IMG/VR virus record: IMGVR_UViG_3300014656_000042
Location: 1 to 47,829 of that record
Strand: one strand, 5' to 3'
Source: a virus
Lineage: Duplodnaviria; Caudoviricetes
Length of the DNA: 47,829 nucleotides
Part shown: one piece after another, positions 1 to 47,829 of the stretch
Numbering within the stretch: the first letter of the stretch is position 1
Layout of the letters: every line of letters begins with the position of its first letter
Notes under the pieces: model-generated
Told to the model about the DNA's origin: nothing
Database searches by the model: none
What the model saw: the letters and a program-made list of their open reading frames with translations, nothing else
Translations under genes and position numbers: made by a program

Positions 1-143
1 ATATCGATAAGCTCCTGTATCTCCACCGCCGTCTTATCGCCGACATCTACGATACAGGCCAGCTTTCCGGCTTCGAAAAAATGGATTTCAAGCCGGCCTT
101 TTTCCGCTTTGAAAATTGTGTTTGCGATTGTTTTTGTCATCAT
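1..143 (-). CDS. hypothetical protein (partial, runs off the window start)
   Basis: ATG at 143 after a GAGGGG RBS; open frame MMTKTIANTIFKAEKGRLEIHFF... to the window edge. Confidence 0.6.
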   Translation of the reverse strand, partial: MMTKTIANTIFKAEKGRLEIHFFEAGKLACIVDVGDKTAVEIQELID

Positions 144-162
144 TCCCCTCCTTTAAAAATTG

Positions 163-612
163 TTAAATAGGTCCTTTTGATGGCATGATCCCACTGTCGG
201 CATACGAAAAATATCTCCCGTCCCCAACAACAACATGATCTAAAAAATTAATACCAAACAACCGACAGGCTTTAGCAATGGCTTTTGTGATTTTTGCATC
301 TTCCGGTGATGGCTTCGGATCACCGGATGGGTGATTATGCGCTGTAACTATGCCCTTTGCACCTGTTAAAATAGCTGATTTTATAACTTCCCGGACAAAA
401 ACTAAGGCAGAACTTATAGACCCCATTGTGACAAGATCAAAACACGTGATATAATTTTTTGCGTCCAGGCAAACTGTAAAAAATTTCTCCCTGTCGGCGT
501 CCTGTAAATCAGTAAAAAATTTAAAAACATCTTCGGCCCCAGATATGGCTTTCTTATTATACCCGGCCCGGTCTTCACGGATTAGCGTATACTCAATTTT
601 TTGATATTGCAT
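163..612 (-). CDS. radC: RadC-like JAB/MPN domain protein
   Basis: Motifs E-x-F-x3-LD, AHNHPSGDPKPSPED and FLDHVVVG. Start set to the ATG at 612 (MQYQKIE) behind GGGAGG, not the track start at 759. Confidence 0.9.
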   Translation of the reverse strand: MQYQKIEYTLIREDRAGYNKKAISGAEDVFKFFTDLQDADREKFFTVCLDAKNYITCFDLVTMGSISSALVFVREVIKSAILTGAKGIVTAHNHPSGDPKPSPEDAKITKAIAKACRLFGINFLDHVVVGDGRYFSYADSGIMPSKGPI

Positions 613-643
613 TTTCCCATCCTCCCTTTTAAGTTGTTTTTGG

Positions 644-784
644 TTAATCCTCTTCGTAATCACGGATAAACTCTGTTTCTGTCCGTCCGTTAAGTTTACC
701 GCAAAATATATACGCATGCGCTTTTTCGTCATACTCATACACACTGTCATATTGATCAAATCTGTATCTCTCTGGCTTTTCCAT
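644..784 (-). CDS. small hypothetical protein (46 aa, MEKPERYRFDQY...)
   Basis: GGAGG RBS upstream of ATG 784; below the ORF-track size cut-off; first gene after the sigma54-type promoter. Confidence 0.6.
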   Translation of the reverse strand: MEKPERYRFDQYDSVYEYDEKAHAYIFCGKLNGRTETEFIRDYEED

Positions 785-842
785 TTTCCCGCCCTCCTGT
801 TAAATTGTTTTTAAAAATTCGTTCGCTTTTACCCTTATCTAC

Positions 843-859
843 TGCGATTACCATGCCAA
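843..859 (-). promoter_or_regulatory. sigma54 (-24/-12) promoter candidate
   Basis: Minus strand TTGGCATGGTAATCGCA has GG-N10-GC spacing, about 60 nt upstream of the leftward gene cluster. Confidence 0.55.
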
Positions 860-1163
860 CGTGCCAAAAACATCAAAATAAATACAATAAATCGTAAAAT
901 GCCAATTAAATCAGGTATTTACAAATGGCAACAACAAGGCAATTAAAAACAAAAACTATACCAACCGACCAGCAATATGGCAAAAAATACACAGTCAATT
1001 ATGAAACGCCATAAATCATCAATAAAATTAGTAACTTAACACTATGGCAAAAAAACCACACAAATAAGCAAAAAAAACACACTTAAAAATTAGTTGACTT
1101 ATATATCAATAAAATAAACCTAAACAATATTAAACTAATAATGAAAACCTAAATCATCAACAT

Positions 1164-1176
1164 AATCAATAACTTA
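1164..1176 (+). promoter_or_regulatory. IHF-binding consensus site
   Basis: AATCAATAACTTA matches WATCAANNNNTTR, but the context is AT-rich, so a chance match is possible. Confidence 0.35.
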
Positions 1177-1776
1177 ACCAACTTATGATAAAAACCCGTA
1201 AAAATTGTCAAGACTTTACTTAATTTATAGAACAGTTATTATAAATTATATTAATTAACATATAAGTATGTATAACTATATATAAAAGATGCTTAGTTAT
1301 ATATCTATTATATATATATATACGTCAAAGTGGTAAAAACTATACATTCAGAATGTCAACAAAAAATACATACTAAACTATTACTATATCAGAGATCGTT
1401 GATCCTGGGCCATCCTCGTAAGCCACCATTTAATAGCTTTTATATAATCTTGTATGACATTAAGCGTAATTATATCGCTATTACCTATCATTACCGATAA
1501 TTAACCATAATTACGTATAACCGGATTTGGCAACCTATTTTGTCAGTATGATATTATATTAGCTCATAATTTATATTGACAGATACATAATTATAGGGTA
1601 TAGAGAGGTAACTATGTTCATCTGCCCAGCGCAGAAGGAAATCTTTCACCGTTTTACTTTGGCGGTGATTGCATATTAATTATAAGGTATCCGAAAACCC
1701 TTTTTAGTACGGTGCATAAGAACAACTAATCTTATGCTTATATTATTAATTAATATATATAACTAGTCTGAGATAT

Positions 1777-2160
1777 CAGTACCCAGTACAGTACTCAGTT
1801 ACTCAGGCCTCAGGCCTCTATACTATGCACAGCAATATTAAATCTTTAAACAATGCTTTCTAAATATAATATATTATATTCATTAACCGCGCACGCGCAC
1901 GCGTTCCCAGGCCCCAGGCCTCTATACAGTTACTCAGTACTCAGTGGTATAGTTTTTAACGTAATGCAACAAAGTGGTTGGGTAACAGATTAGTAACACG
2001 CCGGTAACAGATAGTTACAGATATTGCCATCCGGTAACAACCGGTAACAGATTCAGGCTATTTAAAGTACAAAATATTGTACTCTCACTATAAGTAAGGC
2101 AATTAAAATAAAAAGAGACTAATTTTAAAAAAATAGTCGGGTAACATTTGAGTAACAGAT
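1777..2160. repeat. short direct-repeat cluster (CAGT(T)ACTCAG, CAGGCCTCTATA, phased GTAACA); possible origin or packaging site
   Basis: CAGGCCTCTATA at ~1811 and ~1915; GTAACA/GTTACA at 1982, 1993, 2004, 2014, 2034, 2044, 2141 and 2152. Confidence 0.55.
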
Positions 2161-2244
2161 AATACAGCGTAAAGTTTTTTTACAGTCAACTCAAGTGGTC
2201 AAGTCAGTAATAGAAGAATGGGTAGTGGGTTAGTTTGATTTTTC

Positions 2245-2273
2245 TTGACATACTGTAAGTTTTGTTGTAAGCT
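2245..2273 (+). promoter_or_regulatory. sigma70-type promoter
   Basis: TTGACA-17 bp-TAAGCT upstream of the Panacea gene. Confidence 0.5.
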
Positions 2274-2335
2274 ATGAAATATCTTGACTTTTTAAATATA
2301 ATGTCGATAATAAAAAATAAGGAAGGAGGTCTATA

Positions 2336-2779
2336 ATGGCTACCGCAATGAATGTTGCTGAGTTATTCCTTTCATGGGCTAATAGAGATGGCGATTTAAT
2401 TACAAACCTCAAAATGCAAAAATTGTTATACTATGCACAGGCATGGTATGTGGTTAATTTAAAAAACAAATCTTTATTCAACGAGGTTATTGAGGCATGG
2501 GAGTTGGGGCCGGTGATTCCAATCGTCTATCATTATTTTAAAAAATATGGATATAACTCCATATCATATATTGACAATGGCAACGAAGAAAAGCCTTTTA
2601 CACCCGCACAATTAGATTATTTAAAACAATTTTACGGAAAGTTTATTGGTTTTTCGGCTCATGCCTTAGTCAATATGTCTCACAATGAAGGCCCTTGGAA
2701 AAACACATTTAAAGAGGGGGAAACGAATAAGGTTATACCCAACAGCTTAATGAAATCTTATTATTCCACCTTAATTTAA
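2336..2779 (+). CDS. Panacea/SocA-like (DUF4065, GepA) antitoxin domain protein
   Basis: Motifs ITNLKMQKLLYYAQAW, IEAWELGPV and SHNEGPW; strong GGAGG RBS. Confidence 0.85.
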   Translation: MATAMNVAELFLSWANRDGDLITNLKMQKLLYYAQAWYVVNLKNKSLFNEVIEAWELGPVIPIVYHYFKKYGYNSISYIDNGNEEKPFTPAQLDYLKQFYGKFIGFSAHALVNMSHNEGPWKNTFKEGETNKVIPNSLMKSYYSTLI

Positions 2780-2827
2780 AATTCCAATGAGTAAGAAAAT
2801 AAAATTTAGTAAGTGACCTATTTTAGG

Positions 2828-2902
2828 TGGAGCCGCTACCGGGGATCGAACCCGGATCAAAAAGGTGGGGAACCTTTTAGTTTACCATTAACATATAGCG
2901 GC
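2828..2902 (-). tRNA. tRNA-Gly(CCC)
   Basis: Cloverleaf with GCCGCTA/TAGCGGC acceptor stem, AAAGG-TTCCCCA-CCTTT anticodon arm, CCGGG-TTCGATC-CCCGG T arm, U73 and encoded CCA. Confidence 0.8.
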
Positions 2903-2910
2903 TTTATAAA

Positions 2911-2960
2911 GGCGGTGGGTGAGGGACTCGAACCCTCAATGGCGTGCAACCATGACCGGA
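2911..2960 (-). pseudogene. 3' half of a class II (Ser-like) tRNA
   Basis: Minus strand shows a variable-arm hairpin ATGG-TTGCACG-CCAT, T arm GAGGG-TTCGAGT-CCCTC and ACCCACC-G-CC; no matching 5' half. Confidence 0.55.
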
Positions 2961-3013
2961 TGGTGGGGATATGTATATATATAATTTTAGTTTTTTAAGG
3001 GGTAAGGGGAAGT

Positions 3014-3175
3014 ATGAGCCATAAAACTTTTAAAGATGTGTCTAAGGACTGCGGTTTTCAGTTTCGTGCGAGCCAGGAGGATGTGAAATATTGCATTACG
3101 GGTAAGGCGTGTAAAAAGGAGCACTGTCCGTTAGCACAATGGATAGACCGGATATTTGGGAGGACGTTGGTTTGA
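3014..3175 (+). CDS. small Cys-containing hypothetical protein (53 aa)
   Basis: AAGGGG RBS; MSHKTFKDVSKDCGF...CITGKACKKEHCP. Confidence 0.5.
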   Translation: MSHKTFKDVSKDCGFQFRASQEDVKYCITGKACKKEHCPLAQWIDRIFGRTLV

Positions 3176-3202
3176 TACTACTGATAGCAAGAAAGGAACA
3201 AA

Positions 3203-3436
3203 ATGTCAGAATTAAGCGAAAAAGAAAAAGCATTTTTGGTGGGCCTTGAAAAGCTAACACAGGAAACTGGTATTAAAATATCTGGATGTGGGTGTTGCGG
3301 ATCACCGTTTTTAGATGAGGCTAAAATTACAAGCGATAATTCAGGATATGGGATCGGTTACGCAGGTGAGATTTTATGGATTGATAAATCTGATAAATAT
3401 GATTGGGACAATTTTTCTAAATCAATAAGGGCATAA
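3203..3436 (+). CDS. hypothetical phage protein (GCGCCGSP motif)
   Basis: 77-aa ORF with AAGGA RBS; the stop lies in GCATAAC, an R''-like heptamer. Confidence 0.75.
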   Translation: MSELSEKEKAFLVGLEKLTQETGIKISGCGCCGSPFLDEAKITSDNSGYGIGYAGEILWIDKSDKYDWDNFSKSIRA

Positions 3437-3453
3437 CTAGGTGGAGATTTCTT

Positions 3454-3843
3454 ATGAGCTTTGAATGGATAATTGATGCGACTAAATGGTCATTAATTGG
3501 CGGGGCTTTTATTTTTGGTGTCAGCGCATACACAAAAACAAAACAATTAGCGCACGAAACTTCTCAACCTATTGGACAGATAAAAACCGATTATAATTTT
3601 TCATTGCCTAACTGGCTAACTGGGTTTGATCTTATAAAAACTTTTGAGATAAGCGAAGATCAGCTAAAACAACACATATTAGACGGCTTACCTGCCTATG
3701 ATGTAGATGATTCGGTATATTGGGGTGCTGATGTTAAAAAACCAATTAATATAGAAACTGAATTCCTTTGGTTTGAGGACAAAATTTTAGAATTAAGGTT
3801 TAAAAAAATAGATATTGAGAAATATGTGCAGAAAAACACATAA
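3454..3843 (+). CDS. hypothetical protein with N-terminal TM segment (cassette ORF)
   Basis: 129-aa ORF; the TAA stop lies in the R'' of the attC at 3838. Confidence 0.75.
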   Translation: MSFEWIIDATKWSLIGGAFIFGVSAYTKTKQLAHETSQPIGQIKTDYNFSLPNWLTGFDLIKTFEISEDQLKQHILDGLPAYDVDDSVYWGADVKKPINIETEFLWFEDKILELRFKKIDIEKYVQKNT

Positions 3844-3897
3844 CAAGTCGTTCAAGCGGACGGCAAACAACGCCGCTGCTTAACTCAGGCGTTAGAC
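3838..3897 (+). other. attC-like site 1
   Basis: ACATAAC-5 nt-GTT(C)AAGCGG(A)CGGC...GCCGCTGCTTAAC-6 nt-GTTAGAC; the unpaired C and A give extrahelical G and T on the bottom strand. Confidence 0.9.
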
Positions 3898-3912
3898 TCT
3901 TGGAGAAAAATA

Positions 3913-4176
3913 ATGGAAATAATTATATGTCATAAATGCAAAAACATTTTATTGGCCATAGATGGTTTACTTTCGGTTGATATCCCATTGCCGGGAAGTG
4001 CAATAGAATCAAAAATCAAATGCAAGTGCGGACAGGTTTCCACATTAAATATTATAAATAGACTCCAAGGATCAAGATACGATTGGCCAACCGAAGAACG
4101 CTTTTTGATAGACTGGAATGAAGTAAAATTTGAACCACGTGACAGGTCTAACCAAGCAAATTCAGCGGATTCGTAA
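3913..4176 (+). CDS. small Zn-ribbon-like protein (cassette ORF)
   Basis: CHKC...CKCG; GGAG RBS directly after R'. Confidence 0.7.
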   Translation: MEIIICHKCKNILLAIDGLLSVDIPLPGSAIESKIKCKCGQVSTLNIINRLQGSRYDWPTEERFLIDWNEVKFEPRDRSNQANSADS

Positions 4177-4203
4177 ACTCACCGCTGATTTGCGCCGTTA
4201 TCT
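4146..4203 (+). other. attC-like site 2
   Basis: GTCTAAC-CAAGC-AAAT(T)CAGCGG...CCGCTGATTT-GCGCC-GTTATCT. Confidence 0.85.
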
Positions 4204-4216
4204 GGAAAGGAAAAAA

Positions 4217-4468
4217 ATGTTCTGTTGTGATAAATTTGCAAAAGAAGTGAAAGAATACAAAGCCCCTGTTGGTGGGGGTTTTTTATACCCAACGCCTAAC
4301 CCACAAGGTCAATTTGAGCAAGATGAAGATGGTAGTTGGAATGTCAATGGTTGCTGCGGTGGAGGGTGTTTTGTAGTCACTGGAATGTTGTTTTGTCCTT
4401 TTTGTGGGGCAAAATTACCAGATAACCAGTCATTTAAGGCGGATGGCGAAAAAACTGCCACCGCTTAA
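4217..4468 (+). CDS. small Cys-rich protein (cassette ORF)
   Basis: MFCCDKF...GCCGGGC...FCPFCG; start set to ATG 4217 after the GAAAGGA RBS. Confidence 0.75.
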   Translation: MFCCDKFAKEVKEYKAPVGGGFLYPTPNPQGQFEQDEDGSWNVNGCCGGGCFVVTGMLFCPFCGAKLPDNQSFKADGEKTATA

Positions 4469-4481
4469 TTCCACGTTAGAC
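4420..4481 (+). other. attC-like site 3
   Basis: AGATAAC-CAGTC-ATTTAAGGCGGATGGC...GCCACCGCTTAAT-TCCAC-GTTAGAC. Confidence 0.85.
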
Positions 4482-4559
4482 GGAAATGGAGCAGAAAGAG
4501 CTGATTCGAGTTTTAGTAGGCAATAAAGAACTTACGACAGGAGGTTTTAGGATAAGCGT

Positions 4560-5213
4560 ATGAGAAAACCAATGCCGCCACCGCTAAAGAGTCCTATCCA
4601 GGTAATTAAAGAGCGGGTCATAGAGGATCATAAAAAGCAATTTTTAGATATTCTACAAGCTGGTGGGACGATGACTGAAGCGTATGCAAAGCTGGCAATA
4701 ACTTGTGATACTATGACGAAAATCCGGCGTAACGACAAAGAATTTGCTAAGGCTGTAAAAGAGGCACAAAAAGCGAATAGTGAGATACGAGAATTTGAGC
4801 GAAATCATCCCCAGCGGGAGTCATTGGAATTATTGGAAAAGAATCGTATTACGAAGGAGAGAGTCTTATTAGAGCTGAGCCGAATAGCACTCCTTGATCC
4901 ACTGGATTATTTAAACGACGATGGGACATTAAAGGACATAAAGGATATCCCGGAAGACGCCAGGAGAGCGATCGGTGGGGTTGAGATTCAATCGGGTGGG
5001 ACACAGGGGGAGATACTTAAGAAACTAAAACTTATTGATAAAAAGGGCGCCCTAGACAGTCTTGCTCGACACTTGGGGATGTTTAAAGATTCGATTGAAC
5101 TTAATTTAGAGGATAACACTATCACGCCGGACGAAAGAATGGTATTACAGGAGGCGGCAAAGCTGTTGTTAAAAGGGAAAACAAATCTGCTTAGTGAAGG
5201 GGGGACACAGTGA
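4560..5213 (+). CDS. terS: terminase small subunit
   Basis: ITKERVLLELSRIAL..D, IPEDARRAI and KLIDKKGALDSLARHLGMF; N-terminal HTH; upstream of TerL. Confidence 0.85.
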   Translation: MRKPMPPPLKSPIQVIKERVIEDHKKQFLDILQAGGTMTEAYAKLAITCDTMTKIRRNDKEFAKAVKEAQKANSEIREFERNHPQRESLELLEKNRITKERVLLELSRIALLDPLDYLNDDGTLKDIKDIPEDARRAIGGVEIQSGGTQGEILKKLKLIDKKGALDSLARHLGMFKDSIELNLEDNTITPDERMVLQEAAKLLLKGKTNLLSEGGTQ

Positions 5214-5527
5214 AAGTCTTAATTATATTTATTAGTATGGTATTTTGTATAATGCCCGGGGTTGCTTATGGGTCCGACTTTTCTTCCAGGGGCCTTCTAC
5301 AACTTAATCTTCAGCCGTATTATAACCCTTTAGCAGCACCTCTGGCGTGTTTCTGCCCTTGTGGGCGGGCAGAAAGAAAATTACGACAGGAGCAAGAAAG
5401 CAGAGAGAGTGCCCGGCGATTACAAGAATGGTTTAACAGGGAGCAGCTTCGAGACGATATCCGAAACGATATTCGGTATGAGTTAAGGCGGATGGATCAA
5501 ATTAAACACCCTTTTAATATTTGGTAA
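5210..5527 (+). CDS. hypothetical protein with signal peptide
   Basis: GTG start overlaps the terS stop; hydrophobic N-terminus. Confidence 0.6.
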   Translation: MKVLIIFISMVFCIMPGVAYGSDFSSRGLLQLNLQPYYNPLAAPLACFCPCGRAERKLRQEQESRESARRLQEWFNREQLRDDIRNDIRYELRRMDQIKHPFNIW

Positions 5528-5568
5528 ATAACGACAAGCTGATAAGCGGGTTGTAAGGAAATATAAAG

Positions 5569-7209
5569 ATGCCCTCACAAGCAGCATTGAAATTAATAGA
5601 AGATATTGCCAGCTCTGGGGATCCCTCGGTATTGTTTCCTGGATCGCCCTATTTGTGGGCGACATATTCGGGTTTACAATTACCGTCGGGTCCGTACAAG
5701 GAAGAAGGGCATGAGTATGTAAAGGATATTATGGAGTGTCAAGCCCAGCGACAATGTGCCATGAAAGGGGCACAGATGACGTTTACAACCATTGACGTTA
5801 TCAGAACTATCCACGGGATGATATATAATCAGTATCCGCAAGGATGTTTGTATTTATTTCCTACCAGAGATGATGTAACCGATTTTTCCAAAGGGCGTTT
5901 CCAGCCCATGATTAGTGATAATAAATTTATAAAGCAGCATATCAAAGATACTGATGCGGTTAATGTTAAGCGGATTGGCAAGGCATTTTTATATTTACGT
6001 GGTGCCCGGGCCAGTCAAAAGATTGAAGGGGTTAAACAAACAAGTTCACAACTAAAATCTGTTCCTGTTGACCGGATTGATTTTGACGAATTAGACGAGA
6101 TGAATCCTAAGATGGTGACGCTGGCGTTGGAACGTATGGCACATAGTGAAGTTCAAGAGGAAAGTTACCTGTCTACACCGTCGATTCCAGGTTTTGGCAT
6201 TGATAAGCTGTATCAAGGATCGGATCAACGGATATGGCAGATTAAGTGTAAAAAGTGTGGGGTAGAAACTTGTCTTGAATTAGAGTTTCCTAACTGTCTT
6301 GAGGATATGGGACATACGGTTTTAAGGGTGTGTCGTAAATGCCGAAATGAGATATACCCGAAAGATGGAAGGTGGGAAGTTCAGTATCCGAATAGGGACA
6401 TGGTTGGTTGGTGGATATCACAGCTTAACAGTGCTTATGTTGAGCCTAAAACGATACTTGATGCGTATAAAGATCCACCGGATGGCAATATTACAGAGGT
6501 ATATAATTCCAAGTTAGGGATAGCACATATTAAGGCTGAGAATCAACTGACTGCCCACGATTTCTGGAATTGTTTAAGCCGTGAGCCTGAAAGGATGTCA
6601 CATCCGGGGCCGACAGCAATGGGCGTAGATATTGGGAATACGATTTATGTTGTGATATTAGACAAGCCGAACGAAAAGACTGCTCGTTTTGTGTATGCGG
6701 CCAGGGTGTCGGAATGGGATGACATACACGATATAGCAAAGCGGTTTAATGTGCGGAGTGCTGTTGTTGATCGGGAACCGGAGATTCACAAAGCCCGTGA
6801 GTTTCAAAAGGCAGAGCCTTATGAGGTGCACTTATGTGATTATATTTATACGCTTCGGGGCGTCACGGATTGGGACCCTGTTACAGGGATGGTTAAGACG
6901 AATCGAACGGAGATTTGTGACGCAACGCATGAAATGGTTACTGCGAATGGGCGGTTTATACTTCCCAGGAGAAATGAAGAGATTGATGTTTTTGTAAAAG
7001 AAGCTTGCAATATTGCAAAAATTCTGGTAGAGGATGAATTAGGTGGTAGAAAGTACGTGTATAGAAAGTTGGGTGATGACCATTACAGGCACGCCCTTAA
7101 CTATGGTATGATGGCATTGTCGAGGGTGTCGGTATTTAAGGAAGCTACCGGGCATGTCTTACCGGCATCGGCGTATAAGCGGAAGCATCTTACTTGGGAG
7201 ACAAGATAA
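5569..7209 (+). CDS. terL: terminase large subunit, GpA-like family
   Basis: KGAQMTFT (Walker A-like), YLFPT, DFDELDEM (Walker B), STP, CxxC Zn motifs, nuclease MGVDIG and DDHYRHA. Confidence 0.9.
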   Translation: MPSQAALKLIEDIASSGDPSVLFPGSPYLWATYSGLQLPSGPYKEEGHEYVKDIMECQAQRQCAMKGAQMTFTTIDVIRTIHGMIYNQYPQGCLYLFPTRDDVTDFSKGRFQPMISDNKFIKQHIKDTDAVNVKRIGKAFLYLRGARASQKIEGVKQTSSQLKSVPVDRIDFDELDEMNPKMVTLALERMAHSEVQEESYLSTPSIPGFGIDKLYQGSDQRIWQIKCKKCGVETCLELEFPNCLEDMGHTVLRVCRKCRNEIYPKDGRWEVQYPNRDMVGWWISQLNSAYVEPKTILDAYKDPPDGNITEVYNSKLGIAHIKAENQLTAHDFWNCLSREPERMSHPGPTAMGVDIGNTIYVVILDKPNEKTARFVYAARVSEWDDIHDIAKRFNVRSAVVDREPEIHKAREFQKAEPYEVHLCDYIYTLRGVTDWDPVTGMVKTNRTEICDATHEMVTANGRFILPRRNEEIDVFVKEACNIAKILVEDELGGRKYVYRKLGDDHYRHALNYGMMALSRVSVFKEATGHVLPASAYKRKHLTWETR

Positions 7210-7228
7210 TTCAAAGAAAGGAAAAGCT

Positions 7229-7537
7229 ATGAAAAAAGTTGTAATGACGTCCGGGAGAGAGTATATTGTAAGTGATGACATCGCGAATAAATTGGTAAGC
7301 GGGACGGATATAAGGTTTAAGCGTGGTGAAAGTGGGGCTTTGATTAACCCCTCTATGGTCGAAAGTGTGGGGTCGCTTAGTGTAGAAGAAGAGACTGTGC
7401 CTGAGCCCGAGGTTGTTGCCACTTTCAAGTGTGACATTTGTGGTGCTGCCCCTTTTAAAGATGCCAGGGCTTTAAATGCTCACAAGAGAGGGGCACATTG
7501 GAATAAGAAGAAGGAAGAGATAGAAAAGGAAGTATGA
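7229..7537 (+). CDS. hypothetical protein with C2H2-type zinc finger
   Basis: FKCDICG..F....LNAHKRGAH; start at ATG 7229 after AAAGGA. Confidence 0.7.
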   Translation: MKKVVMTSGREYIVSDDIANKLVSGTDIRFKRGESGALINPSMVESVGSLSVEEETVPEPEVVATFKCDICGAAPFKDARALNAHKRGAHWNKKKEEIEKEV

Positions 7538-7538
7538 A

Positions 7539-8021
7539 ATGATAGAAGATGAAATCAAACAAGCTATGGGTGGGAAATATCATATTTGTCATAAATGTTC
7601 AGTTTATGATAATGTAGAGTTTCGTGAAGATTGCAGGAGATCGCAACCTGTGACCATTGGGGATATGGAGCGCCACTGGACACAAGGCGGTAGCTCCATT
7701 TATGGCGGAATTGACCGCAAAGCCGAGGAGATAGCCGCCCTCGTCGGCGGACAGGTAAAACTTAATCCGGAAGGGTTTAGGATCAAGTGGGTCTTGGAAA
7801 GGGCAAAAAAACTCATCTGCTTATTAGGCGGGTTAGGCGGGGCTTGTTTTGTTATGTGGTTTATGATAATATTTAAGATAAATGTCTTCGATTTTACTTT
7901 AGAAAGGTATTTCATTATTTCCTTTTTTGTTTGGGCCGGGCTAATGATAAGTCTTGCTGTGATTCTAACAATATGGAGTAGTCTGAAGGAAAACGGGAAG
8001 TATTTTAGAAAATATATATAA
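7539..8021 (+). CDS. hypothetical membrane protein (2 TM)
   Basis: 160-aa ORF with two hydrophobic C-terminal segments. Confidence 0.6.
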   Translation: MIEDEIKQAMGGKYHICHKCSVYDNVEFREDCRRSQPVTIGDMERHWTQGGSSIYGGIDRKAEEIAALVGGQVKLNPEGFRIKWVLERAKKLICLLGGLGGACFVMWFMIIFKINVFDFTLERYFIISFFVWAGLMISLAVILTIWSSLKENGKYFRKYI

Positions 8022-8042
8022 TTATTAACAGGAAGATGTCTA

Positions 8043-10094
8043 ATGGCAAAAAAAACCAATGAAGAGAAATTAAAAGAGGTTAAGAAACAATATCAAGAGG
8101 CTATCTCTGCTGACAGTAAAAACCAGCAAGACATGGCCCTACAGTTTGCGTTTGCCGCCGGACATCATTGGACGGCAGCGGAAAAACGTGCCCTGGCACA
8201 AGAAACCCCTCCGAGACCCGCACTTGTTTTTAATTTTATTAAACCTACACTTGACTTAATAACGGGCGTTAATGAGCAAAATAGTATTGATGTTAAAACT
8301 GAACCAACCGAGATAAATGACGGGTTTTTATCTGACATTATTAATGATGTTTCCGATAAAATTAGGGACATTAACAATATAAGTGACCAGGAAGATGACG
8401 CCTTTGACAATATGATTACGTGTGGCCGTGGGTATGTTGCGATCGATGTTATGCCAGATCCTAAGAAGTATAGAGATATTATTATTACAGTGGTTAGTCC
8501 TCCTCCCCATGAAATCCGCCTTGATCCTGCCGGGAGAAAGGATGATTTAAGTGACCACAGTTATATTTTTTGGGAGAAGTGGCTTACACGGCAGGATTAT
8601 AAGGTAACGTACCCAAAGTTTGCTGACAAGATTGATGATTTAATGGAAACACAACGTCAAATGTATGAGGAGTCGGATTTTATGTTTGGAGGGGACGCTA
8701 TTGATACAGATACGAGTGATTATGATATCCCAATGGACATGGACTATTATAATCGAGGGAAAGACCAAATTAAGGTTATTCATAAAGAGTATTGGGAAAA
8801 TTATACAAGATACTATGCTCCCAATCCCATGACGGGACAAATAGAAGAGTTTGAAGAAGAAAATTTAAAAGTGCTTAAAGAAAAGATCCCGGGTTTTGAT
8901 TATATAGAATTAATCGATAAAAAAGTTAAGTGGCTACAATTTACGGGTGATGTAATAATGTACGATGACGACAGTCCAATACCGTTTGACGGGTTTAGTA
9001 TTGTTCCCGCATTTGGGTATAAAGATAAATCCGGGAAGGTTTTAAGACATTTTGGTGTTACAATGCCTTTAATTGACCCACAAAAGGAGTGTAATAAAAG
9101 GTGGTCACAAACCCTAAACCTGCTATTACAGCAAGGGCAAGGTGGATATTTTGCTGAGCTTGGTGCCCCTGTTGATCAAGATCAATGGGATGCAACCATT
9201 AAAGAGCCCGGAGAGACTACATGGGTTAACAAAGGTATGATAGCAGGTGGGGGGTTTAAAGAAAAAGATCTCCCTGTATTTCCTAATGCGCCCATGCAGG
9301 TGGAAGAAATGAGCCGGGCGGCTATGAAGCAAATTAGCGGTGTCAATCCTGATATGCTTGGTCTGCAGGGACAAAGACAAGAGCCTGGCATTGTTGTTAA
9401 ATTAAGGCAACAACAAGGACTTACTATTATTCGGCGCCTTTTTAAATCGAATAAACAAATGAAAAGGGCGCTTTATCAAAGGTTGATTTCAATTATCATG
9501 AAGTATATGCCGGAAGCACAATTTAAAAGAATATTAGGAGAAAACGACAGGTATGTTTTCCGGGGAAACTTGATAGTTGATAAAAAGAAAGGTTTTATTG
9601 CGCCTATTCGCAACTTAAAAGACCTGAAATATAATGTGAATGTGGTTGAATCTGCAAGTAATATGACAAAGCGAATGACGGAACTTGCCATATTTATGGA
9701 TATGGTATCTAAGAAATTTCCGGTTGATCCCAAAACAATTGTTAAAAAACTTGATTTGTCCGAAAATGAGAAAACCGAGTGGATTGAGTTTATTACAAAG
9801 GGTGAGCAGCAAGCGGCTAAAAACGCCCAGACTCAGATGCAAATGAAGATGCAGGAAATACAAAGTAAACTGGGGATCGAGAAGGGTAAACTTCAATTAC
9901 AGGCCAGTAAAATTAAGAGTGAGACTCAGGCGGACATGGCAAAAATCGAACAGGAAGAGAAAGATGATGTGCGTAATTTTGCATTAAAATTAGAAGAGCT
10001 TGACAGAGAAGATAGAAAAATGATACTTAACTTAGTAGAAAAGATTTTGGGTTCTTCGCAAGGTGGTAAAAAAATGTTGGCGGCAGGCCTGTGA
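8043..10094 (+). CDS. portal protein (P22-like)
   Basis: FAAGHHW...RPALVFNFIKP, GRGY, LIDPQKECNKRWSQ, ISGVNPDMLG, C-terminal Q/K-rich barrel; position after TerL. Confidence 0.9.
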   Translation: MAKKTNEEKLKEVKKQYQEAISADSKNQQDMALQFAFAAGHHWTAAEKRALAQETPPRPALVFNFIKPTLDLITGVNEQNSIDVKTEPTEINDGFLSDIINDVSDKIRDINNISDQEDDAFDNMITCGRGYVAIDVMPDPKKYRDIIITVVSPPPHEIRLDPAGRKDDLSDHSYIFWEKWLTRQDYKVTYPKFADKIDDLMETQRQMYEESDFMFGGDAIDTDTSDYDIPMDMDYYNRGKDQIKVIHKEYWENYTRYYAPNPMTGQIEEFEEENLKVLKEKIPGFDYIELIDKKVKWLQFTGDVIMYDDDSPIPFDGFSIVPAFGYKDKSGKVLRHFGVTMPLIDPQKECNKRWSQTLNLLLQQGQGGYFAELGAPVDQDQWDATIKEPGETTWVNKGMIAGGGFKEKDLPVFPNAPMQVEEMSRAAMKQISGVNPDMLGLQGQRQEPGIVVKLRQQQGLTIIRRLFKSNKQMKRALYQRLISIIMKYMPEAQFKRILGENDRYVFRGNLIVDKKKGFIAPIRNLKDLKYNVNVVESASNMTKRMTELAIFMDMVSKKFPVDPKTIVKKLDLSENEKTEWIEFITKGEQQAAKNAQTQMQMKMQEIQSKLGIEKGKLQLQASKIKSETQADMAKIEQEEKDDVRNFALKLEELDREDRKMILNLVEKILGSSQGGKKMLAAGL

Positions 10095-10147
10095 AAAACA
10101 TAAGGCAAGATAATGTCATTTTGTATACTTTGTAGGTAGGATATATA

Positions 10148-10294
10148 ATGCCTGAACCGTTTAAAGGAGAAACTAAAAAAGATTACATCCAGAGAGCCAT
10201 CAAATACATAATGAATAAAGAAAATGTTAAAAGTTATGGTCATGCCTGGCACAAGGCACAAGGGCTGTGGAAAAAATATAAAGAGAATATATGA
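10148..10294 (+). CDS. small hypothetical phage protein (48 aa, MPEPFKGETKKDYIQR)
   Basis: AGGA RBS; coupled to the next ORF by ATGA. Confidence 0.6.
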   Translation: MPEPFKGETKKDYIQRAIKYIMNKENVKSYGHAWHKAQGLWKKYKENI

Positions 10295-10443
10295 AGCTCC
10301 AACGACTACTTAAAATTATATCCGAGCTTGTTGAAAGTTTTATGGGCGATAAGTTTACAGGGAAGGTCGTGTTTGAGGTGAATTTATCAGAGGGGGCCAT
10401 AGCAGATATTCACATAACCAATAAATACAGGAAGAGTTTATAA
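10291..10443 (+). CDS. small hypothetical protein (50 aa)
   Basis: ATGA overlap; MKLQRLLKII...FTGKVVFEVNLSEG. Confidence 0.55.
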   Translation: MKLQRLLKIISELVESFMGDKFTGKVVFEVNLSEGAIADIHITNKYRKSL

Positions 10444-10445
10444 TT

Positions 10446-10622
10446 ATGGCTAAAGAGTCAAAACTAAAAACCATGTATCTTGCAAAATCGATGCGGAGGG
10501 CGACCGATGAATACATGGCCGGGTGGGAGCGGACATTTGGGACACCCGACAGCCTAAAGAAAGAGCTTAAAGAGCAAAAAACACGAAAACATGGGAAAAT
10601 GTATAAGAAGTTTGTAATTTAA
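10446..10622 (+). CDS. small hypothetical protein (58 aa)
   Basis: MAKESKLK...YMAGWERTFG; starts 2 nt after the previous stop. Confidence 0.55.
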   Translation: MAKESKLKTMYLAKSMRRATDEYMAGWERTFGTPDSLKKELKEQKTRKHGKMYKKFVI

Positions 10623-10672
10623 TAGAATAGGTTTTTGGGTACCAATAAACCTTAGTTAATTATAAGGGATTT

Positions 10673-10724
10673 AAAGGCCCTGTGAGAGGCGGTAGTTTTA
10701 CGCCCCTGGCAGGGCCTTTTTTTT
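10673..10724 (+). terminator. rho-independent terminator
   Basis: AAAGGCCCTG...CAGGGCC stem followed by a T8 tract. Confidence 0.7.
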
Positions 10725-10791
10725 CGCCTTTCTTGTAAAGGCGCATATCATCGCCACCGGATGTAACAGGTGAGAGAAAGGAGTATAAAAA

Positions 10792-11799
10792 ATGAAAACA
10801 GATGCAATCATAGACGAAAGTAACGGAGACACCATCCTCGACGATCTTGGTGATGTTGAGGAACCTGCTGATGAAGAATTAGCAGAGGATGACGGAACCA
10901 CTGGTAATGATAAAGACACGGAAGAAGACCCGGCCCTGTCTGCCGAGAAACCCAGTAAAGAACCGTCTATCGAGGAAAGGCTGGCAGAGCTTGAAAAAGC
11001 AAATGCGGGGCTTAAATCGGATTTAATTAAAGAGAGAGGTAGAAGGCAAACCAGTGATGGCAGATTACATCAATTAGGGGAAATGATCACAATGGCGAAG
11101 GAAGGTAAGGCATCTTCTGAGGAGCCTGAGCCTGAACCAGAGTTTCCCAATGGGGGTATCCCCGTTCAGTTTAATGAGGACGGAAACCCATATATTGACC
11201 CAAAGGACTTGGGGCGTATTCAAAAACCACTGGTAGATAAAGTTGATGCCCTGGGCCAAAAGGCGAGTTTAACTGATACGCAGATAAATTATCAGAGGAA
11301 ACTTGGAAACATTATTGCTTCTGATGAAGCCTTCGAACCTGCATCAAAAAAACTTTCAGCGGCTTATAGTGATTTAAGTAAGACATTTGATAAGTATATT
11401 GCTGATAATAGTTTATCGCCGCCTACATCTCTTGACGAGGCGATAGAAATGATCGATTCATCTTCTGTTGGCAAGGAGTTTAGCGGAAAATACCCTAATA
11501 TCAGGGTAGACGATGTTATAGAGGCGTTCACGTCTCCCAGGAAATTTAAAACTGCTCTTAATGCCTTTGTTTCGATAGGAGACACAGGCGAACTTAAAAA
11601 GGGCGGCAAAGGCATTAGTCCTACGCTAAGGGCATTAGCCAAAAAAGCAAAAAGCCCGGTTGGTGTTCAAAACCAGTCAGGTAAAACGGGTTTAGGGCTT
11701 GATGATATTGCCAGTATTAATGTTGAAGACTTCATAGGTATGTCGGATGCCGATGTAGCAAAAATCGAGCGGGCCTTACTTCAAGAAGAAATGGGTTGA
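10792..11799 (+). CDS. capsid scaffolding protein (putative)
   Basis: Acidic N-terminus and coiled coil; directly upstream of the major capsid gene. Confidence 0.7.
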   Translation: MKTDAIIDESNGDTILDDLGDVEEPADEELAEDDGTTGNDKDTEEDPALSAEKPSKEPSIEERLAELEKANAGLKSDLIKERGRRQTSDGRLHQLGEMITMAKEGKASSEEPEPEPEFPNGGIPVQFNEDGNPYIDPKDLGRIQKPLVDKVDALGQKASLTDTQINYQRKLGNIIASDEAFEPASKKLSAAYSDLSKTFDKYIADNSLSPPTSLDEAIEMIDSSSVGKEFSGKYPNIRVDDVIEAFTSPRKFKTALNAFVSIGDTGELKKGGKGISPTLRALAKKAKSPVGVQNQSGKTGLGLDDIASINVEDFIGMSDADVAKIERALLQEEMG

Positions 11800-11844
11800 T
11801 TTAAACAGATAATTTAACAATAAACATAATCGGAGGTATATATT

Positions 11845-12063
11845 ATGGCTTTAACAGAATTTGGAACCTCAAGTTCCCAAAATGTCAATATTTGGTCTAA
11901 GTTGACGATGCGGGAGATATTGAAAAAAACGTACTTTAGGAAATTTTTGGGCAAGTCGAAAAAGGCTATCATCCAGTGGTTGACAGACCTTGAAAAAAGT
12001 GCCGGTGACACCATTAAGTATGATCTATTAATGCAGATGACCGGGGCTGGGGTAACTGGAGAT
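11845..12063 (+). CDS. major capsid protein (N4-gp56/DUF4043-like), exon 1
   Basis: MALTEFG...DLEKSAGDTIKYDLLMQMTGAGVTGD; joins exon 2 in frame. Confidence 0.85.
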
Positions 12064-12436
12064 AATTTTTCAACATAGTCTCCCTCCATATTATGAAGGA
12101 AATTAATTAGATGCCTTAATCATGATATTGATCATAGTATGGTGTTTAAAAAATCCGGTGAATTGCTGGAAAATCCTGAGAGCCATAAATACTACAACGT
12201 GATTGGAAACAATGAGTGTGAACGTTTAAAAAAATTTATGGATTGGATAATCAGCAGCCAAGCCTATCGAAAATGTTGTGAATATTTAAGTAGGTGGGAA
12301 GGTTCACAGACTATAGCGTGAGGACACATTACCAATAATCGCTACACGAGTGCCGGACACGAAAGTGAAGATATAGTCGGAGCTTATGTGAAAACATAAG
12401 AAGTAAAACTTAAATAGTTTTACGATAACAACGCTG
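12064..12436 (+). ncRNA. group I self-splicing intron (373 nt, no homing endonuclease)
   Basis: P1 GGAGAU/GUCUCC with U.G at the splice site; P AATTGCTGGAAA, Q AATCAGCAG, R TTCACAGACTA, S AAGATATAGTC; terminal G at 12436. Confidence 0.9.
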
Positions 12437-13291
12437 AATCGAATGAAAGATAATGAAGAAGCCTTGGTTTACCACCAGGACTCGTTAGTGATAGACCAGT
12501 TACGGAATGCACATTCCTTTAAAAGAATGTCGCAACAGAGAACTCTTCATGCTTTGCGTACAGACGGCAAGGATAACCTTTCCGATTGGTTCGCAGGTAA
12601 GTTAGACGAGTATCTATTTCGTAATCTTGGTGGCGATACAACCATGAGCCATGGACAGGCGGCTGTAGCGGCGGACACAGATCACTATATCGTAACAGGT
12701 GATGTGGCACATTCCGGCGTTATCGCTACCGATGAGGCCAGCCTTGGCAGTAATGATCAAATTGCCCTTGCGGATTTTGATTATGCGAAGGAAAAGGCAA
12801 CGACCATTACCCCGCCTATGCGCCCGGCAATGATAGAGGGTGAAGACTACTTTGTAGGCGTTATACACCCTTACTCTGTTACGGATTTAAGGCTGAATGT
12901 CTCGGCGTCCACTTATATTAAGTGGTCTGATATTCAGATGTATGCCAATACAAGGGGCCTTAAAAACCCGATTTTTACAGGGTCTTTAGGTGTTTACAAT
13001 AAAATGATCTTCTTTGAGGCCAGCAGGATTTACAGCCCTGTTGCCAATGTCAGGCGTAACTTGCTGCTTGGGTCACAGGCTGGCGTGTTTGCTCTTGGTA
13101 ATGCCTACGACAAGATCGACCAGCGGACCTACGGGAAAGACAACCTTTTAACCTGGAACGAAGAGCGTGACGATTACGGCAACGAAAAAGGTATATCCGC
13201 GGGTATGATCTTCGGCTTAAAGAACGTGTATTACAATAGTAAGTATTTTGGGACCATGAATATTTCGTCTTATGCGGTAGTGCATAATTAG
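12437..13291 (+). CDS. major capsid protein, exon 2 (spliced product 357 aa)
   Basis: Spliced junction GVTGD|NRMKDNEEALVYHQD; IDQLRNAH, KNPIFTGSLG and EERDDYGNEKG. Confidence 0.85.
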   Translation, partial: NRMKDNEEALVYHQDSLVIDQLRNAHSFKRMSQQRTLHALRTDGKDNLSDWFAGKLDEYLFRNLGGDTTMSHGQAAVAADTDHYIVTGDVAHSGVIATDEASLGSNDQIALADFDYAKEKATTITPPMRPAMIEGEDYFVGVIHPYSVTDLRLNVSASTYIKWSDIQMYANTRGLKNPIFTGSLGVYNKMIFFEASRIYSPVANVRRNLLLGSQAGVFALGNAYDKIDQRTYGKDNLLTWNEERDDYGNEKGISAGMIFGLKNVYYNSKYFGTMNISSYAVVHN

Positions 13292-13298
13292 CCACGAC

Positions 13299-13335
13299 AA
13301 GGGCAAGTAATCGTAAACCTTGCCCTTTTTATTTA
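13299..13335 (+). terminator. rho-independent terminator after the capsid gene
   Basis: AAGGGCAAG...CTTGCCCTT followed by a T-rich tract. Confidence 0.7.
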
Positions 13336-13379
13336 TTAATTTTAACAGGGGATCGTAACCCCAAAAAAGGAGAAACAAA

Positions 13380-14045
13380 ATGGCACAAGTAGCTTTTGTT
13401 GCGTCAAGCACAGTTACGTATGATTTAACGGCTGTTGCCACTAATCCCGGTGCGGCTGCTGAAGTTACCCCTCGGCAGGGGGGCTTTGTAGCCCGAAACA
13501 GGATTAATTTTGCGAATGTAACCGCTCCGACTTTAACCAATAAAGTCATGAATGTGTTGAGAATCCTAAAGGTTCCGGCACGGGCTGTTGTGGAGGGGGT
13601 ATACCTTATCGGGCCAAGAGGAACGGCAGGTGTAACCCATAACTGCAACAGCAAGTCCATCTCATCCGGGACTGCCGGCATCGGGTATATAGCCTATAAG
13701 GATGCGTCATTGTCTTCGGCTTCAACGGATGCGGATGGCTTTGGGCTGGCAACCCTGGCAAAATCGAAAATACACACCAGTTCGGTTTTGGCCCTTCCGA
13801 CTGATCCCGAAACAACCCCTAAAGGGTCTGTCAGGCGTGTAGTGGCAGGCGTGGCCGGTGCTGCTCAAGGATGGGCGGATGGTGGAAACGACACAGGGGT
13901 CGGCATGCACTTTCCTTATGGTGGGTATATCACTTTTCAAGTAATCGGCGGGAAAGGCCCTTCGGGTACAGCGGCATCATCGCTCGATGGAGTCTTTTCA
14001 GGGGTTCTTGAGGTAGCAGCTACCGGATGGAAAGTACCGGAATAA
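13380..14045 (+). CDS. putative capsid decoration/minor virion protein
   Basis: G/A/S/T-rich 221-aa protein just after the capsid gene; AGGAG RBS. Confidence 0.55.
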   Translation: MAQVAFVASSTVTYDLTAVATNPGAAAEVTPRQGGFVARNRINFANVTAPTLTNKVMNVLRILKVPARAVVEGVYLIGPRGTAGVTHNCNSKSISSGTAGIGYIAYKDASLSSASTDADGFGLATLAKSKIHTSSVLALPTDPETTPKGSVRRVVAGVAGAAQGWADGGNDTGVGMHFPYGGYITFQVIGGKGPSGTAASSLDGVFSGVLEVAATGWKVPE

Positions 14046-14082
14046 TTAATCTTTTAACTTGTACCTGCGGGAGGTACTTATT

Positions 14083-15072
14083 ATGAGTAATACAATGTTG
14101 CCGGTTGAAAATAAAGTATATAACAGCCGGAATATAAAAAAAGGAACGTACTATCACAAATGCGTTGGGGAAGACTTAATATCAGTTATCCATGATCCAC
14201 TTCAACGCTTAGGCTATCATCTTTCTTATGAGGGCATTTATAAAAGATTTGCCCATGCCATAGGGGTTGACACTCCCTGGCACCATGTTAAACATCTTGG
14301 GACAAAAAAATGTACCCTGGATCATCATTTAAAGTTTGATACGTTCGGTTTTATTCCGCCACGTTGTATGGAATGTTGGAAGGTAGTTGTAGGTCCACGG
14401 ACGTTAAAAGAGTTGTTTGCATTACTTGATATCCAAAAGTCCCTCGATAGGTCCTCTAAGTGTGGTATTGAAATCCGTTATTATACGCCCAGGCTTTATG
14501 GCGGATATTTCTACAATAACAGTCTCGATGAAGGTCGTGAATGTTACGAGGCGGTAAGAAAGGCCGTTGATGAGCATATCGGTAAAGAGGTTAATGTGAT
14601 TTTAAAGCGAGCTTGCACAGAGTATGAAATGTCGAAAGGGCCTTCTGTAGGTTGGATTATGACAGATGATGACCACAGGATAGACACCCAACTTGAGGTG
14701 TTAATAGACATGACCTCTCCGAATGCGTCCGGGCAGAACGATAACTGTCTTGCTCAGGTTCATACACACTGGATGGAATGGGCATGGAAAAATCAAGACC
14801 CAACTGTATCGGAATATATAGGAGATGATCCATTATATCCAGGGACTATGACCTACCATGAAGGAGATATTAACACAATAAAAGCAGATATCATCAGGGC
14901 AAAAGCTATGGTTAAACATGACATTGAACCAGCGGTAGTAGATGCCATCCATGCTGCTCTCAGGGGATTCAACATGACAAAGCGGGTTGACTTTAGCAAG
15001 ATGGGGACGGTTTTAGGGTTTGAGTCCATTAACCCTCTGTTTTGTGGAGAGGGGGATAACTACAATGGATAA
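14083..15072 (+). CDS. hypothetical Cys/His-rich protein
   Basis: IPPRCMECWKV, KCGIEIR and LKRACTEYE; start at ATG 14083 after GGAGG. Confidence 0.75.
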   Translation: MSNTMLPVENKVYNSRNIKKGTYYHKCVGEDLISVIHDPLQRLGYHLSYEGIYKRFAHAIGVDTPWHHVKHLGTKKCTLDHHLKFDTFGFIPPRCMECWKVVVGPRTLKELFALLDIQKSLDRSSKCGIEIRYYTPRLYGGYFYNNSLDEGRECYEAVRKAVDEHIGKEVNVILKRACTEYEMSKGPSVGWIMTDDDHRIDTQLEVLIDMTSPNASGQNDNCLAQVHTHWMEWAWKNQDPTVSEYIGDDPLYPGTMTYHEGDINTIKADIIRAKAMVKHDIEPAVVDAIHAALRGFNMTKRVDFSKMGTVLGFESINPLFCGEGDNYNG

Positions 15073-15430
15073 TTTAACCGACCAACAAAAAACGTGCATA
15101 AAGTGTGCGGAGTGTTGTGAGTATGTGGAATTTCCAGTAACCATGCTGAATGTTGAGGTTATCGACTATTTTATGAATCGAGGCAATCAGTTTTATATAA
15201 ACGAGGCCGGTGTTACGATGTTTCGGTTGTATGACCCCTGCGTTCACCTAAAAGACGGGTTATGCGATATATATGATACCAGACCTACGACGTGCCGGTC
15301 GTTTATGTGTAAGGTAAAAGATAAGACCATTAAAGATATAAAAGATCAGGCATGTAAGGACTGTATGGGCAAAGTGAGAACTATAATCGAGCAACAGAAA
15401 AAACAGGAGCAAGAAAAAAATGATATATAA
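15065..15430 (+). CDS. YkgJ-family (CxxCxxCC) Fe-S/Zn cluster protein
   Basis: CIKCAECC...CVHL...LCDIYDTRPTTCRSFMC. Confidence 0.8.
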   Translation: MDNLTDQQKTCIKCAECCEYVEFPVTMLNVEVIDYFMNRGNQFYINEAGVTMFRLYDPCVHLKDGLCDIYDTRPTTCRSFMCKVKDKTIKDIKDQACKDCMGKVRTIIEQQKKQEQEKNDI

Positions 15431-16097
15431 TGATTTTCTTGGTGGGGTTAGGCAGCATGTAATAGAGAATGCGGAGAAACTTATCAGGCGAAGGGTATAT
15501 TTTGGCACGCAGTCTTTAGATGCGGGCGATGGAGATGTGCATCAAGTATTCTATGTCAATCCAAATGATATAGTTCTCGATGTTTGGGCCGATGTGATTA
15601 CGGCTGCTCCAACTAATGCAACCATAGATATTGGGTATGGTGGGATCACTAATTTTTGGGGCAATGGCCTTGCGATTGATGCCGTGGGAGTAGCTCGGAA
15701 GATAGTTTCAGGAACTACCACATGGAATCCTCCGGTAATTGAAGATAAGTCGGAAGTAACTATCGAGATTGAGATAGACGGTGCCTCTCTTGGAGACCAG
15801 GTAATGGTGTCCGGCAATATAGATATGGCCGACATGGGGTTGTCCGGGTATGTTATCAGTCCAAATTATGTTGCGGTTCAGTTGGCTAATAATACCGGCG
15901 GGATACTGGATATACTTCAAGACATTGACATTAGTGTGTTCGTAAATAAAGCCCCGCTTGCGCCTGTACAAAAGACATTCACAGCTAATGATACGATTGA
16001 TATTAAGGCAACGACAGACACTGAGGATGTGAATATTTCAAGCGGTGTACTCGATCTTTATATGCGAGTGCTGAGATATAAGTCTTTCACGGGGTAG
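15420..16097 (+). CDS. putative virion structural protein
   Basis: Beta-rich, acidic 225-aa protein in the structural module. Confidence 0.55.
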   Translation: MIYNDFLGGVRQHVIENAEKLIRRRVYFGTQSLDAGDGDVHQVFYVNPNDIVLDVWADVITAAPTNATIDIGYGGITNFWGNGLAIDAVGVARKIVSGTTTWNPPVIEDKSEVTIEIEIDGASLGDQVMVSGNIDMADMGLSGYVISPNYVAVQLANNTGGILDILQDIDISVFVNKAPLAPVQKTFTANDTIDIKATTDTEDVNISSGVLDLYMRVLRYKSFTG

Positions 16098-16170
16098 GGT
16101 GTAAACCACCTGAAAGTGAGTGTCCCGGACTCATTCCCCGTGATCCTTCCGGGTGAAAAGGTGCTTTAAA

Positions 16171-17070
16171 ATGGCAACAGTAGCTAATGTTATAACATCG
16201 GCAAGGTACGATTTAAGAGATTCAAATATTCTTCAGTACCCCGATGCTGAACTGTTAGATTATTTAAACCGGGCGATAGTCCAGTTAGATGCCACACTTA
16301 TATCTTTACACAGTAGTTGGATAAGCGGAACCGATACAAGCAAAACCCTTACAGAGAATACCAACACAGTTACGCAACCCACCAACTGCGTATCTATCAG
16401 GTCTGTGTGGATAGACAATGATGAGATCGACGAAAAGACCCCGGATTACATACATGTCAAAAGGAAATATCTTACAACATGGATAACAGCAACCGATACG
16501 GCAACGTACAGTTGGACGGCGAGCGGTTCGGGAACAAACGAGTATTACCTTAGAACACTTGCAGGGGCAGACCCCGACATCTCAAAACCAAATCAAGTTA
16601 CTATGGATGGCGTTGCTCTAACTGAGGGTACGGCTGGGAGCCTATCTGATCATGAATGGGACTACGGGGACAATGACACCCTTGGCTACAGCACTATTTA
16701 TGTTAGGGACGATACGGGCGACCCGGACGCTTCCGGGGTAGAAATCAAAGCTGGAATTATCTCAAAGGCACAGCCTTATTATTGGGCACATGAAGGAACA
16801 AACATCATTTTTGAGCACACCTCTAATGACGATTATGCCCTTATAATTCATTTTGATAAAAAGAATAGTGCCTTGGTATCAAGCGATTCAATGCCTTATA
16901 ATAACGAGTTTAATGAACCTGTCAGGCAGGCGGTGGCATTGATTGCAAAAAACCGGAATGAGTACGACGTGGCAGGTGACGGGGCGTTGTATGACTTTTT
17001 TATGGCTGCGGCCATGTCTAAAGACCTTAAACGTAATTTTGTAAAAAAGAAATATAAATTGGATTTTTAA
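16171..17070 (+). CDS. head-tail adaptor / tail protein A-like, with an inserted domain
   Basis: N-terminal ARYDLRD...ELLDYLNRA adaptor-type helix; position before the tail nozzle gene. Confidence 0.65.
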   Translation: MATVANVITSARYDLRDSNILQYPDAELLDYLNRAIVQLDATLISLHSSWISGTDTSKTLTENTNTVTQPTNCVSIRSVWIDNDEIDEKTPDYIHVKRKYLTTWITATDTATYSWTASGSGTNEYYLRTLAGADPDISKPNQVTMDGVALTEGTAGSLSDHEWDYGDNDTLGYSTIYVRDDTGDPDASGVEIKAGIISKAQPYYWAHEGTNIIFEHTSNDDYALIIHFDKKNSALVSSDSMPYNNEFNEPVRQAVALIAKNRNEYDVAGDGALYDFFMAAAMSKDLKRNFVKKKYKLDF

Positions 17071-17073
17071 TCG

Positions 17074-19407
17074 ATGACATTATCCTGGCCTATACATGCA
17101 AGAGCGCCTAAACGGAAACGACCGGGTGGTGTTATTCCTTTAGCTGGGTTTCCCCACGGGCTACGAACTGATGTTCCAGCATTTCAAATTCAAAAAACCG
17201 AGCTTGCAAAGTGCATTAATTATAAGTTTCTAAAGGGCGGAAAACTTGAAAGCCGGGCACCTATCATTAAATATTCCAATTCTGCAACCACATCGAATGC
17301 AACGGTAAAACTTTTCGAGCGTGTTCCTATCGGCGGTACAAATCGGGATCTTCTTGTTGATTCCAATTTTAAATTATACTACCTGGACGGCAGCCTTGAC
17401 CCGACATCGATAGGCACCTTAGAGGGGGATGCGGTTATTTTAGCTTACAATGGCGTGGCGGTTATTCTCGATGGAAGCTATATTAAATATCTCGACGGCG
17501 TGGGTGCGGCAAACCTCAAGATTGCTTATGATGATGGCACGGGAACAAGCGGGTATCAATTTGACAATATATCGGGAGATGAGGACAGCACGGTTAAATT
17601 AGGGGATGGCACAAATACCAGAATTGCTTATAAATTTACATCACAGTCATGGACGACCGGGTACACAATCCCACCCACTACATTTACAGTAAAACTCAGT
17701 GAAGCGGGGACGGCAAGCGCAACGGCAATCACAGCACGTTTAAGGCTGGTGTCAGACAACTCTATTTTAGCCGCAAAGGAACTTTTAGCCGATGCGACTG
17801 ATTTAACGGGGGTAGCGACCGAATACAGCATTACTTTTACATCTTCCGATATTACGACCGAGATGTCACGAAACGTAGCTTATTATATGAGCATCGAGCA
17901 TACGGGAGGAGACGGAGTTAATCATGTGCTGGTTCATTGCTCTGATGTAGCGAGCGCGGGTGTTTGTTATAAGTGGACAGGGGCGGCATGGGTAAATGTT
18001 ACCACACAAAACCCGATTATGTCATTACGCCCAGGGATGCCCCCTAAAGCAAGTTTTGGATGTAACCACAACAACAGGCTTTTTGTGGCTGGCGACTCTG
18101 ATAATCCGGGATATAGTTGGTATTGTAATTTAACTCACTTAGACTGGTCAACCGATGATGGTGGCGGGTATGTAGGTGCGGTTGATGAGAACAATAATAA
18201 TTATGAGATAGGGGCCTTACAGTCATTGTATAACGATTTATTTGTTTATGGCACAGAAGACCAACCCTATTTATGTAAATTGAGCGGAGCAACCCCTACA
18301 AATTATTCATTGCCTCACTTATTTCAGAGGGTATGGTCAACCCATAAGACACTAAGAAGTGTCGGGAATGACCTTTGGGGAGCTTCGGAGATAGGTGTCG
18401 ACACCTTATCCGGTGTTCAGGAATATGGGGATTTAAGGACGTTTTCCGTAAGCGACCCGGTAGCGGATAGGATAACAGACCATTGGGCCTCTTCGACTGC
18501 AATCGCTGAGTACAACCCTTTTGATGGACATTATTTGCTTTGTATGCCCTCGTATCACGGGGTTTTAATCGGTCATACAAAAACACCCACGGTAGACCCT
18601 ACTGGCATGGGATCAAGGTATCCGTGGTCGGAGTACGAGTTTTACAAGAATATTCTGTCATCTTCAACATATAAATGGACAGCCTCGGGAAGCGGTACAA
18701 GCGAATATTACGTTGAGTTGGCGGCAGGCGGTGATCCGAGCATATCGACACAACCCGACTTCATTACTTTAGACAGTGAAAATATTACCGAGGGGACGGC
18801 GGGGAGTTTAGACGACCACGGTTGGGATTACGGAGATAACGATACTTTAGGATATAACACTGTTTACATCAGGGACGATACGGGCGACCCGGATGTGACA
18901 AGCGTAGAAATTCGATCAATCCTGAGCCCTACCTGTTTTGGGTCTTTCGCCGGCGAGTTTTTTATTGGTAGCAGTGACGGGTTTATTTATAAATTTGACT
19001 CGACTGATTACAAGGATTTAAGCGAGTACCAAATTGAACCGATATTTGCGACTGCCTATATAGAAACACCTTTTGTAACTATTGACCTTGAGAAATACCA
19101 GGTAGTTGCATCTGCCAGGATGGGCGCCGAACTCAATGTAACGCTATTTAAGGATGGATTTGAATCACAGGAAGTTCATACATGGACGCATAATTTAGCA
19201 GCCCAGGATGACCTAACATTAAATGATGTTCAATCTGTTGATTTGATTGACGCCAAGTTCCCGTTAAGCAGGCAAGCGGTTTTGTTATGGAAAGATATTA
19301 ATGTCAACTGTCGAAGTTTTCAGGTAGAAGTAAAAGCAACCACCCTTATCGGGGAGCCATTGTATTTTGACGGGTTGATAATGAAATATAGGGGATTGCA
19401 AGGATAA
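17074..19407 (+). CDS. tail nozzle / stabilisation protein (P22 gp10/T7 gp12-like)
   Basis: 777 aa, beta-propeller-like (HNNRLFVAG), FPHGLRTD N-terminus; position in the module. Confidence 0.65.
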   Translation: MTLSWPIHARAPKRKRPGGVIPLAGFPHGLRTDVPAFQIQKTELAKCINYKFLKGGKLESRAPIIKYSNSATTSNATVKLFERVPIGGTNRDLLVDSNFKLYYLDGSLDPTSIGTLEGDAVILAYNGVAVILDGSYIKYLDGVGAANLKIAYDDGTGTSGYQFDNISGDEDSTVKLGDGTNTRIAYKFTSQSWTTGYTIPPTTFTVKLSEAGTASATAITARLRLVSDNSILAAKELLADATDLTGVATEYSITFTSSDITTEMSRNVAYYMSIEHTGGDGVNHVLVHCSDVASAGVCYKWTGAAWVNVTTQNPIMSLRPGMPPKASFGCNHNNRLFVAGDSDNPGYSWYCNLTHLDWSTDDGGGYVGAVDENNNNYEIGALQSLYNDLFVYGTEDQPYLCKLSGATPTNYSLPHLFQRVWSTHKTLRSVGNDLWGASEIGVDTLSGVQEYGDLRTFSVSDPVADRITDHWASSTAIAEYNPFDGHYLLCMPSYHGVLIGHTKTPTVDPTGMGSRYPWSEYEFYKNILSSSTYKWTASGSGTSEYYVELAAGGDPSISTQPDFITLDSENITEGTAGSLDDHGWDYGDNDTLGYNTVYIRDDTGDPDVTSVEIRSILSPTCFGSFAGEFFIGSSDGFIYKFDSTDYKDLSEYQIEPIFATAYIETPFVTIDLEKYQVVASARMGAELNVTLFKDGFESQEVHTWTHNLAAQDDLTLNDVQSVDLIDAKFPLSRQAVLLWKDINVNCRSFQVEVKATTLIGEPLYFDGLIMKYRGLQG

Positions 19408-19424
19408 AAAAGGAGATATAAATC

Positions 19425-19991
19425 ATGGCAATGGGGTCATATAGTAATAGCGATACACTTTATACTATTCTCAGGACAAAATTTCTTGATGATGATCTTT
19501 TAGAGTTGTTTGCTGACATAGCGGCATTAGCGGCGGGCAGTGGTGTTCTGATATCGTCTAATGATACGACCATTGGGTATGTGAATGGGAAGCTGGTAGC
19601 AGGATCAGGTATGAAGTTTACCGAGAATAACGATGCTGGCGACGAAACATTAACCATTGAGTCAGGGCCGTTAAGTGCTAAAACCGCTGATGCAACTTTA
19701 ACGGCTGCCGAGCTATTAGGTGCTACAATTTTTACGAATACAGGCGCAAGTGGAGCGGTAAATTTAACGCTTCCCGCGGGATCGAGCGGACACAGATTTA
19801 TGGGAATTGTAACCGTGGCACAATATTTACGATTTACTGCCGATGGTACTGAAAAATTTAGATATAGGGCCAATCAAAGTGCTGCCGGGGGATATATACG
19901 CACAAACGTGGTTGGAAATATAATTTCCGGTTATTGGACAGGCAGTGAGTGGGGGCTTAGTCTTGTAGGTGCTATTTTATACGATGAATAA
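19425..19991 (+). CDS. tail-associated protein
   Basis: TNTGASGAVNLTLP motif typical of phage tail/fibre proteins. Confidence 0.55.
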   Translation: MAMGSYSNSDTLYTILRTKFLDDDLLELFADIAALAAGSGVLISSNDTTIGYVNGKLVAGSGMKFTENNDAGDETLTIESGPLSAKTADATLTAAELLGATIFTNTGASGAVNLTLPAGSSGHRFMGIVTVAQYLRFTADGTEKFRYRANQSAAGGYIRTNVVGNIISGYWTGSEWGLSLVGAILYDE

Positions 19992-20003
19992 GGAGAATTA
20001 AAA

Positions 20004-20699
20004 ATGGGTAGTTTTGGTGGAGTTGCAAAATCAGAAGTATTTACATCGTCCGGCACATGGACACGTCCGGCGGGCGTTGATTGGGCCTGGATTTTACTTG
20101 TTGCCGCCGGTGGTAGTGGCGGTGGCGGGGATACTGGCACAGCCTTTGCTGGCGGAGGTGGTGGTGGAGCACAGGTAATAGAACGATTAATGCGAGTGAC
20201 TACCGATTTAACTATCACAATAGCAGCCGCCGCCACGGGTGGGGCCGCTGATACCGATGGTGCCGATGGTTCAAACTCTACAATAACTGGGGGCTGCACT
20301 CTTACTGCCCTTGGTGGAAAAAAAGGGCTTTTGGCTAATGGTGCTAATGGTAATGGTGGGAATGGTGGAGCTATTGCCTATGTTACAGCAGGCACAGACT
20401 GGGGGGACGGAGGTGCCACAGCCGGCGAGCCTGGAATTAATGGAATCGGCGGCGCAGGTGCAGTGGGCCATTCAGCATCTTATGGGCATTGTATCGGTTA
20501 CGGCCAAGGTGGTTATAGCGGAGGGACACATGGCGGTGCAGGCGGCGGAAGTTATGGCGATGGCGCTGATGGCAATGCCGGGGCTGCTGGTGATGCTGCT
20601 GCGGCTAACTCAGGCGGCGGCGGTGCAGGCGGCGGAGATGGTGCAAATGCCGGAGGCGATAGCGGAAGCGGATATGCTGAAGTTCGATGGATTGAATAA
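20004..20699 (+). CDS. glycine-rich tail fibre domain protein
   Basis: FTSSGTWTRPAGV...AAGGSGGGG and GG..GSGY.EVRW. Confidence 0.75.
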   Translation: MGSFGGVAKSEVFTSSGTWTRPAGVDWAWILLVAAGGSGGGGDTGTAFAGGGGGGAQVIERLMRVTTDLTITIAAAATGGAADTDGADGSNSTITGGCTLTALGGKKGLLANGANGNGGNGGAIAYVTAGTDWGDGGATAGEPGINGIGGAGAVGHSASYGHCIGYGQGGYSGGTHGGAGGGSYGDGADGNAGAAGDAAAANSGGGGAGGGDGANAGGDSGSGYAEVRWIE

Positions 20700-20711
20700 G
20701 GAGGTATAAAA

Positions 20712-21125
20712 ATGCAATATGCACATATAACAAATGATATAGTAAATATCATCGAGTGCGAGCCGGACAAAGTTGACGAGCTTATAAGCGCCGGGCTGGT
20801 TATAAAAGACATTTCAGAAGTTACGCCAAAACCGGCAGCAGGATGGACTTATGACCCTGACACTGACACATACTCAGAACCGGAACCCATAATAGAGCAG
20901 CCAAATCCTGTTATATCAAACATTGATTTCTGGGAACGCTTCACGGAAGACGAAAGAGAAATTCTTGTAACACACACTAATGCAAAAATAAAGCGTTTCC
21001 TTTTTGAACTTCGATTGAGGGATTCTTTTGACCTGTCTGACCAGAAAAATATTGATATTATTAATGCCCTTGAATCAGCGACTATAATAGGTGTTGGCAG
21101 AGCAGATGTGATATTAAGTTATTAA
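20712..21125 (+). CDS. tail fibre-associated/chaperone protein
   Basis: MQYAHI....VNII, P.AGWTYD and FWERFTEDE...GRADVIL. Confidence 0.6.
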   Translation: MQYAHITNDIVNIIECEPDKVDELISAGLVIKDISEVTPKPAAGWTYDPDTDTYSEPEPIIEQPNPVISNIDFWERFTEDEREILVTHTNAKIKRFLFELRLRDSFDLSDQKNIDIINALESATIIGVGRADVILSY

Positions 21126-21141
21126 AAGGAGGTAATAAAAA

Positions 21142-22173
21142 ATGGCAACATGGGCATCGGGGCTTAATTTTAATTATCCTGGCTATAATTATCAAGACCC
21201 AACGGGACAGAATGTTGGTACCAATATTTGGGCTAACCAGCCATGGTATCAGTCAGCAATAATAGATAATCCTGGGTTAGGTATAGATTCTAATGTTACA
21301 AACCCTAATTTTGATCCTATAACAGGGCTGCCTGTAATCCCGGGAGCGACTACTGATCCAGGGGTAGGTACTGGAACGGGGACAGGAACGGCTCCAGGGA
21401 CAGATAATGGCCTGACGGGGGGAGTTGAAACATATTTTGGTGCCTTAGAGTCAACGGCAGGTCAAAACTGGTTAAGAACACAGCCAGGTCAAGATTGGCT
21501 AAATACAGAAGAAGGCCAATTATGGCTAACAACGCCTACAGGCCAAAGCCAAACTTGGTTAAATCCCACCGGGACTATTGGGACAGGAGTCGATACAGGG
21601 ACAGGAACAGGAACCGGGACTGGCGTAACGAACACAACTGATCAGGGGTTTTTCAATATACCATCAGACATCTTCCCTTTTACAAGAAGCTCAAGTAGTG
21701 ATACACGGCAAAGCACTTCTTATGGCGGGTTGCCGGAAGATCAGCGAAACCAACTATTAAGTGCGATACTCCCACAGCTTATATCACAGATTAATAATAT
21801 GCCGGGGAATATAGACGATTACACTCAAAATGCTTTAAATCAGTACAGGCAGTTAGCATTGAAAGACTTGCCGGGAGAGCTTACCAGCACACTGAATAAT
21901 CTTGTGTCAAGGAACATGCTTAACTCTTCAGTGGCAGGGGAGGCCATATCCGATGTAACAGGTGAAGTAATGTCAAGGTATACGCCTATGGCCTATAATG
22001 CAGCTATGACAGGGGCCGGAATGAAAGCCGCTATGCCAGGAATATTAGGACAATTGGCAAATTTGGGGCGATATGATACAACACAATCGACAGGAAGTGG
22101 TACACAACAAAGCTATCAAGAAAATCGTCTTGCCCCGTATCAGCTTTTAGTGAACTTGCTTACAAATATTTAA
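21142..22173 (+). CDS. putative internal virion/ejection protein
   Basis: Low-complexity (GT)n tracts, GQxWL repeats, Q/N-rich helices; position after the tail genes. Confidence 0.55.
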   Translation: MATWASGLNFNYPGYNYQDPTGQNVGTNIWANQPWYQSAIIDNPGLGIDSNVTNPNFDPITGLPVIPGATTDPGVGTGTGTGTAPGTDNGLTGGVETYFGALESTAGQNWLRTQPGQDWLNTEEGQLWLTTPTGQSQTWLNPTGTIGTGVDTGTGTGTGTGVTNTTDQGFFNIPSDIFPFTRSSSSDTRQSTSYGGLPEDQRNQLLSAILPQLISQINNMPGNIDDYTQNALNQYRQLALKDLPGELTSTLNNLVSRNMLNSSVAGEAISDVTGEVMSRYTPMAYNAAMTGAGMKAAMPGILGQLANLGRYDTTQSTGSGTQQSYQENRLAPYQLLVNLLTNI

Positions 22174-22186
22174 GGAGGTAGAAAAA

Positions 22187-23134
22187 ATGGGTTTATTAAG
22201 TGCAATAATCCCCGGGGTTATTTCATTAGGGGCTTCTCTTTTAGGTGGCGACGATGATGAGCAGCAATCTACCGTAGCCCCTACAGATCCGCATATTCCT
22301 GCGATGATGCAGAACTTTTTCCAGAATTATTATGGAACCACTAAAGAAGGAATGACGGAGCGAGCTAACCTGGAAAGCCAGTTAGCAACCGCCAAAGTGA
22401 GTAAAGCAGGTGCCCTGTCGGCTCTTCAAAATTTAAGTGAAAGAATTCAGATCGCAGAGGCTCAAGGAAATACATCCGTTGTTGATGGTCTGCGAAGACA
22501 GCTTGTTTCTTTACAGAGCGCTTATTCTTCCGCCGAGTATAAAGTAAAAAGTTTAGAGGCTCAAATAGGTGCATTCGGCGAGGAGCCTATGAAAGAAACC
22601 TACCGATTATCTGAAGAAGATATTTCAAGGGCTGGCGACGAATTAGTCCAGGCAACAGAATCAACTTATGGTGCCGGTTCCGAGAATCAAAACCTTTTAG
22701 GAAGTCTTATCAATAAAACCATGGGGGGAGGCAATTACGGCCCCGGGCAGAGTTATCTTGATAAATTAATGACAGGCATAAATTTTGGTTTTGGCGGACA
22801 GAAGATGGGTTCATTTTTACCTAAAGGAAATGCCGCTGCGCTTGCTTCTTTACCAAACATCCTTCAACAATTAACAAGCACAATAGGCACTAAAGCGCAA
22901 GGGCTTGTCACGCCAGCCCAGACAGAAATGCAACTAACAACCGCCTACCCGGAAGGATGGGGAACTCGTGAAGCGTTACAGAATGAACTTAACAATTATT
23001 TGGCCACTATCGGCGTATCACCTTATAAACAAACAACTTCTACTTATGACCCAGGCTCTTCCGGGGAATACACACAAATTGGAGATTCACTATCCAAGTT
23101 AGTTGGAGACATTTTTGAAAATTGGGGTACATAA
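22187..23134 (+). CDS. putative ejection (pilot) protein
   Basis: MGLLSAIIPGVISLGASLLGG N-terminus followed by a coiled coil. Confidence 0.55.
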   Translation: MGLLSAIIPGVISLGASLLGGDDDEQQSTVAPTDPHIPAMMQNFFQNYYGTTKEGMTERANLESQLATAKVSKAGALSALQNLSERIQIAEAQGNTSVVDGLRRQLVSLQSAYSSAEYKVKSLEAQIGAFGEEPMKETYRLSEEDISRAGDELVQATESTYGAGSENQNLLGSLINKTMGGGNYGPGQSYLDKLMTGINFGFGGQKMGSFLPKGNAAALASLPNILQQLTSTIGTKAQGLVTPAQTEMQLTTAYPEGWGTREALQNELNNYLATIGVSPYKQTTSTYDPGSSGEYTQIGDSLSKLVGDIFENWGT

Positions 23135-23136
23135 TC

Positions 23137-24513
23137 ATGAATGCTTTAGCGAATTTACAGCCTATTAATCCCAGGGCACAACAACAAACCACTCAAAATA
23201 TATTATCAAATCTATTAAAGGGGGGCAGGTCTACACAATCCCCTCAATTAATGCAACCATGGAGAGGAACAGGTCCCGGCGTAATTAATGGACTTGTGGT
23301 AGAGGAAAAAAAGAAAAAAGACCTTCAGCGTAATTTTTCGCTGGCTTTAAATGATATTCTGGAATTAAAGAAAACGACCGGGGAAAATGTTCCTCCAAAT
23401 GAAATAATGAGTATCATGTTAAAGAGAAATATCCCTGCCACTGTTTCCCAGGACTTTACCGCCAAGATGCTTAAAATGGAGAAGGCTTATTCTAAGCCGC
23501 CTGAACCACCTAAAACAAGAGAGTTCTTTAATAAAGAGAGTAATGTTTATGAAAGAGAGCGGTGGAACCCAACAATCGGATGGGAAAAGACGGGACAGAT
23601 ATCGAAACCAGGCCCCAAGGAAGACAAGCCAAAGACCACAGATTTAAAATATTGGACTAAAGAAGGCATCCCAAAAACATTGAGGGGTGTTGAAGATGTA
23701 AGCGATGCTGAAACAAAATTAAAAGAACAGGGTTTTTTACTGTATGATCCGATTGCCTTTGACAAAAAAGGACTTGAGTTAAAAGCTGCACGAAAAGCAT
23801 TTAATACGCCTGAACTAACAAGAACAGAGGCATTGAAGGCGATAAAAGATGCTGGAAAAGAAATAGTAAAAATTAAGACTACTGGTGGTATGGATGAAGC
23901 AAGTTTTATAATAATGGAAACACTTGATCCTGAAAGAGCAAAGGCAATTAAAGAATCAGGTGATATTAAAGAGGCCGTTAGGTTGATTAAAGACTACCAG
24001 AACCATATAAGGACAACTTTCTTGGGCGGGAAGAGACCCCCCACTGGTGAACAAGGTGATAAAGATTTTGATAGTATCCCAATAAGAGAACCTCACCCAA
24101 AAGAGCTTGATTATTTTCGGAAAAACCCAAATGTTACTGGTATGGCAACAGAAGATAATGCTGTAATACTAAATCCATATTCAAATCTTTCACCCTCTCA
24201 AAAAGAATCCGTAATTACAAATGAAAAAGCACGGATTTTTATAAGAAAAAATGGACTTACCCCAGACTTTCAATTAACCGATAAGCAAAAAGAAATATTT
24301 AAAGATTATGGGTCGGATAAAGATATCAAGGAAACAATTGCGGCAAGAATTTTAACGAGCGATCCGTCAGCCGGTGATGTAACACCAGAACAAAAACTGT
24401 GGGTTAAAAGCACATTTAATTTTGCGATTGGCAAGCCAACAGATAAAAAGCCGGGTCTGAAAAGACATCCGATTTATAAGACAAAAGACGATGACTGGAG
24501 AAATTACAGATAA
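23137..24513 (+). CDS. putative internal virion/ejection protein
   Basis: 458-aa ORF coupled to the giant gene by a TAATG overlap. Confidence 0.55.
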   Translation: MNALANLQPINPRAQQQTTQNILSNLLKGGRSTQSPQLMQPWRGTGPGVINGLVVEEKKKKDLQRNFSLALNDILELKKTTGENVPPNEIMSIMLKRNIPATVSQDFTAKMLKMEKAYSKPPEPPKTREFFNKESNVYERERWNPTIGWEKTGQISKPGPKEDKPKTTDLKYWTKEGIPKTLRGVEDVSDAETKLKEQGFLLYDPIAFDKKGLELKAARKAFNTPELTRTEALKAIKDAGKEIVKIKTTGGMDEASFIIMETLDPERAKAIKESGDIKEAVRLIKDYQNHIRTTFLGGKRPPTGEQGDKDFDSIPIREPHPKELDYFRKNPNVTGMATEDNAVILNPYSNLSPSQKESVITNEKARIFIRKNGLTPDFQLTDKQKEIFKDYGSDKDIKETIAARILTSDPSAGDVTPEQKLWVKSTFNFAIGKPTDKKPGLKRHPIYKTKDDDWRNYR

Positions 24514-27500
24514 TGTTATCAGTATTACAACAATGGGATGAAGATCCCGAATTTCAGAATCTCGATTATGCCGAGAAAGAAAAGGTTTATTTAAACTATT
24601 TTGATCGGAATATGAAAGATGATGAATTCAATATTTTACCGATTGAGGAACAAAGTCGAATAAAATCTAATTTTGTCCAAAGGCGTGTTAGACAACCTCG
24701 CCAAGAAAGATTGAGTCTTGTCCCTAAAAGACCCCCCGATAGTGTTTTATCACGGGTGCCACAAAAAGCAGTTCCCATTGAAGTACCTGATGCTACCCCC
24801 GGCTATACAAAGACCATAGGAAAAGGATTGTTATCAGGAGTTGAAAGTCTTGCTGGTGGAATAGGTTCATTTGCAAGGTGGACAGGAGAAGTTACAAGAG
24901 ATCCGTGGCTTGTTAAATTAGGAAAAGATGCGTCTAATTACTGGAAGGAGGCTCAAACAGAAGGCATCGCAAAGCCAGACCCGACTATCTATAAGGGGTC
25001 ATTTATAGAGAATCCTTCATTGAAAAGGGCTGTTGGAATAGTGGCACAGGCCATTCCGTCAATGGGCGGGGCTGTTGTTGCAAGTATTGTCACTGGACAG
25101 CCGTGGATAGGTGCAGCCATGCTTGGCCTAATGGAAGGTGCGCCACAATATGAAGAGGCAAGGGAAGCTGGCAAGGGGATAACTGAGTCAAGTTATTACG
25201 GCGTTCTGTCCACAGCAGGAACAGCCATGTTGGAATATTTGCCAATAAGTAGAATGTTTAAGTTTAGGGGTGGGGTCGCTACAGGTGCTATCAAGGGTGC
25301 TGGCGAAGAATCGGTGCAAGAGGCCACTCAAACAATTTGGCAGAACCTTATCGCAAAACTTGGATATGATGATTCAAAGAGCCTTGCGGAAGGAATTATT
25401 GAAAGTATAATTGGTGGTTTCGGTGCAGGTGGCATAGCTGGTGGTACAATCGCAAAATTGAATAATATATCTGAAAAGGCAAAAGAGGCTGGCGTTACAG
25501 AATTAGAAATAAAAGAAGCGTGGGATGATATTCAAGGCCAGATAATTGAGCTTACAGACAAAATAGAACCCACCACAGCCAGGCCAGGTGACGAACTTTC
25601 AGAAGGGATGCCTGCTCCGTCAAAAGCTAAACCTCCTTCACCAATTCCCCCACGCTCCGGGGGTGCTCTTCTCGAAGAGACTCCTCCCGCCCCTGGAGTC
25701 CCGCCTTCTGCGGTTAGGCCCTCGAAGGTAGTTACTGAGATGCCTATTCCTGAGCGGCCAACGGGCTTAGAACGGCTTAGGGGGCGTTTTGCTGGGAAAG
25801 AGGGCCGGTTGGTTGAGGAAGCAGAGAAAGTCGAACCTGGGGCGAAAGAGCCGTGGGAGATGACGAAAGAGAACCTTAAAACCAAATATCATATAGCTGG
25901 AGGTGTGGTAGACGGTCGTAAGGTACGGAGTAAAATACCCAATATGTCTTCTATAGAAGCAACTGTAGATACACCAACGGTACTTAAAGGAATATATGAA
26001 ATTCCATTATCAGAATTTGAAGGAAGTTTGACAGGTAAGCATTATTCTACTGCTGGAACAAAAAGCATTGCCGAGTTAGCCGATGAAATTGCAAAATCTA
26101 AAGAAATTAACCCATTAATTGTTGTTGTTGATAAGGAAGGTCCATATATTCTTGAGGGGGCCACAAGGGCAGAGTCGCTATATAAATTAGGGGCTAAATC
26201 TTTTCCTGCAAAGGTGGTAATAGACGAAGGGTCTTTTTTTGACGCCGTCAAACAAGCCCAGGCTGAAGACAAGGTTATCCCGAAAGGAGTCCTTGCGGAG
26301 TACCCTGAGTTGAAGGCTAAGGAAGCGGCTAAAGAGCCAAAGGAAGCCCCCGTGGGGGAGGAAAAGATCACCAAAGGGGTTGTTGAAGGGGTAAAAGAGG
26401 CCCCACGGGGTGCAACAGTGGAAGGAGAGAGGGCCGCTATTGAAAAGGCAACGAGGTTACATAAAAGGTCGTATGGATTAAAACCCAAGAATAGTCTCGC
26501 CCGATTGCTTGAAGCAAAACAAATATTAGAGCAGGCCGGGGTTGATAAAAACACTGAAATATATACAGAGACAGACAGACTTATAGGTAATTATAAAAAA
26601 CGTTTAGGCATTGTTGATGCCACAGCAGAAGCCCCCAAGCGTGTCCTTACCTCTGACACCTTTGCAGGCTTAGCTAAAAAATCAGATGAACTCCAAGTTA
26701 TAATAGAAGCCAAACACGATGAATTAGAGAAGGCTGGCCTTACGTGGGAGGAACAAAATAAAAACCCTGAACTAAGCAAGCTCTATGATGAAGCCAATAA
26801 GTTTGAGACTGCTGCCGCTGTTAAGGGATATGAAGGGGCAAAAAAAATCATAACTGATGAGCTTGGGGTGGATGTTCCCGTAGACACACTGTACGCTTCG
26901 GTTGATTCTATACTAAGAGAGCATTATTCTCTTACAAAAGAGCCCATTGGTGCATACATGATGCGCAAGTATACAGGTGAGGCTTTGAGCAACGTCGATG
27001 AAACAGTCTTAAAGGTTGCTAAAGATATAAGTAAATTATTATTAGCACGAGACGCCCCGCAGGCTGATTGGTTTGCGACTATGGAAAGCCCTGTTTCTGG
27101 ATTAACAAGAAAAGGCAAGGAAGCGTACGTTAAAGAAGGACTATCTAAAGCAAAGGCTATACATGGGAAAATAACCAAATTCTTCCTTCCTATGGCTAAA
27201 CCCACGAAAATGATAGGAGACAAGGAGTGGGTAGGGGTAGAGAAAAAAATACCCAAGCGTGTCCTTGCATCTGATACCATAGAAGGCGTAAAAGACAATC
27301 TTGTCATACAGGCTAAGGACGGCACGATATACGAGTCCTCACGGGCTGGTTCGCCTATTCACGGTATGATGTTAGACGAGTTTAATGTGAAGGCCGAGGA
27401 TATTGAGAGGACGGGTCTGACTGTGGAAAGCGGTAAGATTCTATGGAGTGATAGCCTAAAAGGCTTAAAGCCAACTCCGGAACAAGTAAAAGCGGCGAAA

Positions 27501-30500
27501 AAGAAGGTGCGTAAAAAGGTGTCCCGGGCATCAAGTGCAAAAACAATAAGGGCGTGGATAGCTGCCTCTGGGGGCGTTAATCCTGGTGATACTGCCTGGG
27601 CGGGAGAGCTTGGTGATATAAGGTGGGATTACAATAGGTATGGCCGTAAAGTACCCGCTAAAAAATTCCCGCCTGGATTTTGGAATAGAAAATCAAGAAG
27701 TTTGGATGAAAGGGTAACAGATGCGATAGAAGCTGGCTGGTTAGCCCCAGGGTCAACAGATCAAGATTTGATGAGTGCCATTGAAGCAAATATTGGGGAT
27801 AAATATATTGACCTTGCCCAGGGGTTTGATTTTGGTGGCGTCACTGAAGAACAATTAAAGGGAGAAGAACTTCGTTTAAAAGCAGAATTGGAGGAACGAT
27901 ATGGCAAAGACTTTGAAAACAATGAGCAATACAAAATTGATTTCGCTGAGGTTAATGCTGAATTCAAAGATAAAAAGCCTTCAGAAGAAGAAATCAACAA
28001 AGAGTTAGGCAATCTTTTTCAGATTGAGACTGTTGAAGAACCCAAATTTGTCTTGACCCCCTCTGAACCTACCCCTAAAGAGAAAATAGCCATTGGAAGA
28101 ATGAAGGGTGAAATAAAGAGGCCCCCCAAAGGGGTTAAGCCAAGAGCCAAAGTTCCTGAAGGTGAAATAAAAGTAGCTACTGCTGGGAAGCAGGCAACTA
28201 TTCTTGAACCTAAAAAATATGAGGATAGGGAATTATTTGAGCCGAAAGAAAAAGCCCCTGAAAAGATAGCCGAGCCAACTCCTGGCATGGTACGCATCCA
28301 GAAGATCAATAAAACCGTGCCTTTCACGGAATATCACGAGTTCACCAAGGGTAAAGACAAGGGCAAGGTGTCGGTGCGGTATCATAGTCGGAACTATATA
28401 GTTGCGAAAGAGAGTGTAAAGAAGTGGCCGGGGGGGGCTGTAACTGACCTTATGGTTGCTGACAAAAAGGCTTTGTCCGAATATGAAAAGACAGCGAATT
28501 TTAAGAAATGGTTTGAAAAATCGGTTGCTACTGTAAGTGGCAAAGTAGGGGGTGAACCCCGTGTATTTTATCATGGAACGGCAACTGTGTTTAAAGCTTT
28601 TAAGCCCGGTAAACATGACATTGGAATACATTTAGGCACGGCAGATCAGGCAAGCGATAGGTTGGAATTTATTGCAGGGGAAAAAATAGTTTTAGATAGC
28701 CAATCTATCATCCCTGTTTATTCTAACTTCAAAAACCCCCTTGTTTTAAAATCTGATCCTGGATTATTTAATATTGATAATTTTCCGTTCGCTCTTGAAG
28801 AAACAGGAAAGTTCTCTGAAAAAGAAATTGAAGTATTTAAAAAATATGAGCACCAGCTTTGGGACATAGAAGAAAAATATAGAGAAAGTGAAGATGAGGA
28901 AGGTTTTTCAGAATCAGATGAATTACAAGAAGTTATAGATGATTTCAAAGGAGAGGTCCACGGGTTACTCGGAAAACATGGATTTGATAGTATTAAATAT
29001 TGGAACACGGGTGAAATAAAAGGAATGGCGGCAATTATGCACAGGATATCAGCTGCCAAGACAAGCGAAGAAAAGAGTAAAATATATAAGGAAAAAGAAG
29101 CGCTTGAAAAAAAAGGTGGGGATTGGTCTTATGTTGTCTTCAATCCTACCCAAATAAAGTCAACCTATAATATAGGCACATGGTCGGAAACAGACCCCAA
29201 TATTAGTTTACAGGTACGGACTCCGGTAGAGCCCATGTACTCACAGCTTATCAAAACGATTGAACAAAAACCAAGTGAGTTACCTAAAAAAGCGCAGTCA
29301 ATTATTCCATGGTTGAAAAAGAATCAGGTTAAGCCTGCTGAATTGAAATGGATGGATGTTGAGGGCTGGATAAAAGAGAACCAGAAAGACGGAGTTATCG
29401 ATCGGGCGGCGTTTATTGAGTTTTTAAAAGGTCATCAGATTGAGATTCAAGAGGTGGTGAAGGGGTTTACTCCCGACGATGCCAAACGCCTTGATGAATT
29501 AGATAATAAATTAAGGAGTGAGGGACTTACCCGTTCTGAGCAAGAGGAATATAACCACCTGACAAGCCAAGAAGCATTTCCTGCAACTGAGGGGGTTAAG
29601 TACGCTGCTTACCAAGAGCCTGGCGGGACTGATTATCAGGAAATGGTGTTTACGTTGCCGGGAACTACTCTTCCTGAAGGCTGGAGAATAGAGGAAACAA
29701 AAGAAGGCAACTTTGCAGTATATAATCCGTTGGGTTCCCACCTTGGAAATTGGCCGACACGAGAATCAGCAGAAAAGTCGCAACTGAGTCAACCTGGGTC
29801 ACGGGCTTACCGTGCCGCCCACTGGGACGAGCCTAATGTCATACTTCATGTCCGGCACAATACCCGCACCGACAGTGAGGGTAATAAAGTTCTGTTCTTA
29901 GAGGAGGTTCAGAGTGATTGGTTGCAGGAGGCGAAGGAGAAAGGGTTTGGAGTACGCTATAGATGGGTGGCGATTGACAAACATAACATGCCAGATGGTT
30001 ATTTTGATACCGAGGAAGAGGCAAAGGCAAGGGCAAAAGAAATAGGTGGAACGTTTGAGCAAAATCTACATGCACCAAAAGGCGTTCCCCCCGCCCCCTT
30101 CCTCGACACATGGCACGAATATGCCCTAAAGCGTATGTTGCGGTATGCCGCTGAGAACGGTTTTGACAAGGTTGCGTGGACTAACGCAAAGCAACAATTT
30201 GCTCGATGGGGTTCAGACAGGTATGCTTGGGAAAGACAATCTGATGGAACTTGGTTGGTTGAAGGAACTGAACAATCAGGCGGACAATTTGAGGGCGGCA
30301 ATATAGAGGAAGTGGCAAGAAGAGAGGGTATATTAAAAGAAATCAATGCTCAAACAGTAAAGACGAAAGATGATTTAAAACGGATAATATCCGCACTTCA
30401 CAGGGAGCAGGGTAAAGTTAATGTGTTGACGGATAAGATATGGAACAAGATGCAAACAGCCTCTAAGGATGTTCACATGCCCAGGTGGGAGGGGATGAAA

Positions 30501-33500
30501 GCGTTTTATGATGAGCTATTGCCTGGGTTCCTGAAGAAGTACGGGAAGCAGTGGGGGGCACAAGTATCAACAACTGATATCCCTGATTCATACTTTGTGC
30601 CAAAATCTTTTGATGAAGAGGGCGAATTTGATGAAGAGGGCGAAGTGGTAACGGATTTCATTAAATTCCCCTCCATCACCATAACCCCGGAAATGAAAGA
30701 GTCGGTCTTGTACGAAGGCCAGCCGATGTTCGCTTTCGGTCAAGTTCCACTTACGCCCAAAGAAATAACCAGTATATCGGATGCTACGGAGATAGCCGTT
30801 AATGCCGTTAAGCAGCTCATGCCCCGGAGTTTGTGGGACAAGATATCGGTTGAAGCAAAACCCCTTATAAAAATAGATCATGCGAGTGTTAAGAGAATTA
30901 TACAAGAGCGTGGATTGCAAATGCTTCCTTTTGATCAGATCATGGGGGCGGCAAATGTTGATCTTCCAAGTATAGGGGCTGTCATAGAAGTGTCAACAGC
31001 CTTCGGTCGTGGAGAAGTCAAAGAGGCGGCTTTCCATGAAACAGGGCATGTGGCATTTAAATGGTTATTAGATGAAAAAGATTATAGCGCCGCTTTGAAA
31101 TATCATGGCAATGAAGAAGCGTTCGTCAAAGATTTCGGCAAGTGGGCCTCGGCCAAGACAAAACAGGAACAAATGACTGGGCGCCCCAACTGGCTTTATC
31201 GGATATACGCAAAGCTTAAAAGATACTTTACTTTAATTGGTAATGCCCTAAAGAAAAAAGGCTATTACAGGCCGGAAGATGTGTTCGGGAAGATGTGGAC
31301 ACAGCAGTACAAGGTTCAGCCGGAGAGTGTGATAAAAAAGAGATTAAGAGGGGCGGCGTTATCCGTTGAAACTCCTGAACAATGGGCAGCTAGAATGCTT
31401 CGGGATATTGATGCCAGTCCACCGTCATCATCTAATACGATAGAAAATGAACTACATAAAAAAGCAAAATCTCCAGGTGGAACTATTCTCCCGGATAGTG
31501 CCATAAAAGATAGCAAGGTAGCGGATATGCTCCTTGAATCTTCAAAAGCAATCGAGCCAATATTAAAAGGTGAAATATCCCTTAAAGGTGCCCTAAAAAA
31601 AGCTGGTATCAGCGACCCTAAAGCCATGAAAGCCTACGAACGAATCATTGGGACTCCGTATTTCCTTGGCAAAAAATACAAACGCACGGGTAAATTAGTT
31701 AATGTAGGGGTCGGTGCAGCGGAAGAAAGGGCAACTGAAAATAAAAAGGACTTTGATATCGCCAGGAACTTCTTGTCTTTAAAGGGTAAAGAGTTAAATG
31801 AAATGCGTCAGCTTATATGGGCCGTTGAGGGAAAGCCTTTCCCTAAAAATTCAGGCATTCCTGATAAATTTAAGAAAATCGAAAAAGGTAGCCCTATCGA
31901 GTTGAATTCCGACCATTATACAAAGATGGCCGATTGGTTGATTACACAGGGAATCACCCCCAAAGTGGCAAATGCCTTCGCAGATGTCCGTAAATCGTAT
32001 GATACCATTTTCGTTAAACTTGATAAGGCTATGAAAAGGTTTAATGTTGATGAGGACGACATAGAGAAATATAGACAATTAATAGGCCAGATACATAACT
32101 ATTTTCCACACCAAAGGGATGGAAATACTTATGCCGCTATAATCGACCCGGAAGTTGAAAAACTCATCCTTACAAAGGCTGGCAGACCCTTCAAAACTCA
32201 GAGTGCCCTCCTTATGGCCCTTCGTAGGCAGGGTAAACTCAATACCCATAAGCCGGAAATGGTGGGCGAACGGAAGTGGGTAGGAGTAGAGAAGTCAGGG
32301 AAGAATATCGAAACCCTTATGTCCTATAAAAAGAAAGACGACCTATTTAATAAAACCCTTTATAATGAACACTTCAACTCCTTTATGGGCCGGTCATTAC
32401 ATGGAGACATTCGTAAGCGATTAGTTCAATGGGCACATGATAACGGCCATGAAAATGTGACCGAAAAAAATGTCAAAATAGGAAAAGTTACCAGCCTGCC
32501 GGATTCTGTATTTTTCAATGTAGACATATCGGCGATAAGCCAGATTATTGATTCGGCTGCTGATCGTGTTGATGATAAAGCCGTTGCAAAGGAGATCAAG
32601 AAGGTTTTACCAAAAGCTATTGCAGAGGTGTTTAAGCTCCGGGGTTTTGGGCAAAGAATGATTAAACGGAAGGATGTCCCAGGATATGAAACCCAGGATA
32701 TTAAAGGTATTTATTATAATTATGTGACTGGTGCAAATGGCATGGTTTCAAAGATGGGCAGCGCTTATAACTATTCGACTATTTTAAACGAAGAACGGGC
32801 ACGCTACCGACCTATAGAGCATGACTATAATAAAAACTATGTAAAGGACATGCTTACAAATGTAGACAGGCTTGATAGAGCAGTTGATAATCTCAGGGCA
32901 TTTTTCTTCTTTAAATATTTGGGTGCGATACCAAAAAGTGGGGTCGTTAATCTTACTCAAAATATTGTTGCGGCATGGCCCCGACTATCTGTGTGGCATG
33001 ACCCAAAAACCGGCAAGGCAGAAACAGTTAAAGGATCAAGTTTATACCTTACAAAAGCTATGCTGGATGTCCGGGGTGCAATAACCGATATAAAAGCAAA
33101 GGGCAAGGGGCTTGATAGATTAAAAGGTGATGAGAGAAAGGCATTGAAAGAGGGTTTGAGCAGTGGCCTTACAACTGCTCAATATTTACGAGAAGTAAAG
33201 GGAGAGATAGGATTCAGGCACAAGACTATAGGAGATGTCATGTTTGTTGCAGGTCTTCCTATGCAACTTGCGGAACAATATAATAGGGCCTCAACATTTT
33301 TAGCTGGGTTCAGGATTGCTGAAAAGAAACTTGGCAAAGACTATACTTATGAAAAAGCGTATTCCTATGCAAAGGAAGCCACCATTGACGCACATTTCCT
33401 GTATGGCAAAGAGAATTTACCGGAGGTTATGCGGGGAACTGTTTTGGGTAAAATTATACGGCCAGCCTATACGTTCAGGACTTTCACGCATCAATATGCA

Positions 33501-34331
33501 GGTCTAATAAATTGGCTTGTAAGACAGGGCGGTCCGGGGCAAAAAGCGGCATTAAAATCGATGGTTGGGATTATGAGCGCAGGGGGGTTGTTATCGTTGC
33601 CTTTTTATGAGTTATGGAAAAACCTGTTCGACGATGACCCGGCGACAACCATTCGTAATCAGATTGATCCGAATTGGCTAAAAGATATTGTCATATACGG
33701 TGGCCCGGGAGGTTTAGGTGTTGATTTACATGGAAGTATATCTATTGAAATTCCTCGTAATATGAAAGATATTATTGGGGTGCCTTACGCCTTATACGAA
33801 GATACAAAAAACATGATATCAGACCTCAAACTAAAGGATTACACAAGAGCTATAGAAGAATCACCTGTTACCCCAATGCTTGCAAGAAACATTATGGCGG
33901 CACGCAGGCTTTACGCAAAAGGGCAGTTCACAAGATCGGGCAGGCCGATCAGTGGTATTTTAGGCGGGAGTACAACGGCCAAGAAAATAAGCGGGGCAGA
34001 GGCAGCTGGTAAATTGTTGGGTTTTCAACCAGTGTCTAAAAGCAAGGCATGGCAAGGGTATAAAGTTTTCAGGGAGGCAACAGATGAGGCAAAAGAACAG
34101 CAAGGCCGTTTTGCAACAAGGCTAATGAGTGCGATTAGAGATAAGAACAAAAAAGAGATTAAGGACATATTTCAAGAAGTAATGAAATATAATAAAAAGG
34201 CTCGGGAAGATAACAAGCCTATTGTTGTATGGGAAAACCTAAAGAAGTCTTTACAGACAAGAACAAAGAGCAGGAAACCACCTAAAGTGGCAATCCCCTA
34301 TGCCTTAAAAGTACAACGGGCATGGGAATAA
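24513..34331 (+). CDS. giant polyvalent DNA-injection protein (ParB-like, ART-PolyVal-like, HExxH peptidase-like domains)
   Basis: 3272 aa; INPLIVV..ILEGATR; NFKKWF..FYHGT..YVVFNPTQIKS; LFLEEVQSDW; FHETGH; helical C-terminus. Confidence 0.8.
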   Translation: MLSVLQQWDEDPEFQNLDYAEKEKVYLNYFDRNMKDDEFNILPIEEQSRIKSNFVQRRVRQPRQERLSLVPKRPPDSVLSRVPQKAVPIEVPDATPGYTKTIGKGLLSGVESLAGGIGSFARWTGEVTRDPWLVKLGKDASNYWKEAQTEGIAKPDPTIYKGSFIENPSLKRAVGIVAQAIPSMGGAVVASIVTGQPWIGAAMLGLMEGAPQYEEAREAGKGITESSYYGVLSTAGTAMLEYLPISRMFKFRGGVATGAIKGAGEESVQEATQTIWQNLIAKLGYDDSKSLAEGIIESIIGGFGAGGIAGGTIAKLNNISEKAKEAGVTELEIKEAWDDIQGQIIELTDKIEPTTARPGDELSEGMPAPSKAKPPSPIPPRSGGALLEETPPAPGVPPSAVRPSKVVTEMPIPERPTGLERLRGRFAGKEGRLVEEAEKVEPGAKEPWEMTKENLKTKYHIAGGVVDGRKVRSKIPNMSSIEATVDTPTVLKGIYEIPLSEFEGSLTGKHYSTAGTKSIAELADEIAKSKEINPLIVVVDKEGPYILEGATRAESLYKLGAKSFPAKVVIDEGSFFDAVKQAQAEDKVIPKGVLAEYPELKAKEAAKEPKEAPVGEEKITKGVVEGVKEAPRGATVEGERAAIEKATRLHKRSYGLKPKNSLARLLEAKQILEQAGVDKNTEIYTETDRLIGNYKKRLGIVDATAEAPKRVLTSDTFAGLAKKSDELQVIIEAKHDELEKAGLTWEEQNKNPELSKLYDEANKFETAAAVKGYEGAKKIITDELGVDVPVDTLYASVDSILREHYSLTKEPIGAYMMRKYTGEALSNVDETVLKVAKDISKLLLARDAPQADWFATMESPVSGLTRKGKEAYVKEGLSKAKAIHGKITKFFLPMAKPTKMIGDKEWVGVEKKIPKRVLASDTIEGVKDNLVIQAKDGTIYESSRAGSPIHGMMLDEFNVKAEDIERTGLTVESGKILWSDSLKGLKPTPEQVKAAKKKVRKKVSRASSAKTIRAWIAASGGVNPGDTAWAGELGDIRWDYNRYGRKVPAKKFPPGFWNRKSRSLDERVTDAIEAGWLAPGSTDQDLMSAIEANIGDKYIDLAQGFDFGGVTEEQLKGEELRLKAELEERYGKDFENNEQYKIDFAEVNAEFKDKKPSEEEINKELGNLFQIETVEEPKFVLTPSEPTPKEKIAIGRMKGEIKRPPKGVKPRAKVPEGEIKVATAGKQATILEPKKYEDRELFEPKEKAPEKIAEPTPGMVRIQKINKTVPFTEYHEFTKGKDKGKVSVRYHSRNYIVAKESVKKWPGGAVTDLMVADKKALSEYEKTANFKKWFEKSVATVSGKVGGEPRVFYHGTATVFKAFKPGKHDIGIHLGTADQASDRLEFIAGEKIVLDSQSIIPVYSNFKNPLVLKSDPGLFNIDNFPFALEETGKFSEKEIEVFKKYEHQLWDIEEKYRESEDEEGFSESDELQEVIDDFKGEVHGLLGKHGFDSIKYWNTGEIKGMAAIMHRISAAKTSEEKSKIYKEKEALEKKGGDWSYVVFNPTQIKSTYNIGTWSETDPNISLQVRTPVEPMYSQLIKTIEQKPSELPKKAQSIIPWLKKNQVKPAELKWMDVEGWIKENQKDGVIDRAAFIEFLKGHQIEIQEVVKGFTPDDAKRLDELDNKLRSEGLTRSEQEEYNHLTSQEAFPATEGVKYAAYQEPGGTDYQEMVFTLPGTTLPEGWRIEETKEGNFAVYNPLGSHLGNWPTRESAEKSQLSQPGSRAYRAAHWDEPNVILHVRHNTRTDSEGNKVLFLEEVQSDWLQEAKEKGFGVRYRWVAIDKHNMPDGYFDTEEEAKARAKEIGGTFEQNLHAPKGVPPAPFLDTWHEYALKRMLRYAAENGFDKVAWTNAKQQFARWGSDRYAWERQSDGTWLVEGTEQSGGQFEGGNIEEVARREGILKEINAQTVKTKDDLKRIISALHREQGKVNVLTDKIWNKMQTASKDVHMPRWEGMKAFYDELLPGFLKKYGKQWGAQVSTTDIPDSYFVPKSFDEEGEFDEEGEVVTDFIKFPSITITPEMKESVLYEGQPMFAFGQVPLTPKEITSISDATEIAVNAVKQLMPRSLWDKISVEAKPLIKIDHASVKRIIQERGLQMLPFDQIMGAANVDLPSIGAVIEVSTAFGRGEVKEAAFHETGHVAFKWLLDEKDYSAALKYHGNEEAFVKDFGKWASAKTKQEQMTGRPNWLYRIYAKLKRYFTLIGNALKKKGYYRPEDVFGKMWTQQYKVQPESVIKKRLRGAALSVETPEQWAARMLRDIDASPPSSSNTIENELHKKAKSPGGTILPDSAIKDSKVADMLLESSKAIEPILKGEISLKGALKKAGISDPKAMKAYERIIGTPYFLGKKYKRTGKLVNVGVGAAEERATENKKDFDIARNFLSLKGKELNEMRQLIWAVEGKPFPKNSGIPDKFKKIEKGSPIELNSDHYTKMADWLITQGITPKVANAFADVRKSYDTIFVKLDKAMKRFNVDEDDIEKYRQLIGQIHNYFPHQRDGNTYAAIIDPEVEKLILTKAGRPFKTQSALLMALRRQGKLNTHKPEMVGERKWVGVEKSGKNIETLMSYKKKDDLFNKTLYNEHFNSFMGRSLHGDIRKRLVQWAHDNGHENVTEKNVKIGKVTSLPDSVFFNVDISAISQIIDSAADRVDDKAVAKEIKKVLPKAIAEVFKLRGFGQRMIKRKDVPGYETQDIKGIYYNYVTGANGMVSKMGSAYNYSTILNEERARYRPIEHDYNKNYVKDMLTNVDRLDRAVDNLRAFFFFKYLGAIPKSGVVNLTQNIVAAWPRLSVWHDPKTGKAETVKGSSLYLTKAMLDVRGAITDIKAKGKGLDRLKGDERKALKEGLSSGLTTAQYLREVKGEIGFRHKTIGDVMFVAGLPMQLAEQYNRASTFLAGFRIAEKKLGKDYTYEKAYSYAKEATIDAHFLYGKENLPEVMRGTVLGKIIRPAYTFRTFTHQYAGLINWLVRQGGPGQKAALKSMVGIMSAGGLLSLPFYELWKNLFDDDPATTIRNQIDPNWLKDIVIYGGPGGLGVDLHGSISIEIPRNMKDIIGVPYALYEDTKNMISDLKLKDYTRAIEESPVTPMLARNIMAARRLYAKGQFTRSGRPISGILGGSTTAKKISGAEAAGKLLGFQPVSKSKAWQGYKVFREATDEAKEQQGRFATRLMSAIRDKNKKEIKDIFQEVMKYNKKAREDNKPIVVWENLKKSLQTRTKSRKPPKVAIPYALKVQRAWE

Positions 34332-34359
34332 CATATATTTAGAAAGGGAGGTATTTAAA

Positions 34360-34695
34360 ATGGCAAAATGGACAGTAACAGGAGTAAGTAGTGCAAACAC
34401 CGCTAAAACAATTACAAAAGCGGCGGTGACTGATAGACGGCATTATGTTGAAGGTTATATGGTTGTAATTAAGGGCGCAGATGCAGCAGCGGACATCGAT
34501 ATTGAACTACAAGATGGGACTACCGTTATATGGCGTGACGTGATTGGCCTCGGAAATGGGAGAGGTTCAAGAGTGGGCACAATCTGCGAAAATAACCCCT
34601 TTAGTTTTACTCCTGGCACGGCGGTTAATTTAGTTGTTGATGCTGGCGGGGCAAATGTTGTCACTGTATTGTCTTTAAAAGGCCATACACAATAA
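34360..34695 (+). CDS. hypothetical virion protein
   Basis: GGAGG RBS; 111 aa, beta-rich. Confidence 0.65.
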   Translation: MAKWTVTGVSSANTAKTITKAAVTDRRHYVEGYMVVIKGADAAADIDIELQDGTTVIWRDVIGLGNGRGSRVGTICENNPFSFTPGTAVNLVVDAGGANVVTVLSLKGHTQ

Positions 34696-34727
34696 TAGCA
34701 AATTACTGATTTTTGGAGGTATTTATT

Positions 34728-36104
34728 ATGGGTGGTTTAATAGGGAATATACTCCCTGGGATTACTAATATTCTAAAGCTCGATCAAAACGTAGAGACTT
34801 TATCAGCCAATAAAACATTGGTTGTTACCGACATGGTAGTCCAGAAGCTCGATCCAAATGGTGCTGATAGGGATGTTACCTTACCTGCTGAAGCCATCTC
34901 GACAGATTTATTGTTTTGGCTTTACAACACTGGTGGAACGGCAGGCGAAGACCTTGTCATTAAAAGCGATGCCCCGACCACTTTAGGAACTATTGGCCCC
35001 GGCCAGATGGGCATTTTTCACTGTGATGGAACTACATGGAAGTGGCTGTCTGATACAGGGATTAAGTATGACTCGGTAGCAGGATCAGTGATTTTCCCTC
35101 AATCAAATGATGCTGCAACGCCTACACTTGCTTTTGGGGATGGGAACACAGGTTTTTTCGAGAGTTCTGATAATGTTTTAGACATAAGCATAACAGGCAT
35201 ATCTCGTTGGAAAATAGATAGCCAATTTTTGTATGCTGCACTTAATTATGGGGCGAGCCTATCTAAGAATGCGTCAACTTCAACCACACCCGCTTTGACT
35301 TTTACAAGTGATGAAGACACTGGCATTGGACATGCTGCAGCCGATGCACTTTCCCTTATAGCTGGTGGGGTCGAAGGAATAAGAATTACGGAAAATTCAT
35401 CTAAAATAGATGAAATAAAGCTTAATGGCCCAAGGGTTGATAGTTTATATACCTGGATAGAGGACTTCGACGATGAGGTTGCGGCAGTTCAGTTTGAGGC
35501 GGGACTTGTAGCTGACTTCTGGGTAACTGCTGGTACAAACTACGCAGCTGCCAATGTAACATATACCGCTGGCTCCGGTGGAACGCTCGATGCGAAATGC
35601 GCTGCGGTGGACAATGATTCTGTTACCATCTTAGGTGTAACTAACTTCAATACCGATCAAAACCCTATAATGGAAGCCAGGTTTAAGATCGATGATAAAG
35701 CGACTGCCGCTTGTTTCGTTGGTTTTTCAGCAGCCGCTTTTGCGGATAAGGCAACCCCTGCAAATGATATGTTCTGTGTTGGAATAGACTCCGACAATGG
35801 ACATGGCTTTGGGGCGACACAAATTGTGTCTCTCGCAAATGATGCGGCGGCAGGCGGAGATTATGACGACATGGGTGTGGCGATTGTCAATGACACATAT
35901 ATAATAGTCAAAATTGATTTAACGGATACCGAGCAGCCGAGGGTCTGGATTAATAATACAGAAGTAGCGGCAGGAAATATTTTAAGCACCGTACAAGCGG
36001 CGACTGCGGTGGCGCCATATATCCACGTTCAGAATTTAGCCGGTGGGGCTATACAAAGAACAATAACGATCGACTATATTAAATGCTGGCAAGATAGAGG
36101 ATAA
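34728..36104 (+). CDS. putative tail fibre/spike or virion appendage protein
   Basis: RDVTLPA, PTLAFGDGNTG and TPALTF.SDEDTG repeats; C-terminal lectin-like IDYIKCWQDR. Confidence 0.6.
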   Translation: MGGLIGNILPGITNILKLDQNVETLSANKTLVVTDMVVQKLDPNGADRDVTLPAEAISTDLLFWLYNTGGTAGEDLVIKSDAPTTLGTIGPGQMGIFHCDGTTWKWLSDTGIKYDSVAGSVIFPQSNDAATPTLAFGDGNTGFFESSDNVLDISITGISRWKIDSQFLYAALNYGASLSKNASTSTTPALTFTSDEDTGIGHAAADALSLIAGGVEGIRITENSSKIDEIKLNGPRVDSLYTWIEDFDDEVAAVQFEAGLVADFWVTAGTNYAAANVTYTAGSGGTLDAKCAAVDNDSVTILGVTNFNTDQNPIMEARFKIDDKATAACFVGFSAAAFADKATPANDMFCVGIDSDNGHGFGATQIVSLANDAAAGGDYDDMGVAIVNDTYIIVKIDLTDTEQPRVWINNTEVAAGNILSTVQAATAVAPYIHVQNLAGGAIQRTITIDYIKCWQDRG

Positions 36105-36123
36105 ATAAAAAGGAGATAAAGCA

Positions 36124-36411
36124 ATGGAAATATTTGAAGCAGTAACCCCAGATGGAAAAGAAAGTGATATTAACAAAGTTAAAGTGCGTAGAACTGTAGC
36201 TGTTAGCAAGGAAACAGCCTTTGAGATTAAAGAGATGTTACCTAATTTCACCCTTCCACAACCTGAAATGTATAGGCTTGAGGTGATTGATAAGGAATTA
36301 GACGCTTTAGTAGAGCAAAGGGATAATATCCTGGCTGAGATTGCGGCCAAGGAAGTATTGCGGGGGAAAGTTAAAAGGGCGGCACTAACAGTTGAGCTAA
36401 TACTCAAATAA
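36124..36411 (+). CDS. hypothetical protein
   Basis: AGGAG RBS; 95 aa with a coiled coil. Confidence 0.65.
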   Translation: MEIFEAVTPDGKESDINKVKVRRTVAVSKETAFEIKEMLPNFTLPQPEMYRLEVIDKELDALVEQRDNILAEIAAKEVLRGKVKRAALTVELILK

Positions 36412-36452
36412 AATTGGACTTAGGACATCAACTACTTAGCAAGGATTAAACC

Positions 36453-36701
36453 ATGTCAGATAATAATACCGAATGGAAAGTTGACCAAGCGGAATTTCAA
36501 GGTTTTGTCAAGGCTACACTTGAAGAACATAATAGAAAGTTTGACGCTATTTTTGGTTTATTTAAGGAAAATAATCGGCGGGTTGATGGTATAAAATCAG
36601 ATGTTGATGGCCTTAATGTTAAGGCTGGCTTTTTCGGCCTTATAGGTGGGGCGTTGATCTCAGTTCCATTGATTATTAAAATGTGGTTTTCGGGTAGGTA
36701 A
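36453..36701 (+). CDS. holin-like membrane protein
   Basis: Coiled coil plus a C-terminal TM; directly before the peptidase. Confidence 0.5.
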   Translation: MSDNNTEWKVDQAEFQGFVKATLEEHNRKFDAIFGLFKENNRRVDGIKSDVDGLNVKAGFFGLIGGALISVPLIIKMWFSGR

Positions 36702-37286
36702 ATGGAAGACGTTAAACACGAGTTCCGAAATTTTGTCCAAATAGTCAGGCAACTTCTTGTTACGCTTGACAAGCATTTTCTCGAAAGTCAGGCTGTAATT
36801 GGTAAAATAGCCAATAGATGTGGCCAAATGGAAGATGCTGTCGATGGCCTTAATATAGCAGAAAGTCCTAACCTGGGCCTGATGGCTAACCCTACGGGGC
36901 TGGAAATACGGAATGACGCAGGGGGAGATGGACACTATGGGGCCTCCCGGAAAAAGATAATTAATAGTAAGACTATTCGATATGCCCATCCTGGCGAAGA
37001 TCGGGTCTGTAAGCCAGGACAGGAGGTTGCTGCCGTTATCGGAGGGATCATTCCAAGGATAGCTCGGCCATATCTAAATAAAGATTTTAGTGGGCTTCTG
37101 ATAGTCGGAAAGTCTGGAAAAGTCAAAATGTTTTACCTTGAACCATTTCCTGAATTGATAGGCAAGCATGTTGAACAAGGGCAGGTAATCGGGATTGCTC
37201 AGGATATTTCAAAGAAGTACCCAGATGTAATCCCCCATATTCACACTCAGATTTTAGAGTGGAATCCTGGGAGTTTAATAATATGA
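36702..37286 (+). CDS. M23-family peptidase (putative endolysin)
   Basis: GHYGASR, HxGxD (HPGED), GQVIG and HIH. Confidence 0.7.
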   Translation: MEDVKHEFRNFVQIVRQLLVTLDKHFLESQAVIGKIANRCGQMEDAVDGLNIAESPNLGLMANPTGLEIRNDAGGDGHYGASRKKIINSKTIRYAHPGEDRVCKPGQEVAAVIGGIIPRIARPYLNKDFSGLLIVGKSGKVKMFYLEPFPELIGKHVEQGQVIGIAQDISKKYPDVIPHIHTQILEWNPGSLII

Positions 37287-37492
37287 TAAAAAAGTGCCCT
37301 CATTGTGGCTCTATTTGGGTTACTTGGAATTGGATATATTCCAATGAAAGTTGGTTTCATGAGTGTTGGGATTGTGATGATGCGTTTATGACACACAATA
37401 AAGCAAGGAATGGACTTCCCTACTGGGCTGTAGCAAGATTTTATAACTTGTGGAAAGACCTTTGGAAAAAGTTAAACTATTCGCTCCCTTAG
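37283..37492 (+). CDS. small Zn-ribbon protein
   Basis: CPHCG...HECWDC; ATGA-type overlap with the previous gene. Confidence 0.55.
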   Translation: MIKKCPHCGSIWVTWNWIYSNESWFHECWDCDDAFMTHNKARNGLPYWAVARFYNLWKDLWKKLNYSLP

Positions 37493-37857
37493 AGTACGGA
37501 GATCAGCCATGTTGTTATCATGAGGCATCGCAGGAGTTGATTGAAAGTGTCACCGGAGGCTGTGGCCCTGGAGGTTTTGGGGATTACTTTGTCCCTGATA
37601 CAGTATGGTTTTTGAGCATTAAAGAGGCTTGTAAAAGACATGACTGGATGTATGCCTTTGGCTTGACAATAGAAGATAAGGAATTATCTGATAGAGTTTT
37701 TTTAAATAACATGATAAGAATTATTGATGCCTATACCAAATGGGGCTGGTTGAAAAGGCTCCGTAGAAAAAGGGCAAAGACTTATTATAATTTTGTAAAG
37801 TATGCTGGCGGCCCATCTTTTTGGCATGATAAGAACCAGGATGCTGAGATGGGCTAA
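37450..37857 (+). CDS. phospholipase A2-like/DUF1353-like protein
   Basis: GGCGPGG, ACKRHDWMY and D.VFL.NM. Confidence 0.6.
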   Translation: MERPLEKVKLFAPLEYGDQPCCYHEASQELIESVTGGCGPGGFGDYFVPDTVWFLSIKEACKRHDWMYAFGLTIEDKELSDRVFLNNMIRIIDAYTKWGWLKRLRRKRAKTYYNFVKYAGGPSFWHDKNQDAEMG

Positions 37858-37920
37858 GGGGCGTGCCGCTAACCCTGCGGCCAGGGGCCAACCCTGTCGG
37901 GATGGACTTCATCGCCCCAG

Positions 37921-38064
37921 TCAAATGATCATTGCAGCAGCACTACCTGTTACGACACCAACAACCCAATAAAATACAGGGGACTTAATGCCTTTACAAA
38001 CGTCTAAATAAAAATTCACTACCCCAGAACAAAGAATAATTAATATTGCGATTAATAGTCTCAT
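37921..38064 (-). CDS. small 2-TM protein (47 aa)
   Basis: G-rich RBS; MRLLIAILIIL...VFYWVVGVVTGSAAAMII. Confidence 0.5.
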   Translation of the reverse strand: MRLLIAILIILCSGVVNFYLDVCKGIKSPVFYWVVGVVTGSAAAMII

Positions 38065-38079
38065 TTTACCCCCCCCCCT

Positions 38080-38985
38080 TTAGAAAGCCGTGCTATCTTC
38101 CTTAATCTTAACCAATTCCTGTAATTGCTCAAAGAATTTCACTTGAGTTTTCCTGTCCGTGATCTCATTGGCGTGTTCAAAACCGAGAGTTCCGAGCGTC
38201 CCATAATATTGTGGATCGTTATCCAGTTGCTTTTTGAGGTCTCTTACCGTTTTCAGGAACTCAAAATTGGTTGTTTTCTTGTCTGACTTTTTTGATTCCG
38301 GTTCCGGTTCTTTTGTTTTCGGCTCCTCTACGATAACTTTCTCTGACTCCTTTCCCAATATTTCAGGAGGCAAGTCCTCAACATCCTGAGTAAAAATATC
38401 TGAGGCGGCGGTAACAGTCAGTACGGCATCCACAAAAGCTCTCTTTTTTGCCATTTTTTTGACTGTATTATAATAATCAGCCGGATTATCATACTCAACT
38501 TGTTCAAATATCAGCCATCTTTTATCTTTCTTTTTGGCTTTAAATTGTCTTCCACCTAATATATCCGAGTCTCTTGAGTCCCAGTATTCTTGAGGGACAG
38601 GTTTTCCGGTATTTTCTGACCGATAACGGTATTTGGCCTCAAGGGTATTACAGTTGCCTGTTCCAGAACCGAGAAAAACCCCCGTATTTATCGAATAAAG
38701 ATCACATTCAACCTCATATTCCCTGTGCCCGTTCGGTGACATTACCCTCTCAATCCGATATTTAGGAGCAATACGGAAAAGCATACTTAGTTTTTCGGCC
38801 CCTGATTTTAAAAGAGATGGCTTATTTGTTCCAGGAATTACCCCGAAATGTTCACCTTCCTTCATGGCTTTACTCATTGCACTTTGGATAAGTGCCACTT
38901 GATGTAATAGAGCATCTACACTCATAGCACCCTCTTCAATTTTAACGCCGTTTTGTGATACAACTTCCAATGCCCGTGTTTCCAT
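38080..38985 (-). CDS. putative ssDNA-annealing/recombination protein
   Basis: HFGVIPGTNKPSLLKSGAEKL, NTVKKMAKKRAFVDAVL and IFTQDVED; start set to ATG 38985. Confidence 0.7.
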   Translation of the reverse strand: METRALEVVSQNGVKIEEGAMSVDALLHQVALIQSAMSKAMKEGEHFGVIPGTNKPSLLKSGAEKLSMLFRIAPKYRIERVMSPNGHREYEVECDLYSINTGVFLGSGTGNCNTLEAKYRYRSENTGKPVPQEYWDSRDSDILGGRQFKAKKKDKRWLIFEQVEYDNPADYYNTVKKMAKKRAFVDAVLTVTAASDIFTQDVEDLPPEILGKESEKVIVEEPKTKEPEPESKKSDKKTTNFEFLKTVRDLKKQLDNDPQYYGTLGTLGFEHANEITDRKTQVKFFEQLQELVKIKEDSTAF

Positions 38986-39004
38986 AATTATCCCCCCTTT
39001 AATA

Positions 39005-39217
39005 TTAAATAAATCTTCCCCCAGGATATTCAGCGCATACTCCTGATTTTCTATGTTTATAATATACGCCGTCATTACATTTTCTACATTCACGAGGATA
39101 GTCGCCTCCCCATTCAATCCCTGCGCAACAACCACAGTCAACCTCGTCCCATCCAGGATATTCCTGGCATTGTTTTGGTGGCCTATATATAATTTTTTCT
39201 CCATTCCAATAAGCCAT
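39005..39217 (-). CDS. small Cys-rich hypothetical protein
   Basis: DCGCCAG...ECRKCN; AAGGGG RBS. Confidence 0.65.
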   Translation of the reverse strand: MAYWNGEKIIYRPPKQCQEYPGWDEVDCGCCAGIEWGGDYPRECRKCNDGVYYKHRKSGVCAEYPGGRFI

Positions 39218-39232
39218 GATTATCCCCCTTTA

Positions 39233-40123
39233 TTAAAGTTTCTGACACGCCTCAAATACTTCACAATATTGATCAGTACACCTTCGGCCTTTCCACGATT
39301 CCCCGGCATTACATTTCTGGGCTGTCCCATCCTTGAACGCCTGATCCGTTTCTGCCTTTAAAATATCATAAAAATCTAACACTGCACTATCTGGCAACCT
39401 TTTGACCGGAATTACATACAGGTTTTTATCTATCCCCCTGCCCTTGGCTATGTATGTCCCACCATCCCGAGATACAATTTGAATCTGCATTTTGCTAATT
39501 GGAAAACCTTTGCCCTCGAAGAAAATCCTATACCGATTCAACTGTAATTCTTCATTTACCATATCAATCTTACTAAGATTTTGGGATATAACGGTCACTT
39601 GTTTTGTTTTGGGCTGGCCTTGATTCTTCCCTGATCTTAGAAGAACCAGATTCCCATCAGCATCTAAGATAGGCTCATCGACCTTTTCAGACGTAATCCC
39701 CATAGCCTTAGCGACTTTGAAAGATCCCCACGTTTTGTAATCGGATAAAATGTATGATCCATCGATATATTCATCTTCCTCTAATAAATCCGCAATTCCC
39801 GACATTTGACTGTCGGCCAGCTTTTCTTCTGCCAAAACATTAAAATCATGGATAGACAGTTTATCGTGCGTAGAAGTTCCAAATACGGCCCACACTCGAT
39901 TGTTTGGGTTTATTGCATAGTCGGTTGTGGCCTTAAGATATAACAGCCTGGGGCCATTCCCGGCAGATGAAGGGGATACTCCACGCCATTCCCGATCAAA
40001 CCCCATGAGTCGCAAGGTGGGCAGGGTAGCGCATCGGTCCTGCAATCGGCAACCTCGCTTTTCTAAGCATTTGGCGATTTCTATCTTTTCATCATCAGGG
40101 CACACGAAATATTTTGCTGGCAT
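39233..40123 (-). CDS. Cas4-like PD-(D/E)XK exonuclease
   Basis: GTSTH, GIADLL..LSDYKT, QLNRY and C-terminal Cys cluster C..YC....C. Confidence 0.75.
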   Translation of the reverse strand: MPAKYFVCPDDEKIEIAKCLEKRGCRLQDRCATLPTLRLMGFDREWRGVSPSSAGNGPRLLYLKATTDYAINPNNRVWAVFGTSTHDKLSIHDFNVLAEEKLADSQMSGIADLLEEDEYIDGSYILSDYKTWGSFKVAKAMGITSEKVDEPILDADGNLVLLRSGKNQGQPKTKQVTVISQNLSKIDMVNEELQLNRYRIFFEGKGFPISKMQIQIVSRDGGTYIAKGRGIDKNLYVIPVKRLPDSAVLDFYDILKAETDQAFKDGTAQKCNAGESWKGRRCTDQYCEVFEACQKL

Positions 40124-40126
40124 GAT

Positions 40127-41482
40127 TTATTTCTCCTTTTGGATTTCCCCTGCCTGAATATAATAAGTCCCCTCTGGAATGTCTTGAGGCTTTTCATCAA
40201 CTACTTTTGTGATGATTGCCTGCATGTCGTTTTCCTTTGCCCATTTTTTTAATTCTGTAAATCGTTTTTGGCCGAACGATTCACCCCGGTCAATAAAAAC
40301 TGCTCTCAACTTTGGGTTCATTGACAGACATAAGGCAGCAGAAAGTCGAATGCCCTGGCTGTCACTCCAGTTTTCAGAATATATTCCATCGTAGTAAAGG
40401 CCGTCTTCCCTGACTTCTAATCCTGAAACGCCTGTATCCGCTTTTTGAAGGATGTCTTTCTTAGAAGTCTTTAGTTCCGTGAGTTTGTCCGTAAAGGTTG
40501 AGTATTCAGACCTCTTTTCTTCAAGAGCTTTCTTTTTCTTGAGGTACTCTTGGTATTCAAACGCTTGCAGATTTGTTTCTTCGGCCTTTTGGATTTGCAG
40601 TTTTAATGGTTCCGTGGCCATTAAATCAATGAGTGGTAAAGGCAAGTTTGTTTCTTTTTCTGGCTTTGGCACAGGTAGATTTTTTTGTTTTTCTATTAAG
40701 GCATCCTTCGTTGCCTTGGTTGTAATTATATGTTGTTTTAACTCCTCAAGTTCTTGATATAACACCGCCAGATTGCTTTCTTTATTTTCAATATCAGCTT
40801 TCATGCTTGCAATATCATGGGATCTCTGGCGTTGCACGGCATTAAACTCATGGGCCTTTGTTACCTTTGCGTCTCTTTCTATACGGGCCTTTTTTACAAC
40901 CTCGTCGTTTTCTTTTTCTATCTGTTCTTTTTGGGAAATCAGCGCATTGATATCAATAGGCTGTGTTTCTTCAACTTTAGCAACCTCACCAAGAGCTTTC
41001 CCCTCCCGGCCACATATCAACCGATCCATTTCAAGAGACTTGATCTCTTCGTCTATCTTCCCTGTGTCCAGGGAAAGGAAGTCCATCATAAATCTTAATT
41101 TCTGGTCTCCTGTTTTATTCAAAAACGGAAATGGGTCGAAAGTAAGATCATTGATAAGTTGGTCTAAGAACGCCTGTGGTTTTTGGGCAAATTTAAAACC
41201 CTCTTTATTTATAATCTCAAGCCGGTCTGTTTTTAAAGTCTTTATTCGTTTAACCACATAATCATCGAGATCGATTTCTGCGGTCATTTTATCTTTTCCA
41301 TGTTGTATAATTTCCTCATTAATAGTTGTTTTTCCACGGAAAAGATATTCAATAACATCCAATACGGATGTTTTCCCCTGCTCATTATCTCCCAAGATAA
41401 CAGTGGTTCCATCGCTGTTAAACTTAATTTCAACAGCTTTTAATAAACGAAATCCATCGGCTTTCAGTCCTATTAATTTCAT
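40127..41482 (-). CDS. SMC/SbcC-like AAA ATPase
   Basis: Walker A GDNEQGKT, long coiled coil, SDSQ signature-like motif, VFIDRGE Walker B. Confidence 0.85.
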   Translation of the reverse strand: MKLIGLKADGFRLLKAVEIKFNSDGTTVILGDNEQGKTSVLDVIEYLFRGKTTINEEIIQHGKDKMTAEIDLDDYVVKRIKTLKTDRLEIINKEGFKFAQKPQAFLDQLINDLTFDPFPFLNKTGDQKLRFMMDFLSLDTGKIDEEIKSLEMDRLICGREGKALGEVAKVEETQPIDINALISQKEQIEKENDEVVKKARIERDAKVTKAHEFNAVQRQRSHDIASMKADIENKESNLAVLYQELEELKQHIITTKATKDALIEKQKNLPVPKPEKETNLPLPLIDLMATEPLKLQIQKAEETNLQAFEYQEYLKKKKALEEKRSEYSTFTDKLTELKTSKKDILQKADTGVSGLEVREDGLYYDGIYSENWSDSQGIRLSAALCLSMNPKLRAVFIDRGESFGQKRFTELKKWAKENDMQAIITKVVDEKPQDIPEGTYYIQAGEIQKEK

Positions 41483-41607
41483 GTCCCCCCCCTTTCTTTT
41501 ATGTCCCTAAAATTAATGTCACCTTTAATTTGCCATAACAAACTGGACACGGCACACTTATAGCAGTATTTTCTGAATATCTGGCAACCCAAACTTTATC
41601 GCCAATT

Positions 41608-41793
41608 TTAAACCTTTCCATTAGCTACCACCTCCTCCACTTTGATCTTAATCCGCTTGCCATCATACCTTTTTAAGGCATCTAATAGCTTTTTCTGATC
41701 TTTCAGATAAATATATCCTTGTTTTGTAAACCGGATTGGAATAATCTCTTTTATTTGATTGTACCAAAGTAATGACTTAATTATGATCTTCAT
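41608..41793 (-). CDS. hypothetical protein
   Basis: 61-aa ORF coupled to the upstream gene by ATGA. Confidence 0.55.
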   Translation of the reverse strand: MKIIIKSLLWYNQIKEIIPIRFTKQGYIYLKDQKKLLDALKRYDGKRIKIKVEEVVANGKV

Positions 41794-41999
41794 GATGTCA
41801 CCTCCTTTTTAGTAGCACATTTATTGATGTGTGCCTTCGCCTTTTCATACTCCCAGACCTCTAATAACCTATTGCAAACTGGGCAATGCTTTGGAAGCGG
41901 TTTAATATGAGAAAAACTCCCCATATATTCTTGTTTAAAATATTCATCCGCCCTATCTAAAGAAGGGTGACATTTTATCAAATCATCATAAAGGCTCAT
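41790..41999 (-). CDS. hypothetical protein (CxxC...HxxxC)
   Basis: 69-aa ORF with AGGAG RBS. Confidence 0.6.
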   Translation of the reverse strand: MSLYDDLIKCHPSLDRADEYFKQEYMGSFSHIKPLPKHCPVCNRLLEVWEYEKAKAHINKCATKKEVTS

Positions 42000-42265
42000 G
42001 GTATTTCTCCTAAAGTATATGAAAGTTTTGGTTGGCTAAATTTAATTTCAGGAATCGCAATCTCTTTTATAGAGCTTGCTTCAATATCAATCTCAAATAA
42101 TTGGTATTTCTTATGATCTGGCTCAACCACAAAACTTGGAGATCTGTCGTTATAAATGTAAATCGCTGCTTGTTCAGGAGAACTCATAATTTTAACATTT
42201 GGGCTGTTTTGATAACCCCCACCAAAAGACCACGTTACAGTTATTATTAAAATTAATATTTTCAT
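41996..42265 (-). CDS. hypothetical exported protein
   Basis: 89-aa ORF with AGGAG RBS and hydrophobic N-terminus. Confidence 0.6.
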   Translation of the reverse strand: MKILILIITVTWSFGGGYQNSPNVKIMSSPEQAAIYIYNDRSPSFVVEPDHKKYQLFEIDIEASSIKEIAIPEIKFSQPKLSYTLGEIP

Positions 42266-42291
42266 TTTAATCTCCTTTCTTTGAATACGAA

Positions 42292-42339
42292 GGCCAACGC
42301 GGAGGTGAGCGGTTTATCCGCTCCACCTCTTTGTTAACC
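42292..42339 (-). other. attC-like site 4 (48 nt)
   Basis: GGTTAAC-AAAGA-GGT(G)GAGCGG-ATAAA-CCGCTCACC-TCCGC-GTTGGCC. Confidence 0.85.
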
Positions 42340-42468
42340 CATAAGATAGCATTTTAAAAAACCAAGTCCCCCAACAAACCAACCCATTAAAGCTACCCAG
42401 TTTCGATTTAAAATAGCAAAGACAATATTTACAACAGCCAGTATTACTACCAATAAATCTAATGTCAT
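42334..42468 (-). CDS. small 2-TM protein (44 aa, cassette ORF)
   Basis: AGGAG RBS; MTLDLLVVILAVV...; stop in R''. Confidence 0.65.
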   Translation of the reverse strand: MTLDLLVVILAVVNIVFAILNRNWVALMGWFVGGLGFLKCYLMG

Positions 42469-42491
42469 AAGAATTTCTCCTTTTTAAAAAG

Positions 42492-42549
42492 GGTTAACGT
42501 AAAGATCAAGAGCACCCGTTAGAGTGACTCTTGAATCTTTTGGTTGTGC
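42492..42549 (-). other. attC-like site 5
   Basis: GCACAAC-CAAAA-GAT(T)CAAGAG(T)CAC...GTGCTCTTGATC-TTTAC-GTTAACC. Confidence 0.85.
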
Positions 42550-42683
42550 TCTTTACAATAGGTTGCCCAGATCTCAGTCGTATAAGCAGAATCAGGCAAA
42601 ATCATATAATGGGTCGCCTTACCACTATCTAAATCTTCGTAGCTAATAAATCTGCCACACTCATCACATCTAAAATAGTTCAT
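42519..42683 (-). CDS. small Zn-finger protein (54 aa, cassette ORF)
   Basis: MNYFRCDECG...YCKEH; GGAGG RBS. Confidence 0.65.
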   Translation of the reverse strand: MNYFRCDECGRFISYEDLDSGKATHYMILPDSAYTTEIWATYCKEHNQKIQESL

Positions 42684-42700
42684 TTTGTTTCCCTCCAAAA

Positions 42701-42827
42701 GCATATCGATTCCATCAGCGGCGGGATAATAGTTGCATGATATCTGAAATTGACGCTCCATTATTAACCTGCTCATGAATTTCAATGGCAAAGCTTTCAG
42801 CCCGTCCGCTGGATTGGCGGGTTAGGT
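42701..42827 (-). other. attC-like site 6 (127 nt, degenerate R')
   Basis: ACCTAAC...AT(C)CAGCGG(A)CGGG-long loop-CCCGCCGCTGAT...GATATGC. Confidence 0.7.
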
Positions 42828-42972
42828 ATTTGTTTAGCTCAGATATAATCAGTGGTATTTCACGCTCTCTGTCTTTTATTGAAATGGATGCCCATTGATA
42901 CCCGTTGTGTGTAATAGACAAATACAATTCCCCATGATCAACCTTGCATTTCACATCATAATTTTTATTCAT
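42715..42972 (-). CDS. hypothetical protein (cassette ORF)
   Basis: 85-aa ORF (LSITHNGYQW); the C-terminus reads through the attC. Confidence 0.7.
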   Translation of the reverse strand: MNKNYDVKCKVDHGELYLSITHNGYQWASISIKDREREIPLIISELNKYLTRQSSGRAESFAIEIHEQVNNGASISDIMQLLSRR

Positions 42973-42977
42973 AAATC

Positions 42978-43000
42978 CCCTAACAGAGCAATAAGTGTAA
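42978..43000 (-). other. attI-like primary site (left array)
   Basis: TTACACTTATTGCTCTG|TTAGGG, 18/20 identical to the motif at 44314. Confidence 0.6.
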
Positions 43001-43066
43001 ACACTCCCACCCGATATGTGCAGGATGTCTCACCCACGACAGTGACCAGGGGGAGCGTGTTGGCTC

Positions 43067-43297
43067 CTATTGTTGTACCTCTTCATGAGTTGGTTGGTCA
43101 GTGGCGTCACAGGTATGATACAGGCTATTATATACCCTTTCCCATTCCTTAGGGTTAGCTAAATAATCCCCCAATGCTTTCCAAAGTTCTTCTCTTGTGG
43201 CGAAAACAAACCTCCCACATCCTACCTTTGCATAAAAACCTTTATTGTCAGATGGTTCGATTGTGATTTTGTGATTTATTGCCTTGCCAAATTCCAT
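43067..43297 (-). CDS. hypothetical protein
   Basis: 76-aa ORF with AGGAGG RBS. Confidence 0.7.
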   Translation of the reverse strand: MEFGKAINHKITIEPSDNKGFYAKVGCGRFVFATREELWKALGDYLANPKEWERVYNSLYHTCDATDQPTHEEVQQ

Positions 43298-43761
43298 TTT
43301 ATTTCCTCCTTAAATTAACCCCCGGCCCCTATGGCCGAGGGCTTCTTCCCAGATATAACTTAATTCACCCTTTCGATCTCCTTTCCGAATTTCATAAAAT
43401 GGTTTTACTGAAAAGTTGTATGAGCGGCTATCGATTAGGCTGTTAGTTGCATGGAAACACGGTTTATATTCCCTATCCGATTGAGCCTCTATTTTTATTA
43501 GATTAAGCTCGTATGGGAATCGGGATTTTAAAGTAACCGCCCTAAATGATTTTCCCGCATAAAATAAAACAATAAAAACAGTCCCAAATTAAGAGCCCAA
43601 ATAATGATTGCTTTCTTTGTGTCCCCATCTAAGCCACGTAATGCTTCTATTATTGCTTTTAACTTCTCCATTGCAATCTCATTGGTTTATTTTTAAACCG
43701 CCCTAAGCGTCCCACAGGCCAGGTTGGGCCGTTTACAGGGACGGCAAAAGGCAGTAAGGTT

Positions 43762-43992
43762 TTAGGTATTAGGGGACTTCGGTTTTTTATTTCCTTTAGT
43801 ATATGGCATCCAGTGTGTGACATCATCTGTTAAAAAACCTCCTCCCCCGATAAAAAGATGCTTTCCAAATATTTCATCTTTTGTGCCTTCCAAGCTGTGA
43901 TATGTCATGACAGATATACCCGTATGCACAAAATATGTCCATGTTTTTTGACCCTCGATTGGGACTTTATCTTCTATCTTTATCCATTTCAT
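43762..43992 (-). CDS. DUF551-like phage protein
   Basis: MKWIKIEDKVP...VTHWMP. Confidence 0.7.
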   Translation of the reverse strand: MKWIKIEDKVPIEGQKTWTYFVHTGISVMTYHSLEGTKDEIFGKHLFIGGGGFLTDDVTHWMPYTKGNKKPKSPNT

Positions 43993-44000
43993 TTTGACCT

Positions 44001-44090
44001 ATCATTACATATTTCAAAAACCTTGTCAAGGAAAAAAACAACGTAAAATATAAAAAAATAGTTGACAGGTCATTTTTGATGTGATAAAAT
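44001..44090. promoter_or_regulatory. divergent sigma70 promoter pair (switch region)
   Basis: Plus strand TTGACA(44062)-17-TAAAAT(44085); minus strand TTGACA at 44029 with a weaker -10. Confidence 0.6.
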
Positions 44091-44100
44091 GCCTTTCATT

Positions 44101-44313
44101 ATGGTAAAATTAAATAGAAAAAAGGTAAGGCAAATCCTTCGACAAAAAGGCTGGCCCGTCTCGGAGCTGGCCCGGCGATTGGGAACGAGCCGGTCTGGCG
44201 TTCATTTCACCCTAACCCGAGCCCCTAAGTACCAAAATCAAATCGGCCTGGTGAGGAGGTGGGCTGAGGCCCTGGGTGTGGAGGGGGCTGAAATTATGGA
44301 GATCGTAGAGTAA
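44101..44313 (+). CDS. Cro/XRE-like HTH regulator
   Basis: KGWPVSELARRLGTSRSGV...WAEALGV; probably a near-leaderless transcript. Confidence 0.75.
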   Translation: MVKLNRKKVRQILRQKGWPVSELARRLGTSRSGVHFTLTRAPKYQNQIGLVRRWAEALGVEGAEIMEIVE

Positions 44314-44336
44314 TTACACTTATTACCCTGTTATCT
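44314..44336 (+). other. attI-like primary site (right array)
   Basis: TTACACTTATTACCCTG|TTATCT directly after the cro stop; no upstream hairpin arm. Confidence 0.6.
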
Positions 44337-44350
44337 GCAAAGGAGATAAA

Positions 44351-44590
44351 ATGAATAATATTAAACAATTTCAAAAAGAATTGGAAGGATTAATCAATAA
44401 ATATTCTATCGAGAATATATGTGATGTCCCTGATTTTTTATTAGCTGAAATAATCACAAGCATAATTATTAATTCAGGGCCAACCATTAAAAAAGTGCTT
44501 GATTGGCATGGGTGTGATTCTGTTTGTCATCCACAGGTAGATAACAAGGCACTGAAGCGGAATGGCGATAAAGCGCCGCCATCCGTTTAG
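44351..44590 (+). CDS. hypothetical phage protein (cassette ORF)
   Basis: LINKYSIEN..DVPDFLLAE; AGGAG RBS. Confidence 0.75.
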   Translation: MNNIKQFQKELEGLINKYSIENICDVPDFLLAEIITSIIINSGPTIKKVLDWHGCDSVCHPQVDNKALKRNGDKAPPSV

Positions 44591-44604
44591 TTTTTTCGTT
44601 GTCT
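44539..44604 (+). other. attC-like site 7
   Basis: AGATAAC-AAGGC-ACT(G)AAGCGG(A)ATGGCG...CGCCATCCGTTTAGT-TTTTTC-GTTGTCT. Confidence 0.85.
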
Positions 44605-44620
44605 TCTTGGAGAAAAAAAT

Positions 44621-44860
44621 ATGGAACCTGTAGGATCATCAAGGCGTTATGAATGCTCTGAATGCCTAAAGGAGTATGAAACCAAGTCCGATGCGCTGGA
44701 ATGTTGTGAATTTTTCAAGGTTTCTGTGGTTTATGTCTGTGGCTGTGGTCGGAAATATAGCGACTATAATAGGAACGGTTGTCCATCTTGCCGAGCGTTG
44801 TGGGATGAGTACACAAAAATAATGACCGACAACAAGTCAATTCACGGGATAAACCCGTGA
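44621..44860 (+). CDS. small Zn-finger protein (cassette ORF)
   Basis: YECSEC..A.ECC, CGCG..CPSC; GGAG RBS. Confidence 0.7.
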   Translation: MEPVGSSRRYECSECLKEYETKSDALECCEFFKVSVVYVCGCGRKYSDYNRNGCPSCRALWDEYTKIMTDNKSIHGINP

Positions 44861-44874
44861 TTTCCACGTTATGC
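44827..44874 (+). other. attC-like site 8 (48 nt)
   Basis: CGACAAC-AAGTC-AAT(T)CACGGG-ATAAA-CCCGTGATT-TCCAC-GTTATGC. Confidence 0.85.
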
Positions 44875-45008
44875 ACTTTAAAAAAGGAGTATAGAGATGG
44901 AAATGGAAAAGGAACCATATAAAATTGTGACACGTCGAGCAGCGCAGACAAGATTTTTTCCTGACTGGTGGTATTTGTGGAAAGAATACTTGTTTATAAG
45001 CGAACGCA

Positions 45009-45221
45009 ATGACTCTTAAAACTACCATATGCATATCATTTATAATCCTGTTAGCCTCTGCCTGCTTCTGTGGGATTATGGCCTTTGACCAGATGCTTGC
45101 CCAGATGCAGTCAAGGCCGATGCCGCTTGTGATACATAATGCCCGGTACGTTGAGGTGATTAAAGGGGAGCTTTTTATTAAGCCGGCAGAAAAAGAGGTG
45201 GAAGTGGGGAAGAAGAAATGA
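45009..45221 (+). CDS. hypothetical membrane-anchored protein
   Basis: 70-aa ORF with an N-terminal TM. Confidence 0.55.
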   Translation: MTLKTTICISFIILLASACFCGIMAFDQMLAQMQSRPMPLVIHNARYVEVIKGELFIKPAEKEVEVGKKK

Positions 45222-45370
45222 CGCTTGAATTATTTAATTGCACAAATGTATTGCTCAGAGAAATTGCAATGGGGGAGGCGAAGCAACACGATATAGCTAT
45301 GACATACGCCCTGGCTTTGAGATCATCCGATCCTACCGATTGGAAGGCTATCAAGGAGGTAAAGACATGA
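45218..45370 (+). CDS. small hypothetical protein (50 aa)
   Basis: ATGA-coupled at both ends; MTLELFNCTNVLLREIA. Confidence 0.5.
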   Translation: MTLELFNCTNVLLREIAMGEAKQHDIAMTYALALRSSDPTDWKAIKEVKT

Positions 45371-45564
45371 AAGACTTTATTGATTCTATTGAAGAAGCAA
45401 AAAAGTTACAATCTAAAATAGCGGCGGCTTTAAATGCTATGAAATTTCACAAAGAAGATTATAACGAAAATGAGGTACTTTTCCGGCTGACCGCTATAAA
45501 GGATATGTTAATTATAGCTCATAATGATGCGTGTGCTCTTGTGAGGTTTTGGAGTGACGAATGA
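45367..45564 (+). CDS. hypothetical protein (65 aa)
   Basis: Start set to ATG 45367 after AGGAGG. Confidence 0.6.
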   Translation: MKDFIDSIEEAKKLQSKIAAALNAMKFHKEDYNENEVLFRLTAIKDMLIIAHNDACALVRFWSDE

Positions 45565-45944
45565 CGACTGACTGGAAACCCATAGCAGAGAAGATGAAAT
45601 ACCAGGACGGTAAGGGCGTTTTAGAAGACCTGTATGGCAAGCAGGAGCTGTCGTCTAATCTGGTGGCGGATAAGATCAAGGCTTTGGAAGGGGAGTATAT
45701 CACGGGTGTAACGGTTATAAGATACGCCCGGCGATGGGGCATTAAGATCAGGCCTAAGGGCGGGGTAAATAATGTAAGTGATGACCGGGAGAAGCTGTTG
45801 GCCTTAAAGGGCGGGACCAAAGATATGACGGCTAAAGAACTTGCAAAGGCGTGCGGGATGTCTTTAAATTGGGCATACAATCTTATACGGAAAATGGGGA
45901 TTGAGTTTAAAAGAAAATCTCGGATTAAGAAAAAGGAGGATTAA
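45561..45944 (+). CDS. HTH DNA-binding protein
   Basis: MTAKELAKACGMSLNWAYNLIRKMGI. Confidence 0.65.
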   Translation: MTTDWKPIAEKMKYQDGKGVLEDLYGKQELSSNLVADKIKALEGEYITGVTVIRYARRWGIKIRPKGGVNNVSDDREKLLALKGGTKDMTAKELAKACGMSLNWAYNLIRKMGIEFKRKSRIKKKED

Positions 45945-45945
45945 T

Positions 45946-46173
45946 ATGAAAATGCCCTTCGGAAAATACGGCCCTAACAAGTTTCCGCCTGCCGGAGTTG
46001 ATATTTGTTTTATTAATTCAGGCTATCTCAAATGGTTGTTGGAGCAGGACTGGTTTATCATGGAACGAGATGAGAGAGAAGCAATAGCTGTTCAAAAAGA
46101 ACTGGAAATGAGGGATATGGACAGCTCTCATTTTTACAAAGATAAGGTGTCTTTAAAGAACAAAAGCCAATAA
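45946..46173 (+). CDS. DUF3820-like protein
   Basis: MPFGKY...YLKWLL; AGGAGG RBS. Confidence 0.65.
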   Translation: MKMPFGKYGPNKFPPAGVDICFINSGYLKWLLEQDWFIMERDEREAIAVQKELEMRDMDSSHFYKDKVSLKNKSQ

Positions 46174-46200
46174 TAATACTTTAAAGAATAATGAAAGTCA

Positions 46201-46458
46201 ATGATAAAGCCTCAAGATGCAGGGGATTTACTAAACGAATTAATGTATCACATTTCATTTTCCCATTGTGATATGGGTGGAAAGCATCGTTACGTTTTAC
46301 GGGCTGATGGTTGGCCGGTAGTTTCAAAGATTAAGGCATGGCAAGCCAAACAAGCCGATCCAGTGGACAGGAATTTAGTGGTGTGCCCAGGCTGCGGGTA
46401 CAAATCTGACCCGGTTTTACACTGCGAAAAGTGCGGCCAGAATAGGCCGCTGATCTAA
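46201..46458 (+). CDS. hypothetical protein with C-terminal Zn ribbon encoded within an attC
   Basis: CPGCG...HCEKCG lies inside attC 9. Confidence 0.65.
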   Translation: MIKPQDAGDLLNELMYHISFSHCDMGGKHRYVLRADGWPVVSKIKAWQAKQADPVDRNLVVCPGCGYKSDPVLHCEKCGQNRPLI

Positions 46459-46467
46459 TCGTTAGAC
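46345..46467 (+). other. attC-like site 9 (123 nt)
   Basis: GCCAAAC-AAGCC-GAT(C)CAGTGG...CCGCTGATC-TAATC-GTTAGAC. Confidence 0.7.
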
Positions 46468-46483
46468 TTTTTGGAGATAAATT

Positions 46484-47311
46484 ATGGCATTAGAAAAACA
46501 AGAGGCATGTCAGCTTTATATTGAGCAGGAAATAGAAACCGGACTTGAAAAGGGACAAACGCCATATCAGATAGGTAAGCAGGTAGCTGAATGGGTGGAA
46601 AAGCTGTTCGAGGTGGCGGTTAAACCGGATACGATTAGAAAGAGGGCCGACAGACAATTAAGGACAAATGTCCATAGTGACTTAACCGATGGAAATAATG
46701 AGGAAAACGAGGAAAAACCGGTTAAACCGGTAATTGTGAGGAACGAACAAGGCCAGTTCAGCGAAGGAACAAAAATAGCTGGGCCAGGCCGTCCTCCGAA
46801 GTTTAAAGCAGTAGAGCCAGCACATCGAACCCAATTCACTGGTGAGAATGAATGGTATACGCCAATAGAGTACATAGAAGCTGCACGAGAAGTATTAGGC
46901 TGTATTGATTTAGATCCCGCATCTTCTGAATTTGGCCAGAGAAGAGTTTTGGCGCAAGATTTTTATACAAAAGAAACTGATGGTTTAACAAAGGAATGGA
47001 CGGGTAATATTTGGTTGAATCCTCCATATTCACAACCAAGCATTTCACAGTTTATTGAAAAAGCTGTTTTAGAATGGGATGAAGGCCGAATAAAAAAAGC
47101 TATTATTTTAACTCATAATTACACAGACACTGCATGGTTCCATATAGCAGAATCAAGGGCAAAAAACTTATGTTTTACACGAGGGAGAATAAAGTTTGAA
47201 TCTTCTGATGGGAAGATTGCTGCCCCAACTCAAGGCCAATGTTTTTTTTATTATGGAAATAATGGTAATAAATTTAAAGAGGTTTTTATAAAATATGGTT
47301 TTATCAGGTAA
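46484..47311 (+). CDS. phage DNA N6-adenine methyltransferase (Dam-like) with N-terminal extension
   Basis: NEWYTP, IDLDPAS, WLNPPYS, TDTAWF and RGRIKF. Confidence 0.85.
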   Translation: MALEKQEACQLYIEQEIETGLEKGQTPYQIGKQVAEWVEKLFEVAVKPDTIRKRADRQLRTNVHSDLTDGNNEENEEKPVKPVIVRNEQGQFSEGTKIAGPGRPPKFKAVEPAHRTQFTGENEWYTPIEYIEAAREVLGCIDLDPASSEFGQRRVLAQDFYTKETDGLTKEWTGNIWLNPPYSQPSISQFIEKAVLEWDEGRIKKAIILTHNYTDTAWFHIAESRAKNLCFTRGRIKFESSDGKIAAPTQGQCFFYYGNNGNKFKEVFIKYGFIR

Positions 47312-47738
47312 AGGTTTTAATCCCATGCGATGGGATTGTGAAAAACAAGGGTGTTTCAATGTGAAAAGACGGCCTAAAATAGAAGTGTTTCATGATTGTT
47401 TTCCCGGTAGAATAAATTTTGGAGATGTTGATGGTATTGTTGAAATTAATGGTAAAGGATTGATGCTTGAATGGAAAACTTCTATGAAAAACCTGTCCTT
47501 CCCTCTTGGACAAAGAATCATGTATGAACGACTGACCTCTGATTATAGATTAACTGTTTTAAGTATTATAGGTGATGCGGAAACAATGGATTGTCAAAAA
47601 TATTGTATTTTTTTTGGCGGGAATCAGGGAAAATGGATTGATGCTGGCTTAGATGAAATAAAAACACGTATTAAAAAATGGGTATCATGGGCAAAGTCTA
47701 ACCAAGCGGTTCAGCCGATGCCTAACGGCACTGGCTGA
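47295..47738 (+). CDS. PD-(D/E)XK-like hypothetical protein
   Basis: GDVDGIVE....LMLEWK...GQR; overlaps the MTase gene. Confidence 0.55.
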   Translation: MVLSGKGFNPMRWDCEKQGCFNVKRRPKIEVFHDCFPGRINFGDVDGIVEINGKGLMLEWKTSMKNLSFPLGQRIMYERLTSDYRLTVLSIIGDAETMDCQKYCIFFGGNQGKWIDAGLDEIKTRIKKWVSWAKSNQAVQPMPNGTG

Positions 47739-47752
47739 CCTTAATGTTATGT
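47696..47752 (+). other. attC-like site 10
   Basis: GTCTAAC-CAAGC-GGT(T)CAGCC...GGCTGACC-TTAAT-GTTATGT. Confidence 0.85.
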
Positions 47753-47777
47753 TTTAATTCCAAAGGAGATAAAATAA

Positions 47778-47829
47778 ATGGATTGTGCAGAAAAACAATG
47801 TCTCTCTGTTAAAATAAAGGCTTTTACAG
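47778..47829 (+). CDS. next cassette ORF (partial)
   Basis: AGGAG RBS after R'; MDCAEKQCLSVK... runs off the window end. Confidence 0.55.
   Translation, partial: MDCAEKQCLSVKIKAFT

Follow-up and report, generated by a model that had tools for sequence, protein, structure and literature searches.

We propose that the predicted early operons of a groundwater phage contain a pair of minimal attI docking sites, and that this phage likely uses a host IntI in trans to insert attC cassettes at them, a reading to which we give a probability of roughly two in three. The DNA analysed here (the window) is the linear record IMGVR_UViG_3300014656_000042, whose 47,829 nt make up ~84-85% of the genome. The full assembly is a 57,356-nt contig that is circular by end overlap (a genome of ~57.2 kb), and ~9.4 kb of it lie outside the window. 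A preliminary description of this sequence had reported ten attC sites at three loci. It overlooked the two array heads, which are the most informative part of the locus: they match the attI site found beside bacterial intI genes, and the phage therefore likely borrows the integrase of its host.

All ten of the attC sites claimed are real and lie where they had been placed. A covariance model and a matrix scan group them into three clusters of three, three and four sites: array A on the plus strand (A1 to A3, at 3838-3897, 4146-4203 and 4420-4481), array B on the minus strand (B3, B2 and B1, at 42292-42339, 42492-42549 and 42701-42827) and array D on the plus strand (D1 to D4, at 44539-44604, 44827-44874, 46345-46467 and 47696-47752). 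Each cluster has at least two attC sites within a few kb, as in a CALIN. The anatomy is also as first described, with an R″ ending in AAC, a spacer of ~5 nt, an imperfect hairpin and a GTT or, once, GAT core. In every site the R″ is followed by a 5-nt spacer and an 8-nt L″ whose fourth base is unpaired, while the other arm consists of a 7-nt L′, a 5-6-nt spacer and the R′ core, which begins with GTT in nine sites and GAT in one (site 42701). The unpaired bottom-strand base is A in five sites and C in two; only 3/10 have the classical unpaired G.

A covariance model had been suggested as a check on these sites. Ours was home-built from only 20 attC sites, picked in three phage records of Qi et al., and it gave 15 window matches at E<=10, the best nine of which are nine of the ten claimed sites (32.6-12.4 bits, six of them at 20 bits or more; the next-ranked match scored 9.7). 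The GAT site was not recovered in this search, and the match for attC 44539 extends to the wrong end. A two-arm matrix scan derived from the same published sites found 8/10 at scores of at least 24, with the next best at 17.5; sites 4146 and 42292 were removed by its pre-filter. Under this matrix, 100 shuffles gave a mean of 0.2 matches at 20 or above and a maximum of 2. Two other scans were dropped: an energy-only hairpin scan did not separate attC sites from background, and a first rule-based scanner gave 13 matches against a shuffled mean of 13.2. We discounted a hairpin at ~43000-43065, upstream of the head of array B, as a possible eleventh site, since it has no L″/L′ pair and a matrix score of 14.3.

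The preliminary description had further claimed that the R″ of each attC is complementary to the core at the start of its own cassette rather than to its own R′, and that this would fail if shuffled controls did equally well. The R″ matches its cassette start at 31/36 variable positions and its own R′ at 14/36, and permutation does not reproduce this equally often (p = 2.2e-5 for nine cassettes; p = 7.9e-4 for the seven attC-to-attC cases). Perfect start-match runs are 7, 9, 6, 8, 7, 6 and 10 nt long, plus one match of 5/7. The pattern does not extend to D3, where 2/4 positions match, and no cassette start is identifiable for A1; there are thus eight, not ten, clean cassettes. Together with the matched heads described below, the start complementarity supports the earlier proposal that IntI-type cassettes were inserted at G|TT. 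Predicted folding of the bottom strand is poorer than that of two validated TJE1 attC sites (pfold 0.65 and 0.84), with values of 0.006-0.31 in the eight short sites and, in the two long sites, of 4e-4 and 4e-6, and the bottom strand has no clear folding advantage over the top strand. Judged by their anatomy and statistics, the ten are true attC sites, and we predict that they are recombined by an IntI.

In array A, attC A1 is the best covariance match (32.6 bits) and ends a 129-aa ORF (3454-3843); upstream of it there is neither a cassette start nor an attI core (the head motif is absent at up to three mismatches). Cassette A2 (3892..4197) encodes an 87-aa CxxC protein (3913-4176) and has a start match of 7/7. 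A copy in metagenome run X3 is 91% identical in an alignment that begins exactly at 3891, and the 34 bases preceding it are unlike this phage's. Cassette A3 (4198..4475), with a 9-nt perfect start match, carries an 83-aa zinc-ribbon ORF (4217-4468; PF13240 match below cut-off), and the small terminase gene lies directly downstream.

Array B, on the minus strand, begins with cassette B1 (42707..42983), whose R″ matches the R box of the head at 6/7 positions. Its 85-aa ORF (42715-42972) has its last ~37 codons inside the 127-nt attC with the GAT core, and six homologs of the protein have a common core and differing tails. Cassette B2 (42498..42706; covariance score 21.2 bits, start match 5/7) encodes a 54-aa CxxC protein (42519-42683), and B3 (42298..42497; 8-nt perfect start match) a 44-aa hydrophobic protein (42334-42468) whose stop codon falls in R″.

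Array D, on the plus strand, opens with D1 (44331..44598; start match 7/7) and D2 (44599..44868; 24.1 bits, start match 6/7), encoding a 79-aa protein (44351-44590) and a 79-aa Cys-rich protein (44621-44860). The 123-nt attC D3 (20.4 bits), into which ORF 46201-46458 extends with its Cys-rich end, is preceded by ~1.47 kb with several ORFs; it matches the previous R′ at chance level and barely folds (it is the site with a pfold of 4e-6). D3 is probably decayed or fixed, and its cassette start is not identifiable. The two-gene cassette D4 (46462..47746) has a 10-nt perfect start match and carries a Dam-family methyltransferase (46484-47311; PF05869) and a putative nuclease-like protein (47295/47325-47738).

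All ten genes are forward relative to their attC; genes opposite to attC polarity, 0/10 here, number 66/88 in other viral loci. In bacterial-type cassettes, forward genes stop before or in R″ (19/19, mostly training records), whereas 8/10 genes in this phage end inside their attC. A ribosome-binding site stands straight after G|TT in nearly every cassette. PADLOC, run on 12 proteins, recognized only an orphan methyltransferase.

Arrays B and D each begin at a sequence that by its match to bacterial sites is an attI core; array A does not. The core heading array B (42978..43000, minus strand) consists of an L box, a 5-nt spacer and an R box, with the crossover after the G at 42984, and its sequence recurs with 19/19 nt identity in L263, L270 and L281, where it lies 140 nt upstream from a divergent intI. 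The core heading array D (44314..44336, plus strand; crossover after the G at 44330) is identical to the same bacterial core in 17/19 nt, and its R box matches the R″ of the first cassette at 7/7 positions. The two heads are the sole pair, 1 of 1,280,800 GTT pairs in the window, in which at least 14 of 16 upstream bases are alike. A broad matrix from nine genome attI sites placed neither head in the top 12 of 1,601 window GTT sites; the argument for attI therefore depends on the exact match with a single attI lineage. The likeness between phage and bacteria is confined to the ~20-nt core, and the ~70-nt conserved stretch preceding the bacterial core is not common to both; this short core may be a sufficient target for IntI, and we predict that it serves as the docking site.

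Head D lies directly behind the stop codon of an HTH repressor/Cro-like gene (44101..44313, plus strand), for which the ORF 44089-44313 has weak PHROG and Pfam HTH matches; the same layout of an HTH gene followed by an attI core recurs in L269, L271 and L277. Near the heads, the only candidate cassette promoters that stand out are a divergent phage-type pair within 44001..44090. These sigma-70-like promoters, at 44029-44001 (minus) and 44062-44090 (plus), match 10/12 and 11/12 consensus positions, with a TG, and are predicted to drive two early operons containing arrays B and D.

To find the same core elsewhere, we used a pattern built from the phage heads alone. It matched 27 metagenome loci, three of them this phage's own 57,356-nt contig. 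In four of the 24 non-self loci (L262, L263, L270 and L281) a divergent intI starts 59-140 nt before the exact core, and bacterial neighbours of core loci include pcm (L270), argH (L266) and a histidine kinase (L265). Several intI copies near the core are truncated (189 aa in L281, 80 aa in L270, a 61-aa stump in L262). The L281 IntI falls into one 90% cluster with a 330-aa protein named 'integron integrase [Thermodesulfobacteriota bacterium]', which passes TIGR02249; four further relatives of this type of IntI have similar attI heads, and in a species genome (L295) a 17/19 core copy heads the first cassette. These sedentary chromosomal integrons of Desulfobacterota (the IntI clade of P0130; L263, L270, L281, L293-L305) resemble the phage arrays in attI core, attC anatomy and forward genes, but, unlike them, possess an intI in divergent orientation and an extended conserved region upstream. 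Co-evolution of attI sites with their own IntI has been described (PMC8946536).

The core is found in other phages as well. In the complete phage G001 an 18/19 core heads three cassettes, and this genome has no PF00589 match or tyrosine recombinase. A comparison of related contigs, proposed in the preliminary description, was made for other phages: the phage-like L269 and L271/L277 (with a Rha-like regulator and a repressor-like HTH) are ~94% identical up to the core, and their first genes differ. Similarly, L261/L272/L276 and L279 are alike in the bases just before the core and not in the first gene. No cassette was found at 10/24 of the non-self metagenome core matches, nor at 18/19 viral matches; a degenerate attI pattern gave nine matches in viral contigs, with an array only at that of G001. 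The head pattern gave four one-mismatch matches in 401 genomes of G003's phylum (a reversed control gave two), none with attC or intI. A blastn search with 41600-47829 found no match among 50,697 deposited phages.

We suggest the following mechanism. A circular cassette would fold the bottom strand of its attC, and a host IntI of Desulfobacterota type would recombine it with the double-stranded attI core, so that the newest cassette would land beside the head and older ones be pushed away. Transcription would come from the phage's own early promoters and not from an integron Pc. Array A and D3-D4 lack a head, which likely means either that it was lost or that insertion there was attC-by-attC or at a secondary site.

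The earlier suggestion that a host IntI, or a recombinase outside the window, performs the reaction can be narrowed, in that a host IntI is the likeliest enzyme; the host is suggested by terminase relatives and the attI match. Of the 14 closest genomic matches to the terminase, 10 are in Deltaproteobacteria/Syntrophaceae bins, and an IntI match occurs in 132/401 genomes from that phylum. As a single query, the terminase found no viral relatives. An attC cluster was present in 1/12 terminase relatives read whole or largely; across 90 terminase-relative loci, a covariance search with default filters gave one match, and matrix-scan clusters occurred only in L084.

The main alternative is that an integron integrase or other recombinase of the phage itself is encoded in the ~9.4 kb outside the window, in which case the phage would have a complete integron of its own and more than one attI site to go with it. 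We regard this as improbable, though the best of the alternatives. That no integrase is in view, as had been remarked, holds for the window, which has no PF00589 match; temperate phages with complete integrons have been published (PMC9892861), and the closest terminase relative encodes an ordinary tyrosine integrase. However, neither head adjoins an intI, unlike the bacterial loci, and in the first 504 bases beyond the window there is just the end of one 141-aa ORF. The remaining ~8.9 kb begin ~0.6 kb past the last attC, so that the absence of a nearby intI is a statement about the window. The IntI cut-off was passed by 0/24 viral records; the complete G001 has the same core and lacks a tyrosine recombinase; viral contigs contained no close relative of the L281-type IntI, and any tyrosine recombinase is missing from 12/14 near-complete viral records with such attC sites.

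A second alternative, which we consider unlikely, is that fragments of a host integron, gained once by ordinary or illegitimate recombination in the way Qi et al. suggest for phage CALINs, persist as inert arrays, with no IntI reaction on phage DNA. The claim that the phage acquires and shuffles genes stands as regards the G|TT-bounded cassettes, but ongoing turnover was not seen: four metagenome runs held no excised circle and no cassette-less form among their contigs, which drop rare forms. The poor folding of the two long sites and the G+C of the cassette regions (0.38-0.39, against 0.43 in structural genes) would also fit inert pieces. Against this reading, the phage has in common with the bacterial locus only the ~20-nt core, without the ~70-nt stretch before it, and the core is present twice, once straight after the stop codon of a phage gene; related phage platforms diverge from the first cassette onward. 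The clean cassettes are also short (164-262 nt for 7/8; the median is 274 nt in viral arrays and 412 in bacterial-type arrays), and elsewhere the Dam pair occurs as a module of phages.

Equally unlikely is entry at generic secondary sites (attG), followed by attC-by-attC growth, with the attI likeness of the heads reflecting only the target preference of IntI and not a site acquired from the host and retained by the phage. IntI1 inserts cassettes at 5′-GWT-3′ sites genome-wide, and the resulting SALINs resemble array A and D3-D4 in that insertion occurs outside an integron platform, a GWT core (one core here is GAT) is tolerated and attC can later be lost (10.1101/2022.09.11.507474). However, attG sites have a 3-nt consensus, which the 19/19 and 17/19 matches of both heads to one attI far exceed; arrays B and D each open with a full attI core, their heads are a unique pair in the window, and the core heads arrays in unrelated phage contexts. 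Finally, it is very improbable that the hairpins only look like attC and serve instead as signals between phage genes (terminators, RNA-processing sites or boundaries for homologous recombination): the similar folding of the two strands and the scarcity of the unpaired G would allow it, but RNA signals do not explain the fit to the attC model, the fixed spacing, the start complementarity or the attI-matched heads, and Rfam has no matches at these sites.

The cargo (tiny Cys-rich and membrane proteins, and the Dam methyltransferase with its putative nuclease) likely comes from a cassette pool circulating among phages of these hosts, a pool distinct from that of the host integron, whose cassettes are longer. 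The Dam pair is informative here: it is a precise cassette in this phage and a plain gene pair, without attC, in at least 11 other viral loci. At viral homolog loci of the nuclease gene, attC was found in 0/25, and in this phage the attC stands where the gene's own stop would be. This second protein is tentatively labelled a nuclease from its D-x-D...E-x-K motif and from a weak Atlas signal, one cluster having VRR-NUC in 14%; its predicted model (pLDDT 80) has no PDB match at E<=0.001. Methyltransferases make up 9/87 cargo proteins in other viral arrays, and there is one in this phage. The impression that the cargo is phage-like is thus borne out for at least this one module, and cargo was likely drawn from the phage gene pool. 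A broader scheme, which we offer only tentatively, is that phages infecting integron-rich anaerobes parasitise the host integron, keeping a host attI core in early operons for host IntI to load, and also make new cassettes by fitting attC to the 3′ ends of ordinary phage genes, so that they maintain their own pool and are a source of cassettes.

The view that integrons are generally not phage elements, from which the preliminary description started, is outdated, since attC arrays in phages have been published: Qi et al. (2023) report CALINs in 17 phage genomes among 10,705 deposited genomes surveyed, with methyltransferase cargo, recombination of 5/6 tested phage attC with IntI1, and capture by off-target recombination as a suggested origin (PMC9892861). 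The present arrays resemble those in their canonical attC clusters, TJE1-like short sites, methyltransferase cargo and, within the window, lack of a nearby intI, but the virulent-phage CALINs have 2-4 attC and no reported attI, whereas here ten sites lie at three loci, with two matched attI cores in predicted early operons. Another close case is the Shewanella prophage M16-3, in which a host-type attI, present twice, heads an integrase-less array (PMC9892861). Unlike this phage, M16-3 is a cryptic prophage that also has a complete integron with intact intI and host-like cassettes; here no intI is seen in the 85% of the genome that the window covers, the core alone is retained and the cargo is phage-type. 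Outside subscription journals and bioRxiv supplements, we found no other literature on host-matched attI in integrase-less phages.

As judged by pattern matches, the attC trait is not rare among uncultured phages: a search of about half the viral collection with a single narrow attC pattern turned up 123 viral loci, compared with the 17 published CALINs. A host-matched attI explains how integrase-less phage arrays could stay live, and a core matched to one lineage is a sequence-level clue to the host. The gene pair that is a cassette in this phage and consists of ordinary genes in others is a concrete test case for cassette origin. Integrons are now viewed as stores of anti-phage defence (10.1101/2024.07.02.601686); a phage with the host's own attI core would turn the integron to its own use, for example by gaining methyltransferases, and if phages do make cassettes, they would run their own pool and feed integrons.

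All ten attC sites claimed in the preliminary description were found with the layout of attC: array A at 3838, 4146 and 4420 (+), array B at 42701, 42492 and 42292 (-), and array D at 44539, 44827, 46345 and 47696 (+). Each site has an R'' ending in AAC, a 5-nt spacer, an 8-nt L'' whose fourth base is unpaired, a 7-nt L', a 5-6-nt spacer and GTT, which is replaced by GAT in one of the ten. An attC covariance model trained on 20 sites from three published phage-borne arrays yielded 15 matches at E<=10, and the best nine of these are nine of the ten sites. In a matrix scan based on the same published sources, eight of the ten sites score at least 24, and shuffled sequence gave a mean of 0.2 matches at 20 or above. 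The further claim that R'' is complementary to the start of its own cassette, and not to its own R', was also borne out (31 versus 14 of 36 variable positions, permutation p=2.2e-5; for the seven attC-to-attC cases alone, p=7.9e-4).

Eight units are clean cassettes. For A1 no cassette start can be recognised, and D3 (attC at 46345-46467) is preceded by 1.47 kb with several genes, has a start match at chance level and barely folds (pfold 4e-6). The pfold, as defined in PMC5371416, is 0.006-0.31 for the eight short attC sites, compared with 0.65 and 0.84 for two validated sites of phage TJE1, and the bottom strand has no clear folding advantage over the top strand. An ORF at 3203-3436 ends in an R''-like GCATAAC, which is directly followed by TAGGT and a ribosome-binding site (3430-3453). 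The motif may be what is left of an attC that lost its body by deletion, in which case A1 would gain a 6/7 start match. Over the A1 attC (3838-3897), the summed contig depth in groundwater run X1 reaches 1,331, versus 66 in the flank, and a close family of the site is therefore very abundant in that community.

Arrays B (leftward) and D (rightward) flank a divergent promoter-like pair and an HTH gene, and both start with TTACACTTATT.C.CT|GTT (head B, 42978..43000, -; head D, 44314..44336, +), a feature absent from the preliminary description. The GTT sites of the window form 1,280,800 pairs, and these heads are the sole pair with at least 14 of 16 upstream bases alike. The head pattern has 19 matches in viral contigs, 18 of them without a visible array; in L118, a record of 53,290 nt rated 100% complete that contains no tyrosine recombinase of any kind, it exactly heads three cassettes with perfect start matches. 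A refined pattern, derived from the three phage heads (B, D and L118), identified 27 loci in metagenomes, three of which are this phage. In four of the 24 others (L262, L263, L270 and L281) the core is identical to head B and a divergent intI starts 59-140 nt before it. The region upstream of the core is also common to L274, L266 and L265, and the adjoining genes are pcm, argH and a histidine kinase. In six of these 24 loci the first attC has an R'' exactly complementary to the head, and ten lack any trace of cassettes.

The 90% cluster that contains the L281 IntI also includes a 330-aa 'integron integrase [Thermodesulfobacteriota bacterium]' scoring above the TIGR02249 cut-off, and an IntI match is present in 132 of 401 species genomes from the phylum of a Deltaproteobacteria bin. 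In the closest IntI clade, five loci have related heads, each confirmed by the R'' of the first cassette, and one of these heads (L295) is 17/19 identical to head B. The cores beside intI, together with the related heads in this clade, show the head motif to be an attI core that belongs to a single IntI lineage, and only ~20 nt of the bacterial attI region have been kept by the phage. The intI gene beside the matching attI is truncated in L262, L270 and L281, and the same cluster has full-length members of 330-343 aa; that this loss is a host response to phages using intI is speculation.

The viral record itself is linear, 84% complete and covered in full by the window. Judged from its genes for the small and large terminase, a P22-like portal, a split major head protein and an adaptor, this is a tailed phage, probably podovirus-like. 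A 3,272-aa protein (24513-34331) with an ART-PolyVal domain and a weak match to a virion RNA polymerase family is probably an ejected polyvalent protein. A metagenome contig of 57,356 nt, which is 100% identical to the window across three pieces compared, has the same 123 nt at both ends, so the genome measures ~57.2 kb, ~9.4 kb beyond the window; the analysis covered 504 nt of this remainder. The phage is present in four groundwater runs, two of which may be its source. The major head protein gene contains a group I intron (RF00028, 82.9 bits, 12077-12400) that has no long ORF. Between radC and a Panacea-domain antitoxin gene lies an AT-rich stretch of ~1.5 kb (830-2330), almost without ORFs and with short repeats, which is a possible replication or packaging origin. 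The Panacea/SocA antitoxin-like gene (2336-2902) has no toxin match beside it; next to come is a tRNA-Gly(CCC) gene, encoded on the other strand.

IntI joins the folded bottom strand of attC to a double-stranded attI at G|TT, and the junction is resolved by replication (PMC8946536). We favour, with a probability of roughly 0.68 for the mechanism as a whole, a model in which the recombining enzyme would be the host's IntI, the cassettes would be expressed from the phage's early promoters, and the headless array A and the segment D3-D4 would stem from attC-by-attC or secondary-site insertion. As previously claimed, no integrase is in view: PF00589 has no match in the 47,829-nt window of the ~57.2-kb genome. 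A narrow attC pattern run on 33 of the 64 parts of the viral collection gave 123 viral loci (80 with up to 4 kb of flank), none with an IntI match. Tyrosine recombinases occur in seven of 50 records chosen from these loci (two of 14 among those at least 90% complete) and align with IntI only partially, at 19-38%; none of 24 viral records passed the IntI cut-off, and viral contigs yielded no close relative of the matching IntI. Of the 14 closest terminase matches in genomes, ten lie in Deltaproteobacteria or Syntrophaceae bins, a weak but concordant indication of such a host. The trait is patchy, with an attC cluster in one of 12 terminase relatives read whole or in large part.

Given these viral searches, it is unlikely that a phage-encoded intI serves the sites, although 8.9 kb of the genome lies outside the sequence scanned and the truncated intI copies in several matching bacterial loci weaken the case for a host enzyme. 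Passive capture of the arrays is improbable, and we give equally little credence to generic secondary sites; both have to be set beside paired heads that match a bacterial attI core. That the hairpins are not an integron feature is very hard to credit beside the complementarity of R'' to cassette starts.

The same core appears to be used by other phages. Loci L269, L271 and L277 have Rha-like regulators and a repressor-like HTH gene ending just before the core, the same layout as in array D. Up to the core, L269 and L271 have ~94% identity; they also share G|TTATAT and a short leader, after which their genes differ. The bases just before the core are likewise common to L261, L272, L276 and L279; the first gene of L279 is unlike that of L272 and L276, and methyltransferases come next in both. 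In the four runs, many other contigs share attC sites with the window, diverge at or just after GTT, and continue into other ribosome-binding sites and genes. The alignment of a 91% identical copy of A2 begins exactly at G 3891. The contigs of the four runs contain no junction of an excised circle, and they include no cassette-less form of this phage. The heads of viral arrays (L160, L179, L190, L229; L194, L204, L211; L201) group into attI-like families that recur, one example being GTCTATT-N5-GTT, and the L201 head differs from this phage's core at one base in 16.

The preliminary description had held that integrons are generally regarded as chromosomal or plasmid rather than phage elements. 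Cassettes in phages are however known, since Qi et al. 2023 reported 17 CALINs (clusters of attC lacking intI) and three complete integrons among 10,705 phage genomes, with methyltransferase cassettes and with five of six phage attC sites active with IntI1 (PMC9892861). The cryptic Shewanella prophage M16-3 described there resembles our phage in having a host-type attI before a CALIN, but has its own intI. The ten-site observation in this phage is real, and our literature search found no published phage whose early operons contain a pair of bare, host-matched attI cores, and no report of one attI core common to phages with different cassettes.

The seven single-gene cassettes measure 164-262 nt to the end of R'', and D4 (46462..47746), which encodes a Dam-family methyltransferase and a putative nuclease-like protein, 1,242 nt. 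Eight of the ten genes extend beyond R'' and stop 31-114 nt inside attC; in bacterial-type cassettes, mostly from training records, all 19 forward genes reach their stop codon before or within R''. Six homologs of the B1 protein (P0268-P0273), compared as proteins only, agree over the first ~55 residues and have different tails, the part that attC encodes here. The long attC loops at 42701-42827 and 46345-46467 are protein-coding, and several cysteines are found in the D3 loop and in four of the B1 homologs' tails, as though an exchangeable C-terminus were provided by the variable portion of attC. Among the other phages that have this type of attC (L118, L135-L214), 66 of 88 cassette genes run against the attC polarity (by locus, 24 of 41 all reversed, 10 all forward and 7 mixed), versus two of 21 in bacterial-type arrays; the window is among the minority with forward genes. 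The operons of L118 and L145 have their attI-like head at the downstream end.

The family of the putative nuclease gene of D4 is large, with 499 matches, and viral. The available flanks (up to 2.5 kb) of 25 viral loci with a homolog of this gene lack attC, five of them rechecked by covariance model, and a Dam homolog is directly upstream in 11 of the 25. In one terminase relative, whose 46-kb record is free of attC, the Dam and D4 genes occur as a pair with 60% and 57% identity. At L023:11690-11735, a loose likeness to the attI core precedes an attC-free Dam homolog, with a GTTAGAA core just before the start codon; this is possibly a decayed head. Conversely, an ORF outside the cassettes here (45218-45370) is 74% identical to the gene of a precise cassette in L145. 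The pair that is free elsewhere and the ORF that is cassette-borne in L145 indicate that the same genes occur inside and outside cassettes, and our literature search found no phage gene pair reported in both forms. The free copies of the Dam pair could reflect loss of attC after insertion, a process that has been described (10.1101/2022.09.11.507474), but the simpler reading of the Dam pair is the birth of a cassette from phage genes.
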